Assembly: GCF_037482545.1 (NCBI RefSeq)
Contig: NZ_JBBIAA010000001.1
Coordinates: 321,226-385,225, forward strand
Length of the DNA: 64,000 nucleotides
Reading direction: 5' to 3'
From: Pseudokineococcus basanitobsidens
GTDB taxonomy: Bacteria; Actinomycetota; Actinomycetes; Actinomycetales; Quadrisphaeraceae
Shown: positions 1 through 64,000 of the stretch, piece after piece
How the letters are laid out: each line of letters starts with the position of its first letter
Position numbering within the stretch: the first letter of the stretch is position 1
Made by a program: the position numbers and the translations under genes
The notes under the pieces: model-generated
Databases searched by the model: none
What the model saw: the letters and a program-made list of their open reading frames with translations, nothing else
What the model was told of the DNA's origin: nothing

Positions 1-9
1 CAGGCCGCC

Positions 10-495
10 GTGGCCGACGACGAGAGGGACGACGTGAGCGACGCAGCAGCCCGGAGCGAGCCGGGGCTCGAGGACGACCCGGTGCTCGAGGACTACCCGG
101 TGCGGCGGGTCTTCCCCACCCGCTGGAACGACGACGACCGGTTCGGCCACCTCAACAACACCGTCTACTACTCGGCGATGGACACGACCATCACCGGCTG
201 GCTGCTGGCGGGGGACGACCTGGGGCTGCTCGACGGTGGGTTCCGGCCGGTCGTCGTGCAGTCCTCGTGCTCCTACCGACGGTCGGTGGGGTACCCGGAC
301 GTCCTGGAGGTCGGCCTGCGCTCCGTGCGCGTCGGGGGCTCGAGCATGACCTACGACCTGGGCATCTTCGTCCAGGCCGACGGCGGCCTCGTCGCCCGCG
401 GCACGTGGGTGCACGTCGGCGTCGACCCGGGCACCGGCCGTCCCGTGCCCGTGCCCGACAGCCTGCGCGAGCGGCTCGCGGGGATCACCGGCTGA
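10..495 (+). CDS. acyl-CoA thioesterase, hotdog fold (YbgC/4HBT-like)
   Basis: 161-aa ORF with high GC3. The core (RWNDDDRFGHLNNTVYYS...VVQSSCSYRR) is typical of 4HBT/YbgC hotdog thioesterases. The true start could lie upstream of the window. Confidence 0.6.
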   Translation: MADDERDDVSDAAARSEPGLEDDPVLEDYPVRRVFPTRWNDDDRFGHLNNTVYYSAMDTTITGWLLAGDDLGLLDGGFRPVVVQSSCSYRRSVGYPDVLEVGLRSVRVGGSSMTYDLGIFVQADGGLVARGTWVHVGVDPGTGRPVPVPDSLRERLAGITG

Positions 496-560
496 CGGGG
501 TCGCGAGGTCGTACGCTCCGCTGCCATGACGGACGACACGACCTCGCCCCGGGACTGACC

Positions 561-1052
561 GTGGCCGCCGAGTACCGGGTCGTGCGCGAGCTCCACGTGG
601 GGGCGCCGCCGGCCGTCGTCTACGAGCGCCTCGTCGACCTCCGCCGGTGGCGCGGGTGGTCGCCCTACGAGGACCTCGACCCCGACATGCGACGCACCTG
701 CTCGGGCGCCGGCTCGGGGGTCGGCGCCGTCTACGAGTGGTCGGGCGACCTCAAGGCCGGTGCGGGCCGGCTCGAGGTCGTCGAGGCCGTCCCGGACGAG
801 CGGGTGGTCGTCGAGCAGCAGAACCTCAAGCCTCTCCGCTCCCGGAGCACCACCGTCCTCGAGCTCGAGGAGACCGACGCGGGAACGCGGGTCACCTGGG
901 CCGTGACGGGCCGCCTGACCCCGCTGACGCGGGTCATGGGCCTGGTCGCGCCGATGGAGAAGCTGCTCGGCCCGATGCACGAGAAGGGGCTGGCCCGGCT
1001 GCGCGACGAGGTCGAGGGGGCCCGTCCCGCCGGCGGTCCGTCGAGCTCCTGA
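561..1052 (+). CDS. SRPBCC (START/Bet v1-like, polyketide cyclase/dehydrase-type) family protein
   Basis: GTG at 561, in frame with the long ORF 267..1052. The C-terminal 160 aa (AEYRVVRELHVGAPPAVVYERLVDLRRW...) fit the SRPBCC fold, while the N-terminal part of the long ORF is Arg/Pro-rich junk. Confidence 0.55.
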   Translation: MAAEYRVVRELHVGAPPAVVYERLVDLRRWRGWSPYEDLDPDMRRTCSGAGSGVGAVYEWSGDLKAGAGRLEVVEAVPDERVVVEQQNLKPLRSRSTTVLELEETDAGTRVTWAVTGRLTPLTRVMGLVAPMEKLLGPMHEKGLARLRDEVEGARPAGGPSSS

Positions 1053-1156
1053 CCGGCGGCGCCCCGACCCGGTGACGCCCCGACCCGGTGACGCCGTCGT
1101 CCACGACGAGCTCGCACACCCCGTCGCCCTCTCCCTCGACGCGGACCGGGCTCCGG

Positions 1157-1750
1157 TCAGCCCTGCCGGTCGCGCCACGACTCCTCGCGCAGGCGGTGCA
1201 GCACGTGCCGGCGCAGGCGGTGGCCGTCCGGCAGGGCCGGGTGGTCGAAGTCCTCGGCCGGGTCGCGGCTCATGCCGAGCCGGCCCATCACCGCGCGCGA
1301 GCGCTCGTTCGTGGTCGCCGTGAAGGAGACGACCTCGTCGAGCCCGACGTCCTCGAAGGCCACGCGCAGCGCCGCCCGCCCGGCCTCGGTGGCGTAGCCG
1401 CGGCCCCAGGCCCAGCGGGCGAGGCGCCAGCCGACCTCGACGCACGGCGTGAAGGCTGCCTCGAACCGGGGCACCGCGAGCCCGGTGAAGCCGGCGAGCC
1501 GACCGGCGTCCTCGCCCGCTGCGACCTCCACGGCCCACAGGCCCCAGCCGTGCTCGGCGAGGTGGGCGTCGGCCCGGTCGACGAGCGCGTCGCTGGCGTC
1601 GCGCTCCAGGGGGGCGGGGAAGTGCTCCATGACGAGCGGGTCGGCGGTGAGCGCGGCGAAGAGCTCCCGGTCCTGCGCGCGCCAGCGGCGCAGCAGCAGC
1701 CGCTCCGTGCGCAGATCGGTGCGGCCGTCGGGGTCCGCCGGGGCCCTCAC
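1157..1750 (-). CDS. GNAT family N-acetyltransferase (RimJ/RimL-like)
   Basis: 197 aa with a GNAT core (LRRWRAQDRELFAALTADP...EVGWRLARWAWGRGYATEA). Confidence 0.75.
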   Translation of the reverse strand: MRAPADPDGRTDLRTERLLLRRWRAQDRELFAALTADPLVMEHFPAPLERDASDALVDRADAHLAEHGWGLWAVEVAAGEDAGRLAGFTGLAVPRFEAAFTPCVEVGWRLARWAWGRGYATEAGRAALRVAFEDVGLDEVVSFTATTNERSRAVMGRLGMSRDPAEDFDHPALPDGHRLRRHVLHRLREESWRDRQG

Positions 1751-2253
1751 AGCTCCACCTTCATGCCGACGTGCGAGGCCGTGAAGCCCAGGCGGGCGTA
1801 GAACCGGTGCGCGTCCTGCCGGCTGGCGTGGCTCGTCAGCTGGACGACGGCGCTGCCGCGCCGGCGGGCGTCCTCGACGACCCAGCGGACGAGTGCCGTC
1901 CCGAGGCCGCGCGAGCGGTGCCGCCGGGCGACGCGGACGGCCTCCAGCTGGGTGCGCACGGCGCCGCGGCGCGACAGCCCCGCCAGGTGGGCGACCTGGA
2001 GCGTCGCCACGACCTCGCCGTCGTCCTCCGCGACGAGGAGCTCCTGGCAGGGGTCCGCGTCGACGGCGGCGAAGGCGCGGAGGTAGCCCGGGACGGCGCC
2101 CGGTCCTGTGTCCTCGCGCCCCGCCCCGAGCGGGTCGTCGGCCAGGAGGGCGACGACCGCGGGGACGTCCGCGGCGACGGCGCGCCGCAGGAGGAAGGGG
2201 TGACCGCCGACCACCACGTCGACGGGCAGGGCGGGGTCACCGGTCGCGTCCAC
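1747..2253 (-). CDS. GNAT family N-acetyltransferase
   Basis: The GNAT core (LQVAHLAGLSRRG...VARRHRSRGLGTALV...ARLGF) is preceded by an Arg-rich extension in the maximal ORF, which runs to 2391. The GTG at 2253 is the proposed start. There is a 4-nt overlap with the downstream GNAT start (1747..1750). Confidence 0.6.
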   Translation of the reverse strand: MDATGDPALPVDVVVGGHPFLLRRAVAADVPAVVALLADDPLGAGREDTGPGAVPGYLRAFAAVDADPCQELLVAEDDGEVVATLQVAHLAGLSRRGAVRTQLEAVRVARRHRSRGLGTALVRWVVEDARRRGSAVVQLTSHASRQDAHRFYARLGFTASHVGMKVEL

Positions 2254-2521
2254 GGCGCCATGCTCCCGCGCCGCCGAGCCCTCGCGTCGTCGAGCCCTCA
2301 CGTCGTCGAGCCCACGCGTCGTCGAGCCCACGCGTCGTCGAGATGGAGCCTGCCGCCGCCGGCAGGGCCCGGGGGCGGCGAGGACCTCCATCTCGACGGG
2401 CTCCGGTCGGGCACCTGCGTGCGGGCCGGGCGCTGCGGACGTCGGCCCGGGAGGACGATGCGCCGGCAGCCTCGGCGAGGGCTGAGACGGCCGTGGACGA
2501 CCGTCGAGGACGACCGGGGCC

Positions 2522-3088
2522 TCAGGACCGCGGCACCGCCGGCAGCCCGTCGATGCTCTCGGCGTTCTGCGTGCGCCAGTACTGCGGGTAGTAGTCCTCC
2601 CCGCTGCGCTCCTGCACGCGGTCGAGGACGTCGCGGTGCCCGCGGAAGTCCATGAGGGGCACCGAGAAGCCGCAGGAGTCGGAGATCCGCGAGACGTCCA
2701 CGACGACGACCGACCGCTGCCCGACGGTGCGCTCCTTGCCGAAGGCGGCCCGCAGCCCGGGGAACTCGGCGTCGGACGGGAGCACCACGCGGCCGCGGCC
2801 GTGCAGGCGGACGATCGTGGGCCGGCCGTCGAAGGCGGCGAACATGACGACGACGCGGCCGTTCTCGCGCACGTGCGCGATGGTCTCGGCGCCCGAGCCG
2901 CTGTAGTCGAGGTAGGCGACGGTGCGCCCGTCGAGGACGGCGAAGGTGCCGTCCATCCCCTTCGGCGAGACGTTGACGTGGCCGTCGGCGGCCAGCGGTG
3001 CGGTCGCGACGAAGTAGACGGGCTGGGCGCGCATCCACCCCGCCAGGTCGTCGCCGATGACGTCGTAGACCTTGCCCATGGGCGGCAC
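2522..3088 (-). CDS. pyridoxamine 5'-phosphate oxidase family FMN-binding protein
   Basis: 188 aa (YFVATAPLAADGHVNVSPKG...VVMFAAFDGRPTIVRLHGRG) with a PPOX-class split-barrel signature. Start is GTG at 3088 or ATG at 3079. Confidence 0.75.
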   Translation of the reverse strand: MPPMGKVYDVIGDDLAGWMRAQPVYFVATAPLAADGHVNVSPKGMDGTFAVLDGRTVAYLDYSGSGAETIAHVRENGRVVVMFAAFDGRPTIVRLHGRGRVVLPSDAEFPGLRAAFGKERTVGQRSVVVVDVSRISDSCGFSVPLMDFRGHRDVLDRVQERSGEDYYPQYWRTQNAESIDGLPAVPRS

Positions 3089-3115
3089 GCTAGGGCGTCG
3101 GCACCGCGGGTGGGG

Positions 3116-3730
3116 TCACGACCGGGCGAGCGGCCGGTCCCCGCGCGCCACCTCCGGCCGGCGGGCGACGAGCGCGGCGACGAGGAGCGAGGCCAGGAGC
3201 GCGCCGGTCGTCCCCAGCACCATGTCGCCGAGCGTGTCCGCGTAGGCGGTGGCCTCCTCGGGGCCGCCGCGGACGAAGGTCGCGTACTCGCCGACCTCCC
3301 ACACCAGCGCCGCCAGGCAGCCGCAGCCCGCGCCGAGCAGCACCCGCACCCACGTCGGCAGCGACCGCGGCAGCACCAGGGCCAACCCCGCCGCGAGCAG
3401 TCCCCAGTTGACCAGGTGCGCCGCGTCGTCGAACCACACCACGGCGTCGAAGAGGTCGAGCGCGTTACCCACGAGGTCGACCGCCCACGGCAGGCTGACG
3501 AGCAGGTCGGCGAGCGCGGGGAAGCGGACCGCGCGGCGCGCCCGGCGCCGCACGAGCGCCCACGCCACCGGCACGAGGAGCAGCCCCAGCGGGTAGACGA
3601 CGGCCCGTCCGGTCATCGCCTTGTCGGAGAACCGCTCCCAGCCGGGGAACGCGAGCGCGAGCGCCAGGAGCCCGAGCACCACGACCTTGACGGCGAGGTC
3701 GGCCACGAGGACGCGGCGGTCGGTGGTCAC
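3116..3730 (-). CDS. hypothetical integral membrane protein
   Basis: 204 aa with 5-6 hydrophobic helices and high GC3. It is co-oriented with the upstream secreted protein. Confidence 0.5.
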   Translation of the reverse strand: MTTDRRVLVADLAVKVVVLGLLALALAFPGWERFSDKAMTGRAVVYPLGLLLVPVAWALVRRRARRAVRFPALADLLVSLPWAVDLVGNALDLFDAVVWFDDAAHLVNWGLLAAGLALVLPRSLPTWVRVLLGAGCGCLAALVWEVGEYATFVRGGPEEATAYADTLGDMVLGTTGALLASLLVAALVARRPEVARGDRPLARS

Positions 3731-3842
3731 GTGCTCATCCTGGCCCGGGCCTGGTGCGACCTCGCGTCGTCCGGGTGCTGCTGCTCCCGAAGCATCCCGC
3801 GCGGTCGGGCCGAGCGGCCGGGCCCGGACGCGGCCCGGAGGC

Positions 3843-5669
3843 TCAGCGCTCGTAGAAGACCCCGAGCTCCGAGATCGACGTGAAGTGCGCCGAGCCGCCC
3901 GGCTGGCCGATGATCCGCACGCCGTCGCCCCACGTGCGGCGGAACCGCAAGGTGAAGGTGCGTCGCGGACCCGCCTCGGGCGAGAACGGGTAGTCGGGGG
4001 TGATGCGGAGGTCCTCGACGTCCGTCCACACGAAGTCGCGCCGCACCTGCACGCGCAGACCCCCCGCGAAGGCGGAGAACCAGCCGCCGTCGTCCGACAT
4101 CTCTCCGCTCGTGTAGTCGACCCGGTTCATCCGCACCGGCTCGGCGAGCGTGTAGCCCCAGTAGTCGATGCCCTTGTTCGTGCCGTCGAAGCTGTCCTCG
4201 CTGCCCTCGACGCTGCCGTCGTTGTAGAACTCGCGGTTGCCCCGGTGGGCGCACACCTCGAGGGGGGCGACGACGACGTGCCCGCGGACCAGGTTCTCCG
4301 CCTGCGAGGGCAGCCGCGCGCCGTTGCGAGGACGCTGCCGCGTCCACGGCGTCACCTGCACGCGCCGGAGGTTGAAGTTGTAGTTGTCCTCCGGCGACGG
4401 CAGCGGCGCCGTCCACCAGTTGCTCTGCATCCACATCGTCAGGCCGTCCACGCTGACGTACTTGGAGGGCAGCACCGTGCCGTAGCCGCCGTTCTTGGGC
4501 CGGTGGTCGGGGTCGCTCATCTGGTACCACTCGACGAGGCCGGCGCTGTGCACGTGGAACCTCCGCCACGGCCCCCACGGCCGTGGCGCCTCGTAGAGCT
4601 CGAACGTCGGGTCGCTCCACGACGCGTAGAGGAAGCGGTCCAGCGGCGCGTTGTACAGGACGTGCCCCTGCGAGACCACCGTCAGGGCGCCGTTCTTGCC
4701 GGGGCGCGTGTCGGGGAACCGGCGGAGCGGGTCGTGGAGCACGGGTGCCTTGTCCTCGATCCGCGGTGACCAGGAGGGGTGCCCGTCCCGGACACCGGTG
4801 AGGAACTCCCAGCTCTTCCGGTCCTGCACCGCGTCGCCGGGGACCCGCGCGAGGTAGAGGTCCACCGGGTCCGGCACCGTGCCGGCGTTCGACGTCCGCC
4901 AGTTCCAGTCCAGGCCGTAGGCGTAGACGTAGGCGCCGTCGACCGGCCCGAGCGTGGGGACGGCGTGCTCGGAGTCCCGACCGAGGTCGGCGAAGAAGAC
5001 GGTCGTGAAGCGGTGGTCGGTGAACATCGGCTCGTCGGTCGTCGTCCACGTCCGGCCGTGGTCGTCCGAGCGGCTGATGCTGGCGGCGGGCGCGTCGTCG
5101 AAGGCGGCCTCGCCGTACCGCAGGTCCTGGACCGCCAGGTAGAGCACCCCGCCGACGCAGACGATGCCCGTGGGCTTGCGGTTGTAGCGCTCCGGGTCGC
5201 TCCAGACGCGGGCGACCTCCTCGGACTCCGCGAGCTTCTCGCCGCGCAGCCCGGTCTCGGGGGTGCCCTGCACCCGGTTCACCACCAGGTCCCGGAAGGG
5301 CTCGTCGCTGAAGCCGCGGCCGTCGCCGTTGGCCGTGTACACCCAGTCGTCGTCACCCCAGGCGCACGGCCACAGGTCGCCGTCGCTGCCCGGTGCTGCG
5401 TAGGTGCCGGCCACCTCCACGGTCGCCGTCGCGAAGAAGGTGCTCGTCTCCTGGCGCAGGTCGCCCGGCTCGACGTCGTCACGGCGACCGCCCTCGGTCG
5501 GCGCCTGCTGCGGCACCTCATGGGTGACCTGTTGGGCCCACGCCGCCGGCGCCGCAGCCACGGCGCCGCCCGCGAGGGCTCCGCCGCCGAGGAAGCCGCG
5601 TCGCGACAGGCCGTGCCGCGGCTCGTCTCCGTGGTGTCCGTCCGAGCCGTGCACCTCGTGCTCCGCCAT
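3843..5669 (-). CDS. secreted (Tat signal) BNR/Asp-box beta-propeller protein, sialidase-like fold
   Basis: 608 aa. The N-terminus (SRRGFLGGGALAGGAVAAAPAAWA) is a twin-arginine signal, and SRSDDHGRTWT is a BNR/Asp-box motif. Likely an exported glycan-active protein. Confidence 0.7.
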   Translation of the reverse strand: MAEHEVHGSDGHHGDEPRHGLSRRGFLGGGALAGGAVAAAPAAWAQQVTHEVPQQAPTEGGRRDDVEPGDLRQETSTFFATATVEVAGTYAAPGSDGDLWPCAWGDDDWVYTANGDGRGFSDEPFRDLVVNRVQGTPETGLRGEKLAESEEVARVWSDPERYNRKPTGIVCVGGVLYLAVQDLRYGEAAFDDAPAASISRSDDHGRTWTTTDEPMFTDHRFTTVFFADLGRDSEHAVPTLGPVDGAYVYAYGLDWNWRTSNAGTVPDPVDLYLARVPGDAVQDRKSWEFLTGVRDGHPSWSPRIEDKAPVLHDPLRRFPDTRPGKNGALTVVSQGHVLYNAPLDRFLYASWSDPTFELYEAPRPWGPWRRFHVHSAGLVEWYQMSDPDHRPKNGGYGTVLPSKYVSVDGLTMWMQSNWWTAPLPSPEDNYNFNLRRVQVTPWTRQRPRNGARLPSQAENLVRGHVVVAPLEVCAHRGNREFYNDGSVEGSEDSFDGTNKGIDYWGYTLAEPVRMNRVDYTSGEMSDDGGWFSAFAGGLRVQVRRDFVWTDVEDLRITPDYPFSPEAGPRRTFTLRFRRTWGDGVRIIGQPGGSAHFTSISELGVFYER

Positions 5670-5743
5670 GCTCCTCGTCGCCCTTCGTCGCGCGCCGTGC
5701 TCGCCTCCTCCACGCCGTGACGTCGGTCTCCGGCTGCGACGGC

Positions 5744-5759
5744 GAGCAATCGATTGCTC
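5744..5759. promoter_or_regulatory. perfect 16-bp palindrome GAGCAATCGATTGCTC (candidate LacI-type operator)
   Basis: Read directly from the sequence. It lies in the 267-bp leader upstream of the substrate-binding protein gene at 5937 and shares the AATCGATT core with the 12-mers at 5889 and 19417. Confidence 0.5.
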
Positions 5760-5857
5760 GGACCGTAGGAGCCGGTGCTCGGCGTGTCAACGGAGTGCAG
5801 GACATCGCTCACCGCCGGTCGGGCGACGGGCTCGGGTGGAGGCCCCCGTCCGTCCTG

Positions 5858-5900
5858 TTGACGCCGGCACGGCGGCGTCCTAGCGTGTGAAATCGATTCC
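5858..5900 (+). promoter_or_regulatory. promoter (TTGACG-N17-TAGCGT) with adjacent GAAATCGATTCC operator-like 12-mer
   Basis: -35 TTGACG at 5858..5863, -10 TAGCGT at 5881..5886, and the 12-mer at 5889..5900, 36 bp upstream of the ATG at 5937. The 12-mer is identical to 19417..19428. Confidence 0.5.
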
Positions 5901-5936
5901 TCCGGCGCTGCCGGACCCGACGACGGGAGGTCGACG

Positions 5937-7295
5937 ATGACCCCGAGCTCGTCCCCGGGCGGTGGGCCGACGCGCCGCGCCGTCCTCGGTGGTGCCGTGG
6001 GTGCCCTCGCGACCGCGGCGTTCGCCGGGTGTGGCCGCAGCGGCGCGGGAGGCGACGGCCGACCGCTGGAGTTCTGGCAGTTCTACGCGCCGCAGTCGCA
6101 GACCCAGCCCGACCTCGCGGCCCAGAACGAGTGGTTCCTCTCGGCCGTCTCCGACTGGAACGCCGCGCACCCCGAGCAGGTGCGGCCCGTCTTCATCCCC
6201 AACTTCACCGATCCCTCGAACACCCGCCTGGCGACCGCCTTCGCCTCCGGCAGCGGCCCGGACGTGTTCCTCATCAGCCCGGGTGACTTCCTGCGCTACT
6301 ACAACGGCGGCGCGCTCCTGGACCTGCGTCCGTACATGGAGGCCGAGGCGGTCGACGACTTCATCGGCGAGGTGCTGGCGACGCGGGTCGTGGGGGACGG
6401 CGTCTACGCGCTGCCGATGGAGGTGGAGCCGCTCGTCATGTTCTACAGCCGCCCCGCGTGGGAGGCAGCCGGGCTCAGCGAGGGTGACATCCCGACGACG
6501 TGGGACGCGATGCTCGACGTCGCCGAGCGACTCACGACGCCGCAGCAGTCGGGGCTCGTCTTCGAGACGACGCCCGGCTACTTCCAGAACTTCACCTGGT
6601 ACCCGTGGCTCTGGCAGGGCGGCGGGGACGTCGTCGACCCGCGGACGCAGCAGGCCACCTTCGACAGCCCGGCGGCACGCCAGGCGCTGGATCTCTTCGG
6701 GTCCGCGATCCGGCGCGGGGTGGCGCCGCGGACCCTGCCGGCAGCGGGCGACGTCGCCGGCGCCTTCGCCGAGGGGTATGCGGCGACCTGGCAGTCGGGG
6801 ATCTGGCAGGTGGCCAACTTCCGCGCCAACCAGCCGGAGTTCGACTTCGGGGTCTTCACGCTGCCGACACCTCCCGACGGTGTCCCCCGGACGGTCCTCG
6901 GCGGGTGGGCCTGGTGCGTCAACGCGCGGGGACGGGACCCCGACGCGGCCGCCCGCTTCGTCGTCGAGACCATCGGCAGCACCTCGGACGCCTCCGTCGA
7001 GCGCCTCGTGCAGTGGTGCTCGGTGGCCAAGACGGACATGCCCCCACGGCAGTCCGTGGACCGGCGGATGCGGGCCGCCGGCGTCTACGACGACCCGGTC
7101 ATGGGCTTCTTCCGCGAGCAGGCGCTGCCGACCGGCAGGGGGGAACCGCGGTACCCACCGGTCCTCTACAAGGCGGTGTCCAACGCCATCCAACGGGTGC
7201 AGGCGGCCGGCGCCTCACCGGCCGAGCAGGCCGCCGAGGCCCAGGCGGCGGTCGAGGCCTTCCTGCGGACCTACGACGGAGGTTCCCTGGTATGA
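5937..7295 (+). CDS. sugar ABC transporter substrate-binding lipoprotein (CUT1 family)
   Basis: 452 aa. Has a signal peptide plus lipobox (AAFAGC) and the solute-binding family 1 fold. Leads an operon with two permeases. Confidence 0.85.
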   Translation: MTPSSSPGGGPTRRAVLGGAVGALATAAFAGCGRSGAGGDGRPLEFWQFYAPQSQTQPDLAAQNEWFLSAVSDWNAAHPEQVRPVFIPNFTDPSNTRLATAFASGSGPDVFLISPGDFLRYYNGGALLDLRPYMEAEAVDDFIGEVLATRVVGDGVYALPMEVEPLVMFYSRPAWEAAGLSEGDIPTTWDAMLDVAERLTTPQQSGLVFETTPGYFQNFTWYPWLWQGGGDVVDPRTQQATFDSPAARQALDLFGSAIRRGVAPRTLPAAGDVAGAFAEGYAATWQSGIWQVANFRANQPEFDFGVFTLPTPPDGVPRTVLGGWAWCVNARGRDPDAAARFVVETIGSTSDASVERLVQWCSVAKTDMPPRQSVDRRMRAAGVYDDPVMGFFREQALPTGRGEPRYPPVLYKAVSNAIQRVQAAGASPAEQAAEAQAAVEAFLRTYDGGSLV

Positions 7296-8257
7296 CCACC
7301 CTCACCTCGAGAGCCCGCACCGGAGGCGACGAGCCGGCGGCGCGAGGTCGTCGCCGCAGCGTCTCGCCCGCGAGCCGCGCCCGGCAGCGCCGGGAGACGC
7401 GCGCCGCGGTCCTGTTCCTGCTGCCGGACTCCCTCGGTCTGCTCGTCTTCGTCTTCGTGCCGATGGTGCTCGCCATCGCCCTGGGCTTCTTCTCCCTCGA
7501 CGGCTTCGGCAACCTCCGCTTCATCGGCGTGGCGAACTACGTCCGCATGGTCGGGGACCCCCAGTTCTTGCAGAGCGCGGTCGTCACGGTCACCTACCTC
7601 GTGGTGCTCGTGCCCGCCGTCTTCGTCGTCTCGCTGCTGCTGGCCCTCCTCGTGCAGCAGAAGGCGCCCTTCATGGGCGCCATCCGCAGCGCGCTGTTCG
7701 CCCCCTACGTGGTGAGCCTCGTCGTCGTCGGGCTGCTGTGGCAGTTCATGCTCGCCGACCGGGTCGGCATCCTGAACCGGATGCTCGCGACGGTCGGCGT
7801 CCGGGACGTCTCCTGGCTCGGCGACCCGCAGTACACCCTGGGCACGGTCGTGGTGATCAGCATCTGGTTCCAGATGGGTTACTACATGATCATCTTCCTG
7901 GCCGGGCTCCAGGACATCCCCGGCGAGTACTACGAGGCGGCGCGCATCGACGGCGCGAACGCCTGGCAGCGTTTCCGCTCCATCACCTGGCCGTTGCTGC
8001 GCCCCACGGCGCTCTTCGTGCTCATCACCCTGACCATCGCCGTCATCACCGGTGGCTTCGACCTCATCTACATCCTCACCGGCGGAGGTCCTGCGGGTTC
8101 GACCTCGCTGCTCGTCTACTTCGTCTACGAGCAGGCGTTCCTCTTCGGCGAGTACGGCTACGCGGCGGCGGTCGGGTCGGTCCTGGTCCTGGTCCTGCTG
8201 CTGTGGTCGGCGCTGATGTTCAAGCTCACGAGGGGAGGTCGGCTCGATGACGAGTGA
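7292..8257 (+). CDS. sugar ABC transporter permease (MalF-like)
   Basis: The ATG at 7292 overlaps the upstream stop (ATGA). Six TM segments and an EAA-type loop (EAARIDGANAWQRFRSITWPLL). Confidence 0.85.
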   Translation: MTTLTSRARTGGDEPAARGRRRSVSPASRARQRRETRAAVLFLLPDSLGLLVFVFVPMVLAIALGFFSLDGFGNLRFIGVANYVRMVGDPQFLQSAVVTVTYLVVLVPAVFVVSLLLALLVQQKAPFMGAIRSALFAPYVVSLVVVGLLWQFMLADRVGILNRMLATVGVRDVSWLGDPQYTLGTVVVISIWFQMGYYMIIFLAGLQDIPGEYYEAARIDGANAWQRFRSITWPLLRPTALFVLITLTIAVITGGFDLIYILTGGGPAGSTSLLVYFVYEQAFLFGEYGYAAAVGSVLVLVLLLWSALMFKLTRGGRLDDE

Positions 8258-9140
8258 CGCTGCCGCCCGGACAGGTCGGTCGGCGCGGTCCGAGGACGCG
8301 CGGACGGCGGGACCCGCGCGAGGAGACAGGCGGTGGACCCGTCGCTCGGTCGTGCTGCTCCTCGTCGGCGCGGGCGTCGGTCTGGTGACGGTCTTCCCGC
8401 TCGTCTACATGGTGCTCAGCGCCTTCAAGACGGCGGGCGACATCTACGGCACCTCCCTGCTGCCGCCGACGTGGACGCTGGAGAATTTCCGCTACGTCTT
8501 CACCGAGGTCCCTTTCGCCCGGTACATGCTCAACAGCCTCGTGGTGTCGGCGGTGGTGACGGTCGCGGCGCTGCTGTTCCACTCGATGGCGGCCTACGCG
8601 CTGGCGCGGCTGCGATTCCCCGGACGGGAGGCGGTGTTCCTCGTCATCTTCTCGACCCTCCTGGTGAGCCTGCCCGTGGTCCTCATCCCCTCCTTCGTCG
8701 TCGTGCGTTCGCTGGGGATGATCGACAGCTACGCCGGGCTCATCGTGCCGCCCATCTTCAGCGCCTTCGGCATCTTCCTCCTGCGGCAGTTCTACCTCTC
8801 GCTGCCGGCGGAGCTGGAGGAGGCCGCCCTCGTCGACGGGGCGGGCTACTGGCGGATCTACTGGAGCGTCGTCCTGCCGCTGTCACGCCCGATCCTCGCG
8901 GCGCTGGCGGTCTTCTTCTTCCTGGCCAACTGGAACTCCTTCGTCTGGCCGCTCACGATCACCGCCGACCCCGGCCTGCGCGTCGTCCAGGTGGGCATCA
9001 GCACCTTCCAGCAGCAGTACGCGTCCAGCCAGAACTACATCGTGGCGGCGTCCACCGTCGCCGCGCTGCCGACGATGCTGCTGTTCTTCTTCTTCCAGAA
9101 GCAGATCACCGAGTCCATCAAGACCTCCGGCCTCAAGTGA
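8247..9140 (+). CDS. sugar ABC transporter permease (MalG-like)
   Basis: 297 aa with an EAALVDGAGYWRIYWSVVLPLSRP motif. Its start overlaps the end of the previous permease. Confidence 0.85.
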   Translation: MTSDAAARTGRSARSEDARTAGPARGDRRWTRRSVVLLLVGAGVGLVTVFPLVYMVLSAFKTAGDIYGTSLLPPTWTLENFRYVFTEVPFARYMLNSLVVSAVVTVAALLFHSMAAYALARLRFPGREAVFLVIFSTLLVSLPVVLIPSFVVVRSLGMIDSYAGLIVPPIFSAFGIFLLRQFYLSLPAELEEAALVDGAGYWRIYWSVVLPLSRPILAALAVFFFLANWNSFVWPLTITADPGLRVVQVGISTFQQQYASSQNYIVAASTVAALPTMLLFFFFQKQITESIKTSGLK

Positions 9141-9168
9141 GGCGCCTCCCCACCCGCAGGAGCTACCC

Positions 9169-10233
9169 GTGAACCCGCTCGACCTCATGGCCACGCTGCG
9201 TCCTGACGCCAGGACGCGGTCGGCGAGCCCGGAGAACCCCGCCGGCGAGCCCGGGGGCGGGGGTGGCGCCACCGACGGCACGGGGGCCGCGGCGGCGCGC
9301 GACCTGGGTCGGGGCTGGAAGGTGTCGCCCTCGGTCGAGGTCGCCCCCGGCGCCACCCACCCCCTGCTGGAGGCAACGGGCAGCGGTGTCGTGCAGCACC
9401 TGTGGGTGACGACGCACCCGCGCCACTGGCGCGAGCTCGTGCTGCGCATGCACTGGGACGGCGACCCGGCGCCGGCCGTGGAGGTGCCTCTCGGCGACTT
9501 CTTCGGCCAGGGCTGGGGCGAGTTCGCCCAGCTCTCCTCGCAGGTCGTGGCGGCCAACCCCCACGGCGGTCTCAACAGCTACTGGCGCATGCCCTTCCGT
9601 CGCGGCGCGCGCATCACCCTGGACAACCTCGGCGCCGACGCCGCGGTCGTCTACTACCAGGTCACCTGGTCGGAGGAGGAGGTCGGCGAGCACGAGGGGT
9701 ACCTGCACGCCCAGTGGCGCCGCGACCACCCCCTGGAGCGCGGGCGTACCCACGTCCTCCTCGACGGTGTGGAGGGCGCAGGGCACTACGTCGGCACCTA
9801 CCTCGCGTGGGGCGTCAACTCCTCCGGCTGGTGGGGCGAGGGCGAGGTGAAGTTCTACCTCGACGACGACGACGACCTGGCGAGCGTGTGTGGCACCGGC
9901 ACGGAGGACTACTTCGGCGGCGCCTGGAACTTCGACGTCCCCGGGCAGGGCTACACCACCTACTCGACCCCCTACCTCGGCCTGCACCAGGTGCTCCGGC
10001 CGGACGGGTTGTACCGCAGCCAGCAGCGCTTCGGCATGTACCGGTGGCACCTGCCCGACCCGGTGCGCTTCCGCAGCGCGCTGAGGGTGGACGTCCAGGC
10101 GCTCGGCTGGCGCTCCGGCGGCCGGTACCTGCCGCTCGCCGACGACATCGCCTCGACGGCCTTCCTCTACCTCGACCGGACGTCGACGTCGCGTCCGTCA
10201 GCGCCGGGGGTGGACGAGATGGAGGTGCTCTGA
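9169..10233 (+). CDS. GH172 / DUF2961 family glycoside hydrolase (difructose-dianhydride / alpha-furanosidase family)
   Basis: 354 aa. Shows DUF2961 hallmarks (WDGDPAPAVEVPLGDFFGQGWG, GTGTEDYFGGAWN) and is a paralog of 44724..45788. Last gene of the ABC operon. Confidence 0.8.
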   Translation: MNPLDLMATLRPDARTRSASPENPAGEPGGGGGATDGTGAAAARDLGRGWKVSPSVEVAPGATHPLLEATGSGVVQHLWVTTHPRHWRELVLRMHWDGDPAPAVEVPLGDFFGQGWGEFAQLSSQVVAANPHGGLNSYWRMPFRRGARITLDNLGADAAVVYYQVTWSEEEVGEHEGYLHAQWRRDHPLERGRTHVLLDGVEGAGHYVGTYLAWGVNSSGWWGEGEVKFYLDDDDDLASVCGTGTEDYFGGAWNFDVPGQGYTTYSTPYLGLHQVLRPDGLYRSQQRFGMYRWHLPDPVRFRSALRVDVQALGWRSGGRYLPLADDIASTAFLYLDRTSTSRPSAPGVDEMEVL

Positions 10234-11252
10234 CACGTCCGCGCATCCACCCCTGCGGGTCGGCGGGAGCTGCCCCGCACGAGCAGCCGCGCGTCGAGCA
10301 CCACCGTCCGTGCGGGGACGTCCGTAGCCTCGCCGCGCACCCGCTCCAGGAGCAGCTGCGCCGCACGCGTCCCGAGCTCGTAGGCCGGCTGCGCCACGAC
10401 CGTGACGGCCGGCTCGACCAGCGTGCTCCAAGGGGCGTCGTCGAAGGCGACCAGCCCGACGTCCGCTCCCATCCGGAGCCCATGGTCCGCCAGGGCCCGC
10501 AGGACGCCGAGCGCCATGAGCGAGTTGGCGACGAGGAGGGCGTCCGGCGGCTCGTCGGAGTCCAGCAGCGAGGCAGCGGCCGACCGACCGCCTTCCACGG
10601 TGAAGGGCGCCCTCCGGACCAGCGACCCGTCGGCCGACGGCGCCCCCACGGCGTCGCGGTACCCCCGCAGCCGCTCCTCCGCCGTGGCCACCCCCTCGGG
10701 GCCCGTGACGCAGGCCACACGGCCCCACCCCTCCTCGAGGAGGTGCCGTGCGGCGGCCCCGGCCGCCCCCCGCGAGTCGACGAGCACCGCGTCGACGGCG
10801 TCGGGCGACGGTCGGTCGACGCTCACGACCGGGATGCCCGACCGGACGAGCCGGGCGGCGCCGCACCCGGGCGCCGAGGGGGACAGGAGGACGCCGGCGA
10901 CCTGCTCCAGCTCGGCGACGGCGAGGTACTGCGCCTCCTTGGCGGCGTCCTCGTCGGTGTTGCAGAGCAGTACGGAGTAGCCGTTGGCCTGGGCGATGTC
11001 CTCGACGCCGCGGGCGACGGCGGTGAAGAACGGGTTGCTCACGTCGGCGATGAGCAGGGCCCAGACGTCGGTGCGCCGCCGCCGCAGGTTCCGCGCCACG
11101 CCGTTGGGCCGGTAGTCCAACGACGTGGCGGCCTCGAGCACCCGGCGCGCGAGCGCCGGGTCCACGGTGCTGACGCCGTTGAGGGCGCGCGAGGCTGTCG
11201 CGGGGGAGACGCCGGCCATGCGCGCCACGTCCGACAGCTTGGTCACACCCAC
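10167..11252 (-). CDS. LacI family transcriptional regulator
   Basis: N-terminal HTH (LSDVARMAGVSPATASRALNG) plus a periplasmic-binding-fold sugar domain. Its 3' end overlaps the convergent GH172 gene by 67 bp. Confidence 0.8.
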   Translation of the reverse strand: MGVTKLSDVARMAGVSPATASRALNGVSTVDPALARRVLEAATSLDYRPNGVARNLRRRRTDVWALLIADVSNPFFTAVARGVEDIAQANGYSVLLCNTDEDAAKEAQYLAVAELEQVAGVLLSPSAPGCGAARLVRSGIPVVSVDRPSPDAVDAVLVDSRGAAGAAARHLLEEGWGRVACVTGPEGVATAEERLRGYRDAVGAPSADGSLVRRAPFTVEGGRSAAASLLDSDEPPDALLVANSLMALGVLRALADHGLRMGADVGLVAFDDAPWSTLVEPAVTVVAQPAYELGTRAAQLLLERVRGEATDVPARTVVLDARLLVRGSSRRPAGVDARTCQSTSISSTPGADGRDVDVRSR

Positions 11253-11369
11253 CTCCCCCTCCGGCCCTCGCGGTCCACGACGGCGTGATCGGCCACCGAG
11301 CGTACTGAGTGCCCGCAGGGGGCAGGTGCTCTCGCGGGAGGACCTCGACCCCGGAGAGGTGGTCGAAGA

Positions 11370-11390
11370 TTACGTTGACGACCGACGTAA
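11370..11390. promoter_or_regulatory. AT-rich inverted repeat TTACGT-N9-ACGTAA (candidate operator)
   Basis: A locally AT-rich island 35 bp upstream of the GAGAGGAG Shine-Dalgarno of the substrate-binding protein gene at 11425. It lies between the divergent LacI gene and the ABC operon. Confidence 0.4.
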
Positions 11391-11424
11391 AGAGGCCTAC
11401 CGTCCTGCCCGACCGAGAGGAGCG

Positions 11425-12738
11425 ATGGAGCTCATGCCTGTCACCCCAGCGCGCCGAGCGCGCCCCCGTACCTCGACCCGGTCGGCCCTCGTCCGACTCA
11501 CCGCCGCGCTCGCGGCCGTCGCCGCCGGGACGACCGGCTGCACCTTCTCCAGTGCCGAGGCCGGCTCGGGCGACACCGTGCTGACCTTCTGGCACTACTT
11601 CCAGGGCGCCCAGCAGGAGTGGCTCGAGCGGCAGGTCGCCGACTTCGAGGCGGACCACCCCGGCGTCGACATCCAGCTCGTCGAGACCGTCGGGAGCCAG
11701 CACGTGCAGCGGCTGCTCGCCTCGACCGTCACGGGGACCACCCCGGACCTCTTCATCAACAACATCGTCGTCGACTACCCGACCCTGACGTCGGCCGGCG
11801 TGATGCTGGACCTGTCCCCCTACTGGGACGACTACGCCGACGCGGACCAGTTCCCCTCCTCCGCGGTCTGGCGCTCGGGGGACGCGGTCTACGACCTGCT
11901 CCCGTACAACAACCTGCTGGGCCTCTACATGAACACGGACGTGGCCGGTCGGTACGGGATCACCGAGCCCCCCGCGACGCTTCCCGAGCTCGCCCAGGAC
12001 CTCGCCGCGGTCACCGACGGCGGTGACGGCGGGCTCGCCCTGTCCGCGGCACCGTCCGTGGAGGGGGCGTGGCTCTTCGCCCCCGAGCTCCTGGGCGAGG
12101 GCATCGGGTACTGCAACTTCTCCGGACCGCAGGTCGTCGACAGCTTCACGCGCCTCGCCGACTGGGCCCGGGACGGGTACGTCCCGCAGGCGGCGGCCAC
12201 CTGGGACCAGAACGCCTCCTGGCAGCAGTTCATGACGGGGCGCTACGCCTTCGCCCTCAACGGGAACTGGCAGCTCGGCAACGTCGGGTCGGCCGACTTC
12301 GGCTACGTGACGGCGCAGTACCCGGCACCGGCGGACGGCTCCAGCACCGTCTACCCCGGCGGGGAGGGCTTCGCGATCGGCGCGACGAGCGAGCACCCCG
12401 ACCTCGCCTGGGAGTTCCTGCAGGACGAGGTGCTCTCCCGCGACGGCCTGCTGTCCCTGTACGAGGCGGCCGGCTCCATCCCCCTGCGCGCCGACCTGGC
12501 GGACTCCCCGCAGCTCGCCGACGACCCGGACGTGCAGCCCTTCGTCCGCGCGACCCGGAGCACGGCCGAGTGGCCGGACAACACGAGCACCGCGGAGATG
12601 CAGACGGCGCTCGGGGAGGCCGTCAGCGCCACCGTCTCCGGCCAGCTCGGCGGCCGCGCGGCGGCGCGGCAGGCGGTGGCGGACATCGGGCAGGCCCGGT
12701 CCGAGGGCGACGTCGTCGGCGGGGAGGCGTGCTCGTGA
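11425..12738 (+). CDS. sugar ABC transporter substrate-binding lipoprotein
   Basis: The ATG is preceded by GAGAGGAGCG. Has a signal peptide and lipobox (TTGCT) with the family-1 solute-binding fold. Confidence 0.8.
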   Translation: MELMPVTPARRARPRTSTRSALVRLTAALAAVAAGTTGCTFSSAEAGSGDTVLTFWHYFQGAQQEWLERQVADFEADHPGVDIQLVETVGSQHVQRLLASTVTGTTPDLFINNIVVDYPTLTSAGVMLDLSPYWDDYADADQFPSSAVWRSGDAVYDLLPYNNLLGLYMNTDVAGRYGITEPPATLPELAQDLAAVTDGGDGGLALSAAPSVEGAWLFAPELLGEGIGYCNFSGPQVVDSFTRLADWARDGYVPQAAATWDQNASWQQFMTGRYAFALNGNWQLGNVGSADFGYVTAQYPAPADGSSTVYPGGEGFAIGATSEHPDLAWEFLQDEVLSRDGLLSLYEAAGSIPLRADLADSPQLADDPDVQPFVRATRSTAEWPDNTSTAEMQTALGEAVSATVSGQLGGRAAARQAVADIGQARSEGDVVGGEACS

Positions 12739-13664
12739 CCACGCTCGGCGGGCGCACCCTCCCCGCGGCGACGAGGACCCCGAGGCGGCGTCCCGGACGC
12801 GTCCGCCGCCGGCCGCCGGTGGTGTTCCTGCTGCCGACGGCGGTGCTGCTCGTCGTCTTCGGCGCCTACCCGCTCCTCGTGCTCGTCCAGATGTCCTTCA
12901 GCGACGTCGGCCCCGCCACCATCATCGGACCCTGGGACTTCGTGGGCCTCGACAACTACGCCGACGTCCTCGGCGGGGCGGAGGTCTGGCGCTCCCTGCT
13001 GCGCACGGTGGCCGTCGCGGCCGTGCTGCTCCTGAGCAACCTCGTGCTGGGCTTCGTCGTGGCGTCCCTGCTGTCCTTCGAGGGGCGCGTGACCTCCCTC
13101 GTCCTCAGCGTCATGGTCTTCATCTGGGCCCTGCCCCCGCTGGTCAGCGGCAGCACCTGGCGCTTCCTCCTCGACGACACGGGGCTGGTCAACGCGGTCC
13201 TCGGCCTGGTCGGGGTGGGGCCGGTCCCCTGGCTCTCGGAGCCGCGGCTCGCGCTGTGGAGCGTGACCGCCGTCATCGCCTGGGGGGCGCTGCCCTTCTC
13301 GGCCCTGATCCTGCGGGGCGGCCTGCTCGCGGTCGACCCCCAGGTGGTCGAGGCGGCGGCCATCGACGGGGCCGGCTACTGGCGGACCCAGGTGCAGGTG
13401 GTGCTGCCGCTCCTACGGCCCACCCTGTGGATCCTCGGCATCCTCACCGTGCTCTACGCCTTCAAGAGCTTCGACTACTTCTACGTGCTCACCCAGGGCG
13501 GACCCGGCACGGCCACGAACACCCTGCCGGTGCAGTCCTACTACGCGGCCTTCACCGACTTCGACATGAGCACCGGTGCGACCGTCGCCGTGGTCGCGAT
13601 GGCCGTCGTCGTCGCCCTCGCCGTGCCGTACGTGCGCAGCCTCCGGCGGGAGGGGGACGCGTGA
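12735..13664 (+). CDS. sugar ABC transporter permease
   Basis: GTG start overlapping the upstream stop (GTGA). Has TM segments and an EAAAIDGAGYWRTQVQVVLPLLRP loop. Confidence 0.8.
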   Translation: MTTLGGRTLPAATRTPRRRPGRVRRRPPVVFLLPTAVLLVVFGAYPLLVLVQMSFSDVGPATIIGPWDFVGLDNYADVLGGAEVWRSLLRTVAVAAVLLLSNLVLGFVVASLLSFEGRVTSLVLSVMVFIWALPPLVSGSTWRFLLDDTGLVNAVLGLVGVGPVPWLSEPRLALWSVTAVIAWGALPFSALILRGGLLAVDPQVVEAAAIDGAGYWRTQVQVVLPLLRPTLWILGILTVLYAFKSFDYFYVLTQGGPGTATNTLPVQSYYAAFTDFDMSTGATVAVVAMAVVVALAVPYVRSLRREGDA

Positions 13665-14497
13665 ACCGCTTCGTCAGCGGCCCGACGAAGGGCCTCTTCG
13701 CCGTGCTGCGCGTCGTGCTCGCGCTCGCCTACCTCGTCCCGCTCGCCTGGGTCGTGGTGACGTCGCTCAAGAGCGGCCCCGAGGTGCTGCGGTCGCCCAA
13801 CGCCCTGCTCTTCACCCCCACGCTCGACACCTACCGGGACGTCGTGGGGGACGGGCTGGAGGCCATCGCCACGTCGCTGCAGATCGCGGTGCTCGTGACG
13901 CTCGTCGTCCTCGTCGTCGCGGTGCCCGCCGCCTTCGCGCTGGCCCGGCGGATCTCGCCGGTGTGGGAGCGGGTCATCGCGGTCGGGCTCGCCGTCCTGC
14001 TCGTGCTGCAGATGGTGCCGCAGCCGATGACGGTCATCCCGCTGTTCAGCGTGCTGGCGCAGTGGGGCCTGCTCGGGAACCTCGCCGGGCTGGTGCTCGC
14101 CGACATCGCCCTGCTCCTGCCCTTCGGGGTCATGCTGCTGCGCCCCTTCGCGCTGGCCATCTCTCCGAGCCTCTACGAGGCGGCCGAGATCGACGGCGCG
14201 TCCACCGTGCAGAGCTTCCGGCTCATCACCGTGCCGATGCTCTCGAACGGCATCTTCACGGTGATGAGCGTCATCTTCATCACGGCCTGGGGTGAGTTCG
14301 TCTACGCCATCAACTTCCTGCCCCTCGGCGTCGTCCCGCCGGTCTCCGGCCTCCTGGCGCAGCAGAACACCACCTACGCCGCCAACTGGAACGACCTCAT
14401 GGCGCTGGCTGTGCTCACCTCGCTGCCGCTGCTGGTCGTCTTCGTCCTCTCGCAGCGACGGCTGCGCAGCGGGCTGTCGCTGGGGGCGGTGAAGTGA
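13661..14497 (+). CDS. sugar ABC transporter permease
   Basis: GTGA-type overlap with the previous permease. Has an EAAEIDGASTVQSFRLITVPML loop. Confidence 0.8.
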   Translation: MNRFVSGPTKGLFAVLRVVLALAYLVPLAWVVVTSLKSGPEVLRSPNALLFTPTLDTYRDVVGDGLEAIATSLQIAVLVTLVVLVVAVPAAFALARRISPVWERVIAVGLAVLLVLQMVPQPMTVIPLFSVLAQWGLLGNLAGLVLADIALLLPFGVMLLRPFALAISPSLYEAAEIDGASTVQSFRLITVPMLSNGIFTVMSVIFITAWGEFVYAINFLPLGVVPPVSGLLAQQNTTYAANWNDLMALAVLTSLPLLVVFVLSQRRLRSGLSLGAVK

Positions 14498-15756
14498 CGG
14501 CGGCGGAGCCGGACGGGCAGCGGCCCGTCGTCGTCCTCGTGGGGGCGCTGGACACCAAGGCCGCCGAGTACGAGCACCTGCGGGACCGTCTCGAGTCCTC
14601 CGGCGTGCGCGCCGCGGTGGTGGACGTCGGGGTCCTCGGCCCGGTGCGCGCCGACGTCGAGGTCGACCGGCGTGCCGTCGCGGCCGCCGCTGGCGCGGAG
14701 CTCGACGCCCTCGTGGCCGCCGGCGACCGCGGCGCGGCCGTCACCGCCATGGCGCGGGGGGCTGCGGCCGTGGTCGCCCGGATGCACGCGGAGGGGAGGC
14801 TGCACGGCCTCCTGGTGGCGGGTGGGTCCGGCGCGGCGCACGTCATGAGCCGCTGCGCTCAAGCGCTCCCGCTCGGGTGCCCGAAGGTCCTCGTCTCGAC
14901 CGTCGTCGCCGGGGACACGCGGCCGTACGTGGGGACGAGCGACCTCGTGATGATGCACTCCGTCGTCGACCTCACCGGCGTCGACTCCATCAGCGCCGTC
15001 GTGCTGGCGAGGGCGGCGGACGCGTGCGCCGGCATGGTGTTCGGTGCCGTCGCTGCCCCGCCCACGGCGCCGGTGCCGGCGGACGTCGTCGCGTGCTCGG
15101 TCCTCGGGGTCACGACGGCCGGGACGGTCGCCGTCTCCGGCGACCTCCGACGCCGCGGCCTCGAGGTCCACGCGTTCCACGCCAACGGGACCGGCGGCCG
15201 CTGCCTCGAGGCGCTCGTGCGCTCCGGCCTCGTCACGGCCGTGGCGGACCTCACGCCGGGCGAGGTGGCGGACGAGGTGTGCGGGGGGGCCTTCAGCGCC
15301 GGCCCAGGCCGGATGGAGGCGGCGGGGGAGCGGGGCGTCCCCCAGGTGGTGAGCACCGGCGGGCTGGACATGGTGAAGTTCGGCCCCCGCGAGACACTCC
15401 CGGAGGCGGTGGCCGGGCGCCGGCTGCACGTCCACAACCCTGCGGTGACCCTCGTGCGCACCGACGCCCGGGAGTGCGCCGCGATCGGCGCCGTCGTCGC
15501 GGAGAAGCTGAACCGCGCCACCGGTCCGGTAGAGGTGCACGTGCCCCTCGGCGGCTGGTCCGAGCTGTCCGTCCCCGGCGGGCCCTTCCACGACCCCGAC
15601 GCCGACGCGGCGCTGGTGGACGCCCTGCGCGACGGTCTCGCTCCGCGCGTGGAGGTCCACCTGCACGAGGGCGACGTCAACGACCCGGTCTTCGCCACCG
15701 CCGTCGCCGCGGCGCTGGCGCGGACCGTCGAGCAGGACCACCGACCGAGGAGCTGA
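14494..15756 (+). CDS. UPF0261 / Tm-1-like ATP-binding family protein
   Basis: 420 aa. The N-terminus (PVVVLVGALDTKAAEY) is typical of the Tm-1-like family. GTGA overlap with the permease stop. Confidence 0.65.
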   Translation: MTAAEPDGQRPVVVLVGALDTKAAEYEHLRDRLESSGVRAAVVDVGVLGPVRADVEVDRRAVAAAAGAELDALVAAGDRGAAVTAMARGAAAVVARMHAEGRLHGLLVAGGSGAAHVMSRCAQALPLGCPKVLVSTVVAGDTRPYVGTSDLVMMHSVVDLTGVDSISAVVLARAADACAGMVFGAVAAPPTAPVPADVVACSVLGVTTAGTVAVSGDLRRRGLEVHAFHANGTGGRCLEALVRSGLVTAVADLTPGEVADEVCGGAFSAGPGRMEAAGERGVPQVVSTGGLDMVKFGPRETLPEAVAGRRLHVHNPAVTLVRTDARECAAIGAVVAEKLNRATGPVEVHVPLGGWSELSVPGGPFHDPDADAALVDALRDGLAPRVEVHLHEGDVNDPVFATAVAAALARTVEQDHRPRS

Positions 15757-15762
15757 GACGCG

Positions 15763-16665
15763 ATGGCAGCAGAGACCGACGGACCCACCGACGAGCGGGC
15801 GCACCGGGACGGCGCCGCGCCGCCGGGGCGACGCCTGGCCGAGCGGCTGCGGGCCAAGGTCGCCGCGGGGTCGCCGATCATCGGCGGCGGCGCGGGGACA
15901 GGCCTGTCCGCCAAGTGCTCCGAGGCCGCGGGTCTCGACTTCGTCGTCGTGTACAACTCCGGCCGCTACCGGATGGCGGGCCGCAGCTCGATGGCCGGTC
16001 TCATGCCGTACGGGGACGCCAACGCCATCGTCATGGAGATGGGCCAGGAGGTGCTGCCGGTCGTGCGCGACCTGCCGGTCGTCGCCGGCGTCTGCGGGAC
16101 CGACCCCTTCCGGCTCATGCCCGTCTTCCTCCGGCAGGTGCGCGACGCCGGCTTCTGCGGGGTTCAGAACTACCCGACCGTGTGCCTCTTCGAGGGCGTC
16201 ATCAGGGCGAACCTGGAGGAGACGGGGCTGGGCTTCGACCGTGAGGTGGCGATGATCGCGACGGCGCGCGAGCTCGACCTCTTCACCGCCAGCTACGTGG
16301 CCAACCCCGACGAGGCGGAGGCCATGGCTGCCGCCGGTGCCGACGTCGTCGTCGCCCACATGGGCCTGACGACCTCGGGGATGGTCGGCGCGCAGACCGC
16401 GATGACGCTGGAGCAGGCCAAGGCGAAGGTGGGGGAGCTCGCCCGCGCGGCGCGCTCGGCGCGGCCGGACGTGCTCGTCGTCTGCCACGGCGGCCCGGTC
16501 CACGGCCCGCAGGAGGCCGCCGCCGTCATCGCCGACGTGCCCGAGGTCGTCGGCTTCCTCGGCGCCTCGAGCATGGAGAGGCTCCCCACCGAGACGGCCA
16601 TGGTCGACCACATGCGCAGCTTCACGGAGATCGGGATGCCCGCCGGGCGCGGGGGCGGCTCGTGA
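15763..16665 (+). CDS. phosphoenolpyruvate hydrolase-like (TIM-barrel) protein, usual partner of UPF0261
   Basis: 300 aa (IIGGGAGTGLSAKCSEAAGLDFVVVYNSGRYRMAGRSS). The UPF0261 plus PEP-hydrolase-like pairing is a known but uncharacterised gene pair. Confidence 0.65.
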   Translation: MAAETDGPTDERAHRDGAAPPGRRLAERLRAKVAAGSPIIGGGAGTGLSAKCSEAAGLDFVVVYNSGRYRMAGRSSMAGLMPYGDANAIVMEMGQEVLPVVRDLPVVAGVCGTDPFRLMPVFLRQVRDAGFCGVQNYPTVCLFEGVIRANLEETGLGFDREVAMIATARELDLFTASYVANPDEAEAMAAAGADVVVAHMGLTTSGMVGAQTAMTLEQAKAKVGELARAARSARPDVLVVCHGGPVHGPQEAAAVIADVPEVVGFLGASSMERLPTETAMVDHMRSFTEIGMPAGRGGGS

Positions 16666-16976
16666 GCCACCGCATGGTCATCGTCTACGGGGCGCCCGAG
16701 GACCCGGCCGCGTTCCGCCGCTACTACGAGGACCACCACGTGCCGCTGGCCCGGGCCATGGCCGGGCTGACCCGGTGGGACCTCGTCTGGCTGGACCGCG
16801 GTGGCGACGGGGACGGCCGGTACGCGCTGGTGGCCGAGCTGACCGCGGAGAGCGCCGAGGCGATGGACCGGGTGCTCGCCACGCCCGAGGGCCGCGCCGC
16901 CCGGGACGACCTCGAGCGCTTCGTCACCGGGACGGTCGACTTCCTGCGCGGGGACGTCGAGGAGGTCGCGCTGTGA
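16662..16976 (+). CDS. EthD-like / Dabb-fold small protein
   Basis: 104 aa (MVIVYGAPEDPAAFRRYYEDHHVPLA). GTGA overlap upstream and downstream. Confidence 0.55.
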   Translation: MSHRMVIVYGAPEDPAAFRRYYEDHHVPLARAMAGLTRWDLVWLDRGGDGDGRYALVAELTAESAEAMDRVLATPEGRAARDDLERFVTGTVDFLRGDVEEVAL

Positions 16977-18118
16977 GCGGCGCCGGCCTCGTCGTCGCCG
17001 TCGCAGGCCTCGGCTTCGGTGCGGAGTTCGTCCCGATCTACCGGCGGCATCCCGAGGTCGCCGACGTCGTCCTCGTCGAGCCGGACGCCGCGCGGCGCGC
17101 GGCGGCCGCAGAGCGCTTCGGGCTGGGCCCCGGCTGCGCCGACGTCGCCGACGTGCTCGCGGACCCCCGGGTGGACGCGGTGCACCTGCTCGCGCCCGTG
17201 CCGCTGCACGCGGACCTGGCGGTCGCCGTGCTCGAGGCGGGCAAGCACTGCGCCAGCGCCGTACCCGCCGCCACGAGCCTGGAGGACCTCGACCGCCTCG
17301 TCGCGGCAGAGCGGGCGTCCGGACGCTCCTACATGATGATGGAGACGACGGTCTACGCCCGCGAGCTCCTGGCGGTCCGGGAGATGCACGAGCGCGGCGA
17401 GCTCGGCGAGCCGACGCTGTACCGCGGGTGCCACCTCCAGCAGCTCGACGGTTTCCCCGTGTACTGGCAGGGATTCCCGCCGATGCACTACGCCACCCAC
17501 GCGCTCGCCCCGGTGCTGTCCCTGCTCGGCACGACGGTCGAGCGCGTCAGCGCCCGCGGTGCCGGTCGTCTCACTCCGGAGCGCCGGACCGGCGGCTTCG
17601 ACAACCCGTTCCCGGCCGAGGCCGGCCTCTTCGCCCTGCGCGGTAGCGACGTCCTCGCGGACGTGACGGTCTCCTTCTTCCAGACCGCGCGCAGCTACGT
17701 CGAGGGCTTCTGCCTCTACGGCGACCGCCGCGGGGTGGAGTGGCCGGAGGACAACGAGGGCGACCTCACCGTCCACGACATGTCAGGTCCGGCGCCGGGC
17801 TCGCGGGGCAACCGGGTCGTGACGCGCCGGCTGGCCCCTCGCGACCGCCCCGAGCTCCTGCCCGAGCCGCTGCGGCCCTTCGTCCGGCCGACGGAGGTCC
17901 ACCTGCCGGGAGCGCCCGCACCGACGCGGGTCGGCGCCGACCACGGGGGGTCCCATCCCTTCCTCGTCGACGAGTTCGTCCGCAGCGCCGTGGAGGGTCG
18001 TCCCGCCGCCGTGGACGCCCGGACCGCCGCGGCGTGGACGGCGCCCGGCGTCTGCGCGCACACCTCGGCCCTCGAGGGCGGGCGGTGGGTGGAGGTGCCG
18101 GACTACCGGTCCTCCTGA
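16973..18118 (+). CDS. Gfo/Idh/MocA family oxidoreductase
   Basis: GTG start with a 4-nt overlap. Has an N-terminal Rossmann fold (LVVAVAGLGFGAEFVPIYRRHPEVADVVLVEPD) and a C-terminal GFO_IDH_MocA domain. Confidence 0.75.
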   Translation: MSGAGLVVAVAGLGFGAEFVPIYRRHPEVADVVLVEPDAARRAAAAERFGLGPGCADVADVLADPRVDAVHLLAPVPLHADLAVAVLEAGKHCASAVPAATSLEDLDRLVAAERASGRSYMMMETTVYARELLAVREMHERGELGEPTLYRGCHLQQLDGFPVYWQGFPPMHYATHALAPVLSLLGTTVERVSARGAGRLTPERRTGGFDNPFPAEAGLFALRGSDVLADVTVSFFQTARSYVEGFCLYGDRRGVEWPEDNEGDLTVHDMSGPAPGSRGNRVVTRRLAPRDRPELLPEPLRPFVRPTEVHLPGAPAPTRVGADHGGSHPFLVDEFVRSAVEGRPAAVDARTAAAWTAPGVCAHTSALEGGRWVEVPDYRSS

Positions 18119-19347
18119 CGGGCCGGCGCCTCGAGGCCCTCCCCGCGCCCGGGCGGCGCCACGACCGGGGCGGCCGCCAGCCAGGAGCCGGTGACGAGGA
18201 AGCGGTCGACGACGTCGGGGGCGAGGACGTGCTCGAGCACGAGCCGGGCGGCCCCACGGACGCCGGCCAGCGCCCCCAGGCGCGCGGTGACGACCTCGCA
18301 GCCCGGGGCGTCCGTGCTCCGGGCGTCGTCCAGCGCCTCCCGCAGCCCCTCGCGCAGGCCCGGCAGCAGGTGCTCCTCGGCCTCGGCGAGGTAGCCCCAC
18401 ACCACGACGACCTGCGGGTCGAGGAGGGCTACCGAGGGGGCGAGCGCCCGGCCCACGGCCGCGCCCGCGCCCCGGACCGCCCGGCTCGCGGGGCCGGACC
18501 CCCGTCGCGCCAGGTCGACCACGTCCGCGACGTCGGCGACGGGCAGCCCCTCGGCCGCCAGGCGCCGCACGAGCGCGGCCCCGCCGGCCTCGGCGGCGAG
18601 GCCACGCACCCCGCCGAGGTGCCCGGCCCGCCCGCTCGCCCCGCGCAACGGCACGTCGCGGACGACGACGGCGGCGTCGACGAGCGTGCCGAGCTTTACG
18701 CACACGAGGACTTCCGCGTCGGGCCAGGAGCGGCGTTCCTCGGCGAGGGCCAGCAGGTTCACGTCGCGGTCGAGGTGCACGGGCGCGTCGAAGTGCTCGC
18801 GCAGGAGGCGCTGGTGGGTGGGGCCCCAACTGAGGTCCGTGCCCGCGGGTGCGTCCGCGTAGTCCTCGAGCTCGACGGGGCTGGGAAGGCCGAGGCCGAT
18901 CCCGGCGACCTCCGAGAGACCCCGGCCGAGCGTGCGCAGCAGCCCTTCGAGACCCGCGACGACGTCGGCGACCGCGGCGTCGGCGCCGTCGGCCGCGTCG
19001 CCGTCGACGAGTGCGTGGGCGAGCACCTCGCCCGCGAGGTCGACGACGGCGAGGCGAGAGCCGGAGAGCCCCACCTGACCGACGAGCACGACGGCGCCGC
19101 CCGGCGCCAGAGACGCGTGCGCGGCGGGACGCCCCCGCGCCGACGAGCGCGGGCCGTCGAGGACGACGAGCCCGTGCTCGACGAGGAGGTCGAGGCGTTG
19201 GCGGACCGTCGACCGCGAGGCGCCCACCGCGGCCGCCAGCTCGGAGACCGTCGTCGCCGACGCGGACCGCACGAGCTGCAGCAGCCGACCGGCGCCGTCG
19301 ACGGCGAGCTGTGGTCGGGCGGTGGTGCGCGGGGCCGAGGCGGTCAC
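18103..19347 (-). CDS. ROK family transcriptional regulator
   Basis: 414 aa with an N-terminal wHTH (LLQLVRSASATTVSELAAAVGASRSTVRQRLDLLVEHGLV) plus the ROK sugar-kinase-like domain. Confidence 0.8.
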   Translation of the reverse strand: MTASAPRTTARPQLAVDGAGRLLQLVRSASATTVSELAAAVGASRSTVRQRLDLLVEHGLVVLDGPRSSARGRPAAHASLAPGGAVVLVGQVGLSGSRLAVVDLAGEVLAHALVDGDAADGADAAVADVVAGLEGLLRTLGRGLSEVAGIGLGLPSPVELEDYADAPAGTDLSWGPTHQRLLREHFDAPVHLDRDVNLLALAEERRSWPDAEVLVCVKLGTLVDAAVVVRDVPLRGASGRAGHLGGVRGLAAEAGGAALVRRLAAEGLPVADVADVVDLARRGSGPASRAVRGAGAAVGRALAPSVALLDPQVVVVWGYLAEAEEHLLPGLREGLREALDDARSTDAPGCEVVTARLGALAGVRGAARLVLEHVLAPDVVDRFLVTGSWLAAAPVVAPPGRGEGLEAPARQEDR

Positions 19348-19382
19348 AGCCGCCCATCCTCTCCGACACGGCTCCCGGGGTC

Positions 19383-19428
19383 TTGACGGTCCTCCGCCGT
19401 CGTCCTACGGTTCTCAGAAATCGATTCC
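19383..19428 (+). promoter_or_regulatory. promoter (TTGACG-N17-TACGGT) with GAAATCGATTCC 12-mer
   Basis: -35 at 19383..19388, -10 at 19406..19411, 12-mer at 19417..19428. The GGAGGGGG Shine-Dalgarno and GTG at 19449 follow. The site sits in the region divergent from the ROK regulator gene. Confidence 0.5.
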
Positions 19429-19448
19429 TCACCACGGAGGGGGCTCGG

Positions 19449-20366
19449 GTGCCGAGCGATGCCACCGCCCTGCGTGCCCACCCCGCCCCGCGCCTCGCCG
19501 ACCGGGCGGTCGTCGGGGTCGTCGTCGCCGACATCGCGGACCCCCACTTCGCGCAGCTGGCGCACAGCATCGGCGAGGTGGCGGCCGCCGCCGGCCACCG
19601 GGTGGTCATCGGCAGCACGGGGGAGGACCCGGCCCGGCAGCGCAGCTGCCTGCGGGGGCTGGTCGACGACGGCGTGGCCGGTGTCGTCCTCGTCCCCACC
19701 GGCGACGACGGCACCGACGTCCGGACGGTCCTCGACGGCGGCGTCCCCGTGGTGGCGCTCGACCGCCCCGTGGCCGACCTGCGCGCCGACTCGGTCCGGG
19801 TGGACGACGAGGCGGCGGGACGGGTGGCGACCGCGCACCTGCTCTCGCTCGGGCACCGGGCGACCGCGTTCGTCGGCGGCCCGGCCGACGTCGCCACCGC
19901 CGCGGGCCGGCTGCGTGGCTACGAGGTAGCGGTCGCCGCTGCGGGCAGGGAGCCCCGGAGCGCTTCCGGGCCCTTCACGGTGGACGGCGGGAGGTGCACC
20001 ACCCGGTCGCTCCTCGCCGGCGACCCGCTGCTGACGGCGGTCGTCGCCGCGAGCGACCTCGTCGCGGTCGGCGTCGTCCAGGCCCTGCGCGCGGCAGGGC
20101 GCCGGATCCCCGAGGACGTCGCGGTGGCGACGGTCGACGACCCCTTCTACAGCGCGTGCGTCGACCCGCCCTTGACGTCGGTGGCCCAGCCCGTCCGCCG
20201 CCTCGCGGAGAGGTCCGTGCACCTGCTGCTGGAGCGGTGCCGCGGTGAGCGCGCCGAGCCGGTGCACGAGGTGCTCGGCGTCAAGCTGGTCGTGCGCGCC
20301 TCCAGCGGCGGCAGCGTGTGGGCCGCTGCGGTCTCCGGCGCCCCGGGGCGCCGAGGAAGGTCGTGA
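19449..20366 (+). CDS. LacI-family periplasmic-binding-fold protein lacking the N-terminal HTH
   Basis: Begins directly at the sugar-domain motif (AVVGVVVADIADPHFAQLAHSIGEVAAAAGHRVVIGST) and runs through the C-terminal dimerisation region. No HTH is encoded in any frame upstream. Confidence 0.6.
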   Translation: MPSDATALRAHPAPRLADRAVVGVVVADIADPHFAQLAHSIGEVAAAAGHRVVIGSTGEDPARQRSCLRGLVDDGVAGVVLVPTGDDGTDVRTVLDGGVPVVALDRPVADLRADSVRVDDEAAGRVATAHLLSLGHRATAFVGGPADVATAAGRLRGYEVAVAAAGREPRSASGPFTVDGGRCTTRSLLAGDPLLTAVVAASDLVAVGVVQALRAAGRRIPEDVAVATVDDPFYSACVDPPLTSVAQPVRRLAERSVHLLLERCRGERAEPVHEVLGVKLVVRASSGGSVWAAAVSGAPGRRGRS

Positions 20367-20413
20367 GCGGGACACCGCCGCACCTGGACCCCACCACCCG
20401 ACCGGAGGACGAG

Positions 20414-22069
20414 ATGTCGACCGACAGCGCTGCCCGTTACACCCTGCCGACCGCCCTCCAGCGCCCGGACGCGAAGCCCGGCACGGTGTACACGGTGGCC
20501 AGCGGCGACCTGCGCCCCACCGCCAACATCACCTGCTGGCCCGCGCAGCAACGGCTCGAGGAGCTCTTCGCGACGGCGGTGCGTGGGCTCGGCTGGACGG
20601 TCGAGCGAGGCCACCCGGTCGACCCGGACAAGGGGCACGGCTTCGTCGACAGCCAGCGAGCGGGCATCGAGGTCTTCCGCCGGATCCCTCTCGACGCGCC
20701 GCTCGTCGTCGTCGAGGCCGTCTGGCAGTACAGCCACCACGTGCTCGCCGGGCTGCGCGACCACCGCGGGCCCGTGCTGCTCGTCGCCAACTGGGAGGGC
20801 GAGTTCCCCGGCCTGGTCGGCCTGCTCAACCTCACCGCGAGCCTGACGAAGGCCGACATCTCGCACTCGGTCCTCTGGAGCGAGGACTTCACGGACGACT
20901 GGGCGCTCGGACGGCTGCGCGAGTGGCTCGAGACAGGCCGGGTGGAGCACGACCTCAGCCACGTCCGGGACCTCGGCGACCTCCCGGCCTGCGCGGAGGT
21001 GGACCTGGGTCGGGCCCTCGGACGCCAGCTCCGGGAGGAGAAGGCGATCATCGGCGTCTTCGACGAGGGCTGCATGGGCATGTACAACGCGATCATCGAC
21101 GACGAGCTGCTCAACCCGCTGGGCATCTACAAGGAGCGCCTCTCGCAGAGCGCGCTGGTCGCCGAGATGGGTCGGGTGACCGACGAGGAGGCGTCCGCCG
21201 TCCGCCGGTGGTTGGACGACGCGGGCCTCGACTTCCGCACGGGGACGGACGAGGCCACCGAGCTCACGGACGCCCAGGTCCTGAGCCAGCTGACGATGTA
21301 CGTGGCGGCGCTGCGCATCGCCGACGACTTCGGGTTGGACGCCGTCGGGATCCAGTACCAGCAGGGGCTCAAGGACGTCGTCCCGGCGAGCGACCTCGCC
21401 GAGGGGCTGCTCAACAACGTGTCCCGCCCGCCCGTGCGCAGCCGGGACGGCGCGCGCGAGCTCTACGCCGGCGTTCCGCTGCCGCACTTCAACGAGGTCG
21501 ACGAGGGGGTGGCCGTCGACGCGCTCGTGACCAACCGCGTCTGGTCCGCCATGGGCCTCGACCCGGCGACGACGTTGCACGACGTCCGGTGGGGCGCCGA
21601 GCACGACGGCCGCTTCGTCTGGGTCCTCGAGATCTCCGGCTCCGTGCCCGCCTCCCACCACGGGGGGTACGACCGGTCCTGGAGCATGCGCCAGCCACCG
21701 ATGTTCTTCCCGCTGGGCGGAGGGACGCTCTCGGGCGTCAGCCGACCCGGCCCCGTCGTCTGGTCCCGCGTCTTCCTCATGGACGGCGCACTGCACGTGG
21801 ATCTCGGGCGGGCGAGCGCCGTGGAGCTGCCGGAGGAGGAGACGACCCGCCGGCTCGAGGCGACGAACCGGGAGTGGCCGATCATGCACGCGGTGCTGCA
21901 CGGCGTGTCCCGTGACCAGTTCATGGCGCGGCATAAGGCCAACCACCTCACCGTCGCGTACGGGCAGGACGAGGTGTCCGCTGACCGGGCGCTCCTCGCG
22001 AAGGCTGCCGTCTTCCGCGACCTCGGCGTGCGAGTGCACCTCGTGGGGGACGTGGACCTCGGGCGCTGA
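20414..22069 (+). CDS. L-fucose isomerase family protein (aldose-ketose isomerase)
   Basis: 551 aa. The ATG is preceded by CCGGAGGACGAG. Has a flavodoxin-like N-terminal domain and a C-terminal region (EWPIMHAVLHGVSRDQFMARHKANH) like the FucI/AraA C-domain. Confidence 0.6.
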   Translation: MSTDSAARYTLPTALQRPDAKPGTVYTVASGDLRPTANITCWPAQQRLEELFATAVRGLGWTVERGHPVDPDKGHGFVDSQRAGIEVFRRIPLDAPLVVVEAVWQYSHHVLAGLRDHRGPVLLVANWEGEFPGLVGLLNLTASLTKADISHSVLWSEDFTDDWALGRLREWLETGRVEHDLSHVRDLGDLPACAEVDLGRALGRQLREEKAIIGVFDEGCMGMYNAIIDDELLNPLGIYKERLSQSALVAEMGRVTDEEASAVRRWLDDAGLDFRTGTDEATELTDAQVLSQLTMYVAALRIADDFGLDAVGIQYQQGLKDVVPASDLAEGLLNNVSRPPVRSRDGARELYAGVPLPHFNEVDEGVAVDALVTNRVWSAMGLDPATTLHDVRWGAEHDGRFVWVLEISGSVPASHHGGYDRSWSMRQPPMFFPLGGGTLSGVSRPGPVVWSRVFLMDGALHVDLGRASAVELPEEETTRRLEATNREWPIMHAVLHGVSRDQFMARHKANHLTVAYGQDEVSADRALLAKAAVFRDLGVRVHLVGDVDLGR

Positions 22070-22131
22070 CGTGCGGACCGGTGGACGGTGCCCGGTCCAG
22101 GTGCTGACGACGGACGGTCGGTCGTGCATGT

Positions 22132-22165
22132 CCTGACAAGCGGACCCATGGCGACGGTTGTCAGG
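22132..22165. promoter_or_regulatory. inverted repeat CCTGACAA-N18-TTGTCAGG
   Basis: Lies in the 178-bp gap between the isomerase-family gene and the DHQS-like gene. Could be an operator or a weak terminator. Confidence 0.35.
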
Positions 22166-22247
22166 TCGCGCGACTACCGTGCCCGCGCACGCCAGGAGCA
22201 CCCGCCGAGCCCTCCGGCACGGGCGGTACCGAGCGCGGGAGGACCCG

Positions 22248-23417
22248 ATGAGCGCCACCACCGACCGGAGCACCGCACGGGTGCACCGGACGTCGTTCGC
22301 CCTCGGCGACGACGTCGTCCCCTACGCCTACGGCGACGGGTGCACCGACGAGCTGGTGAGCCTGCTCGGCGAGGAGCTGCGCGGCGCCGACCGCGTCGTC
22401 CTCGTGCACGACGCCGTGGCCGAGGACCTGGCGCGACGCGTCGCCGACGGGCTCGCGGCGTCCCGGCCGGGCGGGCTGCCGGTCGCGGCGCTGGCCTGCA
22501 CCGCCCGCGAGGACCGCAAGACGCTCGGCACGGTCCTCGACCTGGCGGAGCAGGCGGTCGCGGGCGGGGCGACGCGCGGCTCGACCGTCGTCGCGCTCGG
22601 GGGCGGGCTCGTCGGCAACGTCGCGGGCATGGTCGCGGCGACGCTCTTCCGCGGGCTGCCGCTCGTGCACCTGCCGACGACGCCGGTCGCCGCCTTCGAC
22701 GCCGTCCTGTCCGCCAAGCAGGGGGTCAACCTCTCCGCGGGCAAGAACATGGTGGGCACCTTCTGGACGCCCGCGTCGGTCTGGTGCGACCTGGGCTGGC
22801 TGCGCGGCGTCGACGCGCGGCAGCTGCTCACGGGCACGGCCGAGATGGCGAAGAACGTCCTCGCCGTGCTGCCCGACCGCGAGGAGGACCTCCGCACCGC
22901 GGTGGCCGAGATGGCGGACGACTCCTCCGACGCGCTCGCGCGGCTCCTGCAGATCGGGGTCGACGCCAAGGCCCCGCTGCTCGCCGCCGACCCGCACGAG
23001 CGCCGCGAGGCGCTCGTCTTCGAGTACGGCCACACCGTCGGCCACGCCGTCGAGCTGGCCTCCCGCGGTGCGCTGTCGCACGGGGCCTCGGTGGGCTGGG
23101 GGATGCTCGTCGCGGCCGAGGTCGCCCAGCGCCTCGGCCACCTGGACGGCGCGGCGGTCGACGCCCACGCCCGCGTGCTGGCCCCGCTGGGGGTGCGTGA
23201 GGAGGAACGGCCGGTGCTGGACCGCGCCCTCGTGCACCGGCTGCTGCTGCGTGACAACAAGCGCGGCTACCTGCCCGGCATCGGCGACGACGTCGTCCCG
23301 ATGGTGCTGCTCGGCGCGCTCGGCCGGCCGCTCGTGGACGAGCGGGGCCGGCCCCTCATGCCCGTGCCCACCCGGGTCGTGCACGAGGCGGTCGACGCGG
23401 TGCTGCGGCCGGTCTGA
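22248..23417 (+). CDS. 3-dehydroquinate synthase-like sugar-phosphate cyclase superfamily protein
   Basis: GGGLVGNVAGMVAATLFRGLPLVHLPTT and GKNMVGTFWTPASVWCDL match the DHQS/EEVS/DOIS nucleotide and metal motifs. The HTVGHAVE...HGASVGWGM metal-binding histidines are present. Confidence 0.75.
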   Translation: MSATTDRSTARVHRTSFALGDDVVPYAYGDGCTDELVSLLGEELRGADRVVLVHDAVAEDLARRVADGLAASRPGGLPVAALACTAREDRKTLGTVLDLAEQAVAGGATRGSTVVALGGGLVGNVAGMVAATLFRGLPLVHLPTTPVAAFDAVLSAKQGVNLSAGKNMVGTFWTPASVWCDLGWLRGVDARQLLTGTAEMAKNVLAVLPDREEDLRTAVAEMADDSSDALARLLQIGVDAKAPLLAADPHERREALVFEYGHTVGHAVELASRGALSHGASVGWGMLVAAEVAQRLGHLDGAAVDAHARVLAPLGVREEERPVLDRALVHRLLLRDNKRGYLPGIGDDVVPMVLLGALGRPLVDERGRPLMPVPTRVVHEAVDAVLRPV

Positions 23418-23462
23418 CGGCGCGGCCCCGCCGATGCCCCCGCGGACGGCGGGCGACGCCGC

Positions 23463-25080
23463 TCAGCTCCGCGCGGACGACCAGTCGTCGAGGTCGACCG
23501 GCAGGTCGTCGTCGAGGTCCCGCAACGCCTCGAAGGTGCCCTCGAGCGCCGCGTAGAGGCCGGCGTGCACGGGCAGCAGTCGCGCGTAGAGGGCCGCGGC
23601 GGCCGGGTCCGGCCGGACGACGTCGGAGACCTCGACGCGGTCGGCGGCCACCTCGACGCTCGGCACGAGCCCGAGCGCCGTCATGGCGATGACGGCGGCG
23701 CCGTAGCCGGAGCCCTGCGTCCCGCTGGGGAAGGAGATCTCCATCCCCAGGACGTCGGCGAGCATCTGGCGCCACACCGCCGAGCGGGCGAAGCCGCCCG
23801 TCGCGCGGACCTCGGTGATGTCGTGCCCCGCCTCGCGCAGGGAAGCCAGGACGAGGGCGAGCTGCTGGCAGACGCCCTCGAGCGCCGCGCGCACGAGGTG
23901 CTCGCGGCCGTGGTGGCGCTGCAGGCCGACGTAGGCGCCCCGCGGCAGCGACGTCCAGTACGGCGCCCGCTCGCTCAGCAGGTAGGGGAGCATCAGCAGG
24001 CCGCCGCAGCCGGGCGGGGCCAGCGCCGCCAGGTCGGTGAGCGCCTCCTCGGGCTCGTCGCCCAGCTCGTCGGCGAGCAGCTCCATGTCGGGCGCGAGCG
24101 CGTCGCCGACCCAGCGCAGGACGACCCCGCCGTTGGTGATCGCCCCGCCGACGGCCCACAGGTCGTCGGTGAGCGCGTAGCAGAACGTGCGGCCGGCAGG
24201 GTCGACGCCCGGGCGGTCGACCACGACGCGCAGGGCGCCGCTCGTGCCGATGGAGACGCTCGCGATGCCGGGGCGGACCGCGCCGACGCCGAGGTTGGCG
24301 AGCGGGCCGTCCCCGCCGCCGACGACGAGCGGGACGTCGCGCCCGAGGCCGAGGTCGTCGGCCACCCCGGGCATCAGGCGCAGGCGGTGCGTCACCGGGA
24401 CGGGACGGGGCAGCTGCTCCGGGGTGGTGCTCGCCAGCTCGAGCGCCTCGGGGTCCCAGTCGAGGGTGCGCAGGTCGAGCAGCCCGTTGCCGGACGCCAT
24501 CGAGTGGTCGACCACCCACTCGCCCGACCAGGCGTGGAGCAGCAGCTCCTTGATGCCGACCCAGTGCGCGACGCGGGCGGCGACCTCCGGGCGCTCCTCG
24601 GCGAACCACGCGAGCTTCGGCAGCGGGGACATGGGGTGCACCGGCGTCCCCGTCCGGCGGTGCACCCCCGGCCCGGGTCCCCGCCGGATCCGGTCGGCCT
24701 GCGGCGTCGCGCGTCGGTCGGCCCAGGTGACGACGGCCGTCAGGGGCACGTCGTCCGCGTCCACCCCGATGAGGCTGTGCATCGCCCCGCTGACGCCGAG
24801 CCCGACGACGCGGCCCGCGCCGTCCACCCGGCGCACCACGGTGCGCACGGCCTCGGCCGCGGCGGCCAGGATCGCGGCGGGGTCCTGCTCGGCCCAGCCC
24901 GGCTCCGGCTCGTCGAGGGAGTACTCCACCTCGGCCTCCGCGACGGCGTCGCCCGCGGTCGTGAAGGCGGCGACCTTCGTCGCCGTCGTCCCGAGGTCCA
25001 CCCCCAGGACGAGCGGTCGCCCCCCCGCGGCGTCCGTGGCGGGCGGGGGGCTCGTCGTGGGGGAGGGCACGACCGCCATC
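23463..25080 (-). CDS. FGGY family carbohydrate kinase
   Basis: LVLGVDLGTTATKVAAF sits at the N-terminus and a second actin-like domain follows. Convergent with the DHQS-like gene. Confidence 0.8.
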
Positions 25081-25193
25081 CTGGCGCACGCGACCGGCCC
25101 GGTCGGCGTCCTGCCGGGGGCCGGCGCGCGGGCCGGGCCCCGCCGACGGACCGCGCCCCGGCCGCCGGGGGGCTGCTGCCTACGCTGCGCCGC

Positions 25194-26012
25194 ATGGTCG
25201 TCCCCGAGCCGCCGGTCGACGCCGGGCGACCCCTGCGCGGCACGCCGCCGGCCCCGCGCCCGTCGGCGCCGGAGCGCTCGCGCCTGCGCCTGGAGGTCTT
25301 CCTCGTCCTGGCGCTCAGCCTCGGCGCCTCGGCGGTCTACGCCGTCGTGAGCCTCGTGGGCACGCTGACCCGGGGGCCCCTGCGCGAGGCGACGGCGACG
25401 CTCAACGCCTCCCGCAGCGATCGCCCGTGGTTCGACCTGACCTACCAGCTGCTGGCGACGGCGACGGCGCTCGTCCCGGTCGTCCTGGCGCTGGCGCTGC
25501 TGGGGTGGAGCCGCGGGTGGACCCCGCGGGCGGCCGCCCGCTCGCTCGGGTTCGACCTGCGCCGCCCCGGCCGCGACCTCCTGCAGGGCCTCGGCCTGGC
25601 CGCGCTGATCGGCGTCCCCGGGCTCGGGCTCTACCTCGCCGGCCGGGCGCTCGGCGTCACCGCCGACGTGGACCCCGCCGCGCTCGACACGTACTGGTGG
25701 ACGGTGCCGGTGCTGCTGCTCTCGGCCGTCAAGAACGGCGTCCTCGAGGAGGTCGTCGTCGTGGGATGGCTGCTGCGGCGGCTGCACGACCTGCGCTGGG
25801 GCCCCGTCGCGGCCATCGCCGCCAGCGCGCTGCTGCGGGGCAGCTACCACCTGTACCAGGGGGTCGGACCCTTCGTGGGCAACGCCGTCATGGGCGTCGT
25901 CTTCGCGCTCGTCTACCGCCGCACGGGCCGGGTGATGCCGCTCGTCGTCGCGCACACGCTCATCGACGCCGTCGCGTTCGTCGGCTACGCCGCCGTGCGG
26001 CCGTACCTCTGA
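25194..26012 (+). CDS. CPBP (CAAX/Abi) family intramembrane metalloprotease
   Basis: Polytopic, with EEVVVVGWLLRRL and HTLIDAVAF motifs. Confidence 0.7.
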   Translation: MVVPEPPVDAGRPLRGTPPAPRPSAPERSRLRLEVFLVLALSLGASAVYAVVSLVGTLTRGPLREATATLNASRSDRPWFDLTYQLLATATALVPVVLALALLGWSRGWTPRAAARSLGFDLRRPGRDLLQGLGLAALIGVPGLGLYLAGRALGVTADVDPAALDTYWWTVPVLLLSAVKNGVLEEVVVVGWLLRRLHDLRWGPVAAIAASALLRGSYHLYQGVGPFVGNAVMGVVFALVYRRTGRVMPLVVAHTLIDAVAFVGYAAVRPYL

Positions 26013-26148
26013 GCCCCCCCGCCTCCACGCGCCCCCCGCCGCCACCGCGGCGGCGGTGGTCCGCTGCTCCGTCCGGGTGGTCCGCGGCCGGCGGGACGTG
26101 GCGGCGCGTCATCACTCTGGGGCGTTTTCGAACACGACGCGTGACGAC

Positions 26149-27939
26149 ATGGCCGGAGGCTGGGAGGGTAGCGGCGTGCGGCGACGACATCAGGTGCGCT
26201 CCCGGCGCCCCGGGGCGGGCGTGGACGAGGCGGGCGCGGGTCCCGGCCCGCTCGTGGTCGGCACCGCCGCGGTGGTCCTGCTCCTGTGCGCCGCCCTCGC
26301 CACCCTCTGCACGGTCTTCCCCGGCGAGGGGCGGACGAGGGCGCTGACCGCCGCGGCCGCGCTCGCCGGGGGTGCCGCCGGACTGGTGCTGCTGCGCCGG
26401 CGGTCGGTCGTGGGGTGGCGGGCGCTGCGGGCGACCGTGGTCGCCGCGGAGGTCGTCCTCGCCGTCCTGGCCCTCGACATCACCGGGGACGAGGCGCGCC
26501 TCGTCGCGACGACGGGCCTGTTCGTCCTCGCCGTGCTCCCCGGCGCGATCCTCCTGCGGCGCCTGGCCGCGACCGTCCACCTGGTCGCCGTCCTCGCCGT
26601 CGTCGGGGCCCTCCTCCTCGTGCGGCCGGGGCCGCCCCTCGTGGCGGAGGCGGCCCTCCTGCTCGCGACCCTGGGGGCGACCTCGCTCATCGGCGCCGTC
26701 GTGAGCCGCTCCGTGGTCCGCGCCGAGGTGGACGAGCTCACGCAGCTGCCCAACCGGAGGGCCCTGGAGCGCCGCCTGGACGCCGACGTCGCCGCCGGGC
26801 GCGCGGGCGACGTCGCGCTCGCGATGCTCGACCTCGACGGCTTCAAGGAGGTCAACGACGTCCACGGCCACGCGGCGGGGGACGCGCGCCTCGTCGCCGT
26901 GGCGCGCCACCTGCGGGCGGGGCTCGACGGCGAGGGGCTGCTGGCCCGGCTCGGCGGCGACGAGTTCGTCTGGGTCGCCGAGGGCGCCGAGGGCCGCGTC
27001 CGCCATCGTCTGGCCGCCGCGGTCGCGGACCTGCCCCAGGGGCAGCGGGCCTCGTTCGGCGTCGCCGTGCTCGACCCCGCGGACTCCGCGGCCACGTGGC
27101 GCCAGCGTGCCGACGCGGACCTCTACGACGCCAAGCGCCGCCGCCGCGGGCTCCTCCCGGCGAGCCTGGACACGCCCGAGGCGGAGGACCTGCTGCGCGC
27201 CATCACCGACGGCCAGCTCGTCGTCCGGTACCAACCGGTCGTCGACCTCGCGACGGGCGACCTCGCGGGCGTCGAGGCGCTCGTGCGCTGGCAGCACCCG
27301 CGCCGCGGGCTCCTGGGGCCGGACGCCTTCCTGCCCCTGGCGGAGGCGACCGGCGTCGTCGAACTCCTCGGCGCGCGGGTGCTGCGCGCGGCCTGCCACG
27401 AGGTGCGCGCCTGGCAGCGGCGCACGGGTACCCGGGCGGGCGTGGCCGTCAACGTCTCGGCCGCCGAGCTCGCCGAGCCGGCCTACCCCGCGCGCGTCCT
27501 GCGCGCGCTCGCCGACAGCGGCCTCCCGGCCGCCGACCTCGTGCTCGAGGTCACCGAGACGGCCTTCGCCGACGTCCCGACCATGACGCGGTCCCTGCGC
27601 GAGCTGCGGACGGCCGGCGTCCGGGTGGCGGTCGACGACTTCGGCACGGGCTGGTCGACGCTCTCGCGGCTGGACCAGCTGCCCGTCGACGTGCTCAAGC
27701 TCGACAAGTCCTTCGTGGACCGGGTCGTCCCGGGGCAGGGCTGCACGCCGGTCGTGGACGCGGTCCTGGCCATGGCGCGGGCCCTGGACCTGGCGGTCAC
27801 CGCCGAGGGCGTCGAGCACGCCCACCAGGTCGCCGCCCTGCGGGACGCGGGGTGCGACACCGCGCAGGGCTACCACCTGCAGCGACCGGTCCCGCTGGAC
27901 GAGGTCGACCTCGCCCGCCGCGTCCGCGTCCCCGCCTGA
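26149..27939 (+). CDS. membrane-anchored GGDEF-EAL signalling protein (diguanylate cyclase/phosphodiesterase)
   Basis: About six N-terminal TM helices, then intact GGDEF (RLGGDEFVWV) and EAL (VEALVRWQHP) motifs. Confidence 0.8.
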   Translation: MAGGWEGSGVRRRHQVRSRRPGAGVDEAGAGPGPLVVGTAAVVLLLCAALATLCTVFPGEGRTRALTAAAALAGGAAGLVLLRRRSVVGWRALRATVVAAEVVLAVLALDITGDEARLVATTGLFVLAVLPGAILLRRLAATVHLVAVLAVVGALLLVRPGPPLVAEAALLLATLGATSLIGAVVSRSVVRAEVDELTQLPNRRALERRLDADVAAGRAGDVALAMLDLDGFKEVNDVHGHAAGDARLVAVARHLRAGLDGEGLLARLGGDEFVWVAEGAEGRVRHRLAAAVADLPQGQRASFGVAVLDPADSAATWRQRADADLYDAKRRRRGLLPASLDTPEAEDLLRAITDGQLVVRYQPVVDLATGDLAGVEALVRWQHPRRGLLGPDAFLPLAEATGVVELLGARVLRAACHEVRAWQRRTGTRAGVAVNVSAAELAEPAYPARVLRALADSGLPAADLVLEVTETAFADVPTMTRSLRELRTAGVRVAVDDFGTGWSTLSRLDQLPVDVLKLDKSFVDRVVPGQGCTPVVDAVLAMARALDLAVTAEGVEHAHQVAALRDAGCDTAQGYHLQRPVPLDEVDLARRVRVPA

Positions 27940-27951
27940 GGACGGCGCTCG

Positions 27952-27971
27952 GCCCCGGCGGCTCCCGGGGC
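27952..27971. terminator. GC-rich hairpin GCCCCGG-N6-CCGGGGC between convergent genes
   Basis: Sits in the 54-bp convergent gap between the GGDEF-EAL gene (+) and the PP2C gene (-). No U-tract, as is typical of actinobacterial terminators. Confidence 0.4.
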
Positions 27972-27993
27972 GTCGTCCGGGGGTGACGGGCGG

Positions 27994-30111
27994 CTACGGA
28001 CGCCGGCGGACGACGAGCACGCACGTGTCGTCGTCGAGGTCCGAGCCGCCGTCGGCGAAGTGCTCCACCACCAGGTCGCGCAGCGAGGCGGCGTCGTGGT
28101 CGTCGGGGCAGCCGGCGAGCAGCTGCTCCAGCTCGTCGAGCCCCTGCCGCAGGGGGCGGTCCCGCCGCTCCAGCAGCCCGTCGGTGAACAGCACCAAGGA
28201 GGCGCCGCGCGGCATGTCGACCTCGGCCTGGTCGACCACCGTCCGCGGCCCGGCGACGCCGATGGGGGTGGTGAGCGCCTGGTCGAGGCGGTGGACGACG
28301 CCCTCGGGCGTGCGGAGCATCGGCGGCGGGTGACCGGCCTTCGCGTAGGTCACGGCGCAGCCGTCACCCGTCTCGGCGCAGACGACGCGGGCGTAGACGC
28401 AGGTGGCCAGCCCGGCCATCCCGAGGCCGCGCACGAGCAGGTCCAGCCGGCGGAGCACGGCCCCGGGCTCGTCCCCGCCCCAGGCGTAGGAGCGCAGGAC
28501 CGAGCGCAGCTGGCCCATCGCGGCGGCCGCCCGGAGGTCGTGCCCCATGACGTCGCCGATGGCGACGCCGAGCCCGCCGTCGGGCAGGTCCAGGACGTCG
28601 AACCAGTCGCCGCCGACCTCGGCGCCGACGGCCGCGGGCAGGTAGGTGGCCGCGAGGTCGAAGTCCTCGACCTCGGGGAGGTCGGGGAGCAGGTCGCGCT
28701 GCAGGGTGAGGGCCGCCGCGTGCTCCCGCTCGTACAGCCGCGCGTTGTCGACGGCGAGGCCCGCACGCAGCCCGACGTCCGCCATCGTGGCGAGGTCCGT
28801 GCTGCTCGGGGGCGGCGCGTCGCCGAGGACGAGCCCGAGGACGGCGGTGGTGCGGCCACGGGCGCGCAGCGGGACCAGGACCGTGCGCCCGGCGCCCATC
28901 GCGCGCAGCGCCTGCGCGGCCGCGGCGTCGCCGAGCCGGCCGGCGGCCTGCTCCGTGTCCACGTGCAGGCTCGTCGGCGTCGTCACCGCACCGGTGAGCA
29001 GGTCCGACAGGACGGGCAGCTGTGCCAGCCCGTGCCCCGGCTCCCGCGCCAGGGCCTGCGCGCTGGCCGCGAGCGCCTCGTCGGCGTGCGCGACGTGGAG
29101 GCGGGACGCCCGCCCCGGCTCGTCGGCGACCAGGGCGAAGGCCCACCTGGCCAGGTCGGGCACCACCAGGCCGGGCAGGACGGCGAGCGCGCCGTCGCTG
29201 TCCAGCCGGCTGGCCAGGGCGGTGCTCACCCGCGCCAGCGCCTCGAGCCGGGCGTTCGCGCGTCGGGCCTCCTCGAGCGCCCGGTCGCGCTCCGCCGCCG
29301 CCTCCACCCTGGCGGTGACGTCGGACTGCACCCCCACGTGGTGGGTCAGGCGCCCGTCCGCGTCGAACACCGGGCTGATGACCACCTCGTTCCAGAAGGC
29401 CGTGCCGTCCTTGCGGAAGTTCAGCAGCACCTCGGTGACCGGCTCGTCCTCGGCGAGCGCCCGGGCGATGCGGGCGACGGCGTCCCGGTCGGTGCCCGGG
29501 CCCTGGAGGAACCGGCAGTTGGAGCCGGTGACGTCGGCGGAGGAGTAGCCCGTGGTGCGCTCGAACGCGGGGTTGACCCAGACGAGCGGGTTGTCCGGGG
29601 CGTGGGGGTCGCTGATGCTGAAGGACAGGTCGCTCGCGATGACGGCCCGGTGCCGCAGGTCGCCGGACTCCTGGAGCCGCGCGACGGCGGCGTGCTCGCG
29701 CAGCGGCAGCATCACGACGAGCGCCTGCGAGGCGAGCGGCGGGGGCGCGTCGGTGAGCGGGATGCCGACGACCCACATCTGCTCCCGGGCGGTGGTGGCG
29801 TCGGACCCGCGGGCGGCCGAGACGGCCTCGCCCGCCACCGGCTCGCCGGCGGCGACCCGGCGCAGCGGCGCCGGCCCGTCCTCCATGTCCTCGCCGCTCC
29901 CGTCGTGCAGCCCGGCCTCGCGCGACCACCGCGCGATGCCCGCCGGCAGGCGGGTGCCCGGGGACAGCTGCTGGGCCAGGGCGTTGGCGTAGACGACCTC
30001 GCCGCGGTCGAGGTCGACGAGGAGCACCGCGGCGGGGGTGTCCCGGACCACCGGGGGCAGCGCCGCCCCCGCGAGGGGCTGCACGGCCTCCAGTCCGGTG
30101 GTGTCGGTCAC
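27994..30111 (-). CDS. PAS-GAF-PP2C (SpoIIE/RsbU-type) serine phosphatase
   Basis: 705 aa. Has a PAS domain (VWVNPAFERTTGYSSADVTGSNCRFLQGPGTD), a GAF-like middle and a C-terminal PP2C domain (GGDWFDVLDLPDGGLGVAIGDVMGHD). Confidence 0.8.
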   Translation of the reverse strand: MTDTTGLEAVQPLAGAALPPVVRDTPAAVLLVDLDRGEVVYANALAQQLSPGTRLPAGIARWSREAGLHDGSGEDMEDGPAPLRRVAAGEPVAGEAVSAARGSDATTAREQMWVVGIPLTDAPPPLASQALVVMLPLREHAAVARLQESGDLRHRAVIASDLSFSISDPHAPDNPLVWVNPAFERTTGYSSADVTGSNCRFLQGPGTDRDAVARIARALAEDEPVTEVLLNFRKDGTAFWNEVVISPVFDADGRLTHHVGVQSDVTARVEAAAERDRALEEARRANARLEALARVSTALASRLDSDGALAVLPGLVVPDLARWAFALVADEPGRASRLHVAHADEALAASAQALAREPGHGLAQLPVLSDLLTGAVTTPTSLHVDTEQAAGRLGDAAAAQALRAMGAGRTVLVPLRARGRTTAVLGLVLGDAPPPSSTDLATMADVGLRAGLAVDNARLYEREHAAALTLQRDLLPDLPEVEDFDLAATYLPAAVGAEVGGDWFDVLDLPDGGLGVAIGDVMGHDLRAAAAMGQLRSVLRSYAWGGDEPGAVLRRLDLLVRGLGMAGLATCVYARVVCAETGDGCAVTYAKAGHPPPMLRTPEGVVHRLDQALTTPIGVAGPRTVVDQAEVDMPRGASLVLFTDGLLERRDRPLRQGLDELEQLLAGCPDDHDAASLRDLVVEHFADGGSDLDDDTCVLVVRRRP

Positions 30112-30186
30112 GGCCGCGATCCTACGAGGGGGCCCGGGGCCCGGGACGGCCGTGACGACCGCCCCGGCGACGGCGGGCGCCGGGCG

Positions 30187-31167
30187 TCACGCGGGCGGTC
30201 GTCGCCCCTCCCGCACCGCGTCGAGCCAGGCGCGGGCGTCGCCGAAGGCGGCCTCGTCCGTCCCCGGCCGCACGGTGACCGGGCGACCGTCCGCGCGCGG
30301 GTAGGAGCCCAGGAAGCGGACCTGCGCGCAGAAGCGGTGCAGGCCCAGCAGCGCCTCGGCGACCCGCGCGTCCTGCACGTGCCCCTCGGCGTCGATGGCG
30401 AAGCAGTAGCGGCCGAGGGCGTCCCCGGTCGGGCGGGACTCGATCCGGGTGAGGTTCACCCCGCGGGAGGCGAACTGCTCGAGCAGCTCCAGCAGCATGC
30501 CGGGGTGGTCCTGCGGCTGGAAGGCGATGACGGTCGTGCGGTCGGCGCCCGTCGGCGGCGGGGGAGCCGTCGGCCGGCCCACGAGGACGAAGCGGGTGAC
30601 GGCGCCGGCGGTGTCGCCGACGTCGCGCGCGAGCACCTCGAGCCCGTAGCGCTCGGCGGCCACGCCGGCGCACAGGGCGGCGTCGTAGCCGGTGGCGGCC
30701 GCTCCCGGGGCAAGGCCGGCCGCCGCCGCGGCGGTGGAGGAGCTCGGCACGTACTGGGCGCGGGGGAGGTGCTCGGCGAGCCAGCCGCGGCACTGGGCGT
30801 GCGCGTGCGTGTGGGTGCTGACGACGGCGACGTCCTCGAGCCGCGTGCCCGGGCGGGCGCCCAGGACGAACGTGACGGGCACCAGCGCCTCGGCCACGAC
30901 GACGAGCGGGTCGCCGCCCGCCAGCCCGTCCAGGGTCGCGGCGACGCCGCCCTCCACGGAGTTCTCCATCGGCACCATCGCGGCGTCGAGGTCGCCCGCG
31001 CGCACCGCGGCGAGAGCGGCGTCCACGCTGGCCGCGGGGACACGCTCCGCGTCGTCCTCGCCGCGCCGGACGAGGACGTCGCCCAGCGCGGCGTCGGTGA
31101 AGGTCCCCTCGGGCCCGAGGTAGCCGTAGCGGCGGGGGCGGGCCGGCGCGTCCGTCCCGGGGCTCAC
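30187..31167 (-). CDS. pheA: prephenate dehydratase
   Basis: PDT domain (YGYLGPEGTFTDAA...ENSVEGGV) plus a C-terminal ACT domain. The GTG start overlaps the flotillin stop (GTGA). Confidence 0.8.
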   Translation of the reverse strand: MSPGTDAPARPRRYGYLGPEGTFTDAALGDVLVRRGEDDAERVPAASVDAALAAVRAGDLDAAMVPMENSVEGGVAATLDGLAGGDPLVVVAEALVPVTFVLGARPGTRLEDVAVVSTHTHAHAQCRGWLAEHLPRAQYVPSSSTAAAAAGLAPGAAATGYDAALCAGVAAERYGLEVLARDVGDTAGAVTRFVLVGRPTAPPPPTGADRTTVIAFQPQDHPGMLLELLEQFASRGVNLTRIESRPTGDALGRYCFAIDAEGHVQDARVAEALLGLHRFCAQVRFLGSYPRADGRPVTVRPGTDEAAFGDARAWLDAVREGRRPPA

Positions 31168-32837
31168 CCGTCCGCGCCGCCGCGCTCGCCGCTCGTCGCG
31201 CCCTCGTCCCCGGTGCCGAAGCCGCCCGGGGCGGCGCTGCTCGCGGGGGCGGGCGCCACCGGGGTGCGCGCGGGGCGCTCGCCCCGTCCGTCGGTGTCCC
31301 GTCCGCCCGTGCCCCGTCCGTCCGTGCTCCCGCCGCCGATCAGCGACAGGAGGTCGACGCCCGTCGTGCGGCGCACCGTCTCGAGCGTCTCGTGGAGGTT
31401 GCCGGCGACCGACCGCGAGAGCGCGCCGGCGCCGTCGTTGGAGATGACGGTGAGGTCGTCGATGGAGCCCAGCGGCCGGGCGAGCGCCTCGGCCATGGCG
31501 GGCAGGACCTCGACGACCATCTGCAGCCGGGCGGCCTCGCCGTAGTGCGCGAAGGCCTCGGCGGACTGACGGCGGGCCTCCGCCTCGGCGCGGCCGCGGG
31601 CCGCGATGTTCGCGGCCTCCGCGCGCCCGCGGGCCTCGGTCGCCGCGGCCTCGGCCTCGCCCTCGAGGCGTGCGGCGTCGGCCTGGGCGGTGCGCCGCGC
31701 CAGCTCGGCCTCGGCCGCGAGCCGCACCGAGCGGGCCTCGGCCTCGGCGCTGATGCGCAGGCGCTGGGCGTCGGCGTCGGCCGACAGGCGGGTCCGCTCG
31801 GCGGCGGCCTTCGCGTCCTGCACGGAGGAGCTCGCGCGGCCCTCGGCCTCGTACTGGACGGCGCTGCGGCGCGCCTGCGCCTCCTGCTCCGTCTTGTAGC
31901 GCGCGGCGTCGGCGGGCTTGCGGACGTCGGTGTCCAGCTGGGTCTCGGTCAGGGCGGCCCGGCGCTGGGCGACCCGCTCCTGGGAGGTGAGGACCTCCTG
32001 GTCCTGCGCCGCCTTCGCGAGGGAGCCGGCGGCCTCCGCCTCCGCCTGGGCCTTGTCGGTGTCCGCGCGGAACGTCGCCTGCCGCAGGGCGAGGTCGCGC
32101 TCGGCCTCGGCGACGAGCTGCTGCGCCTGCGCCTCCCGCTGGGACGACTCGCGCTGGGCGTCGGCCTCGGCGATGGCGGCGGTGCGCGCCGCGGCGGCGG
32201 CCTCGGGCCGGCCGAGGTCGCGCAGGTAGTTGCTGTCGTCGGAGACGTCCTGGATCTGGAAGGTGTCGAGGACGAGGCCCTGGTTGTTGAGCGAGGACAC
32301 CGACTCGTCGGCGACCTGGCGGGCGAAGGCCGCGCGGTCGCGGATGATCTCGTCCACCGTCAGCGTGCCGACGATCGAGCGCAGCGAGCCGGCGAGGACC
32401 TCCTGGGTGAAGGACTCGATCTCGTCCTGCTGGTGCAGGAACCGCTGGGCCGCGGCGCGCACGTTGTTCTCCGTGCCGCCGACCTTGACGATCGCGACGG
32501 CGTCGAGGTTGAGCCGGATGCCCTGCTGGGAGACGGCGCCGCGGATCTGCACGCGGATGGAGCGCGAGGCGAGCGAGAGCGCGTAGGCCTGCTCGACGAA
32601 GGGCTTGACGAAGACACCGCCGCCCATGACGACCCGCTGGCCGGAGAGGTCCATCGAGGACTCCCCGGTCTCCGGGTTGAGCACGGGCTTGCCGCCCTTG
32701 CGGCCCACGACGACGAGGGCCTCGGACGGGTTGGCGATCTTGTAGCGGCGCACCGCCGAGATGGCCACCACGAGGAGGACGACGACCACCACCGCGACGA
32801 CCACGAGGGTGACGAGCGTTCCGATCGCGAGTTCCAT
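31164..32837 (-). CDS. flotillin / SPFH (band 7) family protein
   Basis: N-terminal TM helix, SPFH domain, and a long Ala/Glu/Arg-rich coiled-coil with a Gly-rich tail. Confidence 0.8.
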   Translation of the reverse strand: MELAIGTLVTLVVVAVVVVVLLVVAISAVRRYKIANPSEALVVVGRKGGKPVLNPETGESSMDLSGQRVVMGGGVFVKPFVEQAYALSLASRSIRVQIRGAVSQQGIRLNLDAVAIVKVGGTENNVRAAAQRFLHQQDEIESFTQEVLAGSLRSIVGTLTVDEIIRDRAAFARQVADESVSSLNNQGLVLDTFQIQDVSDDSNYLRDLGRPEAAAAARTAAIAEADAQRESSQREAQAQQLVAEAERDLALRQATFRADTDKAQAEAEAAGSLAKAAQDQEVLTSQERVAQRRAALTETQLDTDVRKPADAARYKTEQEAQARRSAVQYEAEGRASSSVQDAKAAAERTRLSADADAQRLRISAEAEARSVRLAAEAELARRTAQADAARLEGEAEAAATEARGRAEAANIAARGRAEAEARRQSAEAFAHYGEAARLQMVVEVLPAMAEALARPLGSIDDLTVISNDGAGALSRSVAGNLHETLETVRRTTGVDLLSLIGGGSTDGRGTGGRDTDGRGERPARTPVAPAPASSAAPGGFGTGDEGATSGERGGADG

Positions 32838-32990
32838 GGGTCTGCGGCGCTCCTCGTGCGTCGTCGGGCCGGCCCCGGCGGCCGGCCGTGCGCCGTCCCC
32901 GGCGCGGGCGACAGTGTGGCGCAGCGGCGCCCGGCGTGGGGCGGGCTGTGGACGGCGCACCCGGCCGGGCGGCGCGTCCCCCCGGACGAG

Positions 32991-33488
32991 TCAGCCGGGA
33001 GCGCCGTGCGGGCCGTCCGGTCGCCGGGCGACCGCGGCGGCGGCCTCGTCCAGGAAGCGCTCCAGGAGCGACAGCTCGGCGGGCGTGTAGCCGGCCAGGA
33101 CGGACGCGAGCTCCACGGCCATCGGGCCGAAGACCGCCCGGCCCAGGTCCTGCGCCGAACCCGTCGCCTCGACGACGACCCGGCGGCGGTCGGTCGCGCT
33201 GCGCACCCGTCGTACGTGCCCGGCGCGCTCCAGGCGGTCGAGCATGGCGGACGTGGCGGGCGAGCTCAGCCCGAGGTCGCGGGCGAGGCTGCCGGGGCTG
33301 TGCTCCTGACTGCGCTCGGCGGCCTCCAGGAGAGCGGCCACCGCCGCCAGGTCCGTCGGCCCGCTGCCGTGGGCCGACCCCACCCGCTGCACGTAGCGGT
33401 CGGTCTCCGTCGTCACGCGACGCAGCGCGTGGAGCACCCGCAGGGCAGCGGGCGCGCCGTCCTCGGTGCCGGACGTGTCGACGGGCAC
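32991..33488 (-). CDS. MarR family transcriptional regulator
   Basis: wHTH region (SPGSLARDLGLSSPATSAMLDRLERAGHVRRVRS). GTG start with a GGGAGAGAGGAG Shine-Dalgarno. The maximal ORF runs to 33722. Confidence 0.7.
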   Translation of the reverse strand: MPVDTSGTEDGAPAALRVLHALRRVTTETDRYVQRVGSAHGSGPTDLAAVAALLEAAERSQEHSPGSLARDLGLSSPATSAMLDRLERAGHVRRVRSATDRRRVVVEATGSAQDLGRAVFGPMAVELASVLAGYTPAELSLLERFLDEAAAAVARRPDGPHGAPG

Positions 33489-33549
33489 GGCCGCTCCTCT
33501 CTCCCGCCGCCGGGTGCGACGGCTCCGGGACCACCGTAGTGTCTCCACC

Positions 33550-34413
33550 ATGGAGAAGCTCAGCAGTGGAAGCAGGTCACCGTCGCGGGGGGACCGGACC
33601 CGGCGGTGGGTGGTGCTCGGCGCGGCCGTCGTCGCGGTCGTCGTGTCGACGGTCGGCTCGGGGGCCTTCGGCGGCACGCCGGTCGACGAGGCGGCGGGCG
33701 GGGCCCTGTCGGCGACGGCCACGCTCGTGGCCCCCGCCGGGCCGGCCTTCTCGATCTGGGGGGTGATCTACGCCGGGCTCGTGGCGTACGCGGTCTGGCA
33801 GCTCGTCGCGGCCAGGCCCGACGACGCCCGGCAGCGCGCGGCGGGCTGGTGGCTCGTCGCGTCCCTCCTGCTCAACGCCGCCTGGATCACCGTCGTCCAG
33901 GCCGGCTCCGTGGGCGTGTCCGTCGTCGTCATCGCCGCGCTCGCCGCCGTCCTCGGCGTCGCCCTCGCGCGGCTGCAGCGCACGGAGCCCCGTGGGTGGC
34001 CGGAGGCGCTGCTGGTCGACGGCGTCACCGGGCTGTACCTCGGCTGGGTCCTCGTCGCGACGGTGGCGAACGTCTCCGCGTGGCTCGCGCAGGCGGGCGT
34101 CGGCGGCCTCGGGCTCGGCGAGGCCACCTGGGCGGTCGTCGTGCTCGTCGTCGCGGCGGCGATCGGGGTCGGCGTCTGCCGGGGCACCGGGCGCCTCGCG
34201 CCCGCCCTGTCGCTCGGGTGGGGGCTGGCGTGGGTCGCGGTCGGGCGCTCCTCCGGGCCGGACTCCTCGGCGGTGGTCGCCGTCGTGGCCGCGGTGCTGT
34301 CCGTCGCCGTCGTGGCCGCGGTGCTGTCCGTCGCCGTCGTGGTGGCGGGCGTGGCCGCGCGGGCCCGACGCGCGCGGACGACGACCGCCCGCCGTCCCGC
34401 GCGCGTCTCCTGA
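33550..34413 (+). CDS. TspO/MBR-like tryptophan-rich membrane protein (tentative)
   Basis: Divergent from the MarR gene. Polytopic and Trp-rich (FSIWGVIYAGLVAYAVWQL; WITVVQAG). The 3' part contains a 27-bp tandem duplication. Confidence 0.45.
   Translation: MEKLSSGSRSPSRGDRTRRWVVLGAAVVAVVVSTVGSGAFGGTPVDEAAGGALSATATLVAPAGPAFSIWGVIYAGLVAYAVWQLVAARPDDARQRAAGWWLVASLLLNAAWITVVQAGSVGVSVVVIAALAAVLGVALARLQRTEPRGWPEALLVDGVTGLYLGWVLVATVANVSAWLAQAGVGGLGLGEATWAVVVLVVAAAIGVGVCRGTGRLAPALSLGWGLAWVAVGRSSGPDSSAVVAVVAAVLSVAVVAAVLSVAVVVAGVAARARRARTTTARRPARVS
34276..34340 (+). repeat. 27-bp tandem repeat (about 2.4 copies) gtcgccgtcgtggccgcggtgctgtcc
   Basis: Read directly. It is in-frame and encodes VAVVAAVLS x2 in the C-terminal tail of the membrane protein. 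Confidence 0.8.
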
Positions 34414-34431
34414 CGTCCGGCGTCCCCCGGA

Positions 34432-35035
34432 CTACAGGACGAGGGCGTCGACCAGCAGCCAGGCGCCGATGAGCAGGAAGAGGACGCCCGCGCCGATCCT
34501 GACGGCGCGCTCGGGCAGCCGGCGCCCCAGGTGGTACCCGAGGACGATGGCGAGGGCGTCGGCGGCGACCATGCCCAGCGTCGACCCCAGCCAGGTGCCG
34601 GCGATCTCGGCGACGCCCTCGTCACGGGCGGACAGCGTGATCGTCGCGAGCATCGTCTTGTCACCGAGCTCGGCGAGGAGGAAGGCGACGGCCACGGTGA
34701 CGAAGACGGAGCGGCCGGGCCGGTCGGCGCGGCTCTCCTCGTCCTCGTCGAGGCTGTCCCCGCGGAAGGTCCACAGGCCGAAGCCGACGAAGGCCAGCCC
34801 CGCCACCACGGCGATCGCCGTCGTCGGCAGGGCGGCGCCGACCGCGGCGCCGAGCACCACCGACGCGAGGTGGACCAGCGCGGTCGAGGCCGTGATCGCC
34901 ACGACGATCGGCCACGGGCGGTACCGCGTGGCGAAGGTGAGCGCCATGAGCTGGGACTTGTCGCCCAGCTCGGCGACGAAGATGACGCCGAAGCCGACGG
35001 CGGTCGCGATGACGAAGGGGGTCACGGGTCCTCGG
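34432..35035 (-). CDS. UPF0016 / GDT1 (TMEM165) family cation transporter
   Basis: Two E-x-G-D-K-[ST] signature motifs (ELGDKSQ, ELGDKTM) in a 6-TM protein. GTG start; the maximal ORF runs to 35151. Confidence 0.7.
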
Positions 35036-35311
35036 GGGTGACGAGCGCGCCCGACCGGCTGCGCGGGGACGCCTCCGGCCGCGCGCGCAGGTGGGCGCTG
35101 GCCGAAGGTCTCGCCCACCCGGGCCCGCTGGGCGGTCCGGGTCCGCGGCACCGGGTGCCTCCGCCGGGGCGGGGGCGGCCAGTGTGTCGACGCCGCGGTT
35201 GGGGGCTACTCCCCTTCGTGAACGCGTCGAGGCTACCGCAGCCGTCCGCCCGCCCTCGGTGCCGTCCGCCGCCGCACGGGCCCGACCGGGTCCGCCACCT
35301 ACCCTCGCCGT

Positions 35312-37687
35312 GTGCCGTCGGTCCTCGTGCTCGTCGCCCTCCTGCTCGCGGGCCTCGTGGGACCGGTGGTGGGCCCGGTAGTAGGCCCGGTAGCAGGCCC
35401 GGTGGTGGGACCGGTGGTGGGTGAGGGCCCGGCGCAGGCGCGCGCGACGGGGGACGCGCGCGGCGTCCCCGGGCCGGTCGTCCTCGTCGGTGTCCCCGGG
35501 CTCCGGTGGGCGGACGTGACGCCGGTCGACGCGGACGGGCAGCCGCTGGCGCAGGAGGTCCAGGAGGGCGAGGGCCCCTCCGGCGTGCCGCAGCGTGCGG
35601 CGTCGACGCCCGTGCTCGGCGCGCTCCTGCGTGACGCCGGCGTCGGCGACGTGGCGGTCCGCGGCGTCACCTCGAGCGCGTGCCCCGCCGACGGCTGGCT
35701 GGCGCTCTCGTCGGGCTCGCGGGCCCTCGACCCGCGCCCGGGCATGGAGGTGGCCGCCGCCGACGGGGCGGCCACCGAGCCGGACCCCCAGGAGGTCCTC
35801 ACCCGCTGCACGGCCCTGGCCGAGCCCCGGGACGGCGTGGTGGGGCGCTGGCCCGTCTACGAGGCCGCCGTCGCCGAGCAGGACTACGACGCCCGGCTCG
35901 GGCTGCTCGGCGACGCCCTCGAGGACGCCGGCGTCGCCGCGGCGTCGGTCGGGCCGGGCGCCGCCGTGGCGCTCGCGAGGTCGGACGGGTCGCTGGCCGG
36001 CCCGCACGTGGACCGCCCGCAGGGCGCCGACGACCTCGGCGCCGCCGTCGAGGGGCTCCTGACCGACGGCGCCGGGCTCGTCGTCGTCGACGCCGGCAGC
36101 CTGCTGGCGGACGCCCGCCCGGACGACGACGGCGGCGGCGTGGTGCCCGAGGAGGCGGCCGCCGCCACGGTCGAGGCCCTGGACGCCCGGGTCGGCGCCG
36201 TCCTGGCCGCCGTCCCCGACGACGCGACCGTCCTCGTCGCGAGCACCGCGGACGCGACGGCGACGGCCCACCTCGGCGCCTTCGCCGCCGTGGGGCCGGC
36301 GGCGGGCGGTGTCGCGGACGCCTACGGCGGCACGCTCGTCGGCTCGCTGTCGACCCGCCAGGACGGGCTCCTGCAGACGACGGACCTGGCGCCCACGCTC
36401 CTCGACGCGCTCGGGGTCGAGGGGCCGGGCGGGCTGGTCGGGGCGCCGGTGCTGCCCGTGGACGCCGGGCTGGACGCCGAGGAGCGCCGCGCCGTGGTGC
36501 TCGACCTCTCGCGCGCCGCCCTCGAGGTCCGACCGGTGGTCGGGCCGTTCTTCTACGTGCTCTACGGCTCGCAGCTGCTGCTGTACGGCGCCGGCGTGCT
36601 GGCCCTGCGTCGCCGCTGGGGCGGGCCGTACGGGCGCCGCCGGGTCCTGGCGTGGCTGCGGCGGGTCTCCGTCGTGTCGGCGTCCGTGCCCGTCGCGACC
36701 TTCCTCGCCGGCCTGCTGCCGTGGTGGCGGAGCGACGCCTCCGCGCTCGTCCTCGTCCTCGCCGTCGCCGCGTGGACCGCCGTCGTGGCCGCGCTCGCCC
36801 TGCTGGGGCCGTGGCGGCGCGGGGTGCTCGGTCCGCTCGGGGTGGTGGCGGGCACGACGGCGCTCGTCCTCGCCGTCGACGTCGTGACCGGCTCGACCCT
36901 CCAGCTCTCCAGCCTCATGGGCCCGAACCCGATCGTGGCGGGCCGCTTCTACGGGCTGGGCAACCCGCCGTTCGCGCTCTTCGCGACCGGCTGCCTGCTG
37001 CTCGCGACGGCGCTCGCCGACCGGCTGCTGCGCAGCGGCCGCGCCCGGTGGGCCGTCGCCGTCGTCGCGCTCCTCGGCGCCGCGGCGGCGGTGCTCGACG
37101 GGACCCCGGGCCTCGGGAGCGACTTCGGCGGCCCGCCCGCGATCGTCCCGGCCTTCGCCGTCCTGGCCCTGCTCGTCGCCGGCGTGCGCATCACCTGGCG
37201 GCGCGTCCTGCTCATCGGCGGGGGCACCCTCGTCGTGATGTCGCTGCTGGCCGTCCTCGACTACGCGCGCCCGCCGGCGGACCGCACCCACCTGGGCCGC
37301 TTCGTCGAGACCGTGCTCGACGGCGGGGCGCTGGACGTCGTGGGCCGCAAGCTCGCCGCCAACCTGTCGGTGCTGACGGGCAACCCCCAGGGCCTGCTCG
37401 TGCCGGTCGCGGCCCTCTTCGTCGCGCTGGTGCTGCTGCGGCCGGGGGCGTCCGGGCCGCCCGCGCTGCGCCGGGCCTTCGACCGCACCCCGGCGCTGCG
37501 GGCGGGCTTCGCGGCCTGGCTGGTGCTCGTGCTCATCGGCTTCGCCGTCAACGACTCGGGGACGTCGATCCCGGCCGTCGCCGCGACGCTGATGGTCCCG
37601 CTGCTCACCGCCGCCGGGGCCCGGGCGCTCGAGGACGACGAGGCCGGCGCGCCCGCGACGGCACCGGTCGAGCGCCTGCGCGCCTGA
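35312..37687 (+). CDS. large membrane protein: N-terminal exported domain plus C-terminal polytopic domain (function unknown)
   Basis: 791 aa. A signal-like N-terminus is followed by a (GPVV)5 repeat, a soluble domain of about 400 aa and at least ten C-terminal TM helices. Confidence 0.6.
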   Translation: MPSVLVLVALLLAGLVGPVVGPVVGPVAGPVVGPVVGEGPAQARATGDARGVPGPVVLVGVPGLRWADVTPVDADGQPLAQEVQEGEGPSGVPQRAASTPVLGALLRDAGVGDVAVRGVTSSACPADGWLALSSGSRALDPRPGMEVAAADGAATEPDPQEVLTRCTALAEPRDGVVGRWPVYEAAVAEQDYDARLGLLGDALEDAGVAAASVGPGAAVALARSDGSLAGPHVDRPQGADDLGAAVEGLLTDGAGLVVVDAGSLLADARPDDDGGGVVPEEAAAATVEALDARVGAVLAAVPDDATVLVASTADATATAHLGAFAAVGPAAGGVADAYGGTLVGSLSTRQDGLLQTTDLAPTLLDALGVEGPGGLVGAPVLPVDAGLDAEERRAVVLDLSRAALEVRPVVGPFFYVLYGSQLLLYGAGVLALRRRWGGPYGRRRVLAWLRRVSVVSASVPVATFLAGLLPWWRSDASALVLVLAVAAWTAVVAALALLGPWRRGVLGPLGVVAGTTALVLAVDVVTGSTLQLSSLMGPNPIVAGRFYGLGNPPFALFATGCLLLATALADRLLRSGRARWAVAVVALLGAAAAVLDGTPGLGSDFGGPPAIVPAFAVLALLVAGVRITWRRVLLIGGGTLVVMSLLAVLDYARPPADRTHLGRFVETVLDGGALDVVGRKLAANLSVLTGNPQGLLVPVAALFVALVLLRPGASGPPALRRAFDRTPALRAGFAAWLVLVLIGFAVNDSGTSIPAVAATLMVPLLTAAGARALEDDEAGAPATAPVERLRA
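35359..35421 (+). repeat. 12-bp tandem repeat x5 encoding (GPVV)n
   Basis: Five units of ggaccggtggtg/ggcccggtagta, in-frame at the N-terminus of the large membrane protein. Confidence 0.8.
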
Positions 37688-37730
37688 CCCGGGCCGCGTG
37701 CCCGCCGGGCCGCCACGAGGCCGTCGTCCG

Positions 37731-38489
37731 TCAGCCGCGGTCGGGCAGGAGGGCCCGCAGCTGCCCGCGCGCGGCCAGGGCGCGGACGACGTCGCGGTAC
37801 TGCGCCGCGCGGTGCGCCTGCGCGCGCCACCCCCGGCCCGAGACCCGGTGCTGCAGCGCGCACGGCACCTCCACGACCCGCTGGCCGGCGCGCAGGAGGT
37901 CGACCGTCATCGCCGTCTCCACGCCCCAGCCGGGGGCGAGCGGGCGGGCGCTCTCGAACGCGTCGCGCGTGAGGCACCGCATGCCCGAGAGCGGCTGCGT
38001 CGGCGTCCAGCCCGTCGCCGCGAGGATCCCGCGGCGGGCGAGGCCGACCACGAGCCCGCGGCCCCCGCCCGGCGCGGACTGGCGGGGGAGCACGGCGATG
38101 CTGGCGTCGGCCGTCCCGGCCCGCACCGGTGCGGCGAGCGCGGCGGTGGCGGAGGCGGTCTCGCCGAGGTCGGCGTCCACGAGCAGCAGGGCCCGGGGGG
38201 TGCCCGTGGCCAGCGCGCGGCCGGCGGTGTCGTGGACGACGCCGGCCGGCGGGCGCTCGAGGTCGCGCACGAGGGCGCCGCCGCTCTCCAGCGCGGCGGC
38301 CTTGCCCCGGTTGCGGGGGTGGCGGACGACGCGGGCGCCGGCGGCGCGGGCGGTGACCGCGGTGCGGTCGGTGCTCCCGTCGTCCACGACGACGACGACG
38401 TCGACGCCATCGATCGAGCGGGCGGCCCGGACGGTCGCGGCGATCCGCTCCTCCTCGTCCTTGGCGGGGACCACGACGGCGAGGCGCAC
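37731..38489 (-). CDS. glycosyltransferase family 2 (polyprenol-phosphate sugar synthase-like)
   Basis: [12 protein letters not shown]...[12 protein letters not shown] and a DxD-region, typical of the GT2 Rossmann-like (GT-A) fold. Confidence 0.75.
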
Positions 38490-38572
38490 GCGGGCACGCT
38501 ATCCGGCACGGCGAGGCCGCCGCCGTCGGTGGTCCGGCCCCGGCGGCCGGGCCCACGGCTAGCCTCCGCGCC

Positions 38573-39841
38573 ATGCCGGACCCGTCGTCCTCCTCGGCCC
38601 CCGACCACGCAGCGGCCTCGCGCGGCGTCGGCAGCGAGGTGGGCGCGCTGCGGACGGTCGTGCTGCACCGGCCCGGCCCCGAGCTGGCCCGGCTGACGCC
38701 GCGGAACAACGACCGCCTGCTCTTCGACGCGATCCCGTGGGTGGCACGGGCGCAGGAGGAGCACGACGCCTTCGCCGAGGTCCTGCGCGGGCGCGGCGTC
38801 GACGTCCTCTACCTCACGGACCTCATCGCCGAGGCGCTCGAGGTCCCCGCCGCCCGGGAGGAGTCGGTCGCTGCGGTGCTGGCCGACCCGTCGCTCGGGC
38901 GTTCCCTGGGGGGACGCGTGGGCGCGCACCTGCACTCGTTGGCGCCGGCGGACCTCGCCGACGCCCTCGTCGCCGGACTGCGCCTCGACGAGCTCGACGT
39001 CGCCCGCCCCGAGCGCGAGCCCGGTCTCGTGGCCGCGCTGCGCGCCGCGGGGGACTTCGTCGTCGAGCCGCTGCCGAACCTGCTCTTCACGCGTGACTCC
39101 TCGGCGTGGGTCGGCGGCTCCGTCGTCGTCTCGTCGCTGGCGATGCCGGCCCGGCACCGCGAGACGTCGCTGACGCGCGTCGTCTACGCCCACCACCCGC
39201 GCTTCGCCGGGACCGAGCTGCTCTACGAGCCCGGGCTCGAGCACGTCGAGGGCGGCGACGTCATGGTGCTCGCCGACGGCGTCCTCGCGGTCGGCACGGG
39301 GGAGCGGACGACGCCCGCGGGCGTGGAGCGCCTGGCGGAGCGGGCGTTCCGCAGCGGGGCGGCGCGGTGCGTCCTCGCGGTCCCCGTCGCCCAGGAGCGC
39401 GCGACCATGCACCTGGACACGGTCTGCACGATGGTCGACGTCGACCAGGTCGTGATGTACCCCTCGATCGCGCACTCCCTCGAGGCCTACGCGCTGACGC
39501 CCGTCGACGAGCACGACCCCGGGGCGGGGGTGCACGTCGGCGCCGCGCGGCCCTTCCTCGCCGCCGCCGCGCAGGCCATGGGCATCGACGAGCTGCGCGT
39601 CGTCGACACGGGCCTCGACGAGGTGACCGCCGAGCGCGAGCAGTGGGACGACGGCAACAACACCCTGGCGCTGGCGCCGGGCGTCGTCGTGGCCTACGAG
39701 CGCAACACCCGCACCAACGCGCGGCTCGCGGCGCACGGCGTCGAGGTCCTGCCCATCCGCGGCTCCGAGCTCGGGTCCGGCCGCGGCGGCCCCCGGTGCA
39801 TGAGCTGCCCGGTCGTGCGAGACCCGCTGCCGAGGACCTGA
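38573..39841 (+). CDS. arcA: arginine deiminase
   Basis: 422 aa ending in the catalytic-cysteine motif [18 protein letters not shown]. The amidinotransferase fold runs throughout. Confidence 0.85.
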
Positions 39842-39861
39842 CCCGAGCCGGACGGCGCCGG

Positions 39862-40100
39862 GACGTCGCCGAGGTGTGGACGCGGCGGTCCGTTGTGCGC
39901 GAGAAGTCGCCGAAGTGCGGGTGGGGCGGTCTGTTGTGCGCGAGAAGTCGTCGAAGTGTGGGTGGGGCGGTCCGCTCAGCGCGAGAAGTCGTCGAAGTGC
40001 GGGTGGGGCGGTCTGTTGTGCGCGAGAAGTCGTCGAAGTGCGGGTGGGGCGGTCTGTTGTGCGCGAGAAGTCGTCGAAGTGCGGGTGGGGCGGTCGCCCC
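39862..40100. repeat. 41-bp tandem direct repeat, about 5.8 units (minisatellite)
   Basis: The unit gcgcgagaagtcgtcgaagtgcgggtggggcggtctgttgt recurs at 39896, 39937, 39978, 40019 and 40060 with occasional point changes, plus a degenerate leading copy. There are no intervening spacers and 41 is not a multiple of 3. It fills the convergent intergenic gap. Confidence 0.9.
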
Positions 40101-40101
40101 G

Positions 40102-41107
40102 TCAGCGCAGGGTGACCTGCCGGGAGACGACGCCCGCGCGGGCGCGGCGCTCGTCCAGGGTGAGCGGGTCGGTGACGGCCAGCGCCTCGTCGAGGGCGTC
40201 CCGCAGCGCGGCGGCCGGCTCCTCGACGTCGTCGGCGACCGCGCCGTGCGCCAGGTCCCACACGGGGACGACGAGGCCGTGGGAGCGGAAGGCACCGACG
40301 TACCGCGTGCCCTCGCCGAGGCCGTCGCGGCCCGCGGCGTGCAGCCGGGCGAGGGCGTCGAGCAGGGGTTCCTCGTCCTCGGTCATCGCCCAGCGCAGGT
40401 GGGTGCGCTCGCCGATCCGGCACCAGTAGGCGCCCTCGACGGTGGACAGCCGCTCCGTGGGCACGACGGCGGCGTCGGCCCGGGCCATGGACTCGCCGAC
40501 GACCCCCTCGGGCTCGGCGCCCTCGGGCAGCCAGAAGCCGAAGCCCTCGTGCACGCGGACGTCCAGCGGCCGCGAGAGGTCGAGGAGGTCCTGCAGCCGC
40601 GGGGTCGCCGGCGTGACGTCGGGCCGCTGCGCGAGCTCCTCGCCCGGCCCCAGGTCGAGGACGGCGAGGAGCGCGGCGGCGAGGTCGCGGCTCGGGTCGC
40701 CGCTGGAGCCCGGCGACTGCAGGCCCAGCATCCGCTCGCCGTCGGCCCGGTGCAGACCCGGCCAGGCCAGCGGCAGGATCGTCGCGAGCGTGACGTCGGC
40801 GCCCCCGTGCCCGTCGGCCGGGTGCCCGTCGGCCAGCTTCTCGGCGGGCAGGTTCTCAGCGGGCACGTGCAGCGACGCCGTCGCGGCCGGGACCACCTCG
40901 CGCAGGCAGACCCAGTCGGCCTCGCCGGGCAGGCCCTCGAACGGCCGGCGGACGATCTCCGTCGCCGCGGCGCGGGCGGCGCGCCCGTGGCACAGCTTGT
41001 AGCGCTTGCCCGACCCGCACGGGCAGGGCTCGCGGGGGCCGACGACGGGCACGTCCTGCACCGCGGTCGGGCCGGTCGGGCGTCGTGCGGGGGACCTCTT
41101 CGCCATG
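40102..41107 (-). CDS. SEC-C motif ([14 protein letters not shown]) domain protein, DUF5926-like
   Basis: The N-terminus carries a SEC-C zinc-binding motif and the remainder is a conserved actinobacterial domain of unknown function. The maximal ORF runs to 41259. Confidence 0.65.
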
Positions 41108-41171
41108 GGCGCGACCCTACGCAGCCCGCGCGACGCGCCCGACCTCCCGGACAGGCCTCGGAGGACCGGCC

Positions 41172-41639
41172 TTAGAGGACGGGGCGTCGCCGGCGGGTCG
41201 GTCCGCCGAGGGCGGCCCAGACGGTGCGGCGCCCCTCGTCGTCCTCGACGACCCCCCACTCGTGGGCGAGGGAGCGCACGATCCGCAGGCCGCGCCCGGA
41301 CGTCGCGAGCGGGGAGGGGCGCTGGGGGCGGACCTCCTGGGGTGACCCGCCGTCGGTGACCTCGACGTCGACGACGTCGCCGCGGACCTGCCAGCGCACG
41401 AGCACGCGGCCGTCCTCGTCCGGCCGCGCGTGGCGCAGCGCGTTGCCGAGCAGCTCGCTGACGACGACGCTCACCTCGTGCGCCAGGTCGTCGTCTACCC
41501 GGCCGGCCACGTCGGCGGTGACGGTGCGCCGGGCGACGGGCACGGCGCCCGGGCGGTGGGCGACGGCGACGGCGCGGGCGTCGCCCCGCTGCCGCGAGTC
41601 GAGGACCGCCGGTGCGGTCGTCGGCGTGGCCACGGACAT
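41172..41639 (-). CDS. HATPase_c anti-sigma regulatory factor (RsbW-like Ser/Thr kinase)
   Basis: [24 protein letters not shown]...TDGG...SGRGLRIV is a GHKL ATPase signature. 155 aa from the ATG at 41639. Confidence 0.6.
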
Positions 41640-41769
41640 GGGTGCCTCCAGGGATCGCGCGCAGGGAGGGTCCCTGCCGAGGACCTGCCGACCTCGGTCG
41701 CCGTCCTCCGCGGGACAGACTGGACCCCGTGGCGCCGACCGGTCCAGCCCCCCGGAGCCCAGGGGAGAG

Positions 41770-41799
41770 GCGGGCGCGGGCGCGGGCGCGGGCGCGTGC
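41770..41799. repeat. GCGGGC hexamer x4-5 in divergent intergenic region
   Basis: Read directly. Lies between the RsbW-like gene and the sigma-factor gene. Confidence 0.7.
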
Positions 41800-41916
41800 G
41801 AGGACGGGGACACGGGCGCGGGCACGGACGGGCGCCGGGACGCCGCAGCCCCGGACGGCGGGCGCCGCCGTCCCACCACCCCCTCACACGGCGCGGGCGC
41901 CGCGCGTCCTCCTCCC

Positions 41917-42444
41917 GTGAGCGCACCCCCCTTCGCCCTCCTCGTCGAGGAGCACTGGCGCGACGTCGCCCGGCTCGCCCGGGCGCTCGCCGGCCCGGTC
42001 GACGGCGACGACGTCGCCCAGCAGGCGTGGGCGCAGGCGCTGGCGGCCTACCCGCCGGCGGGCCCGTTGCGCGACCCCCGCGCCTGGTTGCTCGTCATCA
42101 CGAGCCGCTGCGCGACCGACGTCCACCGCGCCCGGGCGCGGCGGCCGACGCCCGTGGAGGAGGTCCCCGACGTGCCCGCCGGCGGGGCGGACCCCGCGCT
42201 CGGGGAGCTCGCGGAGGCCGACCCGGTCCTGTGGGACGCCGTCCGCGCGCTCCCCGGGCGGCAGCGGACGGCGCTGGTGCTGCGGTACGTGGCGGACCTG
42301 GACCACGCGGGCGTCGCCGTCGCCCTCGGGACGACGCCGGGCGCGACACGGCGCCTGGTCAGCGACGCGCTCGGTGCGCTGCGCCGGGCGCTGGCGGAGG
42401 AGCAGGACGTGGACGGACGGACGACGAGCAGGAGGAGCCGGTGA
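41917..42444 (+). CDS. ECF-type RNA polymerase sigma factor
   Basis: Sigma-70 region 2 (DDVAQQAWAQA) and region 4 (RQRTALVLRYVADLDHAGVAVALGTTPGATRRLVSDALGALR). GTG start. Confidence 0.65.
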   Translation: MSAPPFALLVEEHWRDVARLARALAGPVDGDDVAQQAWAQALAAYPPAGPLRDPRAWLLVITSRCATDVHRARARRPTPVEEVPDVPAGGADPALGELAEADPVLWDAVRALPGRQRTALVLRYVADLDHAGVAVALGTTPGATRRLVSDALGALRRALAEEQDVDGRTTSRRSR

Positions 42445-43151
42445 CGACCCACGAGACGACGGGCGGGCCGACCGAGGGGCCGACCGAGGGGCCGACGGAG
42501 GGGCCGACGCGGGGGCAGGGCCCGCTCCCGCGGACCGCGGACGTCGAGGCGCGCCTGCGGGCCGACCGTGGTGCGCCGCTGCGGCGTCCACGGGTCCCGG
42601 TGACCGCCGAGGACGGGGCGGACGTCGCGTTCGCGGTGCGGGAGACCGAGATCGGGCGCGTGCTCCTGGCGGTAGGACCGGCGGGGGCGCTCGTGGCCTC
42701 CACCTTCGTCGCGGACGACGTCGCGCTCGAGCGGGTGCTGCGGCGTCTCGCGGACGCCGTCTCGCCCCGCGTCGTCGAGGCGCCGGGGCGGACGTCCGCG
42801 GTCGCCGACCAGCTGGCCGAGTACCTCGCGGGCGAGCGGCGCGGCTTCGACGTCGTCGTCGACCTCGCGCTCGCGACCCCCTTCCAGCGCGGGGTCCTCG
42901 AGCGCCTCCGCGGGGTCGGCTACGGGCAGCGGACGACGTACGGCGCGATCGCCCGCGACCTGGGACGTCCGAGCGCCTCCCGTGCCGTGGGCGCCGCGCT
43001 CGGCGCCAACCCCGTCTGCGTCGTCGTGCCGTGCCACCGCGTCGTCGCGGGCAGCGGTGCCCTCACCGGGTACGCCGGCGGGCTCGAGGCGAAGCGGCGC
43101 CTGCTCGGTCTCGAGCGGGGCCCGGAGGCGGCGCCGGCGTCGCCTGCCTAG
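42441..43151 (+). CDS. ogt: methylated-DNA--protein-cysteine methyltransferase
   Basis: The C-terminal PCHRVV active-site motif and the Ogt N-domain are present. There is an N-terminal (TEGP)3 extension of about 40 aa. GTG overlaps the sigma-factor stop (GTGA). Confidence 0.8.
   Translation: MTTHETTGGPTEGPTEGPTEGPTRGQGPLPRTADVEARLRADRGAPLRRPRVPVTAEDGADVAFAVRETEIGRVLLAVGPAGALVASTFVADDVALERVLRRLADAVSPRVVEAPGRTSAVADQLAEYLAGERRGFDVVVDLALATPFQRGVLERLRGVGYGQRTTYGAIARDLGRPSASRAVGAALGANPVCVVVPCHRVVAGSGALTGYAGGLEAKRRLLGLERGPEAAPASPA
42468..42515 (+). repeat. 12-bp tandem repeat x4 encoding (TEGP)n
   Basis: ccgaccgagggg units, in-frame in the ogt N-terminal extension. Confidence 0.8.
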
Positions 43152-43208
43152 CGTGCCGGGCGAGGTGCGGTGTCCCGACGCCGCACGTGGCCCGGCGAGA
43201 GGACGACC

Positions 43209-43499
43209 GTGAGCGAGCAGCCCGACGTAACCCCCGACCCCGACGCGGAGCCGTCCGCGGCGGTGACGCCCGGTGCGGGCGACGACGACCGGGCCGACGA
43301 CCGGGCCGACGACCGGGCCGACGACCGGGCCGACGACCCGGGCGCCCGGCCGGTGGACGAGGACGCCCCCGACGTCACCCAGCACGTCGGGCGCGACGAG
43401 TCCGTCGAGCGGGTCGGCGACGAGGACGCCTACGAGCGGGCCGAGGGGCGCGCCGGTGCCACGGGCGCCACGGGCGTCGCCCCGCCGACCCGGCCGTGA
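43209..43499 (+). CDS. small acidic low-complexity protein (hypothetical)
   Basis: GTG is preceded by GAGAGGA. High GC3 in this frame. Contains a (DDRA)4 repeat. 96 aa. Confidence 0.35.
   Translation: MSEQPDVTPDPDAEPSAAVTPGAGDDDRADDRADDRADDRADDPGARPVDEDAPDVTQHVGRDESVERVGDEDAYERAEGRAGATGATGVAPPTRP
43284..43343 (+). repeat. 12-bp tandem repeat x5 gacgaccgggcc encoding (DDRA)n
   Basis: Read directly. Confidence 0.8.
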
Positions 43500-43567
43500 G
43501 CGCGCCGGGCCGCCGACCCGTCGCGGGCTGAGGTGCGGGGGCGCGCGTCGGCGGGGAGCCTCGGGCC

Positions 43568-44635
43568 ATGTCCGCAGCGACCGACCAGACCACCGCGACC
43601 AGCCCCGCCGAGACCGCCCGCGCGGTCGTCTACACCGAGCACGGCGACCCCGACGTCCTGACCCTCCTCGCCCGGCCCGTCGACGCGCCCGGCCCGGGCG
43701 AGGTGCGCGTGCGGGTCCACCGCTCGGGGGTCAACCCGACCGACTGGAAGTCCCGCCGTGGGCGCGGGCCGGGGCCGGTCGACCCGCCGCAGGTGCCCGG
43801 CCAGGACGGCGCCGGCGTCGTCGACGCCGTGGGCGAGGGCGTTCCCGCGAGCCGGGTCGGCGAGCGGGTCTGGGTCTGGGAGGCCGCCTACGGCCGTCCG
43901 GGGGGCACCGCACAGGAGTACGCCAGCGTCCCGGCGGTGCAGGCGGTCCCCCTGCCCGACGAGGCCTCGTTCGACCTCGGGGCCAGCCTCGGCATCCCGT
44001 TCCTCACGGCGCACCGCTGCCTCACCGTGACCGAGGACGGGCCCCAGCGGCTCGGCCCCGGGACCCTGCGCGACCGGGTCGTCCTCGTCGCCGGGGGAGC
44101 GGGGGCCGTCGGCAACGCGGCGATCCAGCTCGCGCGGTGGTCCGACGCGACCGTCATCACGACCGTCAGCAGCGCCGAGAAGGCCCAGCACGCCGCGGCC
44201 GCCGGGGCCGACCACGTCGTCGACTACACGACGCAGGACGTCGCCGCCGTCGTGCGCGGCATCGCGCCGGACGGCGTGCACACGGTGGTGGAGGTCAACC
44301 CGTCGGCGAACGCCGCGCTCGACGCGGCCGTGCTGGCTCCCGGTGGCTCGGTCGCGGTCTACGCGAACGACGGCGGCGACGAGGTCACGTTCCCCGTCCT
44401 CGGGATGATGCCCGTCAACGCCCGCTGGCAGTTCGTACTCGTCTACACCGAGCCCCGCGAGGCGAAGCTGCGCGCCGTCGACGACCTGGCGGCCGCCGTC
44501 GCCGCCGGAGCCGTCCGGGTCGGCGCCGTCGCCGGGCTCCCGCTGCACCACCACCCGCTGGCGAGCACGGCGGAGGCGCACGCCGCCGTCGAGGGCTCGG
44601 CGGTCGGCAAGGTGCTCGTCGACGTCGTCGAGTAG
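43568..44635 (+). CDS. NADPH:quinone oxidoreductase / zinc-binding dehydrogenase (MDR) family
   Basis: GroES-like N-terminal domain plus a Rossmann fold (VVLVAGGAGAVGNAAIQLAR). Confidence 0.8.
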   Translation: MSAATDQTTATSPAETARAVVYTEHGDPDVLTLLARPVDAPGPGEVRVRVHRSGVNPTDWKSRRGRGPGPVDPPQVPGQDGAGVVDAVGEGVPASRVGERVWVWEAAYGRPGGTAQEYASVPAVQAVPLPDEASFDLGASLGIPFLTAHRCLTVTEDGPQRLGPGTLRDRVVLVAGGAGAVGNAAIQLARWSDATVITTVSSAEKAQHAAAAGADHVVDYTTQDVAAVVRGIAPDGVHTVVEVNPSANAALDAAVLAPGGSVAVYANDGGDEVTFPVLGMMPVNARWQFVLVYTEPREAKLRAVDDLAAAVAAGAVRVGAVAGLPLHHHPLASTAEAHAAVEGSAVGKVLVDVVE

Positions 44636-44653
44636 CCCGGGCACGCACCGACG

Positions 44654-44695
44654 AGCGGGGTGGCCGGAGGGCCACGACGACCTGCGGCCACCCCG
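44654..44695. terminator. 12-bp-stem hairpin GCGGGGTGGCCG-N18-CGGCCACCCCGC (bidirectional terminator candidate)
   Basis: Perfect inverted repeat in the convergent gap between the quinone oxidoreductase gene (+) and the GH172 gene (-). Confidence 0.55.
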
Positions 44696-44723
44696 CCCTG
44701 CGCCCTCGGTCCTCCGCCCTCGG

Positions 44724-45788
44724 TCAGGGCAGCCGCTGCTCCACGGGCGCGAGGCCGAAGGGCACGTGCGGCAGCTCCTGGTACCAGTAGGCGACCGAGG
44801 AGAGGTCGTCGCTGCGCCGGTTGGCGTGCCCGTGCTCGATGCTCACCCGGATCGAGCGGGTGAAGGGCACGGGGTCCTCGACGTGGAACCGGTACACCGA
44901 GATCTGCCCCGACCAGTTCGGCCCGCCCGGCAGCGTGATGCCGTGGTACGGCGCGCTGTAGGGCTCCGAGGGGCACCACGCGGTGTTCACGTAGTCCTCC
45001 GTGCCGGTCCCGTGCAGGGACGGCGGGAAGGGCTCGTCGTCGACGAAGATCATGTCGTCGCCCTCGCCGTACCAGTTGCCCTCGTCGGTCTCGCGGAGGT
45101 TGACGACGTTGAGCACGCAGCCGACGTAGTGCCCCCGGCCGCGCGCCTCGAGGATGGTGTAGTTCTCCGCCCCGGACAGGTTGGTGCCGCCGAACTGCAC
45201 CTCGTCGTTGGTCAGCCCCTGCTCGGAGATCCCCGGCGTCGGGTTGACCCGGCGCCACTGCGCGTGGAAGCGGCCGAGTCCCTCCTCGAGCTCGTCCAGC
45301 TCGTCGTAGTCGACGTAGTAGTAGACCCACATGTCCTGCTGCTCGCACTCGCTCACCAGCTCGAAGCGCGCGCCGTCGGAGAACGGCATGTGGAACCAGG
45401 AGTTGAAGCCCTTGCCGTCCTGCGGGCTCATCTGCAGCGGCGCCGAGACGAAGTTCGTCGTCCGGGCGTGGCCGACGCCGAAGAAGTCCCCGAGCGGCAC
45501 GAGGACGCTCGGGTGCTCGGCGCCGTCCCACGTGACCCGCAGCACGAGACGCCGCAGGTAGTCGGCGTCCGTGCCGGCGTCGAACCCGGCGGGGGCGACC
45601 GTCATCCAGACGTGGTTCACCGAGCCCGCGCCCGCGATGTCGGCGAGCACGACCGTCTCGCCGGGGCGCACCGTCACCCGGTCGTCGTTGCCGCCCGTGC
45701 GGTCCCAGCTGGACGCGCGGCGACGGCGCGAGGTCCGCAGCCGCGGCAGGTCCCGCAGGCTGCTGCCGAAGGTGCCGTATCCCGTCAT
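44724..45788 (-). CDS. GH172 / DUF2961 family glycoside hydrolase (second paralog)
   Basis: 354 aa with RVTWDGAEHPSVLVPLGDFFGVGH and HGTGTEDYVNTAW. Its ATG lies 1 nt after the sulfatase stop. Confidence 0.8.
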   Translation of the reverse strand: MTGYGTFGSSLRDLPRLRTSRRRRASSWDRTGGNDDRVTVRPGETVVLADIAGAGSVNHVWMTVAPAGFDAGTDADYLRRLVLRVTWDGAEHPSVLVPLGDFFGVGHARTTNFVSAPLQMSPQDGKGFNSWFHMPFSDGARFELVSECEQQDMWVYYYVDYDELDELEEGLGRFHAQWRRVNPTPGISEQGLTNDEVQFGGTNLSGAENYTILEARGRGHYVGCVLNVVNLRETDEGNWYGEGDDMIFVDDEPFPPSLHGTGTEDYVNTAWCPSEPYSAPYHGITLPGGPNWSGQISVYRFHVEDPVPFTRSIRVSIEHGHANRRSDDLSSVAYWYQELPHVPFGLAPVEQRLP

Positions 45789-45789
45789 G

Positions 45790-47265
45790 TCAGCTGCTCC
45801 TGCTCTCGGTGGGGGCCTCGGTGATGCCGGCCGGGACCGGCTGGCTGGGGTGCGGCACGTCGCCGAGCTCGTGCTGCCGGCGCCACATCCGCGCCTCGAG
45901 ATCGCGCCGCACGTCGGCGTAGGCCGGGTCGTCGGCGACGTTGCGCACCTCGTCCGGGTCCTCGGCGAGGTCGTAGAGCTCCCACTCCGGCGGGAAGGTC
46001 CCCGGTCCGGTGCCCGGGAGCCCCATGCCGTCGTTGTAGAAGTAGATGAGCTTGTACCGCTCGGTGCGGAACCCGTAGTGCGCCAGGGCGTGGTGGATCG
46101 GGTCGTCGTTCTCGTAGTAGCGGTAGTACATGCCGTCGACCTCCGGCTCCGGGTCCCCGCCGGTGAGGTCGGCCCAGAAGCTGCGCCCGTGCATCCGCGG
46201 GTGCGGCGCGACGCCGACGGCCTCGAGGACCGTCTGGGCGATGTCCACGTTCGTCACCGTGCCCGCGTGGACGGTGCCCGGGGGGACCGCCCGCGGGTAG
46301 GAGAGCACGAAGGGCATCCGCAGCGACTCCTCGTACATGAACCGCTTGTCGTACCAGCCGTGGTCGCCGAGGAAGAAGCCCTGGTCGGAGGTGTACACCA
46401 GCAGCGTGTCGTCGAAGAGCCCCCGTTCGCGCAGCCGGTCGGTGATTCGCCCGACGTTGTCGTCGACCGAGGCGACGCAGCGCAGGTAGTCCTCCATGTA
46501 GCGCTGGTACTTCCAGAGCGTCAGCTCCTCGCCGGACAAGCCTTCCGGCGGGTCTTGCTTGAGGTCGACGGGGTAGAGGTGGTCGGCGATCGTCATCGCC
46601 TGGTGCCGGGCGGCGAGCGACCTCGTCTCCCAGCCCGTGTCCCCGTCGTGGAAGGTCGCCGGCACCGGGATCGGGTCGGTGTACATGTCCGCGTGCTTCG
46701 CGTCGGGGAACCAGGAGCGGTGCGGCGCCTTGTGGTGGACGAGGACGCACCACGGCGCGTCGCCGCCGAGGCCGTCCAGCCACTCGAGCGCGAGGTCGGT
46801 GATGACGTCGGTGGCGTAGCCGGGCCGCGTGACCATGCCCTCGGGGGTGCGGAACTCGGGGTCGACGTACCGACCCTGGTCGAGCAGCACCTCCCACCGG
46901 TCGAACGACTGCGGGTCGTGGCCCTCCCCGTGGCCGAGGTGCCACTTGCCGAAGACCGCCGTGCGGTAGCCGGCCTCCTTGAGCAGCGACACGAAGGTGG
47001 GCTGGCTCGCGTCGATCGGCGTCGACAGCGTCGTCACGCCGTTCACGTGGCTGTAGGTGCCCGTGAGGATCGAGGCGCGGCTCGGGGTGCAGATCGAGTT
47101 GGTGCAGAAGCAGCTCTCCAGGAGCGCACCCGCGCGGGCGATCTCGTCGATGCGCGGGGTCTCGTTGACGACCGAGCCGTACGCGCCGACGGCGTGCGCG
47201 GCGTGGTCGTCGGTGAGCACCACGACGACGTTCGGGCGGCGGTTGGGCGCCTGGTCCTGGGGCAC
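45790..47265 (-). CDS. sulfatase (formylglycine-dependent arylsulfatase family)
   Basis: Sulfatase signature CTPSRASILTG and GKWHLG. GTG at 47265 with a GGACGAGGAGG Shine-Dalgarno. The maximal ORF begins inside the palindrome at 47361. Confidence 0.8.
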   Translation of the reverse strand: MPQDQAPNRRPNVVVVLTDDHAAHAVGAYGSVVNETPRIDEIARAGALLESCFCTNSICTPSRASILTGTYSHVNGVTTLSTPIDASQPTFVSLLKEAGYRTAVFGKWHLGHGEGHDPQSFDRWEVLLDQGRYVDPEFRTPEGMVTRPGYATDVITDLALEWLDGLGGDAPWCVLVHHKAPHRSWFPDAKHADMYTDPIPVPATFHDGDTGWETRSLAARHQAMTIADHLYPVDLKQDPPEGLSGEELTLWKYQRYMEDYLRCVASVDDNVGRITDRLRERGLFDDTLLVYTSDQGFFLGDHGWYDKRFMYEESLRMPFVLSYPRAVPPGTVHAGTVTNVDIAQTVLEAVGVAPHPRMHGRSFWADLTGGDPEPEVDGMYYRYYENDDPIHHALAHYGFRTERYKLIYFYNDGMGLPGTGPGTFPPEWELYDLAEDPDEVRNVADDPAYADVRRDLEARMWRRQHELGDVPHPSQPVPAGITEAPTESRSS

Positions 47266-47345
47266 GGTGCCTCCTCGTCCTCGAGGGTCCGGCCGCCGGT
47301 CGTGACGGTCGGGTCGGTGGGTGGGGACGACGTCCCCGGCCGGAA

Positions 47346-47361
47346 ATGTACGCGCATACAT
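47346..47361. promoter_or_regulatory. 16-bp palindrome ATGTACGCGCATACAT (one mismatch) in divergent promoter region
   Basis: Lies between the sulfatase gene (-) and the sugar-phosphate isomerase gene (+). Near-identical to 50789..50804. Confidence 0.5.
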
Positions 47362-47488
47362 CGGTGTCCACGGCCAGGGCGGGCGAGGTCCGGGAGGGGA
47401 TTGACACCGCGTCCGCCGTGGTGGTCACCTGCGGCCTGCCGCGAGCCGTGCGGCGGGGACGTCGACGCGCGAGGGAGCCGGGTGGGCC

Positions 47489-48292
47489 GTGGTCGCCATC
47501 GGGGTGCAGCTCTGGACGGTGCGGGACCGCCTCGACGCCGACGTGGACGAGCTCTTCGCGGACCTCGCGTCCGCGGGCGCCGAGGTGGTGGAGCCCTTCG
47601 GGCTGGGCGACCCGGACGTCGCGCCGGGGACGCGGGTGGAGCAGGCCGGGCGGCTGGCGCGCAGCGCGGCCGCCGCGGGGCTCGCCGTCGTCTCCGCGCA
47701 CGCCTTCCTGCCCCCGGCGGACCGGGCCTCCGAGCTCGTCGACGAGATGGGGGCCCTGGGCGCGGGGACCGCGGTGGCCGCCACCCCCGACAGCCTCGCC
47801 GGCTTCTCGCGCGAGGCCCTGACGACCACCACGTCCGTGGTCCGCTACGCGCAGGCCCTCGACGCCCTGGCGGAGGCCTGCTCCGGCCAGGGGCTCCGGG
47901 TCGGCTACCACAACCACGCGTGGGAGTGGGCCCGGACGGAGGACGGGGAGCCGGCCTACGACCGCCTCTGGCGAGAGCTCTCCCCGCTCGTCGTCGCCGA
48001 GGTGGACCTGCTGTGGGCGGCCGCGGCCGGCCAGGACGTCGTCGAGGTCGTCGCGCGGCTGGGGGACCGCGTGCGCCTCCTGCACGCGGGGGACGCCTCG
48101 CCCGCCGGCAACCCGGAGCACCAGCTGCCGTCGGGGCAGGGCGACGTCCCGCTGGCGGCCGCGCTCGCGCGTGCGCCGGGGGTCGAGGCCCTCCTCGTCG
48201 AGGCGACGACGCCGCCGCCGGGCCGCACCGCCCTCGACCTCGTCCGGGACAGCATCACCTGGCTCGCCGCACGGGTGCCGCCGGCGCGCTGA
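47489..48292 (+). CDS. sugar phosphate isomerase/epimerase (xylose-isomerase-like TIM barrel, IolE/IolI-like)
   Basis: 267 aa with GLRVGYHNHAWEW and TIM-barrel AP-endonuclease-2 family features. Confidence 0.7.
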   Translation: MVAIGVQLWTVRDRLDADVDELFADLASAGAEVVEPFGLGDPDVAPGTRVEQAGRLARSAAAAGLAVVSAHAFLPPADRASELVDEMGALGAGTAVAATPDSLAGFSREALTTTTSVVRYAQALDALAEACSGQGLRVGYHNHAWEWARTEDGEPAYDRLWRELSPLVVAEVDLLWAAAAGQDVVEVVARLGDRVRLLHAGDASPAGNPEHQLPSGQGDVPLAAALARAPGVEALLVEATTPPPGRTALDLVRDSITWLAARVPPAR

Positions 48293-48378
48293 CCCCGTCC
48301 GCCCACCGGGCCGCGGACGCGTCCCGGTGAGGAGCGCCCGCGCGGTGCTCGACCGCACCCGACGACACAGGAGGACCC

Positions 48379-49542
48379 GTGGACGACCCCGGTGACGCCC
48401 CCACCCGCGTGGCGCTCGTCGGCGCCGGCAACATCGCCGGCCCGTACGCGCAGAGCCTCGCCCGCCACCCCGAGCTCCGCCTCGTCGGCGTGCACGACGT
48501 CGACGGGGGCCGGGCCCGCGACCTCGCCGCCGCGACCGGCTGCCGGGCCTACGCGTCGCCGGCCGAGCTGGCCGACGACGGGGTCGACGTCGCGGTCAAC
48601 CTCACCAGCGCCCCGCACCACTTCGCGACCACGCGCGAGCTGGTCCGGCTCGGGCTCGACGTGTTCAGCGAGAAGCCGCTCGCGCTGAACGCGGAGGAGG
48701 CGCGCGAGCTGGTCGCCCTCGCGCGGGCGACGTCGGTCCGGGTCGCCTGCGCGCCCTCCCTGTGGCTGGGGCGCTCCTACCAGGAGGTCGGGGCCCGCCT
48801 GCGCGAGGGCGAGCTGGGGGCGGTCCGGCTCGTCACCGCGGAGGTGCACCAGGGACGCATCGAGACCTGGCACCCGTCGCCCGCCGCCTTCTTCCGCGTC
48901 GGGCCCGTCGTCGACACGGGCGTGTACGCGCTCGCGTACGTCACCGCGACGCTCGGGCCGGTCCGCCGCGTGCAGGCGACGTCCGCCAGGCTGCTGCCCG
49001 AGCGCACGTCCTCGGCGGGGGAGGCCGTCGAGACGGCCACCGACGACGCGTGGCTGGTGTCGGCCGTGCTGGGGAGCGGCGCGCTGCTCCGGCTGACCTG
49101 CGACTTCTACGTCGACGCCGAGACGGTGCCGCGGGGGGTCGCCTTCCACGGCGACCGCGGCAGCCTGCGCCTCCTCGACCTCTTCGCGCCGGACGCCGCC
49201 GTCGAGCGGGCGGTCGCGGGCGAGCCGTTCGTCGCCGAGGCCCCGGGCGACGCGCTCGAGCTGGACTGGGCCCTGGGGGTCCTCGACCTGGCGCGCGCCC
49301 GCCGGCGGGGGCGTCCCCACCGGCTGTCCGTCGAGCACGCCGGGCACGTCGTCGACGTGCTCGAGGCGGTGGGCCGCTCCGCGGCGACGGGGGCGGCGGT
49401 GGAGGTCACGTCGTCCTTCGAGCTGCCGGCCCTCGACCCGCCCGCGCGTCGCGACGACCCGCTCGGCACCGACGGCCCGCTCGGAGCCGACCGCCCGGCG
49501 GGCGCGGGCACGGGGGAGGAGGAGGGGGCGCGCCCGGGCTGA
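48379..49542 (+). CDS. Gfo/Idh/MocA family oxidoreductase (inositol-dehydrogenase-like)
   Basis: RVALVGAGNIAGPYAQSLARHPELRLVGVHD Rossmann N-terminus. GTG preceded by CAGGAGGACCC. Confidence 0.75.
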   Translation: MDDPGDAPTRVALVGAGNIAGPYAQSLARHPELRLVGVHDVDGGRARDLAAATGCRAYASPAELADDGVDVAVNLTSAPHHFATTRELVRLGLDVFSEKPLALNAEEARELVALARATSVRVACAPSLWLGRSYQEVGARLREGELGAVRLVTAEVHQGRIETWHPSPAAFFRVGPVVDTGVYALAYVTATLGPVRRVQATSARLLPERTSSAGEAVETATDDAWLVSAVLGSGALLRLTCDFYVDAETVPRGVAFHGDRGSLRLLDLFAPDAAVERAVAGEPFVAEAPGDALELDWALGVLDLARARRRGRPHRLSVEHAGHVVDVLEAVGRSAATGAAVEVTSSFELPALDPPARRDDPLGTDGPLGADRPAGAGTGEEEGARPG

Positions 49543-49625
49543 GCGACGGGGCCGGTGCCCTCCGCCGGCCCCCCGGGGGTGCACACTCCCCGCCGGACAC
49601 CCGGGACGAGCGGAAGGGGCTGGCG

Positions 49626-50729
49626 GTGGCGACGACGCGCTCGTCCCGCCCCACCGTCTACGACGTCGCCGACCGGGCCGGCGTCTCCATCGCCACGGTC
49701 TCGCGCGTCCTCCGCCGCCCGGAGACGGTCTCGCCGGGGGCGACGCGACGCGTGCTGGACGCGGTCCGCGACCTCGGCTACGTCCCCAGCGGGAGCGCCC
49801 GCGGCCTCGCCGCCCGGCGGTCCGGCGCCATCGGCGTCGCCTTCCCCGCCTTCGACGACGTCGCGGAGATCGACCCGGTGCCACTGTCCGACGTCCCCGC
49901 CACCATGCGCCTGGACCCGGCGGAGGCGGCCGAGCCCGTCACCAACCTCTACATGGGCGAGGTGACGCGGGGTGTCGAGCTCGAGGCGTGGCGGCACGGC
50001 CTGTTCGCCACGGTCGCGGTCGCGCGCGGGGAGCGTCGCGACGCCGCCCTGGAGGACCTGGCCGGCCGCGTCGACGGGCTGGTCGTCCTGGCGGGGACGA
50101 CGCCCCCCGAGGTTCTCGTCCGCGTCGCCCGCAGCACGCCCGTCGTCGTCGTCGCGAGCCCCCGGGGGGAGGACCCCCTCGACCACGTGCGGACGGCCAA
50201 CGGCCCCGGCATGCGAGCGCTCGTCGAGCACCTGCTCGACCACCACGGGCTGCGCGACGTCGCCTTCGTGGGCGGTGTCGCGGACGTCCCGGACGACCTC
50301 GAGCGCTTCGCCGGGTTCGGCGAGGCCCTCGCCTCCCGGGGCCTGCCCGTGCCCGCGGCGCCGCTGCTGCGGGGGGACTTCACCGAGGAGCGCGGCCGTG
50401 CCCTCGCGCGAGGGCTCGTCGACGCGGGGCGGGTGCCGGAGGCCCTCGTCTGCTCCAACGACCAGACGGCACTGGGCGTCGTCGACGTGCTGCAGCGTGC
50501 CGGCGTCCGCGTCCCCGGGGACGTCGTCGTCACCGGTTTCGACGGCATCGACGCCGCGGGCCGCTCGCGACCGCGCTTGACGACGGTGCACCAGCCCATG
50601 GCGGAGCTCGGGCGCGTCGCCGTCGACGTCCTCCTGCGCCGGCTGGCCGACCCCGCGGCGCCGCTCGAGGACAGGGTGCTGCCCGTCCAGGTGCTCCTGC
50701 GCGAGAGCTGCGGCTGCCTGCGCGCCTGA
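49626..50729 (+). CDS. LacI family transcriptional regulator
   Basis: HTH (TVYDVADRAGVSIATVSRVLR) plus a sugar-binding domain. The GTG start is in frame with the long ORF 48762..50729. Confidence 0.8.
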   Translation: MATTRSSRPTVYDVADRAGVSIATVSRVLRRPETVSPGATRRVLDAVRDLGYVPSGSARGLAARRSGAIGVAFPAFDDVAEIDPVPLSDVPATMRLDPAEAAEPVTNLYMGEVTRGVELEAWRHGLFATVAVARGERRDAALEDLAGRVDGLVVLAGTTPPEVLVRVARSTPVVVVASPRGEDPLDHVRTANGPGMRALVEHLLDHHGLRDVAFVGGVADVPDDLERFAGFGEALASRGLPVPAAPLLRGDFTEERGRALARGLVDAGRVPEALVCSNDQTALGVVDVLQRAGVRVPGDVVVTGFDGIDAAGRSRPRLTTVHQPMAELGRVAVDVLLRRLADPAAPLEDRVLPVQVLLRESCGCLRA

Positions 50730-50788
50730 GTCGTCCACATCTGCGGGCACCCGCCCGGGGGGCTGTCGCCCGCCCCTTGCCCCGGTGG

Positions 50789-50804
50789 ATGTATGCGCAT
50801 ACAT
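50789..50804. promoter_or_regulatory. perfect 16-bp palindrome ATGTATGCGCATACAT upstream of ABC operon
   Basis: Lies 71 bp upstream of the substrate-binding protein ATG at 50875 and 60 bp downstream of the LacI gene stop. Confidence 0.55.
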
Positions 50805-50874
50805 TCACGGCACGACACGGCGGGCGCCGACGACGGCGCCCCCGCTCGCGTGACGACGACGACACGGAGGAGAC

Positions 50875-52548
50875 GTGCCCATGAGGTCCACGAGGACGAC
50901 CACCCGCCCGCGACGCCTCACGGCGGCGACGGGCGTCGCGCTCGCCGCGGCGCTCGTCGTGAGCGGCTGCACCGGCGCGCAGGGGCCGCAGGGCTCCGGC
51001 GGGGCGGACGCCGCGGGGACGATGCTCTTCGCCGGCGACAACGGCTCGCCCAACTTCACGCGGAACTTCAACCCGTTCAACCCGACGGGGCGCAAGGGCG
51101 CGTTCCACATCTACGAGCCCCTGACGGTGCTCAACACGATCGACGGCGAGTCGACGCCCTTCCTCGCCGAGTCCGTCGAGCAGGTGGACCCGCAGACGGC
51201 CGTGTTCACGCTGCGCGAGGGCGTCACGTGGTCCGACGGCGAGCCGTTCACGGCCGACGACGTCACCTTCACGTTCCAGATGCTCAAGGACTTCCCGGCG
51301 CTCGACCTCGACGGCGTGTGGCAGCGGCTCGACTCCGTCGAGGCGGACGGCATGGACGTCACCATGCACTTCTCCGAGCCGGACGTCCCGGCCACGGACA
51401 TCGTCGGCGGCACCGTGATCGTCCCGCAGCACCTGTGGGCCGACGTCGAGGACCCGGTCTCCTACGCGGACGAGGACCCGGTGGGCACGGGGCCCTTCAC
51501 GCTCGGCAGCTACTCGGACACGCAGTACACGCTCGAGAAGAACCCGGACTACTGGCAGGCCGACCAGGTGGCGGCGGACGAGCTCGTCATCCCCGCCTCC
51601 AACGAGCAGCTGGACCTCGTCAACAAGGGGTACGACTGGGCCTACGCCTTCATCTCCGACGTCGAGAACACCTGGGTGGCCGCGAACGAGGGCAACACGT
51701 ACTGGTTCCCGCCGGGCGGGACCATCTCGCTGTACCCGAACCTCACGCAGGCGCCCTTCGACGACGTGGACTTCCGGCGAGGGCTGTCCCTGGCGCTGGA
51801 CCGCGAGTCCATCGCCGAGACCGCCGAGGAGGGCTACGTCGACGCCGCACCGCAGACGGGCCTTCTCCTGCCGGGCCAGGAGGACCTGACCGACGGCGAC
51901 ATCCCGAACGGCGGGGAGGTCGCGCAGGACACGGACGCGGCGCTGGAGGCCTTCGCCGCCGCCGGCTACACCCAGCAGGGCGGCACGCTCGTCGGGCCGG
52001 ACGGGCAGCCCGTGACGCTGTCCATCACGACGGCGAACGGCTACACGGACTGGCTGCGCGGCGTCCAGGAGGTGCAGCGGCAGCTGCAGGCGATCGGCAT
52101 CGCCGTGACGATCGAGCAGCCGCAGGCCGCCGCCTACCAGCAGGCGATCAACAACGGCGACTTCCAGCTCGCCATGGGCGGCTTCGGCGGGACCGGCTCG
52201 TACTACCGCGACATGAACCAGCTGCTGAGCAGCGAGTTCCTCCAGCCCGTCGGCACGGCCGCGTCCTCGAACTTCCAGCGCTTCTCGGACCCGCAGGTGG
52301 ACGAGATCCTCGCGCAGTACCAGGCGGCGACCGACCCGGCCGAGCAGGCGGAGCTGGCCGGGCAGCTGCAGGAGGTCATGTACGACCAGGTCCCCGTGAT
52401 CGCCATGTTCTACGGCGGGCTGTGGGGCCTGTTCAGCGACGAGAAGTTCACCGGGTGGCCCTCGGACGAGGACCCGTACGCGACGCCCATCACGTACGAC
52501 TCCAACGTGCTGCTCATCGACACGAACCTCGAGCGCGCCGGGAGCTGA
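50875..52548 (+). CDS. ABC transporter substrate-binding lipoprotein, family 5 (Opp/Dpp-type, oligosaccharide/peptide)
   Basis: 557 aa. Has a signal peptide plus lipobox (VVSGCT) and the SBP_bac_5 fold. Confidence 0.85.
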   Translation: MPMRSTRTTTRPRRLTAATGVALAAALVVSGCTGAQGPQGSGGADAAGTMLFAGDNGSPNFTRNFNPFNPTGRKGAFHIYEPLTVLNTIDGESTPFLAESVEQVDPQTAVFTLREGVTWSDGEPFTADDVTFTFQMLKDFPALDLDGVWQRLDSVEADGMDVTMHFSEPDVPATDIVGGTVIVPQHLWADVEDPVSYADEDPVGTGPFTLGSYSDTQYTLEKNPDYWQADQVAADELVIPASNEQLDLVNKGYDWAYAFISDVENTWVAANEGNTYWFPPGGTISLYPNLTQAPFDDVDFRRGLSLALDRESIAETAEEGYVDAAPQTGLLLPGQEDLTDGDIPNGGEVAQDTDAALEAFAAAGYTQQGGTLVGPDGQPVTLSITTANGYTDWLRGVQEVQRQLQAIGIAVTIEQPQAAAYQQAINNGDFQLAMGGFGGTGSYYRDMNQLLSSEFLQPVGTAASSNFQRFSDPQVDEILAQYQAATDPAEQAELAGQLQEVMYDQVPVIAMFYGGLWGLFSDEKFTGWPSDEDPYATPITYDSNVLLIDTNLERAGS

Positions 52549-52634
52549 TCCCGCCCCCGTCCCCGCGCGGCCGGCCGTCCCCCGCGGCCGGCCACGCGGC
52601 CCCTCCCTCGCCCTCACGAGAGGTGGTGGTCCCC

Positions 52635-53615
52635 GTGCGCTACTTCGCGCGCCGGCTCGGCCTGTTCGCGCTCACCGCGTGGGCCGCGATCACGCTGAAC
52701 TTCCTCCTGCCCCGGCTGATGCCGGGCTCCCCGGCCGACGCCGCCATCGCCCGGCTGGCCCAGAACGGGCCCGTCGACGCCGCGACCCGCGCCGCGATCG
52801 AGTCCCAGCTCGGCGTCCCCACCGGGAGCACGCTCGCGCAGTACTGGGACTACCTCGGCAACGTCGTGACGCTCGACTTCGGCGTCTCCTACACCTTCTT
52901 CCCGCAGACGGTGTCCTCGCTCGTCGCCGGCGCGCTGCCCTTCACGCTCGTGCTCGTCGGGCTCGTCACGATCGCCGCCTTCGTCCTGGGCACCCTCGTC
53001 GGCGTCCTCGCGGCGTGGCGGCGCGGGACCCGGCTGGACGCGCTGCCGACGCTGACGGGGAGCTTCCTCGCCGCCTTCCCGTACTTCTGGACGGCGCTGC
53101 TGCTCCTGTTCCTCCTCGGCTACACGCTCGGCCTGTTCCCGACGTCGGGCGCCTACAGCCCGTACACGACGCCGGGGCTCAACGCGCCCTTCCTCTCCGA
53201 CGCCGTCGCGCACGCGGCGCTGCCGGCGCTGACGATCCTCATCACCTCGCTCGGCGGGTGGATCCTCGGCATGCGCAACGCGATGATCGGCACGCTCGGG
53301 GACGACTACGTCACCTTCGCCGAGGCGAACGGGCTGCGGTCGCGGACCGTGGCGCTGCGCTACGCCGCCCGCAACGCCATCCTCCCGAACCTCACCGGCT
53401 TCGGCCTCGCGCTCGGCGGGGTGGTCGGCGGGTCGCTGCTCGTGGAGCAGGTCTTCGCCTACCCCGGCGTCGGGTACCTGCTCTACAACGCGGTGACCAA
53501 CCAGGACTACCCGCTCATGCAGGCCCTGTTCCTGATGATCACGTTGAGCGTCCTCGTCGCGAACGTCGTCGTCGACACGCTCTACGGGATCCTCGACCCG
53601 AGGACTCGCCGATGA
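52635..53615 (+). CDS. ABC transporter permease (DppB/OppB-like)
   Basis: GTG after GAGAGG. Six TM helices in the BPD_transp_1 arrangement. Confidence 0.85.
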   Translation: MRYFARRLGLFALTAWAAITLNFLLPRLMPGSPADAAIARLAQNGPVDAATRAAIESQLGVPTGSTLAQYWDYLGNVVTLDFGVSYTFFPQTVSSLVAGALPFTLVLVGLVTIAAFVLGTLVGVLAAWRRGTRLDALPTLTGSFLAAFPYFWTALLLLFLLGYTLGLFPTSGAYSPYTTPGLNAPFLSDAVAHAALPALTILITSLGGWILGMRNAMIGTLGDDYVTFAEANGLRSRTVALRYAARNAILPNLTGFGLALGGVVGGSLLVEQVFAYPGVGYLLYNAVTNQDYPLMQALFLMITLSVLVANVVVDTLYGILDPRTRR

Positions 53616-54577
53616 CCACGCCCACGACGCTCCCCGACCCCGGCGGTGCCGAGAGCGAGCGCCCCGCAGGGGCTCCCGACTCGGCGCCGCCGGACCTGCC
53701 GACCGGCGCGCCGCCCCGGTGGAAGGTCGTCACCCGCGCCGGCGCCACGATCTGGGTCAACCGGAAGGCGCGGCTCGGCCTGGTCGTCCTCGCCTTCTTC
53801 CTGCTCGTCGCCGTCCTGGCGCCGGTGCTGGCGCCCTACGGGCCGACCGTCAACGACTTCGAGCGCAGCGCGGGGCCGAGCGGCGCCCACTGGTTCGGGA
53901 CGACGGCGGCCGGCGAGGACGTGCTGTCGCAGGTGATCTACGGCGCCCGGATCTCGCTGCTCGTCGGCTTCGTCGCCGGCGCGCTGTCCACGGTCGTCGC
54001 CGTCGTCGTCGGCCTGTCCTGGGGCTACGTGCGGGGCTGGGCCGCCGACGTCGTCAACTTCGTCGTCAACCTGTTCCTCGTCATCCCCGGGCTGCCGCTG
54101 ATGATCGTCATCGCGGCCTACCTGCAGAACAGCGGGCTCGGCATGATCATCTTCGTCGTCGTCCTCACCGGCTGGGCGTTCGGGGCCCGGGTGCTGCGGT
54201 CGCAGACCCAGTCCCTGCGCGGGCGGGACTTCGTGACGGCCGCCCAGTTCTCCGGCGAGAGCTCGGCCCGGGTGGTCTTCCGGGAGATCTTGCCGAACAT
54301 GACGTCCATCATCGCGAGCAGCTTCTTCGGCGCCGCGACGGCGGCGATCCTCGCCGAGTCCGGCCTGTCCTTCCTCGGCCTCGGGGACACCACCCAGGTG
54401 AGCTGGGGGACGATGCTGTTCTGGGCGCAGAACTCCAACGCGCTGCTCACCGGCCAGTGGGTGCTGCTGCTCGCGCCGGGCCTGTGCATCGCCCTGCTGG
54501 CGACCTCGCTGTCCCTCGTCAACTTCGGGGTGGACGGCCTGTCCAACCCCCGCCTGCGGGAGGGGAGCGGACGATGA
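53612..54577 (+). CDS. ABC transporter permease (DppC/OppC-like)
   Basis: ATGA overlap with the upstream stop. Has an OppC N-terminal region and TM helices. Confidence 0.85.
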   Translation: MTTPTTLPDPGGAESERPAGAPDSAPPDLPTGAPPRWKVVTRAGATIWVNRKARLGLVVLAFFLLVAVLAPVLAPYGPTVNDFERSAGPSGAHWFGTTAAGEDVLSQVIYGARISLLVGFVAGALSTVVAVVVGLSWGYVRGWAADVVNFVVNLFLVIPGLPLMIVIAAYLQNSGLGMIIFVVVLTGWAFGARVLRSQTQSLRGRDFVTAAQFSGESSARVVFREILPNMTSIIASSFFGAATAAILAESGLSFLGLGDTTQVSWGTMLFWAQNSNALLTGQWVLLLAPGLCIALLATSLSLVNFGVDGLSNPRLREGSGR

Positions 54578-56262
54578 GCCTGCTCGAGGTCCAGGACCTG
54601 TCCGTCGTCTACGAGCCGTCCGACGCGCCGGCCACGCACGCCGTCCGCGACGTCTCCTTCTCCCTCGAGAAGGGCGAGTTCGTCGGCCTCGTCGGCGAGT
54701 CCGGCTCCGGCAAGTCGACGCTCGGCTTCGCGCTCACCCGCCTCGCCAAGCCGCCGGCCCGGATCTCCGGCGGGCGCATCCTCTTCGGCGGCGAGGACGT
54801 CGCCGCCCTCGAGGACGAGGCGCTGCGCGCCCAGCGCCGGGGCGGCTTCGCCATGGTGCTGCAGTCCGGCATGAACGCCCTCAACCCGGTGCGGACCGTG
54901 GCGAACCACTTCCGCGACGTCTTCGCCGCCCACGGCCACGTGCCGCGCGAGCGCCGCGACGCCCGGGCGCAAGAGCTGGTCGAGAAGGTCGAGCTGTCGC
55001 CCTCGGTGCTGACCCGCTACCCCGGAGAGCTGTCCGGCGGCATGCGCCAGCGCGTGTCGATCGCGCTGGCGCTGGCGCTCGAGCCGCAGCTCATGGTCTT
55101 CGACGAGCCGACGACGGCGCTCGACGTCCTCGTCCAGCACGCCGTCATGGGCACCATCCGCGACCTCCAGGCCGAGGAGGGCTTCACCGCCCTGCTCATC
55201 AGCCACGACCTCGGGGTCGTGCTGGAGTCGACCTCGCGCGTCATGGTCATGCACGAGGGGGAGATGGTCGAGGACGCCCCGAGCCGTGCGGTGCTGCGGG
55301 ACCCCCAGGACGACTACACGCGGATGCTGCTCAGCCACTACGCCGACCCCCGGGCCGAGGTCGTCGAGCTGCCGGGCCTGTCCGCCCGCGGCGGGGAGCT
55401 CGTGACGTCGTCGGGCTCCGCGGCGGAGCGCGGAGGCGGCGTCGCGCGCGCCGGGCGCACCGCGCACGAGCCCGTCGTCGTCGACGGAGTCAGCAAGATC
55501 TACCCCCCGCCGCGGCGCGGGGCCGCCGAGGTGGTTGCCCTCGACGACGTGTCGGTCCGGCTGGAGCCGGGGCGCTCGATGGCGCTCGTGGGGGCCAGCG
55601 GGTCCGGCAAGTCGACGCTCGCCCAGCTCATCACCGGGGTCACGCGCCCGACCTCCGGCACGATCTCCTTCGGGGACGTGCGGGTGGACCGGCTGCGGCG
55701 GCGCGGCCTGCGCGAGCTGCGGCGCGACGTCCAGATGGTCTTCCAGGACCCGTACGCGGCGCTCAACCCGCTGCACACCGTGGAGTACTCGCTCACCCGC
55801 CCGGTGATGAACTACACGGGCCGGGACCGGCGCGAGGCCCGCACCCGGGTCCTCGAGCTGCTGGAGACGGTGGGGCTCACGCCCGTCGAGCAGTTCGCCG
55901 CCAAGCTGCCGCACCAGCTCTCGGGCGGCCAGCGCCAGCGCGTCGTCATCGCCCGGGCGCTCGCGAGCGACCCGCAGGTCATCGTCGCGGACGAGCCGGT
56001 CTCGATGCTCGACGTCTCGCTGCGCGCCGGCGTGCTCGCTCTGCTGGAGGACCTGAGGGTGCAGCACGGCGTCTCGATGCTGTACATCACGCACGACCTG
56101 CTCTCGGCGCGGGTCGTCACCGACGAGATCGTCGTGCTGCACGACGGCCGGGTCGTCGAGCGCGGCGAGACCTCGCAGGTCCTGCGCTTCCCGCAGGACC
56201 CGTACACCGTCGAGCTGCTCGACGCCGTGCCGCAGCCGGGCCGGGCGGAGGGGGCGGCGTGA
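54574..56262 (+). CDS. ABC transporter ATP-binding protein, fused tandem ATPase (DppD-DppF type)
   Basis: Two Walker A motifs (GESGSGKST, GASGSGKST) and two LSGG signature motifs. Translationally coupled upstream and downstream. Confidence 0.85.
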   Translation: MSLLEVQDLSVVYEPSDAPATHAVRDVSFSLEKGEFVGLVGESGSGKSTLGFALTRLAKPPARISGGRILFGGEDVAALEDEALRAQRRGGFAMVLQSGMNALNPVRTVANHFRDVFAAHGHVPRERRDARAQELVEKVELSPSVLTRYPGELSGGMRQRVSIALALALEPQLMVFDEPTTALDVLVQHAVMGTIRDLQAEEGFTALLISHDLGVVLESTSRVMVMHEGEMVEDAPSRAVLRDPQDDYTRMLLSHYADPRAEVVELPGLSARGGELVTSSGSAAERGGGVARAGRTAHEPVVVDGVSKIYPPPRRGAAEVVALDDVSVRLEPGRSMALVGASGSGKSTLAQLITGVTRPTSGTISFGDVRVDRLRRRGLRELRRDVQMVFQDPYAALNPLHTVEYSLTRPVMNYTGRDRREARTRVLELLETVGLTPVEQFAAKLPHQLSGGQRQRVVIARALASDPQVIVADEPVSMLDVSLRAGVLALLEDLRVQHGVSMLYITHDLLSARVVTDEIVVLHDGRVVERGETSQVLRFPQDPYTVELLDAVPQPGRAEGAA

Positions 56263-57209
56263 GCTCCGCCGGCGACCCCGAGGGCCTGCCGCCGGGCGTC
56301 CGCCGCGGCCGGCCGCTGGGGGCGCTGCCCGTGCCGGACGGCGTCGAGGTGCTCGTGCTCGACGCCGCCGTCGGTCCGTTGACGGCGGCGCGGGCCCGTC
56401 CGCGCGGCGCCGACGGAGCCCTCGTCGAGCCGCGTGGCGCCGCGGTGCTCGTGCCCGGCTTCACGGGCTCCAAGGAGGACTTCTTCGACCTGCTCCCGCG
56501 GCTCGCCGCCGCCGGGTGGGACGCGTGGGCGTACTCCCAACGCGGGCAGGCCGACTCGACGTGGTCGCCCGACGACGCCGGCGGCGGGCGCGGCACCGGC
56601 TACCTGCTACCGGACCTCGCCGGCGACGCCGTCGAGGTGTGCCGTCTCGTCGGGGCCGGAGCCGGCCCGCGGGGCGGGAGAGGGCAGCGCGTGCACCTGC
56701 TCGGCCACAGCTTCGGCGGTGTCGTCGCCCGGGCGGCCGCGGTGACGGCACCCGAGACGCTCGCCAGCCTGACGATGCTCTGCTCCGGGCCGCACGGCTG
56801 GCTCGGGCGCAAGGCGGACCTCCCGCCGCGCCTGGCCGCGGCCGGGGGCCGCAGCCTCTGGGCGCTGGAGGAGACCGAGCTCGCCGGGCGCCCGCCCGAG
56901 GACCTCGAGCCGCTCGACGCCTTCCTGCGCCTGCGCTCGGAGCGCACGTCCACGGCGGCGCTGCTCGGGGCCGTGCAGGTGCTCGCGAGCACGCAGGACA
57001 CGACGGACGTGCTCGCCGCGACCGGCCTGCCGGTGCTGGTCGCCCACGGCGAGGACGACGACGCCTGGCCGCAGCCGTGGCAGCGGGCCATGGCCGAGCG
57101 GCTGGGGGCCCGGCACGCCGTCGTCCCCGGCGCGGGCCACCTGCCCGCCGCGGAGAACCCGGCCGCCACCGCCGCCCTCCTCGACGACTTCTGGTCGGCG
57201 CTCGCCTAG
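56259..57209 (+). CDS. alpha/beta hydrolase fold protein
   Basis: GHSFGG nucleophile elbow. GTGA overlap with the ATPase stop. Confidence 0.7.
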   Translation: MSSAGDPEGLPPGVRRGRPLGALPVPDGVEVLVLDAAVGPLTAARARPRGADGALVEPRGAAVLVPGFTGSKEDFFDLLPRLAAAGWDAWAYSQRGQADSTWSPDDAGGGRGTGYLLPDLAGDAVEVCRLVGAGAGPRGGRGQRVHLLGHSFGGVVARAAAVTAPETLASLTMLCSGPHGWLGRKADLPPRLAAAGGRSLWALEETELAGRPPEDLEPLDAFLRLRSERTSTAALLGAVQVLASTQDTTDVLAATGLPVLVAHGEDDDAWPQPWQRAMAERLGARHAVVPGAGHLPAAENPAATAALLDDFWSALA

Positions 57210-57274
57210 GCGACGCCCCGGCCCGCCCGCACCGACCCCCGCGCCGACCCCGCACCGACACAGGAGCGCCACGC

Positions 57275-58441
57275 ATGCTGCAGTTCCCCGAGGGCTTCCG
57301 CTGGGGCGCGGCCACCGCCGCCCACCAGGTCGAGGGCGGCAACGTCGCCAGCGACTGGTGGGCCCGCGAGCACGCGCCCGGCACGACCGTCCCCGAGCCG
57401 AGCGGCGACGCCTGCGACAGCTACCACCGCTACCCCGAGGACATGCGGCTGCTCGCGGAGGCGGGCCTCGACACCTACCGCTTCTCGGTGGAGTGGGCCC
57501 GCGTCGAGCCCGAGCCGGGTCTCGTCTCCCGCGCGGCGCTGGACCACTACCGGCGCATGGTGGAGACGGCCCGGTCGCTCGGCGTCACGCCGATGGTGAC
57601 GCTGCACCACTTCACGCTGCCGCGGTGGCTCGCCGACCGCGGCGGGTGGCGGGCGCCCGAGGCCGTCGACGCCTTCGCGCGGTACACCGAGACGGTCCTG
57701 CCCGTCGTCGAGGACGTCGACCGCGTCTGCACGATCAACGAGCCCAACATGGTCGCGGTGATGGCGGGGGCCGACGGCGGGGAGAGCCTCGTGGCCGCGG
57801 GCCTGCCGGCGCCGGACCCCGTGGTCACGCAGGCGCTCGTCGCGGCCCACCGGCGCAGCCGCGAGGTCCTCTCCGCCGCCCCGCTCGTGCGCTCGGGCTG
57901 GACCGTCGCCACGCAGGACCACCAGCCCGAGCCCGGCTGCGAGCAGGTGGCGCACGAGTACGGCTACCCGCGCGACGCCCTCTTCCTCGAGGCGGCCGCC
58001 GACGACGACTGGGTCGGCGTGCAGGCCTACACGCGCACGAAGGTCGGGCCCGACGGCCCGCTCCCCGTCCCCGACGACGTCGAGACGACCCTGACGGGCT
58101 GGGAGTACTACCCGCCCGCCCTCGCCGACGGGGTCCGGCTGGCCGCCCGGTGGGCGCCCGGGGTCCCGGTGCTCGTCACGGAGAACGGCATCGCGACGGC
58201 CGACGACGGCCGTCGCGTCGACTACCTGCGCGACGCGCTGCGGGGGCTCCACGAGGTCATGGCCGAGGGCGTGGGCGTCCAGGGCTACCTGGCCTGGAGC
58301 CTGCTCGACAACTACGAGTGGGGTTCCTACGCACCGACGTTCGGGCTCGTGGCCGTCGACCGGACGACCTTCGCGCGCACGCCGAGGCCGAGCCTGCGCT
58401 GGCTGGGCGAGGTGGCCCGCGCCAACGCCCTGCCCGGCTGA
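57275..58441 (+). CDS. glycoside hydrolase family 1 beta-glucosidase
   Basis: FPEGFRWGAATAAHQVEGG, the NEP acid/base region (TINEPN) and the catalytic nucleophile VTENG. The ATG is preceded by AGGAG. Confidence 0.85.
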   Translation: MLQFPEGFRWGAATAAHQVEGGNVASDWWAREHAPGTTVPEPSGDACDSYHRYPEDMRLLAEAGLDTYRFSVEWARVEPEPGLVSRAALDHYRRMVETARSLGVTPMVTLHHFTLPRWLADRGGWRAPEAVDAFARYTETVLPVVEDVDRVCTINEPNMVAVMAGADGGESLVAAGLPAPDPVVTQALVAAHRRSREVLSAAPLVRSGWTVATQDHQPEPGCEQVAHEYGYPRDALFLEAAADDDWVGVQAYTRTKVGPDGPLPVPDDVETTLTGWEYYPPALADGVRLAARWAPGVPVLVTENGIATADDGRRVDYLRDALRGLHEVMAEGVGVQGYLAWSLLDNYEWGSYAPTFGLVAVDRTTFARTPRPSLRWLGEVARANALPG

Positions 58442-58490
58442 CCGCGCCCGCCGCCGCACCGACCGGCATCCCTGCCACGGAGGAGCTGAC

Positions 58491-61400
58491 GTGACCACGA
58501 CCGCCCCCGCGCCCGGCGCCGCCGGGAGCCCGCACGCCGACGGCCGTCCCCGGTCGCTCCCCGACGCCGGCCACGTGCTCCGGGCCGGCGGCACGAGCGT
58601 CGAGCTCACCGGTGCCGGGGACGTCCGGGCCGTGCGCACCGCCGACGGGCTGCTCGTGGGCGCCTACCTGCCCTCGCGGCACGACGCCGGCGTCAGCGGG
58701 GTGCTCCTGCGCCGTCACCACGGCCACGACGTCACGTGGACGCCCGTCACCGGGTCGGCCTCGGCGGCGGCCGTGTCCGTGGGTCCCACGTGGGTGCGCT
58801 GGTCCGGCGAGGCCCTGGGTGCCCGCTGCGCGGTGACGCTGTCGCTCGCGGACGACGGCGGCTCCTGGGTGTGGCGCACCGACCTGGCGGCCGGGCCGGG
58901 GTGGGACCCGCAGGACCGGTACGACGTCGTCGTCGCGCAGGACCTGGCGCTCGCGCCGGAGGCCGCCGTGCGCGCGAACGAGGCCTACACCTCGCACTAC
59001 CTCGCCCACCGCGTCGTGCCGCACCCGCGCGCCGGCGTCGTCGTCGCGAGCCGGCAGACCATGGCGTGCGCGCCGGTGCTGCCGCTGGCGCTGACGGCCC
59101 TCGTCGAGGGGGCGCGGGGGCACCACGTCGACGGCTTCGCGGTCCACGGCACGGCCGCCCGGGTCGGGCGGTCGGCGGCGCTGGAGGCGCCGGCGTGGTC
59201 GAGCGGCGCCCGGCAGTACGAGATGGCGATGCCGACCCTGCTCGGCCCCCTGCTCGACCTCGCCTCGCCGCGCACGGTGCACGCCGTGACGGCGGTCGTC
59301 GCCGACCACCGCGGAGACCTGCGGGACGCGCCGGCGGTCGTCCCCGGCCTCCTCGACGACGCCGTGGCGCTCGCCGCGCGCACCCACGAGGCGGCCGCCG
59401 CGGCGACGGCCGAGCAGCCCGTGCGCTCCCTGCTCGCCACGGCGCCCCTGCTGGCGGCGCGGGACCTCGACGAGGCCGAGCTGCTCGCCGTCGGCGGCGT
59501 GGACCTGGCGTCCGCCCGCTCGCCCGAGCGCGGCGCCGACGGCGCGCTGCGCTCGTACTTCACCGACGGGGCCACGCACGTCGTCTCCCGGGCCGCCGAG
59601 CTGGAGGCCGAGCGCTCGCACGGCACGGTGCTGCGCGCCGGCGACGACGTCGCGCCCACCGACGCCGTCCTGTCCACGACGACCTGGGCCGCCGGCGTCC
59701 TCGCCTCCCACGTCGCGATGGGCAGCACGGCCGCCAACACGCTCGTCTCGGTGCACCGCTCGTCGCTGGGCCTGCTGCGCTCCGCCGGCGTGCGGGCGCT
59801 CGTCCGGGATCCGGGCGGCACCTGGCACCTGCTCGGCGTGCCCTCGGCGCTCGCCCTCGACCTCGGGGGCACGCGGTGGGTCTACGCGTCCGACCTCGGC
59901 CGCGTCGACGTCCGGACGACGGTCCGCTCCGACGCGCCGGGCCTCGAGGTCCACGTCGCGACCGAGCGGCCGCTCGAGGTCCTCGTCACCGTGGACCTCG
60001 ACGGGGCCTGGGACTGCCGGCCCGTCGACGAGGAGGTGCTGACCGACGCGGAGGCGCGGGTCGACGAGGGGGCGCCGGTCGTGCGGGCCGTCGCGCTCAC
60101 GCCGTCCGCGGGCTCGGACGTCGCCGACCACTACCCGGGGCTGACGTACGTCCTCGCGACGACGGGCGCCCTCGGCGACGACGCACCGCTGCTCGCCGAC
60201 GCCACCGCCCGCGGCACCGGGGTGCTCACCGCGGCGCTCGCCGCCGGCGCGGGGGAGGGCGCCGGCACGAGCGGGCGGCTGCTCGTCACGGCCGACCTCG
60301 CCGACCGCGGCGCCGCCCTCGCCCTCGCCCGCGAGGGGCTCGGTGGCCTCGACGTCGCCGACCACCTCGGGCGCCACCGCGAGCACCTCGCGTCGCTGAC
60401 GAAGCACCTGCGCGTGCGGGGCGACGGGCGGCTCGCCGAGCTCGACCTCCTCGTGCCCTGGTACGCGCAGAACGCGATGGTGCACCTGCTCGTCCCGCAC
60501 GGGCTGGAGCAGTACACGGGGGCGGCGTGGGGGACGCGCGACGTCTGCCAGGGACCCCTCGAGCTCATGCTCGCCGTCGGTCGCCTCGACGTCGCCCGCC
60601 GGCTCGTGCTGACCGTCCTCGCCCACCAGGACGCCCGCGGCGAGCTGCCGCAGTGGTTCATGCCCGACGCCTACGCCGAGCGCTACGCCGACGACGCCCA
60701 CGGCGACGTCCCGGTCTGGCCCCTCGTGGCCCTCGCGGAGTACCTCGAGGCGTCCGGCGACGCGGGCGTCCTCGACGAGGTCGTCCCCTTCTGGGACGGG
60801 CAGGCCCGCCGCGCCGGCACCGCGCCCGCCACCGTGGCCGACCACGTGCGGGCGACGCTCGAGCACGCCCGCACCCACCGGGCGCCCGGCACGCAGCTGC
60901 TGGCCTACGGCCACGGGGACTGGGACGACACACTCCAGCCCGCTCAGGCCTCGATGCGGGAGCGGATGACGTCGTCGTGGACGGTCGCGCTGTGGCACCA
61001 GGCCGCGCGTCAGGCCTCCCGGCTCCTCGCCGGCACGGCCCACGCGGACCTCGGGGCCGACCTCGGCCGGGAGGCCGACGTCGTCGCGGTCGAGCTCGCC
61101 GAGCACCTGCTGCTCGACGGCGAGCTGGCCGGCTACCTCGTCGTCCCGCCGGAGGACGCCGCCGGGCGCGAGCCGGCGCGGCCGGTCCTGCACCCGCGGG
61201 ACGACGTCTCCCCGGGGCACCACCGGCTCATCCCGATGACGCAGGCCGTGCTCGCGCACCTGCTGACGCCGGAGCAGGCGGCGACGCACGAGGAGCTCGT
61301 GGAGCGGCACCTGCACTTCCCGGACGGCGTGCGGCTCATGGACGCCCCGGCGCCCTACGACGACGGCGTGACGCACGTCTTCCGCCGGGCGGAGCAGTCG

Positions 61401-62045
61401 GCGTTCTTCGGCCGCGAGGTCGGGCTCATGTACACGCACGCGCACCTGCGCTACGTCGAGGCGCTCGCCGTCCTCGGCCGCGAGCGCACGGCCGCGGAGC
61501 TGCTGCGGGTCAGCCCCGTCGAGCAGCGCCGGCGGCTGCCGGCGGCCGAGCCGCGGCAGCGCAACTGCTACTCCTCCTCCTCCGACGCCGCCTTCGACGA
61601 CCGGTACGAGGCGGCCGAGCGCTTCGACGAGCTGCGGACCGGCGCGGTGCCCGTGCGCGGCGGGTGGCGCGTCTACTCCAGCGGCCCGGGCATCTACCTG
61701 CGCCAGCTCGTCCAGAAGGTCCTCGGGGTGGTCGAGCGGGAGGGGGCGCTCGTCCTCGATCCCGTGCTGGCGCGCGAGGACGACGGCCTCGTCGTCGACC
61801 TCGACGTCCTCGGCGAGCCCCGGGAGCTGCGCTACCGCGTCGTGGACCCGGCGGACGCGCCGGAGGGGCCGTTGCGGGTGCTCGCCGACGGGCGGGAGGT
61901 CGGCGGCGTCGAGCTGGAGAACCCCTACCGCAGAGGCGGTCTGCTCGTCGACGCCGTCGACCTCGCGGGTACCCGTGTCCTCGAGATCACCGTGCCGGCC
62001 GGGCGCGGGGGGATGCCCGACACTGCGGTGGCGGCGCGCCGCTGA
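58491..62045 (+). CDS. large GH94-like glycoside phosphorylase (1,2-beta-oligoglucan phosphorylase-like, (alpha/alpha)6 barrel)
   Basis: 1184 aa. AYGHGDWDDTL resembles the GH94 catalytic GDWND motif. The size and domain order match long GH94 phosphorylases. Shares a context with the GH1 enzyme and the oligosaccharide ABC system. Confidence 0.6.
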   Translation: MTTTAPAPGAAGSPHADGRPRSLPDAGHVLRAGGTSVELTGAGDVRAVRTADGLLVGAYLPSRHDAGVSGVLLRRHHGHDVTWTPVTGSASAAAVSVGPTWVRWSGEALGARCAVTLSLADDGGSWVWRTDLAAGPGWDPQDRYDVVVAQDLALAPEAAVRANEAYTSHYLAHRVVPHPRAGVVVASRQTMACAPVLPLALTALVEGARGHHVDGFAVHGTAARVGRSAALEAPAWSSGARQYEMAMPTLLGPLLDLASPRTVHAVTAVVADHRGDLRDAPAVVPGLLDDAVALAARTHEAAAAATAEQPVRSLLATAPLLAARDLDEAELLAVGGVDLASARSPERGADGALRSYFTDGATHVVSRAAELEAERSHGTVLRAGDDVAPTDAVLSTTTWAAGVLASHVAMGSTAANTLVSVHRSSLGLLRSAGVRALVRDPGGTWHLLGVPSALALDLGGTRWVYASDLGRVDVRTTVRSDAPGLEVHVATERPLEVLVTVDLDGAWDCRPVDEEVLTDAEARVDEGAPVVRAVALTPSAGSDVADHYPGLTYVLATTGALGDDAPLLADATARGTGVLTAALAAGAGEGAGTSGRLLVTADLADRGAALALAREGLGGLDVADHLGRHREHLASLTKHLRVRGDGRLAELDLLVPWYAQNAMVHLLVPHGLEQYTGAAWGTRDVCQGPLELMLAVGRLDVARRLVLTVLAHQDARGELPQWFMPDAYAERYADDAHGDVPVWPLVALAEYLEASGDAGVLDEVVPFWDGQARRAGTAPATVADHVRATLEHARTHRAPGTQLLAYGHGDWDDTLQPAQASMRERMTSSWTVALWHQAARQASRLLAGTAHADLGADLGREADVVAVELAEHLLLDGELAGYLVVPPEDAAGREPARPVLHPRDDVSPGHHRLIPMTQAVLAHLLTPEQAATHEELVERHLHFPDGVRLMDAPAPYDDGVTHVFRRAEQSAFFGREVGLMYTHAHLRYVEALAVLGRERTAAELLRVSPVEQRRRLPAAEPRQRNCYSSSSDAAFDDRYEAAERFDELRTGAVPVRGGWRVYSSGPGIYLRQLVQKVLGVVEREGALVLDPVLAREDDGLVVDLDVLGEPRELRYRVVDPADAPEGPLRVLADGREVGGVELENPYRRGGLLVDAVDLAGTRVLEITVPAGRGGMPDTAVAARR

Positions 62046-62053
62046 CCGGCCGG

Positions 62054-62101
62054 GCGCCCACGACGGCGCCCACGACGGCGCCCACGACGGCGCCCGTGGC
62101 G
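62054..62101. repeat. 12-bp tandem repeat gcgcccacgacg x3-4, non-coding
   Basis: Read directly. Starts immediately 3' of the phosphorylase stop. Confidence 0.8.
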
Positions 62102-62164
62102 GCCAGGTGGGTGGTCCGCCGGTCCGCGCGCTCCGTCCGGGCGCCCGCCCGTGCCGTCGGCACC

Positions 62165-62458
62165 ATGCTGCTCCTCGTGCGGAGGACGGGGCTCCTGGTC
62201 GTGGCAGCAGCGCTGCTCGTCGTGGCGGGTGCCGTCGTGACGGCCACCGCGCCACCGACGTCCTTCGGCTGGTTCGCGTACGCCCCGTTCTCCGGCGACA
62301 GGTACGTCCCGCCCTCGCTCGACGACGGGGCCCTCTCCCCGGCCCTGCCGCTCGTCCTCGGGGGGCAGCAGCTGGTGGGCGCGGTCCTCGTGGTCCTGGG
62401 CCTGGTCGTCGCCGGCGTCGCCCTCGGGACCCGGCTCGGCCGTCGCCGGCCGCGCTGA
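62165..62458 (+). CDS. small two-TM membrane protein (hypothetical)
   Basis: 97 aa (MLLLVRRTGLLVVAAALLVVAGAVV...QLVGAVLVVLGLVVAGVALG). High GC3. Follows the phosphorylase. Confidence 0.35.
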   Translation: MLLLVRRTGLLVVAAALLVVAGAVVTATAPPTSFGWFAYAPFSGDRYVPPSLDDGALSPALPLVLGGQQLVGAVLVVLGLVVAGVALGTRLGRRRPR

Positions 62459-62467
62459 CCGCCTCGC

Positions 62468-63694
62468 TCAGTCCGGCGCGTGCTGCCGGAGGTACCGGCC
62501 GAAGTGGGGGACGGTGAAGGCGATCCGGCCGCGCTCGGCGCTCCAGACGAGCCCCTTCTTGAGCAGCGCGTCACGGGCGGGGGAGAGGGACTGCGGCTTG
62601 CGGCCCAGCCGGCTCGCGACGTCCGACGTCGCGACGGCGCCGTCGCCGTTCTCCGCGCCGAGGTCGGCCATGGCGCGCATGTACTCGCGCTCGGCGGGGG
62701 TCGCCCGCTCGTAGCGCGAGCCGAAGAAGCCGACGGCGAGCTCGGCCTCCGCCTGCGGCGCCGCCACGGCGACGTCCTCGGCCGTGATGGGCGAGGCCGT
62801 CGCGACGTCCCAGACCGCCTTGCCGTAGGCCTGGACGAAGTACGGGTACCCGTCGGTGGCCACGTGCAGGGCCTCCAGGGCCTCGGGGGCGAAGTCGGCG
62901 TCCTCCTCCTGCGCCGGCGCCCGCAGGGCGCGGTCGGCCTGGTCGCGGTCGAGGGCGCCGATGCTGACGTACCGGAAGAGCCTCTCGCTGTAGGACTTCG
63001 ACGCGGACAGCACGGCCGGCAGGTGCGGCAGGCCCGCGCCGACGACGAGCAGCGGGAGGCCCTGCTGGCTCAGCTCGTGGCAGGCGGCGCACAGCGCGGA
63101 GACGTCCTCGGGCATCAGGTCCTGCATCTCGTCGATGCAGACCGCGATGCCGCGGCCGGCGCTCTGGGCGAGCCCGGCGACGTCGGTGAGGAGCTCGACG
63201 AGGTCGATCTCGACGTCGCCGGAGTCCGCGCGGCCGACGGCGGCGGGGACGTCGATGCCGGGCTGCCAGCGGTCGCGCAGCCTCGGCGCCGACCGCCCGC
63301 GCGCGCCCGCGCCCACCGGCTGCGGCTCGGCCGCGCGCAGCGCGAAGGCCTTGACGACGCCGAGGACCTCGGCCGCCTCGTCGGGGTGGCGGCCGGACAG
63401 CTCGCGCACCGCCTGGTGCAGCGCGGCGGCCAGGGGGCGGCGCAGCGGCTGGTCCGGGCGGGCCTCGAGCTTGCCGGTGCCCCAGCCGCGCCGGACGGCC
63501 GCCGAGCGCAGCGCGCCGAGCAGCACCGTCTTGCCGACCCCGCGCAGCCCGGTGAGGACGACGGACCGCTCGGGGCGCCCGCGCGCGAGCCGCTCGAGGA
63601 TGACGTCGAAGGCCTCGGTCTCCCGGTCGCGGCCCGCGAGCTCGGGCGGGCGCTGCCCGGCGCCGGGGGCGTAGGGGTTGCGCACGGGGTCCAC
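62468..63694 (-). CDS. AAA+ ATP-binding protein with C-terminal wHTH (ORC/Cdc6-like prokaryotic ATPase family)
   Basis: Walker A (GLRGVGKTVLL), Walker B (VCIDEMQDL) and a C-terminal winged-helix domain. Confidence 0.7.
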   Translation of the reverse strand: MDPVRNPYAPGAGQRPPELAGRDRETEAFDVILERLARGRPERSVVLTGLRGVGKTVLLGALRSAAVRRGWGTGKLEARPDQPLRRPLAAALHQAVRELSGRHPDEAAEVLGVVKAFALRAAEPQPVGAGARGRSAPRLRDRWQPGIDVPAAVGRADSGDVEIDLVELLTDVAGLAQSAGRGIAVCIDEMQDLMPEDVSALCAACHELSQQGLPLLVVGAGLPHLPAVLSASKSYSERLFRYVSIGALDRDQADRALRAPAQEEDADFAPEALEALHVATDGYPYFVQAYGKAVWDVATASPITAEDVAVAAPQAEAELAVGFFGSRYERATPAEREYMRAMADLGAENGDGAVATSDVASRLGRKPQSLSPARDALLKKGLVWSAERGRIAFTVPHFGRYLRQHAPD

Positions 63695-63745
63695 GCCGCG
63701 ACCGTAGGTGCGCGCCGGCGCCCGGGCGCGGACGTCTGGCGCCGT

Positions 63746-64000
63746 CTAGGCGTGTCGCCAGACGGCCGCAGAGTGCGGGACGGCCGGGTCAGGCCCGGGC
63801 CGTCGCCAGGTGCGAGAGGACGTGCACGGTCCCGGCGCCAGCCTCGGCCGGCTGCGGGACGGCCTGGAGGGCGACGAGGACAGGGCGCCGGGCTCGAAGA
63901 CGAGGCAGTGGGTGCTGCCGCCGAACTGGAAGTAGCCGATCTCCTCGCCCTTCGCGACGTGCTGCCCCGGCTCGACGACCGTCACGCACGAGGAGACGTC
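63746..64000 (-). CDS. psd: phosphatidylserine decarboxylase, C-terminal part (gene continues beyond window end)
   Basis: The VAKGEEIGYFQFGGSTHCLVFEPGA motif matches the Psd C-terminal GSTV region. The frame after FEPGA is uncertain, with a competing frame 63789..63989. Confidence 0.5.
   Translation of the reverse strand, partial: DVSSCVTVVEPGQHVAKGEEIGYFQFGGSTHCLVFEPGALSSSPSRPSRSRPRLAPGPCTSSRTWRRPGPDPAVPHSAAVWRHA

What the first reader, a model, noticed from the sequence alone, without database searches (positions are those of the whole stretch)
39862..40100. 41-bp tandem repeat array (about 5.8 units) filling the convergent gap between arcA and a SEC-C-motif gene
The repeats are head-to-tail with 95-100% identity. 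The unit length is not a multiple of 3 and there are no spacers. One variant unit ends in TCAGCGCGAG, echoing the 3' end of the adjacent gene (TCAGCGCAG). This suggests the array arose by slippage of the gene terminus. Such minisatellites, like mycobacterial MIRU/VNTR loci, are hypervariable and can act as terminators or phase-variable elements. The unit also contains GC-rich G-tracts (GGGTGGGGCGG).
Basis: seen in the sequence. Interest (0 to 1): 0.6.

Follow-up and report, generated by a model that had tools for sequence, protein, structure and literature searches.

The report
Interspersed 41-bp minisatellite between convergent genes
The 41-bp tandem array is real; it is one recently expanded copy of an apparently undescribed family of about 41-bp intergenic repeats scattered through Pseudokineococcus genomes, comparable to mycobacterial MIRU loci, and no specific function could be shown for it.

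Summary
Window 39862-40095 carries five full 41-bp units plus a 29-nt partial unit. They match the consensus at 33, 40, 36, 41 and 41 of 41 positions. The array fills 90% of the 260-bp gap between arcA (+) and a DUF5926/SEC-C gene (-) of Pseudokineococcus basanitobsidens.

The unit did not arise from the gene terminus. Related units with a shared core, GSACTTCGNNGNCTTCT, and a 41-42-bp period sit at the same gap in most related lineages. They also sit at unrelated gaps: four consecutive gaps and one further locus in P. marinus, and two more contigs of one metagenome sample. In older arrays the 21-nt core is conserved (identity 0.81-1.0) while the 20-nt linkers have decayed to near chance (0.25-0.55). 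In the window whole units are near-identical, which indicates recent slippage.

Several relatives carry an inverted arm that forms a long hairpin. The window array has none, and no intrinsic terminator or Rfam match was found. Its DUF5926-sense transcript is 48% C and 20% G and folds unusually poorly, which resembles a Rho loading site. That is an inference, not a result.

Verdict: an ordinary kind of element (interspersed minisatellite) from a new family. Interest is moderate.

The parts
39862..39902 (-). Unit 0, the arcA-proximal, most degenerate unit (33/41 to consensus)
39903..39943 (-). Unit 1 (40/41). Its core on the - strand is GCACTTCGGCGACTTCT
39944..39984 (-). Unit 2, the variant unit (36/41). 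Four clustered substitutions create TCAGCGCGAG
39985..40025 (-). Unit 3, identical to consensus (41/41)
40026..40066 (-). Unit 4, identical to consensus (41/41)
40067..40095 (-). Partial unit 5 (29/29). It holds the core plus a G-rich tract (C-rich on the - strand) and ends 6 nt from the DUF5926 stop codon. The same junction is seen in L001 and in the non-orthologous locus L104
38573..39841 (+). arcA (arginine deiminase), the left convergent neighbour
   Evidence: PF02274, E=1.3e-117
40102..41106 (-). DUF5926 family gene with a SEC-C motif (334 aa, identical to P0001 of Pseudokineococcus basanitobsidens), the right convergent neighbour. The array lies in the sense orientation of its 3' flank

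Best explanation
The array is one locus of an interspersed family of about 41-bp intergenic tandem repeats found across the genus Pseudokineococcus.

Each unit has two parts. The first is a core of about 21 nt, which reads GSACTTCGNNGNCTTCT(N4) on the strand that is sense to the DUF5926 gene here. The second is a linker of about 20 nt.

An element of this family has sat just downstream of the DUF5926 stop codon since before these lineages diverged, or was re-seeded there. In several relatives it includes an inverted arm that forms a long hairpin. In P. basanitobsidens the inverted arm is absent, and the direct unit was amplified recently to about 5.7 near-identical copies. The likely mechanism is replication slippage or unequal recombination (inferred).

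The array is non-coding and lies where the 3' ends of the two convergent transcripts would fall. It has no intrinsic-terminator structure. Most likely it behaves as a length-variable minisatellite with little or no locus-specific function.

Its one notable physical property is the DUF5926-sense transcript. That transcript is long, C-rich, G-poor and unstructured, which is the composition Rho uses to load. Any termination there would therefore be Rho-dependent rather than hairpin-dependent (inference only).
For: Shown by tool results:
- The array and its gene flanks are as described.
- The organism is P. basanitobsidens.
- Orthologous gaps show autocorrelation peaks at 41-42 bp: window 0.83, L001 0.49, L002 0.59, L005 0.60. 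TRF finds arrays in L002 (42 bp x 3.1) and L005 (41 bp x 3.9).
- L007 has a different downstream neighbour, yet carries two units whose 22-nt core is 21/22 identical to the window's.
- Non-orthologous arrays exist:
  - L004 1550-1694, 41 bp x 3.5, in a GT2/AAA_16 divergent gap.
  - P. marinus L068, with arrays in four consecutive intergenic gaps.
  - P. marinus L104, in an ABC-F/formamidase convergent gap, with three direct units plus an inverted unit abutting the stop codon. This is the same architecture as L001.
  - L147, 41 bp x 2.6.
- The core GSACTTCGNNGNCTTCT (at most 1 mismatch) occurs only inside arrays: 13 hits, against 0.05 expected per shuffled 64 kb.
- Core versus linker identity within arrays is 0.81-1.0 versus 0.25-0.55. 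In the window the linkers are 0.85 identical, which indicates recent whole-unit amplification.
- The window gap has no inverted repeat, whereas L001 (24 nt, 92%), L104 (16 nt, 94%), L008 (26 nt, 88%) and L002 (24 nt, 83%) each have one.
- Folding z-scores are +0.47 and +1.65 for the whole array, and +1.73 for a unit dimer on the - strand with an MFE of only -5 kcal/mol.
- No terminator-like or promoter-like site was found, and there are no Rfam matches.
- The - strand RNA is 48% C and 20% G. (C-G)/80 stays at or above 0.30 across 39887-40097. That value is above the window's 99.9th percentile (0.287), and this is the longest such stretch.
Against: - Dispersal is shown in relatives, not in P. 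basanitobsidens itself.
- The source genome could not be retrieved.
- Cores were partly used to find and register the arrays, so between-array core conservation is inflated by ascertainment. The within-array contrast between core and linker is not affected.
- Strong core conservation against decayed linkers suggests the core is under selection or is actively copied, which a purely neutral minisatellite does not explain.
- No strain-level copy-number data exist.
- The copy number in a short-read assembly may be collapsed or inexact.
Confidence: 0.7

Rival explanations
1. The array is a Rho-dependent termination zone. It supplies a long rut-like loading platform on the DUF5926 transcript and insulates the two convergent genes from each other. 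Under this view that role is why an element persists at this gap.
For: - The - strand RNA is 48% C and 20% G. The C-over-G excess is above the window's 99.9th percentile and extends over about 210 nt.
- That RNA folds worse than 194-197 of 200 shuffles.
- No intrinsic terminator lies in the gap.
- Arrays in the sense orientation downstream of genes in L002, L005, L007 and L068a/c are also C-rich.
- From established knowledge: rut sites are about 70-80 nt of C-rich, G-poor, unstructured RNA, and intrinsic terminators are scarce in high-GC Actinobacteria.
Against: - The composition is not conserved. L001 and L104 are balanced and use hairpins instead. L004b and L147 are G-rich on the core strand and lie upstream of genes.
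- rut sites are degenerate, so composition alone has low specificity.
- It does nothing for arcA, whose transcript through the array is G-rich.
- No transcript data are available.
Confidence: 0.2
2. The array is a phased set of binding sites. The 21-nt core is a sequence-specific recognition site for an unknown DNA- or RNA-binding protein. The sites are held at 41-42 bp spacing, about four helical turns, and the arrays act as binding platforms at many intergenic sites.
For: - Within arrays the core is conserved while the linkers are at chance similarity, and the period stays fixed.
- L002 was found by position rather than by core, and shows the same contrast.
- The core contains two CTTC half-sites 9 bp apart.
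- Tessaracoccus sp. SD287 has 41-bp arrays at two loci. Both share an invariant 22-nt core, GGCACATCGTTCACCAAGTGCC, but have locus-specific 19-nt linkers.
Against: - No candidate protein is known.
- The arrays occur in every kind of gap (3'-3', 5'-5', 3'-5'), with no functional theme among the neighbouring genes.
- Core maintenance could equally come from copying from master elements, as in mobile repeat families.
- Indels are rarer than substitutions, so a fixed period does not require selection.
Confidence: 0.15
3. The array arose locally by slippage of the 3' terminus of the DUF5926 gene.
For: - Unit 2 contains TCAGCGC, identical to the reverse-strand stop codon plus the last two codons.
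- Three of its four clustered substitutions move towards the terminus sequence.
Against: - Homologous cores lie beside unrelated genes in P. marinus and in metagenome contigs.
- The gene ends at the full-length end of the DUF5926 profile (264/264).
- My hand estimate for the echo arising by chance is about 0.1.
- The oldest-looking unit, unit 0, carries the standard TTGTGCGCGA form and not the variant.
Confidence: 0.05
4. The array is a structural element, either a G-quadruplex on the + strand or a hairpin terminator or REP-like palindrome.
For: - Each unit carries GGGTGGGG. Four long-loop G4 arrangements are possible, with loops of 1 nt, about 31 nt and 1 nt.
- Relatives have long inverted repeats at the same place.
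Against: - There is no canonical G4 motif.
- The window gap has no inverted repeat.
- Folding is no better than shuffled sequence, and no hairpin plus T-run was found.
Confidence: 0.05

Closest known systems
MIRU (mycobacterial interspersed repetitive units) / bacterial VNTR minisatellites
   Same: Both are 40-100-bp head-to-tail units in intergenic DNA of a high-GC actinobacterium. Both belong to a family present at several loci. Unit number differs between lineages, and the end units are degenerate.
   Different: - No sequence relationship was tested or is evident.
- From my own knowledge, MIRUs typically sit between co-directional genes of operons and carry short ORFs that overlap the flanking genes. 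This array sits between convergent genes, and its 41-bp unit cannot keep a reading frame.
- The core-plus-decayed-linker pattern is not, to my knowledge, a described MIRU feature.
REP / BIME / REPIN elements (including the GTAG- and CGTC-tagged families, PMC3733652)
   Same: - Both are short interspersed extragenic repeats, mostly downstream of genes and often clustered.
- Relatives of this array (L001, L104, L008, L002) hold inverted copies that form long hairpins, like REP doublets.
- The subfamilies carry GTAG (P. marinus) or CGTC at the same core position.
   Different: - The window units are not palindromic and the array contains no inverted copy.
- REPs are defined by a 5-13-bp stem in each unit.
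- No RAYT transposase link could be examined.
- That survey listed no actinobacterial families.
Pneumococcal BOX elements (boxA-boxB(n)-boxC)
   Same: Both are modular interspersed elements with a tandemly repeated internal module of about 45 bp, variable in number and flanked by ends that can pair. The L001 and L104 architecture (direct units plus one inverted terminal unit) is similar.
   Different: The phylum and sequence are different. The window copy lacks the pairing end. This comparison rests on my own knowledge and was not tested here.
Rho utilisation (rut) regions
   Same: Both are at least 80 nt of C-rich, G-poor, poorly structured RNA downstream of a stop codon.
   Different: rut sites are not normally built from exact tandem repeats. 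No termination data are available.

Membership tests
Interspersed minisatellite (MIRU/VNTR-like) | Head-to-tail units of tens of bp in non-coding DNA | tested here: met
   TRF gives period 41, 5.2 copies, score 375. The array lies wholly in the 260-bp intergenic gap.
Interspersed minisatellite (MIRU/VNTR-like) | Related units at several unlinked loci of a genome | tested here: inconclusive
   Met in relatives: P. marinus L068 (four gaps) and L104, and sample 3300025875 contigs L004, L005 and L147. In P. basanitobsidens only 64 kb could be read, and it holds one array.
Interspersed minisatellite (MIRU/VNTR-like) | Copy-number polymorphism between strains | not testable with these tools
   Only one genome of the species is available. 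Between lineages the orthologous gap holds about 6, 4, 3, 4, 2 or 0 units.
MIRU sensu stricto | Location between co-directional operon genes, with unit ORFs overlapping the flanking genes | tested here: not met
   The flanking genes are convergent, and the 41-bp unit is not a multiple of 3. The defining feature itself is taken from my own knowledge.
MIRU sensu stricto | Sequence similarity to MIRU consensus units | not tested
REP/REPIN | Each unit is an imperfect palindrome (stem 5-13 bp; PMC3733652) | tested here: not met
   The gap has no inverted repeat. Folding z-scores are +0.47, +1.65 and +1.73.
REP/REPIN | Association with a RAYT (Y1) transposase | not testable with these tools
   Whole genomes could not be searched.
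Intrinsic terminator | GC-rich hairpin followed by a T-run | tested here: not met
   No sites on either strand in 39000-41000.
Rho-dependent terminator (rut) | At least 70-80 nt of C-rich, G-poor RNA with little structure | tested here: met
   The RNA is 48% C and 20% G. The skew is above the window's 99.9th percentile over about 210 nt. The - strand folds worse than 197 of 200 shuffles.
Rho-dependent terminator (rut) | Rho-dependent 3' ends in vivo | not testable with these tools
   This needs Term-seq with and without bicyclomycin or Rho depletion.
CRISPR array | Repeats separated by unique spacers of similar length | tested here: not met
   The units abut with no spacers, and the whole 41-bp unit is repeated.
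G-quadruplex motif | Four G3+ tracts with loops of 1-7 nt | tested here: not met
   No canonical motifs. Four arrangements exist only if one loop of about 31 nt is allowed.

The most novel reading that the evidence does not exclude
The arrays of about 41 bp are not drifting minisatellites. They are a functional class of actinobacterial interspersed element: a sequence-specific core of 21-22 nt, kept by selection at a fixed phase of about four helical turns, with free linkers. Such arrays would serve as multi-site platforms for an unknown DNA- or RNA-binding factor, for example in nucleoid organisation, 3'-end formation or recruitment of a mobilising enzyme. The class would be shared by Pseudokineococcus and, in a related form (GGCAC-N12-GTGCC cores), by Tessaracoccus.
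Probability: 0.15. Interest if true: 0.65.

Novelty: new member of a known kind. Interest (0 to 1): 0.4.

Why it matters
On its own the array is a useful hypervariable marker for typing Pseudokineococcus isolates. It is also a likely cause of assembly breaks: two metagenome contigs end at or inside this gap.

The broader point is that this little-studied actinobacterial genus carries an apparently undescribed interspersed repeat family. The family has a fixed period of about 41 bp and a conserved core set against decayed linkers. Simple slippage does not predict that pattern. It points either to a copying mechanism or to a selected recognition site.

If the C-rich, unstructured transcript does load Rho, these arrays would give a simple, testable example of how high-GC bacteria with few intrinsic terminators end convergent transcripts.

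Tried and rejected
1. An exact 27-nt unit pattern in genome contigs gave 0 hits. Look-ups of the window's ArcA and of P0001 found no encoding contig. The source genome therefore could not be scanned, and strain comparison was impossible.
They returned mostly unrelated 42-bp or 39-bp coding repeats or chance matches. Only L068, L104, L147 and the Tessaracoccus loci L019/L061 were informative. Family abundance per genome could not be measured.
3. Rfam searches at a permissive threshold, on the window region and on eight related loci, found nothing at the arrays.
4. Coding potential was rejected. The 41-bp unit cannot hold a frame, and the period differs between relatives (41 or 42). The ORFs that cross the array are the frame-independent long ORFs typical of 76% GC DNA.
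5. A per-unit hairpin conserved across subfamilies was rejected. GGCAC-UUCG-GUGCC in L147 and L004b, and GCAC-N12-GUGC in L104 and L001, are not present in the window unit.
6. I compared the core by eye, from memory, with known actinobacterial operator consensus sequences (SOS box, CIRCE, ARG box, Rex). There was no convincing match, and this was not a tool test.
7. Literature searches for Pseudokineococcus or Kineococcus repeats and for actinobacterial interspersed repeats found no description of this family.

Full report
**Observation.** Tandem Repeats Finder gives 39884-40095, period 41, 5.2 copies, 92% matches, no indels and score 375. This is the top score in the window by a wide margin. 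They match the consensus GAAGTCGTCGAAGTGCGGGTGGGGCGGTCTGTTGTGCGCGA at 33, 40, 36, 41 and 41 of 41 positions. A sixth unit matches for 29 nt, to 40095. No other copy (at least 27/41) exists on either strand of the 64-kb window.

The flanking genes are arginine deiminase at 38573-39841 (+) (PF02274, E=1e-117) and a DUF5926 + SEC-C gene on the - strand. The DUF5926 match runs to the last position of the profile, so the gene ends normally at the stop codon 40102-40104. The array fills 234 of the 260 intergenic bases. The DUF5926 protein is identical to one from Pseudokineococcus basanitobsidens. The window is 76% G+C.

**Structure and known RNA families.** There is no Rfam match at a permissive threshold. 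No promoter-like or intrinsic-terminator-like site lies in 39000-41000. Folding of 39835-40115 is no better than dinucleotide shuffles on the + strand (z = +0.47) and worse than 197 of 200 shuffles on the - strand (z = +1.65). A two-unit - strand segment folds at only -5 kcal/mol (z = +1.73). The gap has no inverted repeat. The terminator-hairpin idea is therefore not supported for this array.

**The orthologous gap in relatives.** I used homologues of the DUF5926 protein to fetch their contigs.
- Convergent DUF5926/arcA pairs recur in L001 (strain 5B2Z-1), L002 (an uncultured Pseudokineococcus), L003 (strain 1T1Z-3), L005 and L006.
- The gaps are 178, 188, 39, 174 and 12 bp respectively.
- All three long gaps show an autocorrelation peak at 41-42 bp: L001 0.49, L002 0.59 and L005 0.60, against 0.83 in the window.
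- TRF calls arrays in L002 (42 bp x 3.1, 81%) and L005 (41 bp x 3.9, 80%).
- L003 and L006 have no array.
- L004's contig stops 15 bp after the stop codon and L008's stops inside the gap. Repeats that break short-read assemblies would produce this.
- L007 has a DUF5926 protein only about 70% identical and a different downstream neighbour. It still carries two units with the core GCACTTCGCCGACTTCTCGCGC, which is 21/22 identical to the window's - strand core GCACTTCGACGACTTCTCGCGC.
- On a neighbour-joining tree of the proteins, L007 is basal. L003 + L006 form an array-less clade. The window groups with L001, L002, L004, L005 and L008. The pattern fits either an old element with one loss or repeated seeding.

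**The family is interspersed.** A motif scan found a second array in L004 at 1550-1694 (41 bp x 3.5, 91%, core GCACTTCGGTGGC). It lies in the divergent gap between a glycosyltransferase gene and an AAA_16 gene.

It did return two loci of P. marinus NBRC 102111.
- L068 has arrays in four consecutive intergenic gaps: 163-289, 2247-2349, 3380-3481 and 5855-5960. Their periods are 41, 41, 39-41 and 42 bp. They surround an acyl-CoA carboxylase gene, a gene with only a sub-threshold Pfam match (a restriction-endonuclease-like domain) and a pyridine-nucleotide disulphide oxidoreductase gene.
- L104 has three direct units, GCAC(T/G)TCGTCGTCAGAGTGCC, followed by an inverted copy, TCTGACGATGAAGTGCGGGGGGTGGGGCG. 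The inverted copy abuts the stop codon of a formamidase gene that converges on an ABC-F gene.
- The L104 architecture, and almost the same sequence, is found in the DUF5926/arcA gap of L001.

The shared core GSACTTCGNNGNCTTCT (at most 1 mismatch) occurs 13 times in the Pseudokineococcus sequences held, always inside arrays. The expectation is 0.05 per shuffled 64 kb. It added L147, from the same sample as L004 and L005 (41 bp x 2.6).

Because homologous units lie beside unrelated genes, the unit cannot derive from the DUF5926 terminus. The TCAGCGC echo in unit 2 is a real string match, but only 3 of its 4 clustered substitutions move towards the terminus sequence. I estimate the chance probability by hand at about 0.1.

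**Anatomy of the family.** Within arrays other than the window's, the first 21 positions are 0.81-1.0 identical. The remaining 20 are 0.25-0.55 identical, which is close to chance for this base composition. Between arrays the values are 0.74 and 0.34.

There is a caveat. Cores helped to find and register the units, so the between-array figure is biased. The within-array contrast is not. L002, found by position alone, shows the same contrast.

In the window the linkers are 0.85 identical, so this array was amplified recently as whole units. Slippage or unequal recombination is the obvious mechanism (inferred).

Several relatives carry long inverted arms: L001 (24 nt, 92%), L104 (16 nt, 94%), L008 (26 nt, 88%) and L002 (24 nt, 83%, spanning the whole array). 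The window has none. The window copy is therefore a direct-only derivative of an element that elsewhere forms a hairpin between convergent genes.

**What it may do.** Nothing shows a function. The only distinctive physical property is on the - strand, which is sense to DUF5926. The RNA there would be 48% C and 20% G. The C-over-G excess is above the window's 99.9th percentile and runs for about 210 nt, the longest such stretch in the window. It is also unusually unstructured.

These are the textbook properties of a Rho loading site (my own knowledge). If transcription ends in this gap, I therefore infer that it ends by Rho and not by a hairpin. The property is not shared by all family members, so I rank this as a secondary possibility (0.2).

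A phased protein-binding array is the other live alternative (0.15). It rests on the conserved core, the free linkers and the fixed period of about four helical turns. The G-tracts give no canonical quadruplex motif.

**Comparison with known kinds.** The closest kinds are MIRU-type interspersed minisatellites, REP/BIME/REPIN elements and pneumococcal BOX elements.
- The array meets the generic minisatellite features.
- It fails the operon and ORF features specific to MIRU.
- It fails the per-unit palindrome that defines REPs (PMC3733652).
- I found no description of this family in the searchable literature.

I file it as a new member of a known kind, with moderate interest.

Noticed in passing
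L019 1046-1290 and L061 1111-1390 (Tessaracoccus sp. SD287, two contigs): Both contigs carry 41-bp arrays of 6-7 units. They share an invariant 22-nt core, GGCACATCGTTCACCAAGTGCC, with palindromic ends, but their 19-nt linkers are locus-specific. The core-plus-linker layout and period match the Pseudokineococcus family, and the core is 16/22 identical to the L104 core. Part of that similarity was forced by the scan pattern.
   Followed up: partly
L147 3080-3187; L004 1550-1694: In these arrays the core reads GGCACTTCGGTGCC, a 5-bp stem closed on a UUCG tetraloop, and the linkers are G-rich. Both arrays lie upstream of genes, not downstream. This looks like a structurally distinct subfamily.
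   Followed up: partly
L004 5742-5890 and 1715-1760: Other intergenic tandem arrays occur in the same metagenome contig. One is 17 bp x 8.8 (GCCGACCCGTCGCCCGG), spanning the end of the HATPase_c_2 gene and much of the gap before DUF5926. The other is 10 bp x 4.6 (TCTGGCAGCG), close to (about 20 bp from) the 41-bp array. Intergenic DNA of this lineage seems generally rich in tandem repeats.
   Followed up: no
window 42457-42516: A 12-bp repeat of about 5 copies (CGACGGAGGGGC) reads as (GPTE)n in the long + ORF 41430-43151. That ORF's C-terminal part contains a PCHRV motif typical of methylated-DNA-protein-cysteine methyltransferases. Orthologous loci have a PF01035 gene next to a sigma-70 gene at this position.
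   Followed up: no
window 43283-43343, 41770-41827, 35357-35421, 34276-34342, 2267-2342: Further short tandem repeats: 12 bp x 5 at 97%, 6 bp x 9.7, 12 bp x 5.4 (reads as VGPV repeats), 27 bp x 2.5 at 100%, and 16 bp x 4.8. I did not check whether they are coding or variable.
   Followed up: no
L001, L002, L003, L004, L006 upstream of DUF5926; window 41172-41879 (-): Synteny is conserved. A small HATPase_c_2 (anti-sigma-factor-like kinase) gene always lies directly upstream of DUF5926 on the same strand. In most loci a sigma-70-type gene plus a PF01035 gene lies beyond it. This suggests DUF5926 belongs to a conserved regulatory neighbourhood.
   Followed up: no
L244 3480-3800: A metagenome contig (71% GC) has two neighbouring 41-bp arrays, with unit GGCGG.CC.AGAGCCGTCGGA.GCCGCCGAAGTACGAGGTC. 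The organism is unknown, and any relation to the family is unclear.
   Followed up: no

What the first reader, a model, noticed from the sequence alone, without database searches (positions are those of the whole stretch)
47346..50804. Two copies of 16-bp palindrome ATGTAyGCGCATACAT bracket a LacI regulon (sulfatase and GH172 on one side, oligosaccharide ABC, GH1 and GH94 on the other)
A perfect palindrome at 50789..50804 sits upstream of the family-5 substrate-binding protein operon. A one-mismatch copy at 47346..47361 sits in the divergent promoter region between the sulfatase operon and the isomerase-oxidoreductase-LacI operon. The LacI gene at 49626..50729 lies between them and is the obvious cognate repressor, which would also autoregulate. 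This links sulfatase and GH172 expression to the presumed beta-glucan phosphorylase locus.
Basis: seen in the sequence. Interest (0 to 1): 0.55.

Follow-up and report, generated by a model that had tools for sequence, protein, structure and literature searches.

The report
Conserved LacI operator pair, sugar-uptake regulon
The two 16-bp palindromes are very likely the binding sites of the LacI-type repressor encoded between them, an ordinary sugar-operon switch whose one unusual feature is that it ties a cytoplasmic sulfatase and a GH172 glycosidase to a beta-glucoside/beta-1,2-glucan uptake operon.

Summary
ATGTACGCGCATACAT lies at 47346-47361 and ATGTATGCGCATACAT at 50789-50804. They are the only two matches in 64 kb; shuffles give none. 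[quoted passage not shown]

Comparative evidence supports the LacI at 49626-50729 as the cognate repressor. All 20 fetched loci with a 43-76% identical LacI carry the motif beside that gene. None of 14 loci with a LacI relative of 37% identity or less does, and 1.06 Mb of unrelated DNA has no site at or above 23 bits. In 16/16 loci the site before the SBP5 transporter gene contains a -10-like TACNNT, and 15/16 have TTGNNN 5-7 nt upstream. This fits repression by promoter occlusion.

The sulfatase-GH172 pair adjoins this LacI/transporter cluster in 7 genomes. A site precedes the sulfatase in 4 of them, though not in the two closest Pseudokineococcus relatives. Site 1 lies in a window-specific 2.4-kb segment, and its -10-like hexamer faces the sulfatase.

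Autoregulation in this genome is unproven.

The motif is cre-like and the HTH resembles CcpA. This is a new member of a known kind. No binding was tested.

The parts
50789..50804 (.). Operator site 2 (ATGTATGCGCATACAT), perfect 16-bp palindrome with central CpG, between the lacI stop and the SBP5 start
   Evidence: 33.9 bits. Orthologous sites sit in the same position in 16/16 loci that have LacI next to SBP5.
47346..47361 (.). Operator site 1 (ATGTACGCGCATACAT), one mismatch, in the divergent region between the sulfatase and the isomerase
   Evidence: 28.3 bits. It lies in a window-specific segment relative to L029. Analogous sulfatase-proximal sites occur in L116 (81 nt upstream), L030 and, weakly, L031.
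50777..50782 (+). Putative -35 hexamer TTGCCC of the SBP5 operon promoter, 6 nt before site 2
   Evidence: Read from the sequence. TTGNNN lies 5-7 nt upstream of the site in 15/16 orthologous loci. Inferred; no transcription start has been mapped.
50800..50805 (+). Putative -10 hexamer TACATT, formed by the last 5 nt of site 2 plus the next T, 17-nt spacer from TTGCCC
   Evidence: The base after the 16-mer is T in 16/16 SBP5-proximal sites, giving TACNNT. Inferred.
47345..47350 (-). -10-like TACATT on the minus strand, overlapping site 1 and facing the sulfatase; no TTGNNN in the same register
   Evidence: The plus-strand equivalent is TACATC, and there is no TANNNT anywhere between site 1 and the isomerase start.
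49626..50729 (+). LacI-family repressor (367 aa): HTH, hinge helix (ARGLA) and sugar-binding core
   Evidence: Pfam PF00356 and PF13377. Best solved relatives are CcpA 1ZVV/1RZR. It falls below every NCBIfam equivalog cut-off.
50875..52548 (+). Family-5 solute-binding protein, first gene of the operon downstream of site 2
   Evidence: Pfam PF00496. Nearest solved structures bind sugars: Vibrio chitin-oligosaccharide binding protein 1ZTY, and mannoside-binding protein 4PFU.
52635..56262 (+). Two ABC permeases (52635-53615, 53612-54577) and a fused double ATPase (54574-56262)
   Evidence: Pfam. In-frame start codons. 4-nt overlaps indicate translational coupling.
56259..57209 (+). Alpha/beta-fold hydrolase inside the operon
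   Evidence: Pfam PF12697 and PF12146. Also present in L002, L011, L029 and L115.
57275..58441 (+). GH1 beta-glucosidase-like enzyme (388 aa)
   Evidence: Pfam PF00232. NCBIfam BGL 257 bits, below the 478 cut-off. Absent from L029/L115; it is part of window-specific segment 57202-58433.
58491..62045 (+). SOGP-type GH94 phosphorylase (1184 aa)
   Evidence: Pfam SOGP_N, SOGP_2nd, GH94 and SOGP_4th. PDB 5H3Z E=1.2e-152.
45790..47265 (-). Cys-type (CTPSR) sulfatase without a signal peptide, first gene of the operon on the minus side of site 1
   Evidence: Pfam PF00884 and PF16347. Translation. Nearest solved structure is GlcNAc-6-sulfatase 5G2V, E=6e-108.
44724..45788 (-). GH172 (DUF2961) glycosidase, cytoplasmic; starts 2 nt after the sulfatase stop
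   Evidence: Pfam PF11175. PDB 4KQ7 and 7V1V. 92% identical to Pseudokineococcus sp. 5B2Z-1. A hairpin follows the gene.
47489..49542 (+). Xylose-isomerase-like TIM barrel (47489-48292) plus GFO/IDH/MocA oxidoreductase (48379-49542), a window-specific insertion between the sulfatase and lacI
   Evidence: Pfam. Absent from L029/L115. Homologues elsewhere sit in GntR-type clusters without the motif. Regulon membership is uncertain.

Best explanation
The window comes from Pseudokineococcus basanitobsidens. The two palindromes are operators of the local LacI-family repressor encoded at 49626-50729. A dimer would bind each 16-bp site, with the hinge-helix leucine at the central CpG. Site 2 covers the spacer and -10 hexamer of the promoter for the SBP5-permease-permease-ATPase-hydrolase-GH1-SOGP operon, so the bound repressor would exclude RNA polymerase. 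An imported beta-linked gluco-oligosaccharide or a derivative (sophorose or a sophoro-oligosaccharide is the obvious candidate) would release it. Site 1 is predicted to bind more weakly and overlaps a -10-like hexamer facing the sulfatase-GH172 operon, which would put these two cytoplasmic enzymes under the same signal. What is shown: sequence, statistics, conservation of the motif with the orthologous regulator, conserved promoter geometry, and recurrent gene linkage. What is inferred: binding, repression, the effector, transcription starts, and any effect of site 1 on the isomerase-oxidoreductase-lacI genes.
For: (a) The two sites are the only ones in 64 kb and shuffles give none. (b) 14/14 genome loci with a 43-62% identical LacI (L001-L013, L019) carry a site of 24.5 bits or more next to that gene. 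None of the 14 loci with a LacI relative of 37% identity or less does. Six further loci found through GH172 also carry it: L029, L030, L115, L116 and L117 at 27.6 bits or more, L031 only weakly. The best score in 1.06 Mb of unrelated DNA is 20.0 bits. (c) The synteny LacI-site-SBP5-perm-perm-ATPase-(hydrolase)-GH1-(SOGP) is conserved across Mycetocola, Sanguibacter, Cryobacterium, Luteimicrobium, Frondihabitans, Kineococcus, Rhodoglobus, Microbacterium, Amycolatopsis, Brachybacterium and Pseudokineococcus. (d) Promoter overlap is conserved: TTGNNN, then 5-7 nt, then the 16-mer, whose last 5 nt plus an invariant following T form TACNNT. The -10 holds in 16/16 loci and the -35 in 15/16. (e) The recognition region PTVYDVADxAGVSIATVSRV is essentially invariant in the 16 orthologues inspected and differs in paralogues, including the other HTH-bearing LacI in this window. 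(f) The HTH and hinge align closely with CcpA, and the motif ATGTAWGCGCWTACAT is cre-like; compare the E. faecalis cre CTGTAAGCGCATACA in PMC8262876. (g) It is an even palindrome with central CG at -86..-71 from the start codon, as is typical for LacI-family sites (PMC4052901). (h) Sulfatase link: the sulfatase-GH172 pair adjoins the cluster in 7 genomes. Sulfatase-proximal sites occur in the window, L030 (27.6 bits), L116 (24.3 bits, 81 nt upstream, with TTGTAC -35 and TACGTT -10) and L031 (19.3 bits).
Against: There are no binding, expression or transcription-start data. Site 1 carries a C at position 6, where every other collected site has A or T, so it may bind weakly. It has no -35 in the conserved register: TGGACA sits only 3 nt upstream, which gives a 14-nt spacer. 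The two closest relatives (L029, L115) and L117 have no site before the sulfatase, so that part of the regulon is not universal. Site 1 lies in DNA absent from L029. The tool's sigma-70 consensus scan found no promoter in 44500-51200, although that consensus suits this 76% G+C genome poorly. The genome-wide distribution of the motif in this organism is unknown.
Confidence: 0.8

Rival explanations
1. Site 1 mainly or additionally controls the isomerase-oxidoreductase-lacI genes, giving autoregulation. It could have arrived with, or evolved for, the inserted 2.4-kb segment. This does not exclude control of the sulfatase.
For: Site 1 lies inside the window-specific segment 47240-49643 that also carries the two inserted genes. 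Three same-strand genes are separated by gaps of 86 and 83 nt with no terminator-like structure. Sites directly upstream of lacI occur in L008, L010, L011, L012, L019 and L030. 72% of LacI-family regulators are predicted to autoregulate (PMC4052901). The site lies -143..-128 from the isomerase start, at the edge of the usual range.
Against: The plus strand has no TANNNT hexamer at or downstream of site 1 before the isomerase start. The only -35-like TTGACA (47401-47406) lies 40 nt downstream of the site, so a repressor at site 1 would not occlude it. Homologues of the inserted pair in other genomes sit in GntR-type clusters without the motif. The closest relatives have no site before lacI.
Confidence: 0.35
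2. Site 1 has little or no regulatory effect. It would be a weak or recently acquired copy, and only site 2 matters in this genome.
For: It carries a unique C at a position that is otherwise always A or T. It has no in-register -35. No equivalent site exists in the two nearest relatives or in L117.
Against: A 15/16 match in a 223-bp intergenic region of a 76% G+C genome is very unlikely by chance. Its distance to the sulfatase start (80 nt) matches the 81 nt in Brachybacterium L116. The following T that completes TACATT is present on the sulfatase side.
Confidence: 0.15
3. The palindromes are bound by a different, global factor rather than the neighbouring LacI: a CcpA-like catabolite regulator recognising cre-like sites, or a LexA-type repressor.
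For: The motif resembles Firmicute cre sites. It also resembles the E. coli LexA crystal operator CTGTATGCGCATACAG (PMC4655474).
Against: In every locus examined, the motif is found only beside orthologues of this LacI. Its outer bases are ATGT/ACAT, not the CTGT/ACAG required by gammaproteobacterial LexA. From general knowledge, actinobacterial LexA boxes are of the GAAC-N4-GTTC type and CcpA/HPr-Ser-P control belongs to Firmicutes. The LacI scores 139 bits against the ccpA equivalog cut-off of 442.
Confidence: 0.04

Closest known systems
CebR/CelR of Streptomyces and Thermobifida (LacI-family cellobiose sensor controlling cebEFG-bglC)
   Same: An actinobacterial LacI-family local repressor encoded next to an oligosaccharide ABC importer and a cytoplasmic GH1 beta-glucosidase. 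It acts through a short perfect palindrome with a central GCGC (TGGGAGCGCTCCCA; PMC4358012 and PMC5332605).
   Different: The operator sequence differs (TGTAWGCGCWTACA versus TGGGAGCGCTCCCA). The transporter here is an Opp/Dpp-type family-5 system with a fused ATPase. The regulon contains an SOGP phosphorylase, an alpha/beta hydrolase, a sulfatase and a GH172. The effector is unknown.
CcpA-cre of Firmicutes
   Same: CcpA is the best solved-structure match for the regulator, and the HTH and hinge are very similar. The motif family ATGTAWGCGCWTACAT includes the ideal cre-type palindrome TGTAAGCGCTTACA. A near-identical cre is listed for E. faecalis.
   Different: CcpA is a global regulator that needs HPr-Ser-P. 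Here the sites are confined to the regulator's own neighbourhood in every locus examined. The protein fails the ccpA equivalog cut-off (139 versus 442 bits) and carries an extra segment of about 28 residues after the hinge.
Listeria innocua lin1838-lin1843 SOGP cluster
   Same: A LacI-family gene adjacent to a 1,2-beta-oligoglucan phosphorylase, a beta-glucosidase and an ABC importer. The authors suggested that the LacI gene regulates the cluster (PMC3960220).
   Different: In Listeria the glucosidase is GH3. No operator is mentioned in the passage I read, and no sulfatase or GH172 appears in the cluster description there. The transporter families were not compared.
RegPrecise-style LacI-family regulogs (Ravcheev et al. 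2014)
   Same: An even 16-bp palindrome with central CG, located 30-140 bp upstream of start codons, forming a local regulon around the regulator gene (PMC4052901).
   Different: I found no paper containing this motif for an actinobacterial regulator. I did not check whether this orthologous group is in that collection.

Membership tests
LacI/GalR-family transcription factor (the protein at 49626-50729) | N-terminal LacI-type helix-turn-helix | tested here: met
   PF00356 E=8e-16, residues 10-55.
LacI/GalR-family transcription factor (the protein at 49626-50729) | Hinge helix with the leucine that inserts at the central CpG | tested here: met
   SARGLAARR aligns with the CcpA hinge ARGLASKK in 1ZVV/1RZR. 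The role of the leucine comes from general knowledge of LacI, PurR and CcpA structures.
LacI/GalR-family transcription factor (the protein at 49626-50729) | C-terminal periplasmic-binding-protein-like effector domain | tested here: met
   PF13377 E=1e-33 and PF00532.
LacI-family operator | Even palindrome of 16-22 nt with central CG | tested here: met
   16-nt palindrome, centre C|G. Criterion from PMC4052901.
LacI-family operator | Located about 30-140 bp upstream of a regulated start codon, usually near the regulator gene | tested here: met
   Site 2 lies at -86..-71 from SBP5. Site 1 lies at -96..-81 from the sulfatase and -143..-128 from the isomerase.
LacI-family operator | Conserved upstream of orthologous target genes and co-occurring with orthologous regulators | tested here: met
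   All 20 orthologue loci carry it. None of the 14 loci with a distant LacI relative does, and 80 GH172 metagenome loci have none.
LacI-family operator | Specific binding by the cognate protein, relieved by an effector | not testable with these tools
   Needs EMSA, footprinting or DAP-seq.
CcpA (catabolite control protein A) / cre | Protein reaches the ccpA equivalog score | tested here: not met
   TIGR01481 scores 139 bits against a cut-off of 442.
CcpA (catabolite control protein A) / cre | Global distribution of sites and HPr-Ser-P dependence | not tested
   Only 64 kb of the genome and about 20-kb flanks of related loci were available. Within them, sites occur only next to the regulator.
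[quoted passage not shown] | Four-domain SOGP architecture and close similarity to a characterised SOGP | tested here: met
   PF21958, PF21250, PF17167 and PF21270. 5H3Z E=1.2e-152.
[quoted passage not shown] | Phosphorolysis of sophoro-oligosaccharides | not testable with these tools
   Needs an enzyme assay. I did not check the catalytic residues.
CebR-type regulon | Operator TGGGAGCGCTCCCA | tested here: not met
   The motif here is ATGTAWGCGCWTACAT. CebR box from PMC4358012 and PMC5332605. It works like CebR but is not a member.

The most novel reading that the evidence does not exclude
In at least seven actinobacterial genomes from several genera (Pseudokineococcus, Brachybacterium, Arthrobacter and two metagenome contigs) this LacI/operator system is linked to a cytoplasmic Cys-type carbohydrate sulfatase and a highly conserved, uncharacterised GH172 clade. 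The sulfatase's nearest solved relatives are GlcNAc-6- and galactose-6-sulfatases. Both enzymes sit beside an Opp-type sugar importer and a GH1, with or without SOGP. The most novel reading is that this is an undescribed pathway: a sulfated beta-linked oligosaccharide or glycoside is imported intact, then desulfated and cleaved in the cytoplasm, with GH172 acting on a new substrate. On this reading, SOGP-based beta-1,2-glucan phosphorolysis is a lineage-specific add-on. The inserted oxidoreductase/TIM-barrel pair could add an oxidative route for cleaving glycosides.
Probability: 0.2. Interest if true: 0.55.

Novelty: new member of a known kind. Interest (0 to 1): 0.3.

Why it matters
The analysis gives a concrete, testable operator (ATGTAWGCGCWTACAT) and a candidate regulator for an actinobacterial version of the beta-1,2-gluco-oligosaccharide (SOGP) utilisation cluster. 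In the one paper I read on such clusters, regulation was only suggested and no operator was mentioned. It also gives a regulatory and genomic handle on two enzymes of unknown role, a cytoplasmic 6-O-sulfatase-like enzyme and a conserved GH172 clade, by tying them to a defined importer and signal. That narrows the search for their substrate. The mechanism itself, a LacI repressor occluding a promoter, is textbook.

Tried and rejected
(1) Exact look-up of the window's GH172 found nothing on record. The source organism was identified instead through the oxidoreductase, which is 100% identical to Pseudokineococcus basanitobsidens.

(2) Eighty GH172 loci from metagenomes (52-76% identity) had no adjacent sulfatase homologue and no motif. 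The link is therefore confined to the closest GH172 clade (81% identity or more) and is not a general GH172 property.

(3) Homologues of the inserted oxidoreductase/isomerase pair (Naasia, Microbacterium, a Micrococcaceae fusion protein) lie in GntR-type clusters without the motif. I found no evidence that the pair brought the operator with it.

(4) The regions upstream of the sulfatase in six loci do not align, so the ancestry of site 1 could not be traced.

(5) The sigma-70 consensus scan found no promoters. It is uninformative for this G+C content, so I used phylogenetic footprinting instead.

(6) RNA folding of the 86-nt and 83-nt gaps in the plus-strand gene row showed nothing beyond shuffled controls, and Rfam found nothing in 44000-52000. 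There is no terminator or riboswitch evidence either way.

(7) A LexA SOS-box reading was prompted by the E. coli crystal operator CTGTATGCGCATACAG. I rejected it because the outer bases differ and actinobacterial LexA boxes are of a different type (general knowledge).

(8) DNA looping between the two sites, 3443 bp apart, is considered unlikely. The C-terminus shows no obvious LacI-type tetramerisation heptads. This is inference only.

(9) The other HTH-bearing LacI paralogue in the window (about 10371-11237, minus strand) has a different recognition helix.

Full report
OBSERVATION. ATGTACGCGCATACAT lies at 47346-47361 and the perfect palindrome ATGTATGCGCATACAT at 50789-50804. Allowing up to three mismatches, these are the only matches in the 64-kb window, and none of 100 dinucleotide-preserving shuffles produced any match. 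The window is about 76% G+C, which makes an A/T-rich 16-mer even less expected.

GENE MAP. I called genes by third-position G+C, Pfam and in-frame start codons.

- Minus strand: GH172/DUF2961 44724-45788 and sulfatase 45790-47265.
- Plus strand, first group: xylose-isomerase-like TIM barrel 47489-48292, GFO/IDH/MocA oxidoreductase 48379-49542, LacI 49626-50729.
- Plus strand, second group: SBP_bac_5 50875-52548, permeases 52635-53615 and 53612-54577, fused ATPase 54574-56262, an alpha/beta hydrolase 56259-57209, GH1 57275-58441, and a 1184-aa phosphorylase 58491-62045.

The phosphorylase has the four SOGP domains and matches the Lachnoclostridium phytofermentans 1,2-beta-oligoglucan phosphorylase structure 5H3Z at E=1.2e-152. 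The "GH94" can be named more precisely, and the hydrolase was missed.

The oxidoreductase is 100% identical to a Pseudokineococcus basanitobsidens protein, which identifies the source organism.

IS IT THE OPERATOR OF THE NEIGHBOURING LacI? A genome-collection scan with the LacI protein returned 28 loci.

- All 14 loci with a 43-62% identical protein carry the motif next to the gene. These are Mycetocola, Sanguibacter, Cryobacterium, Luteimicrobium, Frondihabitans, Kineococcus, Rhodoglobus, two Microbacterium, three Streptomyces, Amycolatopsis and one actinomycete MAG.
- None of the 14 loci with a LacI relative of 37% identity or less carries it.
- A symmetrised PWM from 19 sites has the consensus ATGTATGCGCATACAT with invariant TG.A.GCGC.T.CA.
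- True sites score at least 23 bits. The best score in 97 unrelated loci (1.06 Mb) is 20.0 bits.
- In the window only the two reported sites score above 8 bits.
- The N-terminal reading region PTVYDVADxAGVSIATVSRV is essentially invariant among the 16 orthologues inspected and different in paralogues. The other HTH-bearing LacI paralogue in this window also differs.

The geometry, an even 16-bp palindrome with a central CG 71-86 nt before the start codon, is the family norm (PMC4052901). The regulator's best structural relatives are CcpA proteins, with a near-identical HTH and hinge. The motif is correspondingly cre-like; an E. faecalis cre reads CTGTAAGCGCATACA (PMC8262876). That is an independent consistency check between the protein and the DNA. 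No NCBIfam equivalog cut-off is reached, so this is an unnamed LacI-family member.

HOW SITE 2 WORKS. In loci with 52% or higher LacI identity, and also in Amycolatopsis (L011, 46%) and Microbacterium indicum (L013, 43%), the synteny LacI-site-SBP5-permease-permease-ATPase is conserved wherever the fetched contig extends far enough; L004 ends just after SBP5. A GH1 follows in most of these loci, an alpha/beta hydrolase in some, and SOGP in L001-L003. I oriented all SBP5-proximal sites the same way.

- The base following the 16-mer is T in 16 of 16 loci, so the last five operator bases plus this T form TACNNT. This matches the actinobacterial -10 pattern TANNNT (general knowledge).
- A TTGNNN hexamer lies 5-7 nt upstream of the operator in 15 of 16 loci.
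- In the window these are TTGCCC (50777-50782) and TACATT (50800-50805), separated by a 17-nt spacer.

The operator therefore spans the spacer and the -10 of the operon promoter. That is the classic arrangement for repression by polymerase exclusion. This step is inferred from conserved geometry; no transcription start has been mapped.

SITE 1 AND THE SULFATASE-GH172 LINK. None of the 14 LacI-anchored orthologue loci contains the sulfatase, GH172, isomerase or oxidoreductase. Searching from GH172 instead and fetching the closest relatives showed that the sulfatase-GH172 pair adjoins this LacI/SBP5 cluster in six further genomes.

- Pseudokineococcus sp. 5B2Z-1 (L029) and an uncultured Pseudokineococcus (L115).
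- Brachybacterium tyrofermentans (L116), where the order is sulfatase-GH172-LacI-SBP5...GH1-sulfatase, all on one strand.
- Arthrobacter pigmenti (L031).
- Two metagenome contigs (L030, L117).

Identities to the window are 81-92% for GH172, 59-89% for the sulfatase and 45-76% for the five LacI genes that passed the coverage filter; the L031 LacI is cut by the locus end.

A site precedes the sulfatase in four of the seven genomes.

- The window: 28.3 bits, 80 nt upstream.
- L116: 24.3 bits, 81 nt upstream, with TTGTAC -35 and embedded TACGTT.
- L030: 27.6 bits, in a 67-bp divergent region shared with lacI.
- L031: 19.3 bits, which is weak.

There is no site before the sulfatase in L029, L115 or L117. 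Eighty more distant GH172 loci from metagenomes have neither the sulfatase nor the motif. The link is real and recurrent, but it is confined to one GH172 clade and is not always accompanied by an operator.

A BLASTN comparison with L029 shows the two genomes are collinear apart from three window-specific segments.

- 43508-44712, carrying an alcohol dehydrogenase.
- 47240-49643, carrying site 1, the isomerase and the oxidoreductase.
- 57202-58433, carrying the GH1.

Site 1 thus sits in DNA that the nearest relative lacks.

On the minus strand site 1 reads ATGTATGCGCGTACAT followed by T. This gives TACATT facing the sulfatase, but there is no in-register -35; TGGACA sits only 3 nt upstream. On the plus strand the equivalent hexamer is TACATC, and no TANNNT exists between site 1 and the isomerase start. 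The only TTGACA (47401-47406) is 40 nt downstream of the site. I therefore favour the sulfatase-GH172 operon as the target of site 1 (about 0.6).

I regard autoregulation through site 1 as possible but unproven (about 0.35). The three plus-strand genes have gaps of 86 and 83 nt with no terminator signal. There is no site in the gap before lacI. More distant orthologues do carry sites immediately upstream of lacI (L008, L010, L011, L012, L019, L030), so autoregulation is common in the group. The two closest relatives lack it.

WHAT THE REGULON MAY DO. The SBP5 protein is closest to sugar-binding family-5 proteins, including the Vibrio chitin-oligosaccharide binding protein and a mannoside-binding protein. 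Neither the sulfatase nor GH172 has a signal peptide. The sulfatase has the Cys-type CTPSR motif and is closest to GlcNAc-6-sulfatase and galactose-6-sulfatase structures. GH172 is closest to an uncharacterised protein (4KQ7) and to the difructose-dianhydride I synthase/hydrolase.

The conservative reading is as follows. Beta-linked gluco-oligosaccharides are imported, with sophoro-oligosaccharides most likely where SOGP is present. SOGP and GH1 then process them inside the cell. A Listeria SOGP cluster likewise has an adjacent LacI gene that its authors suggested regulates the cluster (PMC3960220).

The less conservative reading is that a sulfated oligosaccharide is the true substrate of the variant that carries the sulfatase and GH1. 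I give this about 0.2. Supporting it, L116, L117 and L030 carry extra sulfatases and lack SOGP.

COMPARISON WITH KNOWN SYSTEMS, AND NOVELTY. Functionally this is a CebR-like arrangement: a LacI repressor, an ABC importer, a GH1 and a GCGC-centred palindrome (PMC4358012). The operator is different and cre-like. It is neither CcpA (fails the equivalog score, local distribution) nor CebR (different box). I found no paper containing the motif for an actinobacterial regulator; the only hits were a LexA crystal operator and an enterococcal cre. I classify it as a new member of a known kind. The mechanism is routine. The interest lies in the regulon's content and in the testable operator.

LIMITS. 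Nothing was tested experimentally. Only 64 kb of the genome was available, so regulon size is unknown. Promoter elements are inferred from conservation. The L031 sites (19-20 bits) fall within the background range and count only as weak support.

Noticed in passing
window 43508-44712, 47240-49643, 57202-58433: Relative to Pseudokineococcus sp. 5B2Z-1 (L029) the window is collinear apart from three window-specific segments. They carry a zinc alcohol dehydrogenase, the isomerase-oxidoreductase pair with site 1, and the GH1 gene. The locus looks like a hotspot for small gene insertions.
   Followed up: partly
window 47489-49542; proteins P0138 and P0230; loci L032-L034: The GFO/IDH/MocA oxidoreductase and the xylose-isomerase-like TIM barrel occur as a single fused 644-aa protein in Micrococcaceae. 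As neighbours they sit in GntR-type clusters with ROK, SIS, SDR, FAD-oxidoreductase, PTE and aldolase genes. They probably act as one functional pair; from general knowledge, such pairs carry out oxidative (3-keto) glycoside cleavage.
   Followed up: partly
window 45790-47265 (-) and 50875-52548 (+): The sulfatase is Cys-type (CTPSR), has no signal peptide, and is closest to GlcNAc-6-sulfatase and galactose-6-sulfatase structures. The SBP5 protein is closest to a chitin-oligosaccharide binding protein. I did not look for a formylglycine-generating enzyme in the window.
   Followed up: partly
window about 10371-11237 (-) and 19788-20309 (+): There are two further LacI-family paralogues (33-36% identity). 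The first has a different recognition helix (SPATASRAL). The second matched only over the effector-binding domain, and no HTH was evident upstream in that frame.
   Followed up: partly
L008 13699-13730 and L019 12445-12476: In two distant orthologue loci the full operator is followed directly by a second right-half copy (AGCGCTTACAC and AGCGCATACAT). This suggests tandem or overlapping operators. They precede a GH39 gene (L008) and an SBP_bac_1-type ABC system plus GH1 (L019).
   Followed up: no
window 49854-49940 (LacI residues about 77-105): The regulator has an extra segment of about 28 residues (FDDVAEIDPVPLSDVPATMRLDPAEAAEPV) between the hinge and the core, relative to CcpA. The FDDVEEID-like start of this segment is also present in L029.
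   Followed up: no
window 44635-44700 (-): A strong G+C-rich hairpin (GGGCGGGGTGGCCG...CGGCCACCCCGC) lies just after the GH172 stop. It folds better than shuffles (z=-1.9) and is a plausible terminator shared with the convergent dehydrogenase gene.
   Followed up: no
window 56259-57209 (+): An alpha/beta-fold hydrolase is embedded in the transporter operon; its start overlaps the ATPase stop by 4 nt. It recurs in Sanguibacter, Amycolatopsis and Pseudokineococcus loci. It could be an esterase that removes acyl substituents from imported glucans. This is speculation.
   Followed up: no
loci L116, L029, L031: GH172 is 81-92% identical, and the sulfatase up to 89%, across Pseudokineococcus, Brachybacterium and Arthrobacter. 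The adjacent LacI is only 45-76% identical and SBP5 only 48-87%. This suggests either strong constraint on the sulfatase-GH172 module or its horizontal transfer.
   Followed up: no
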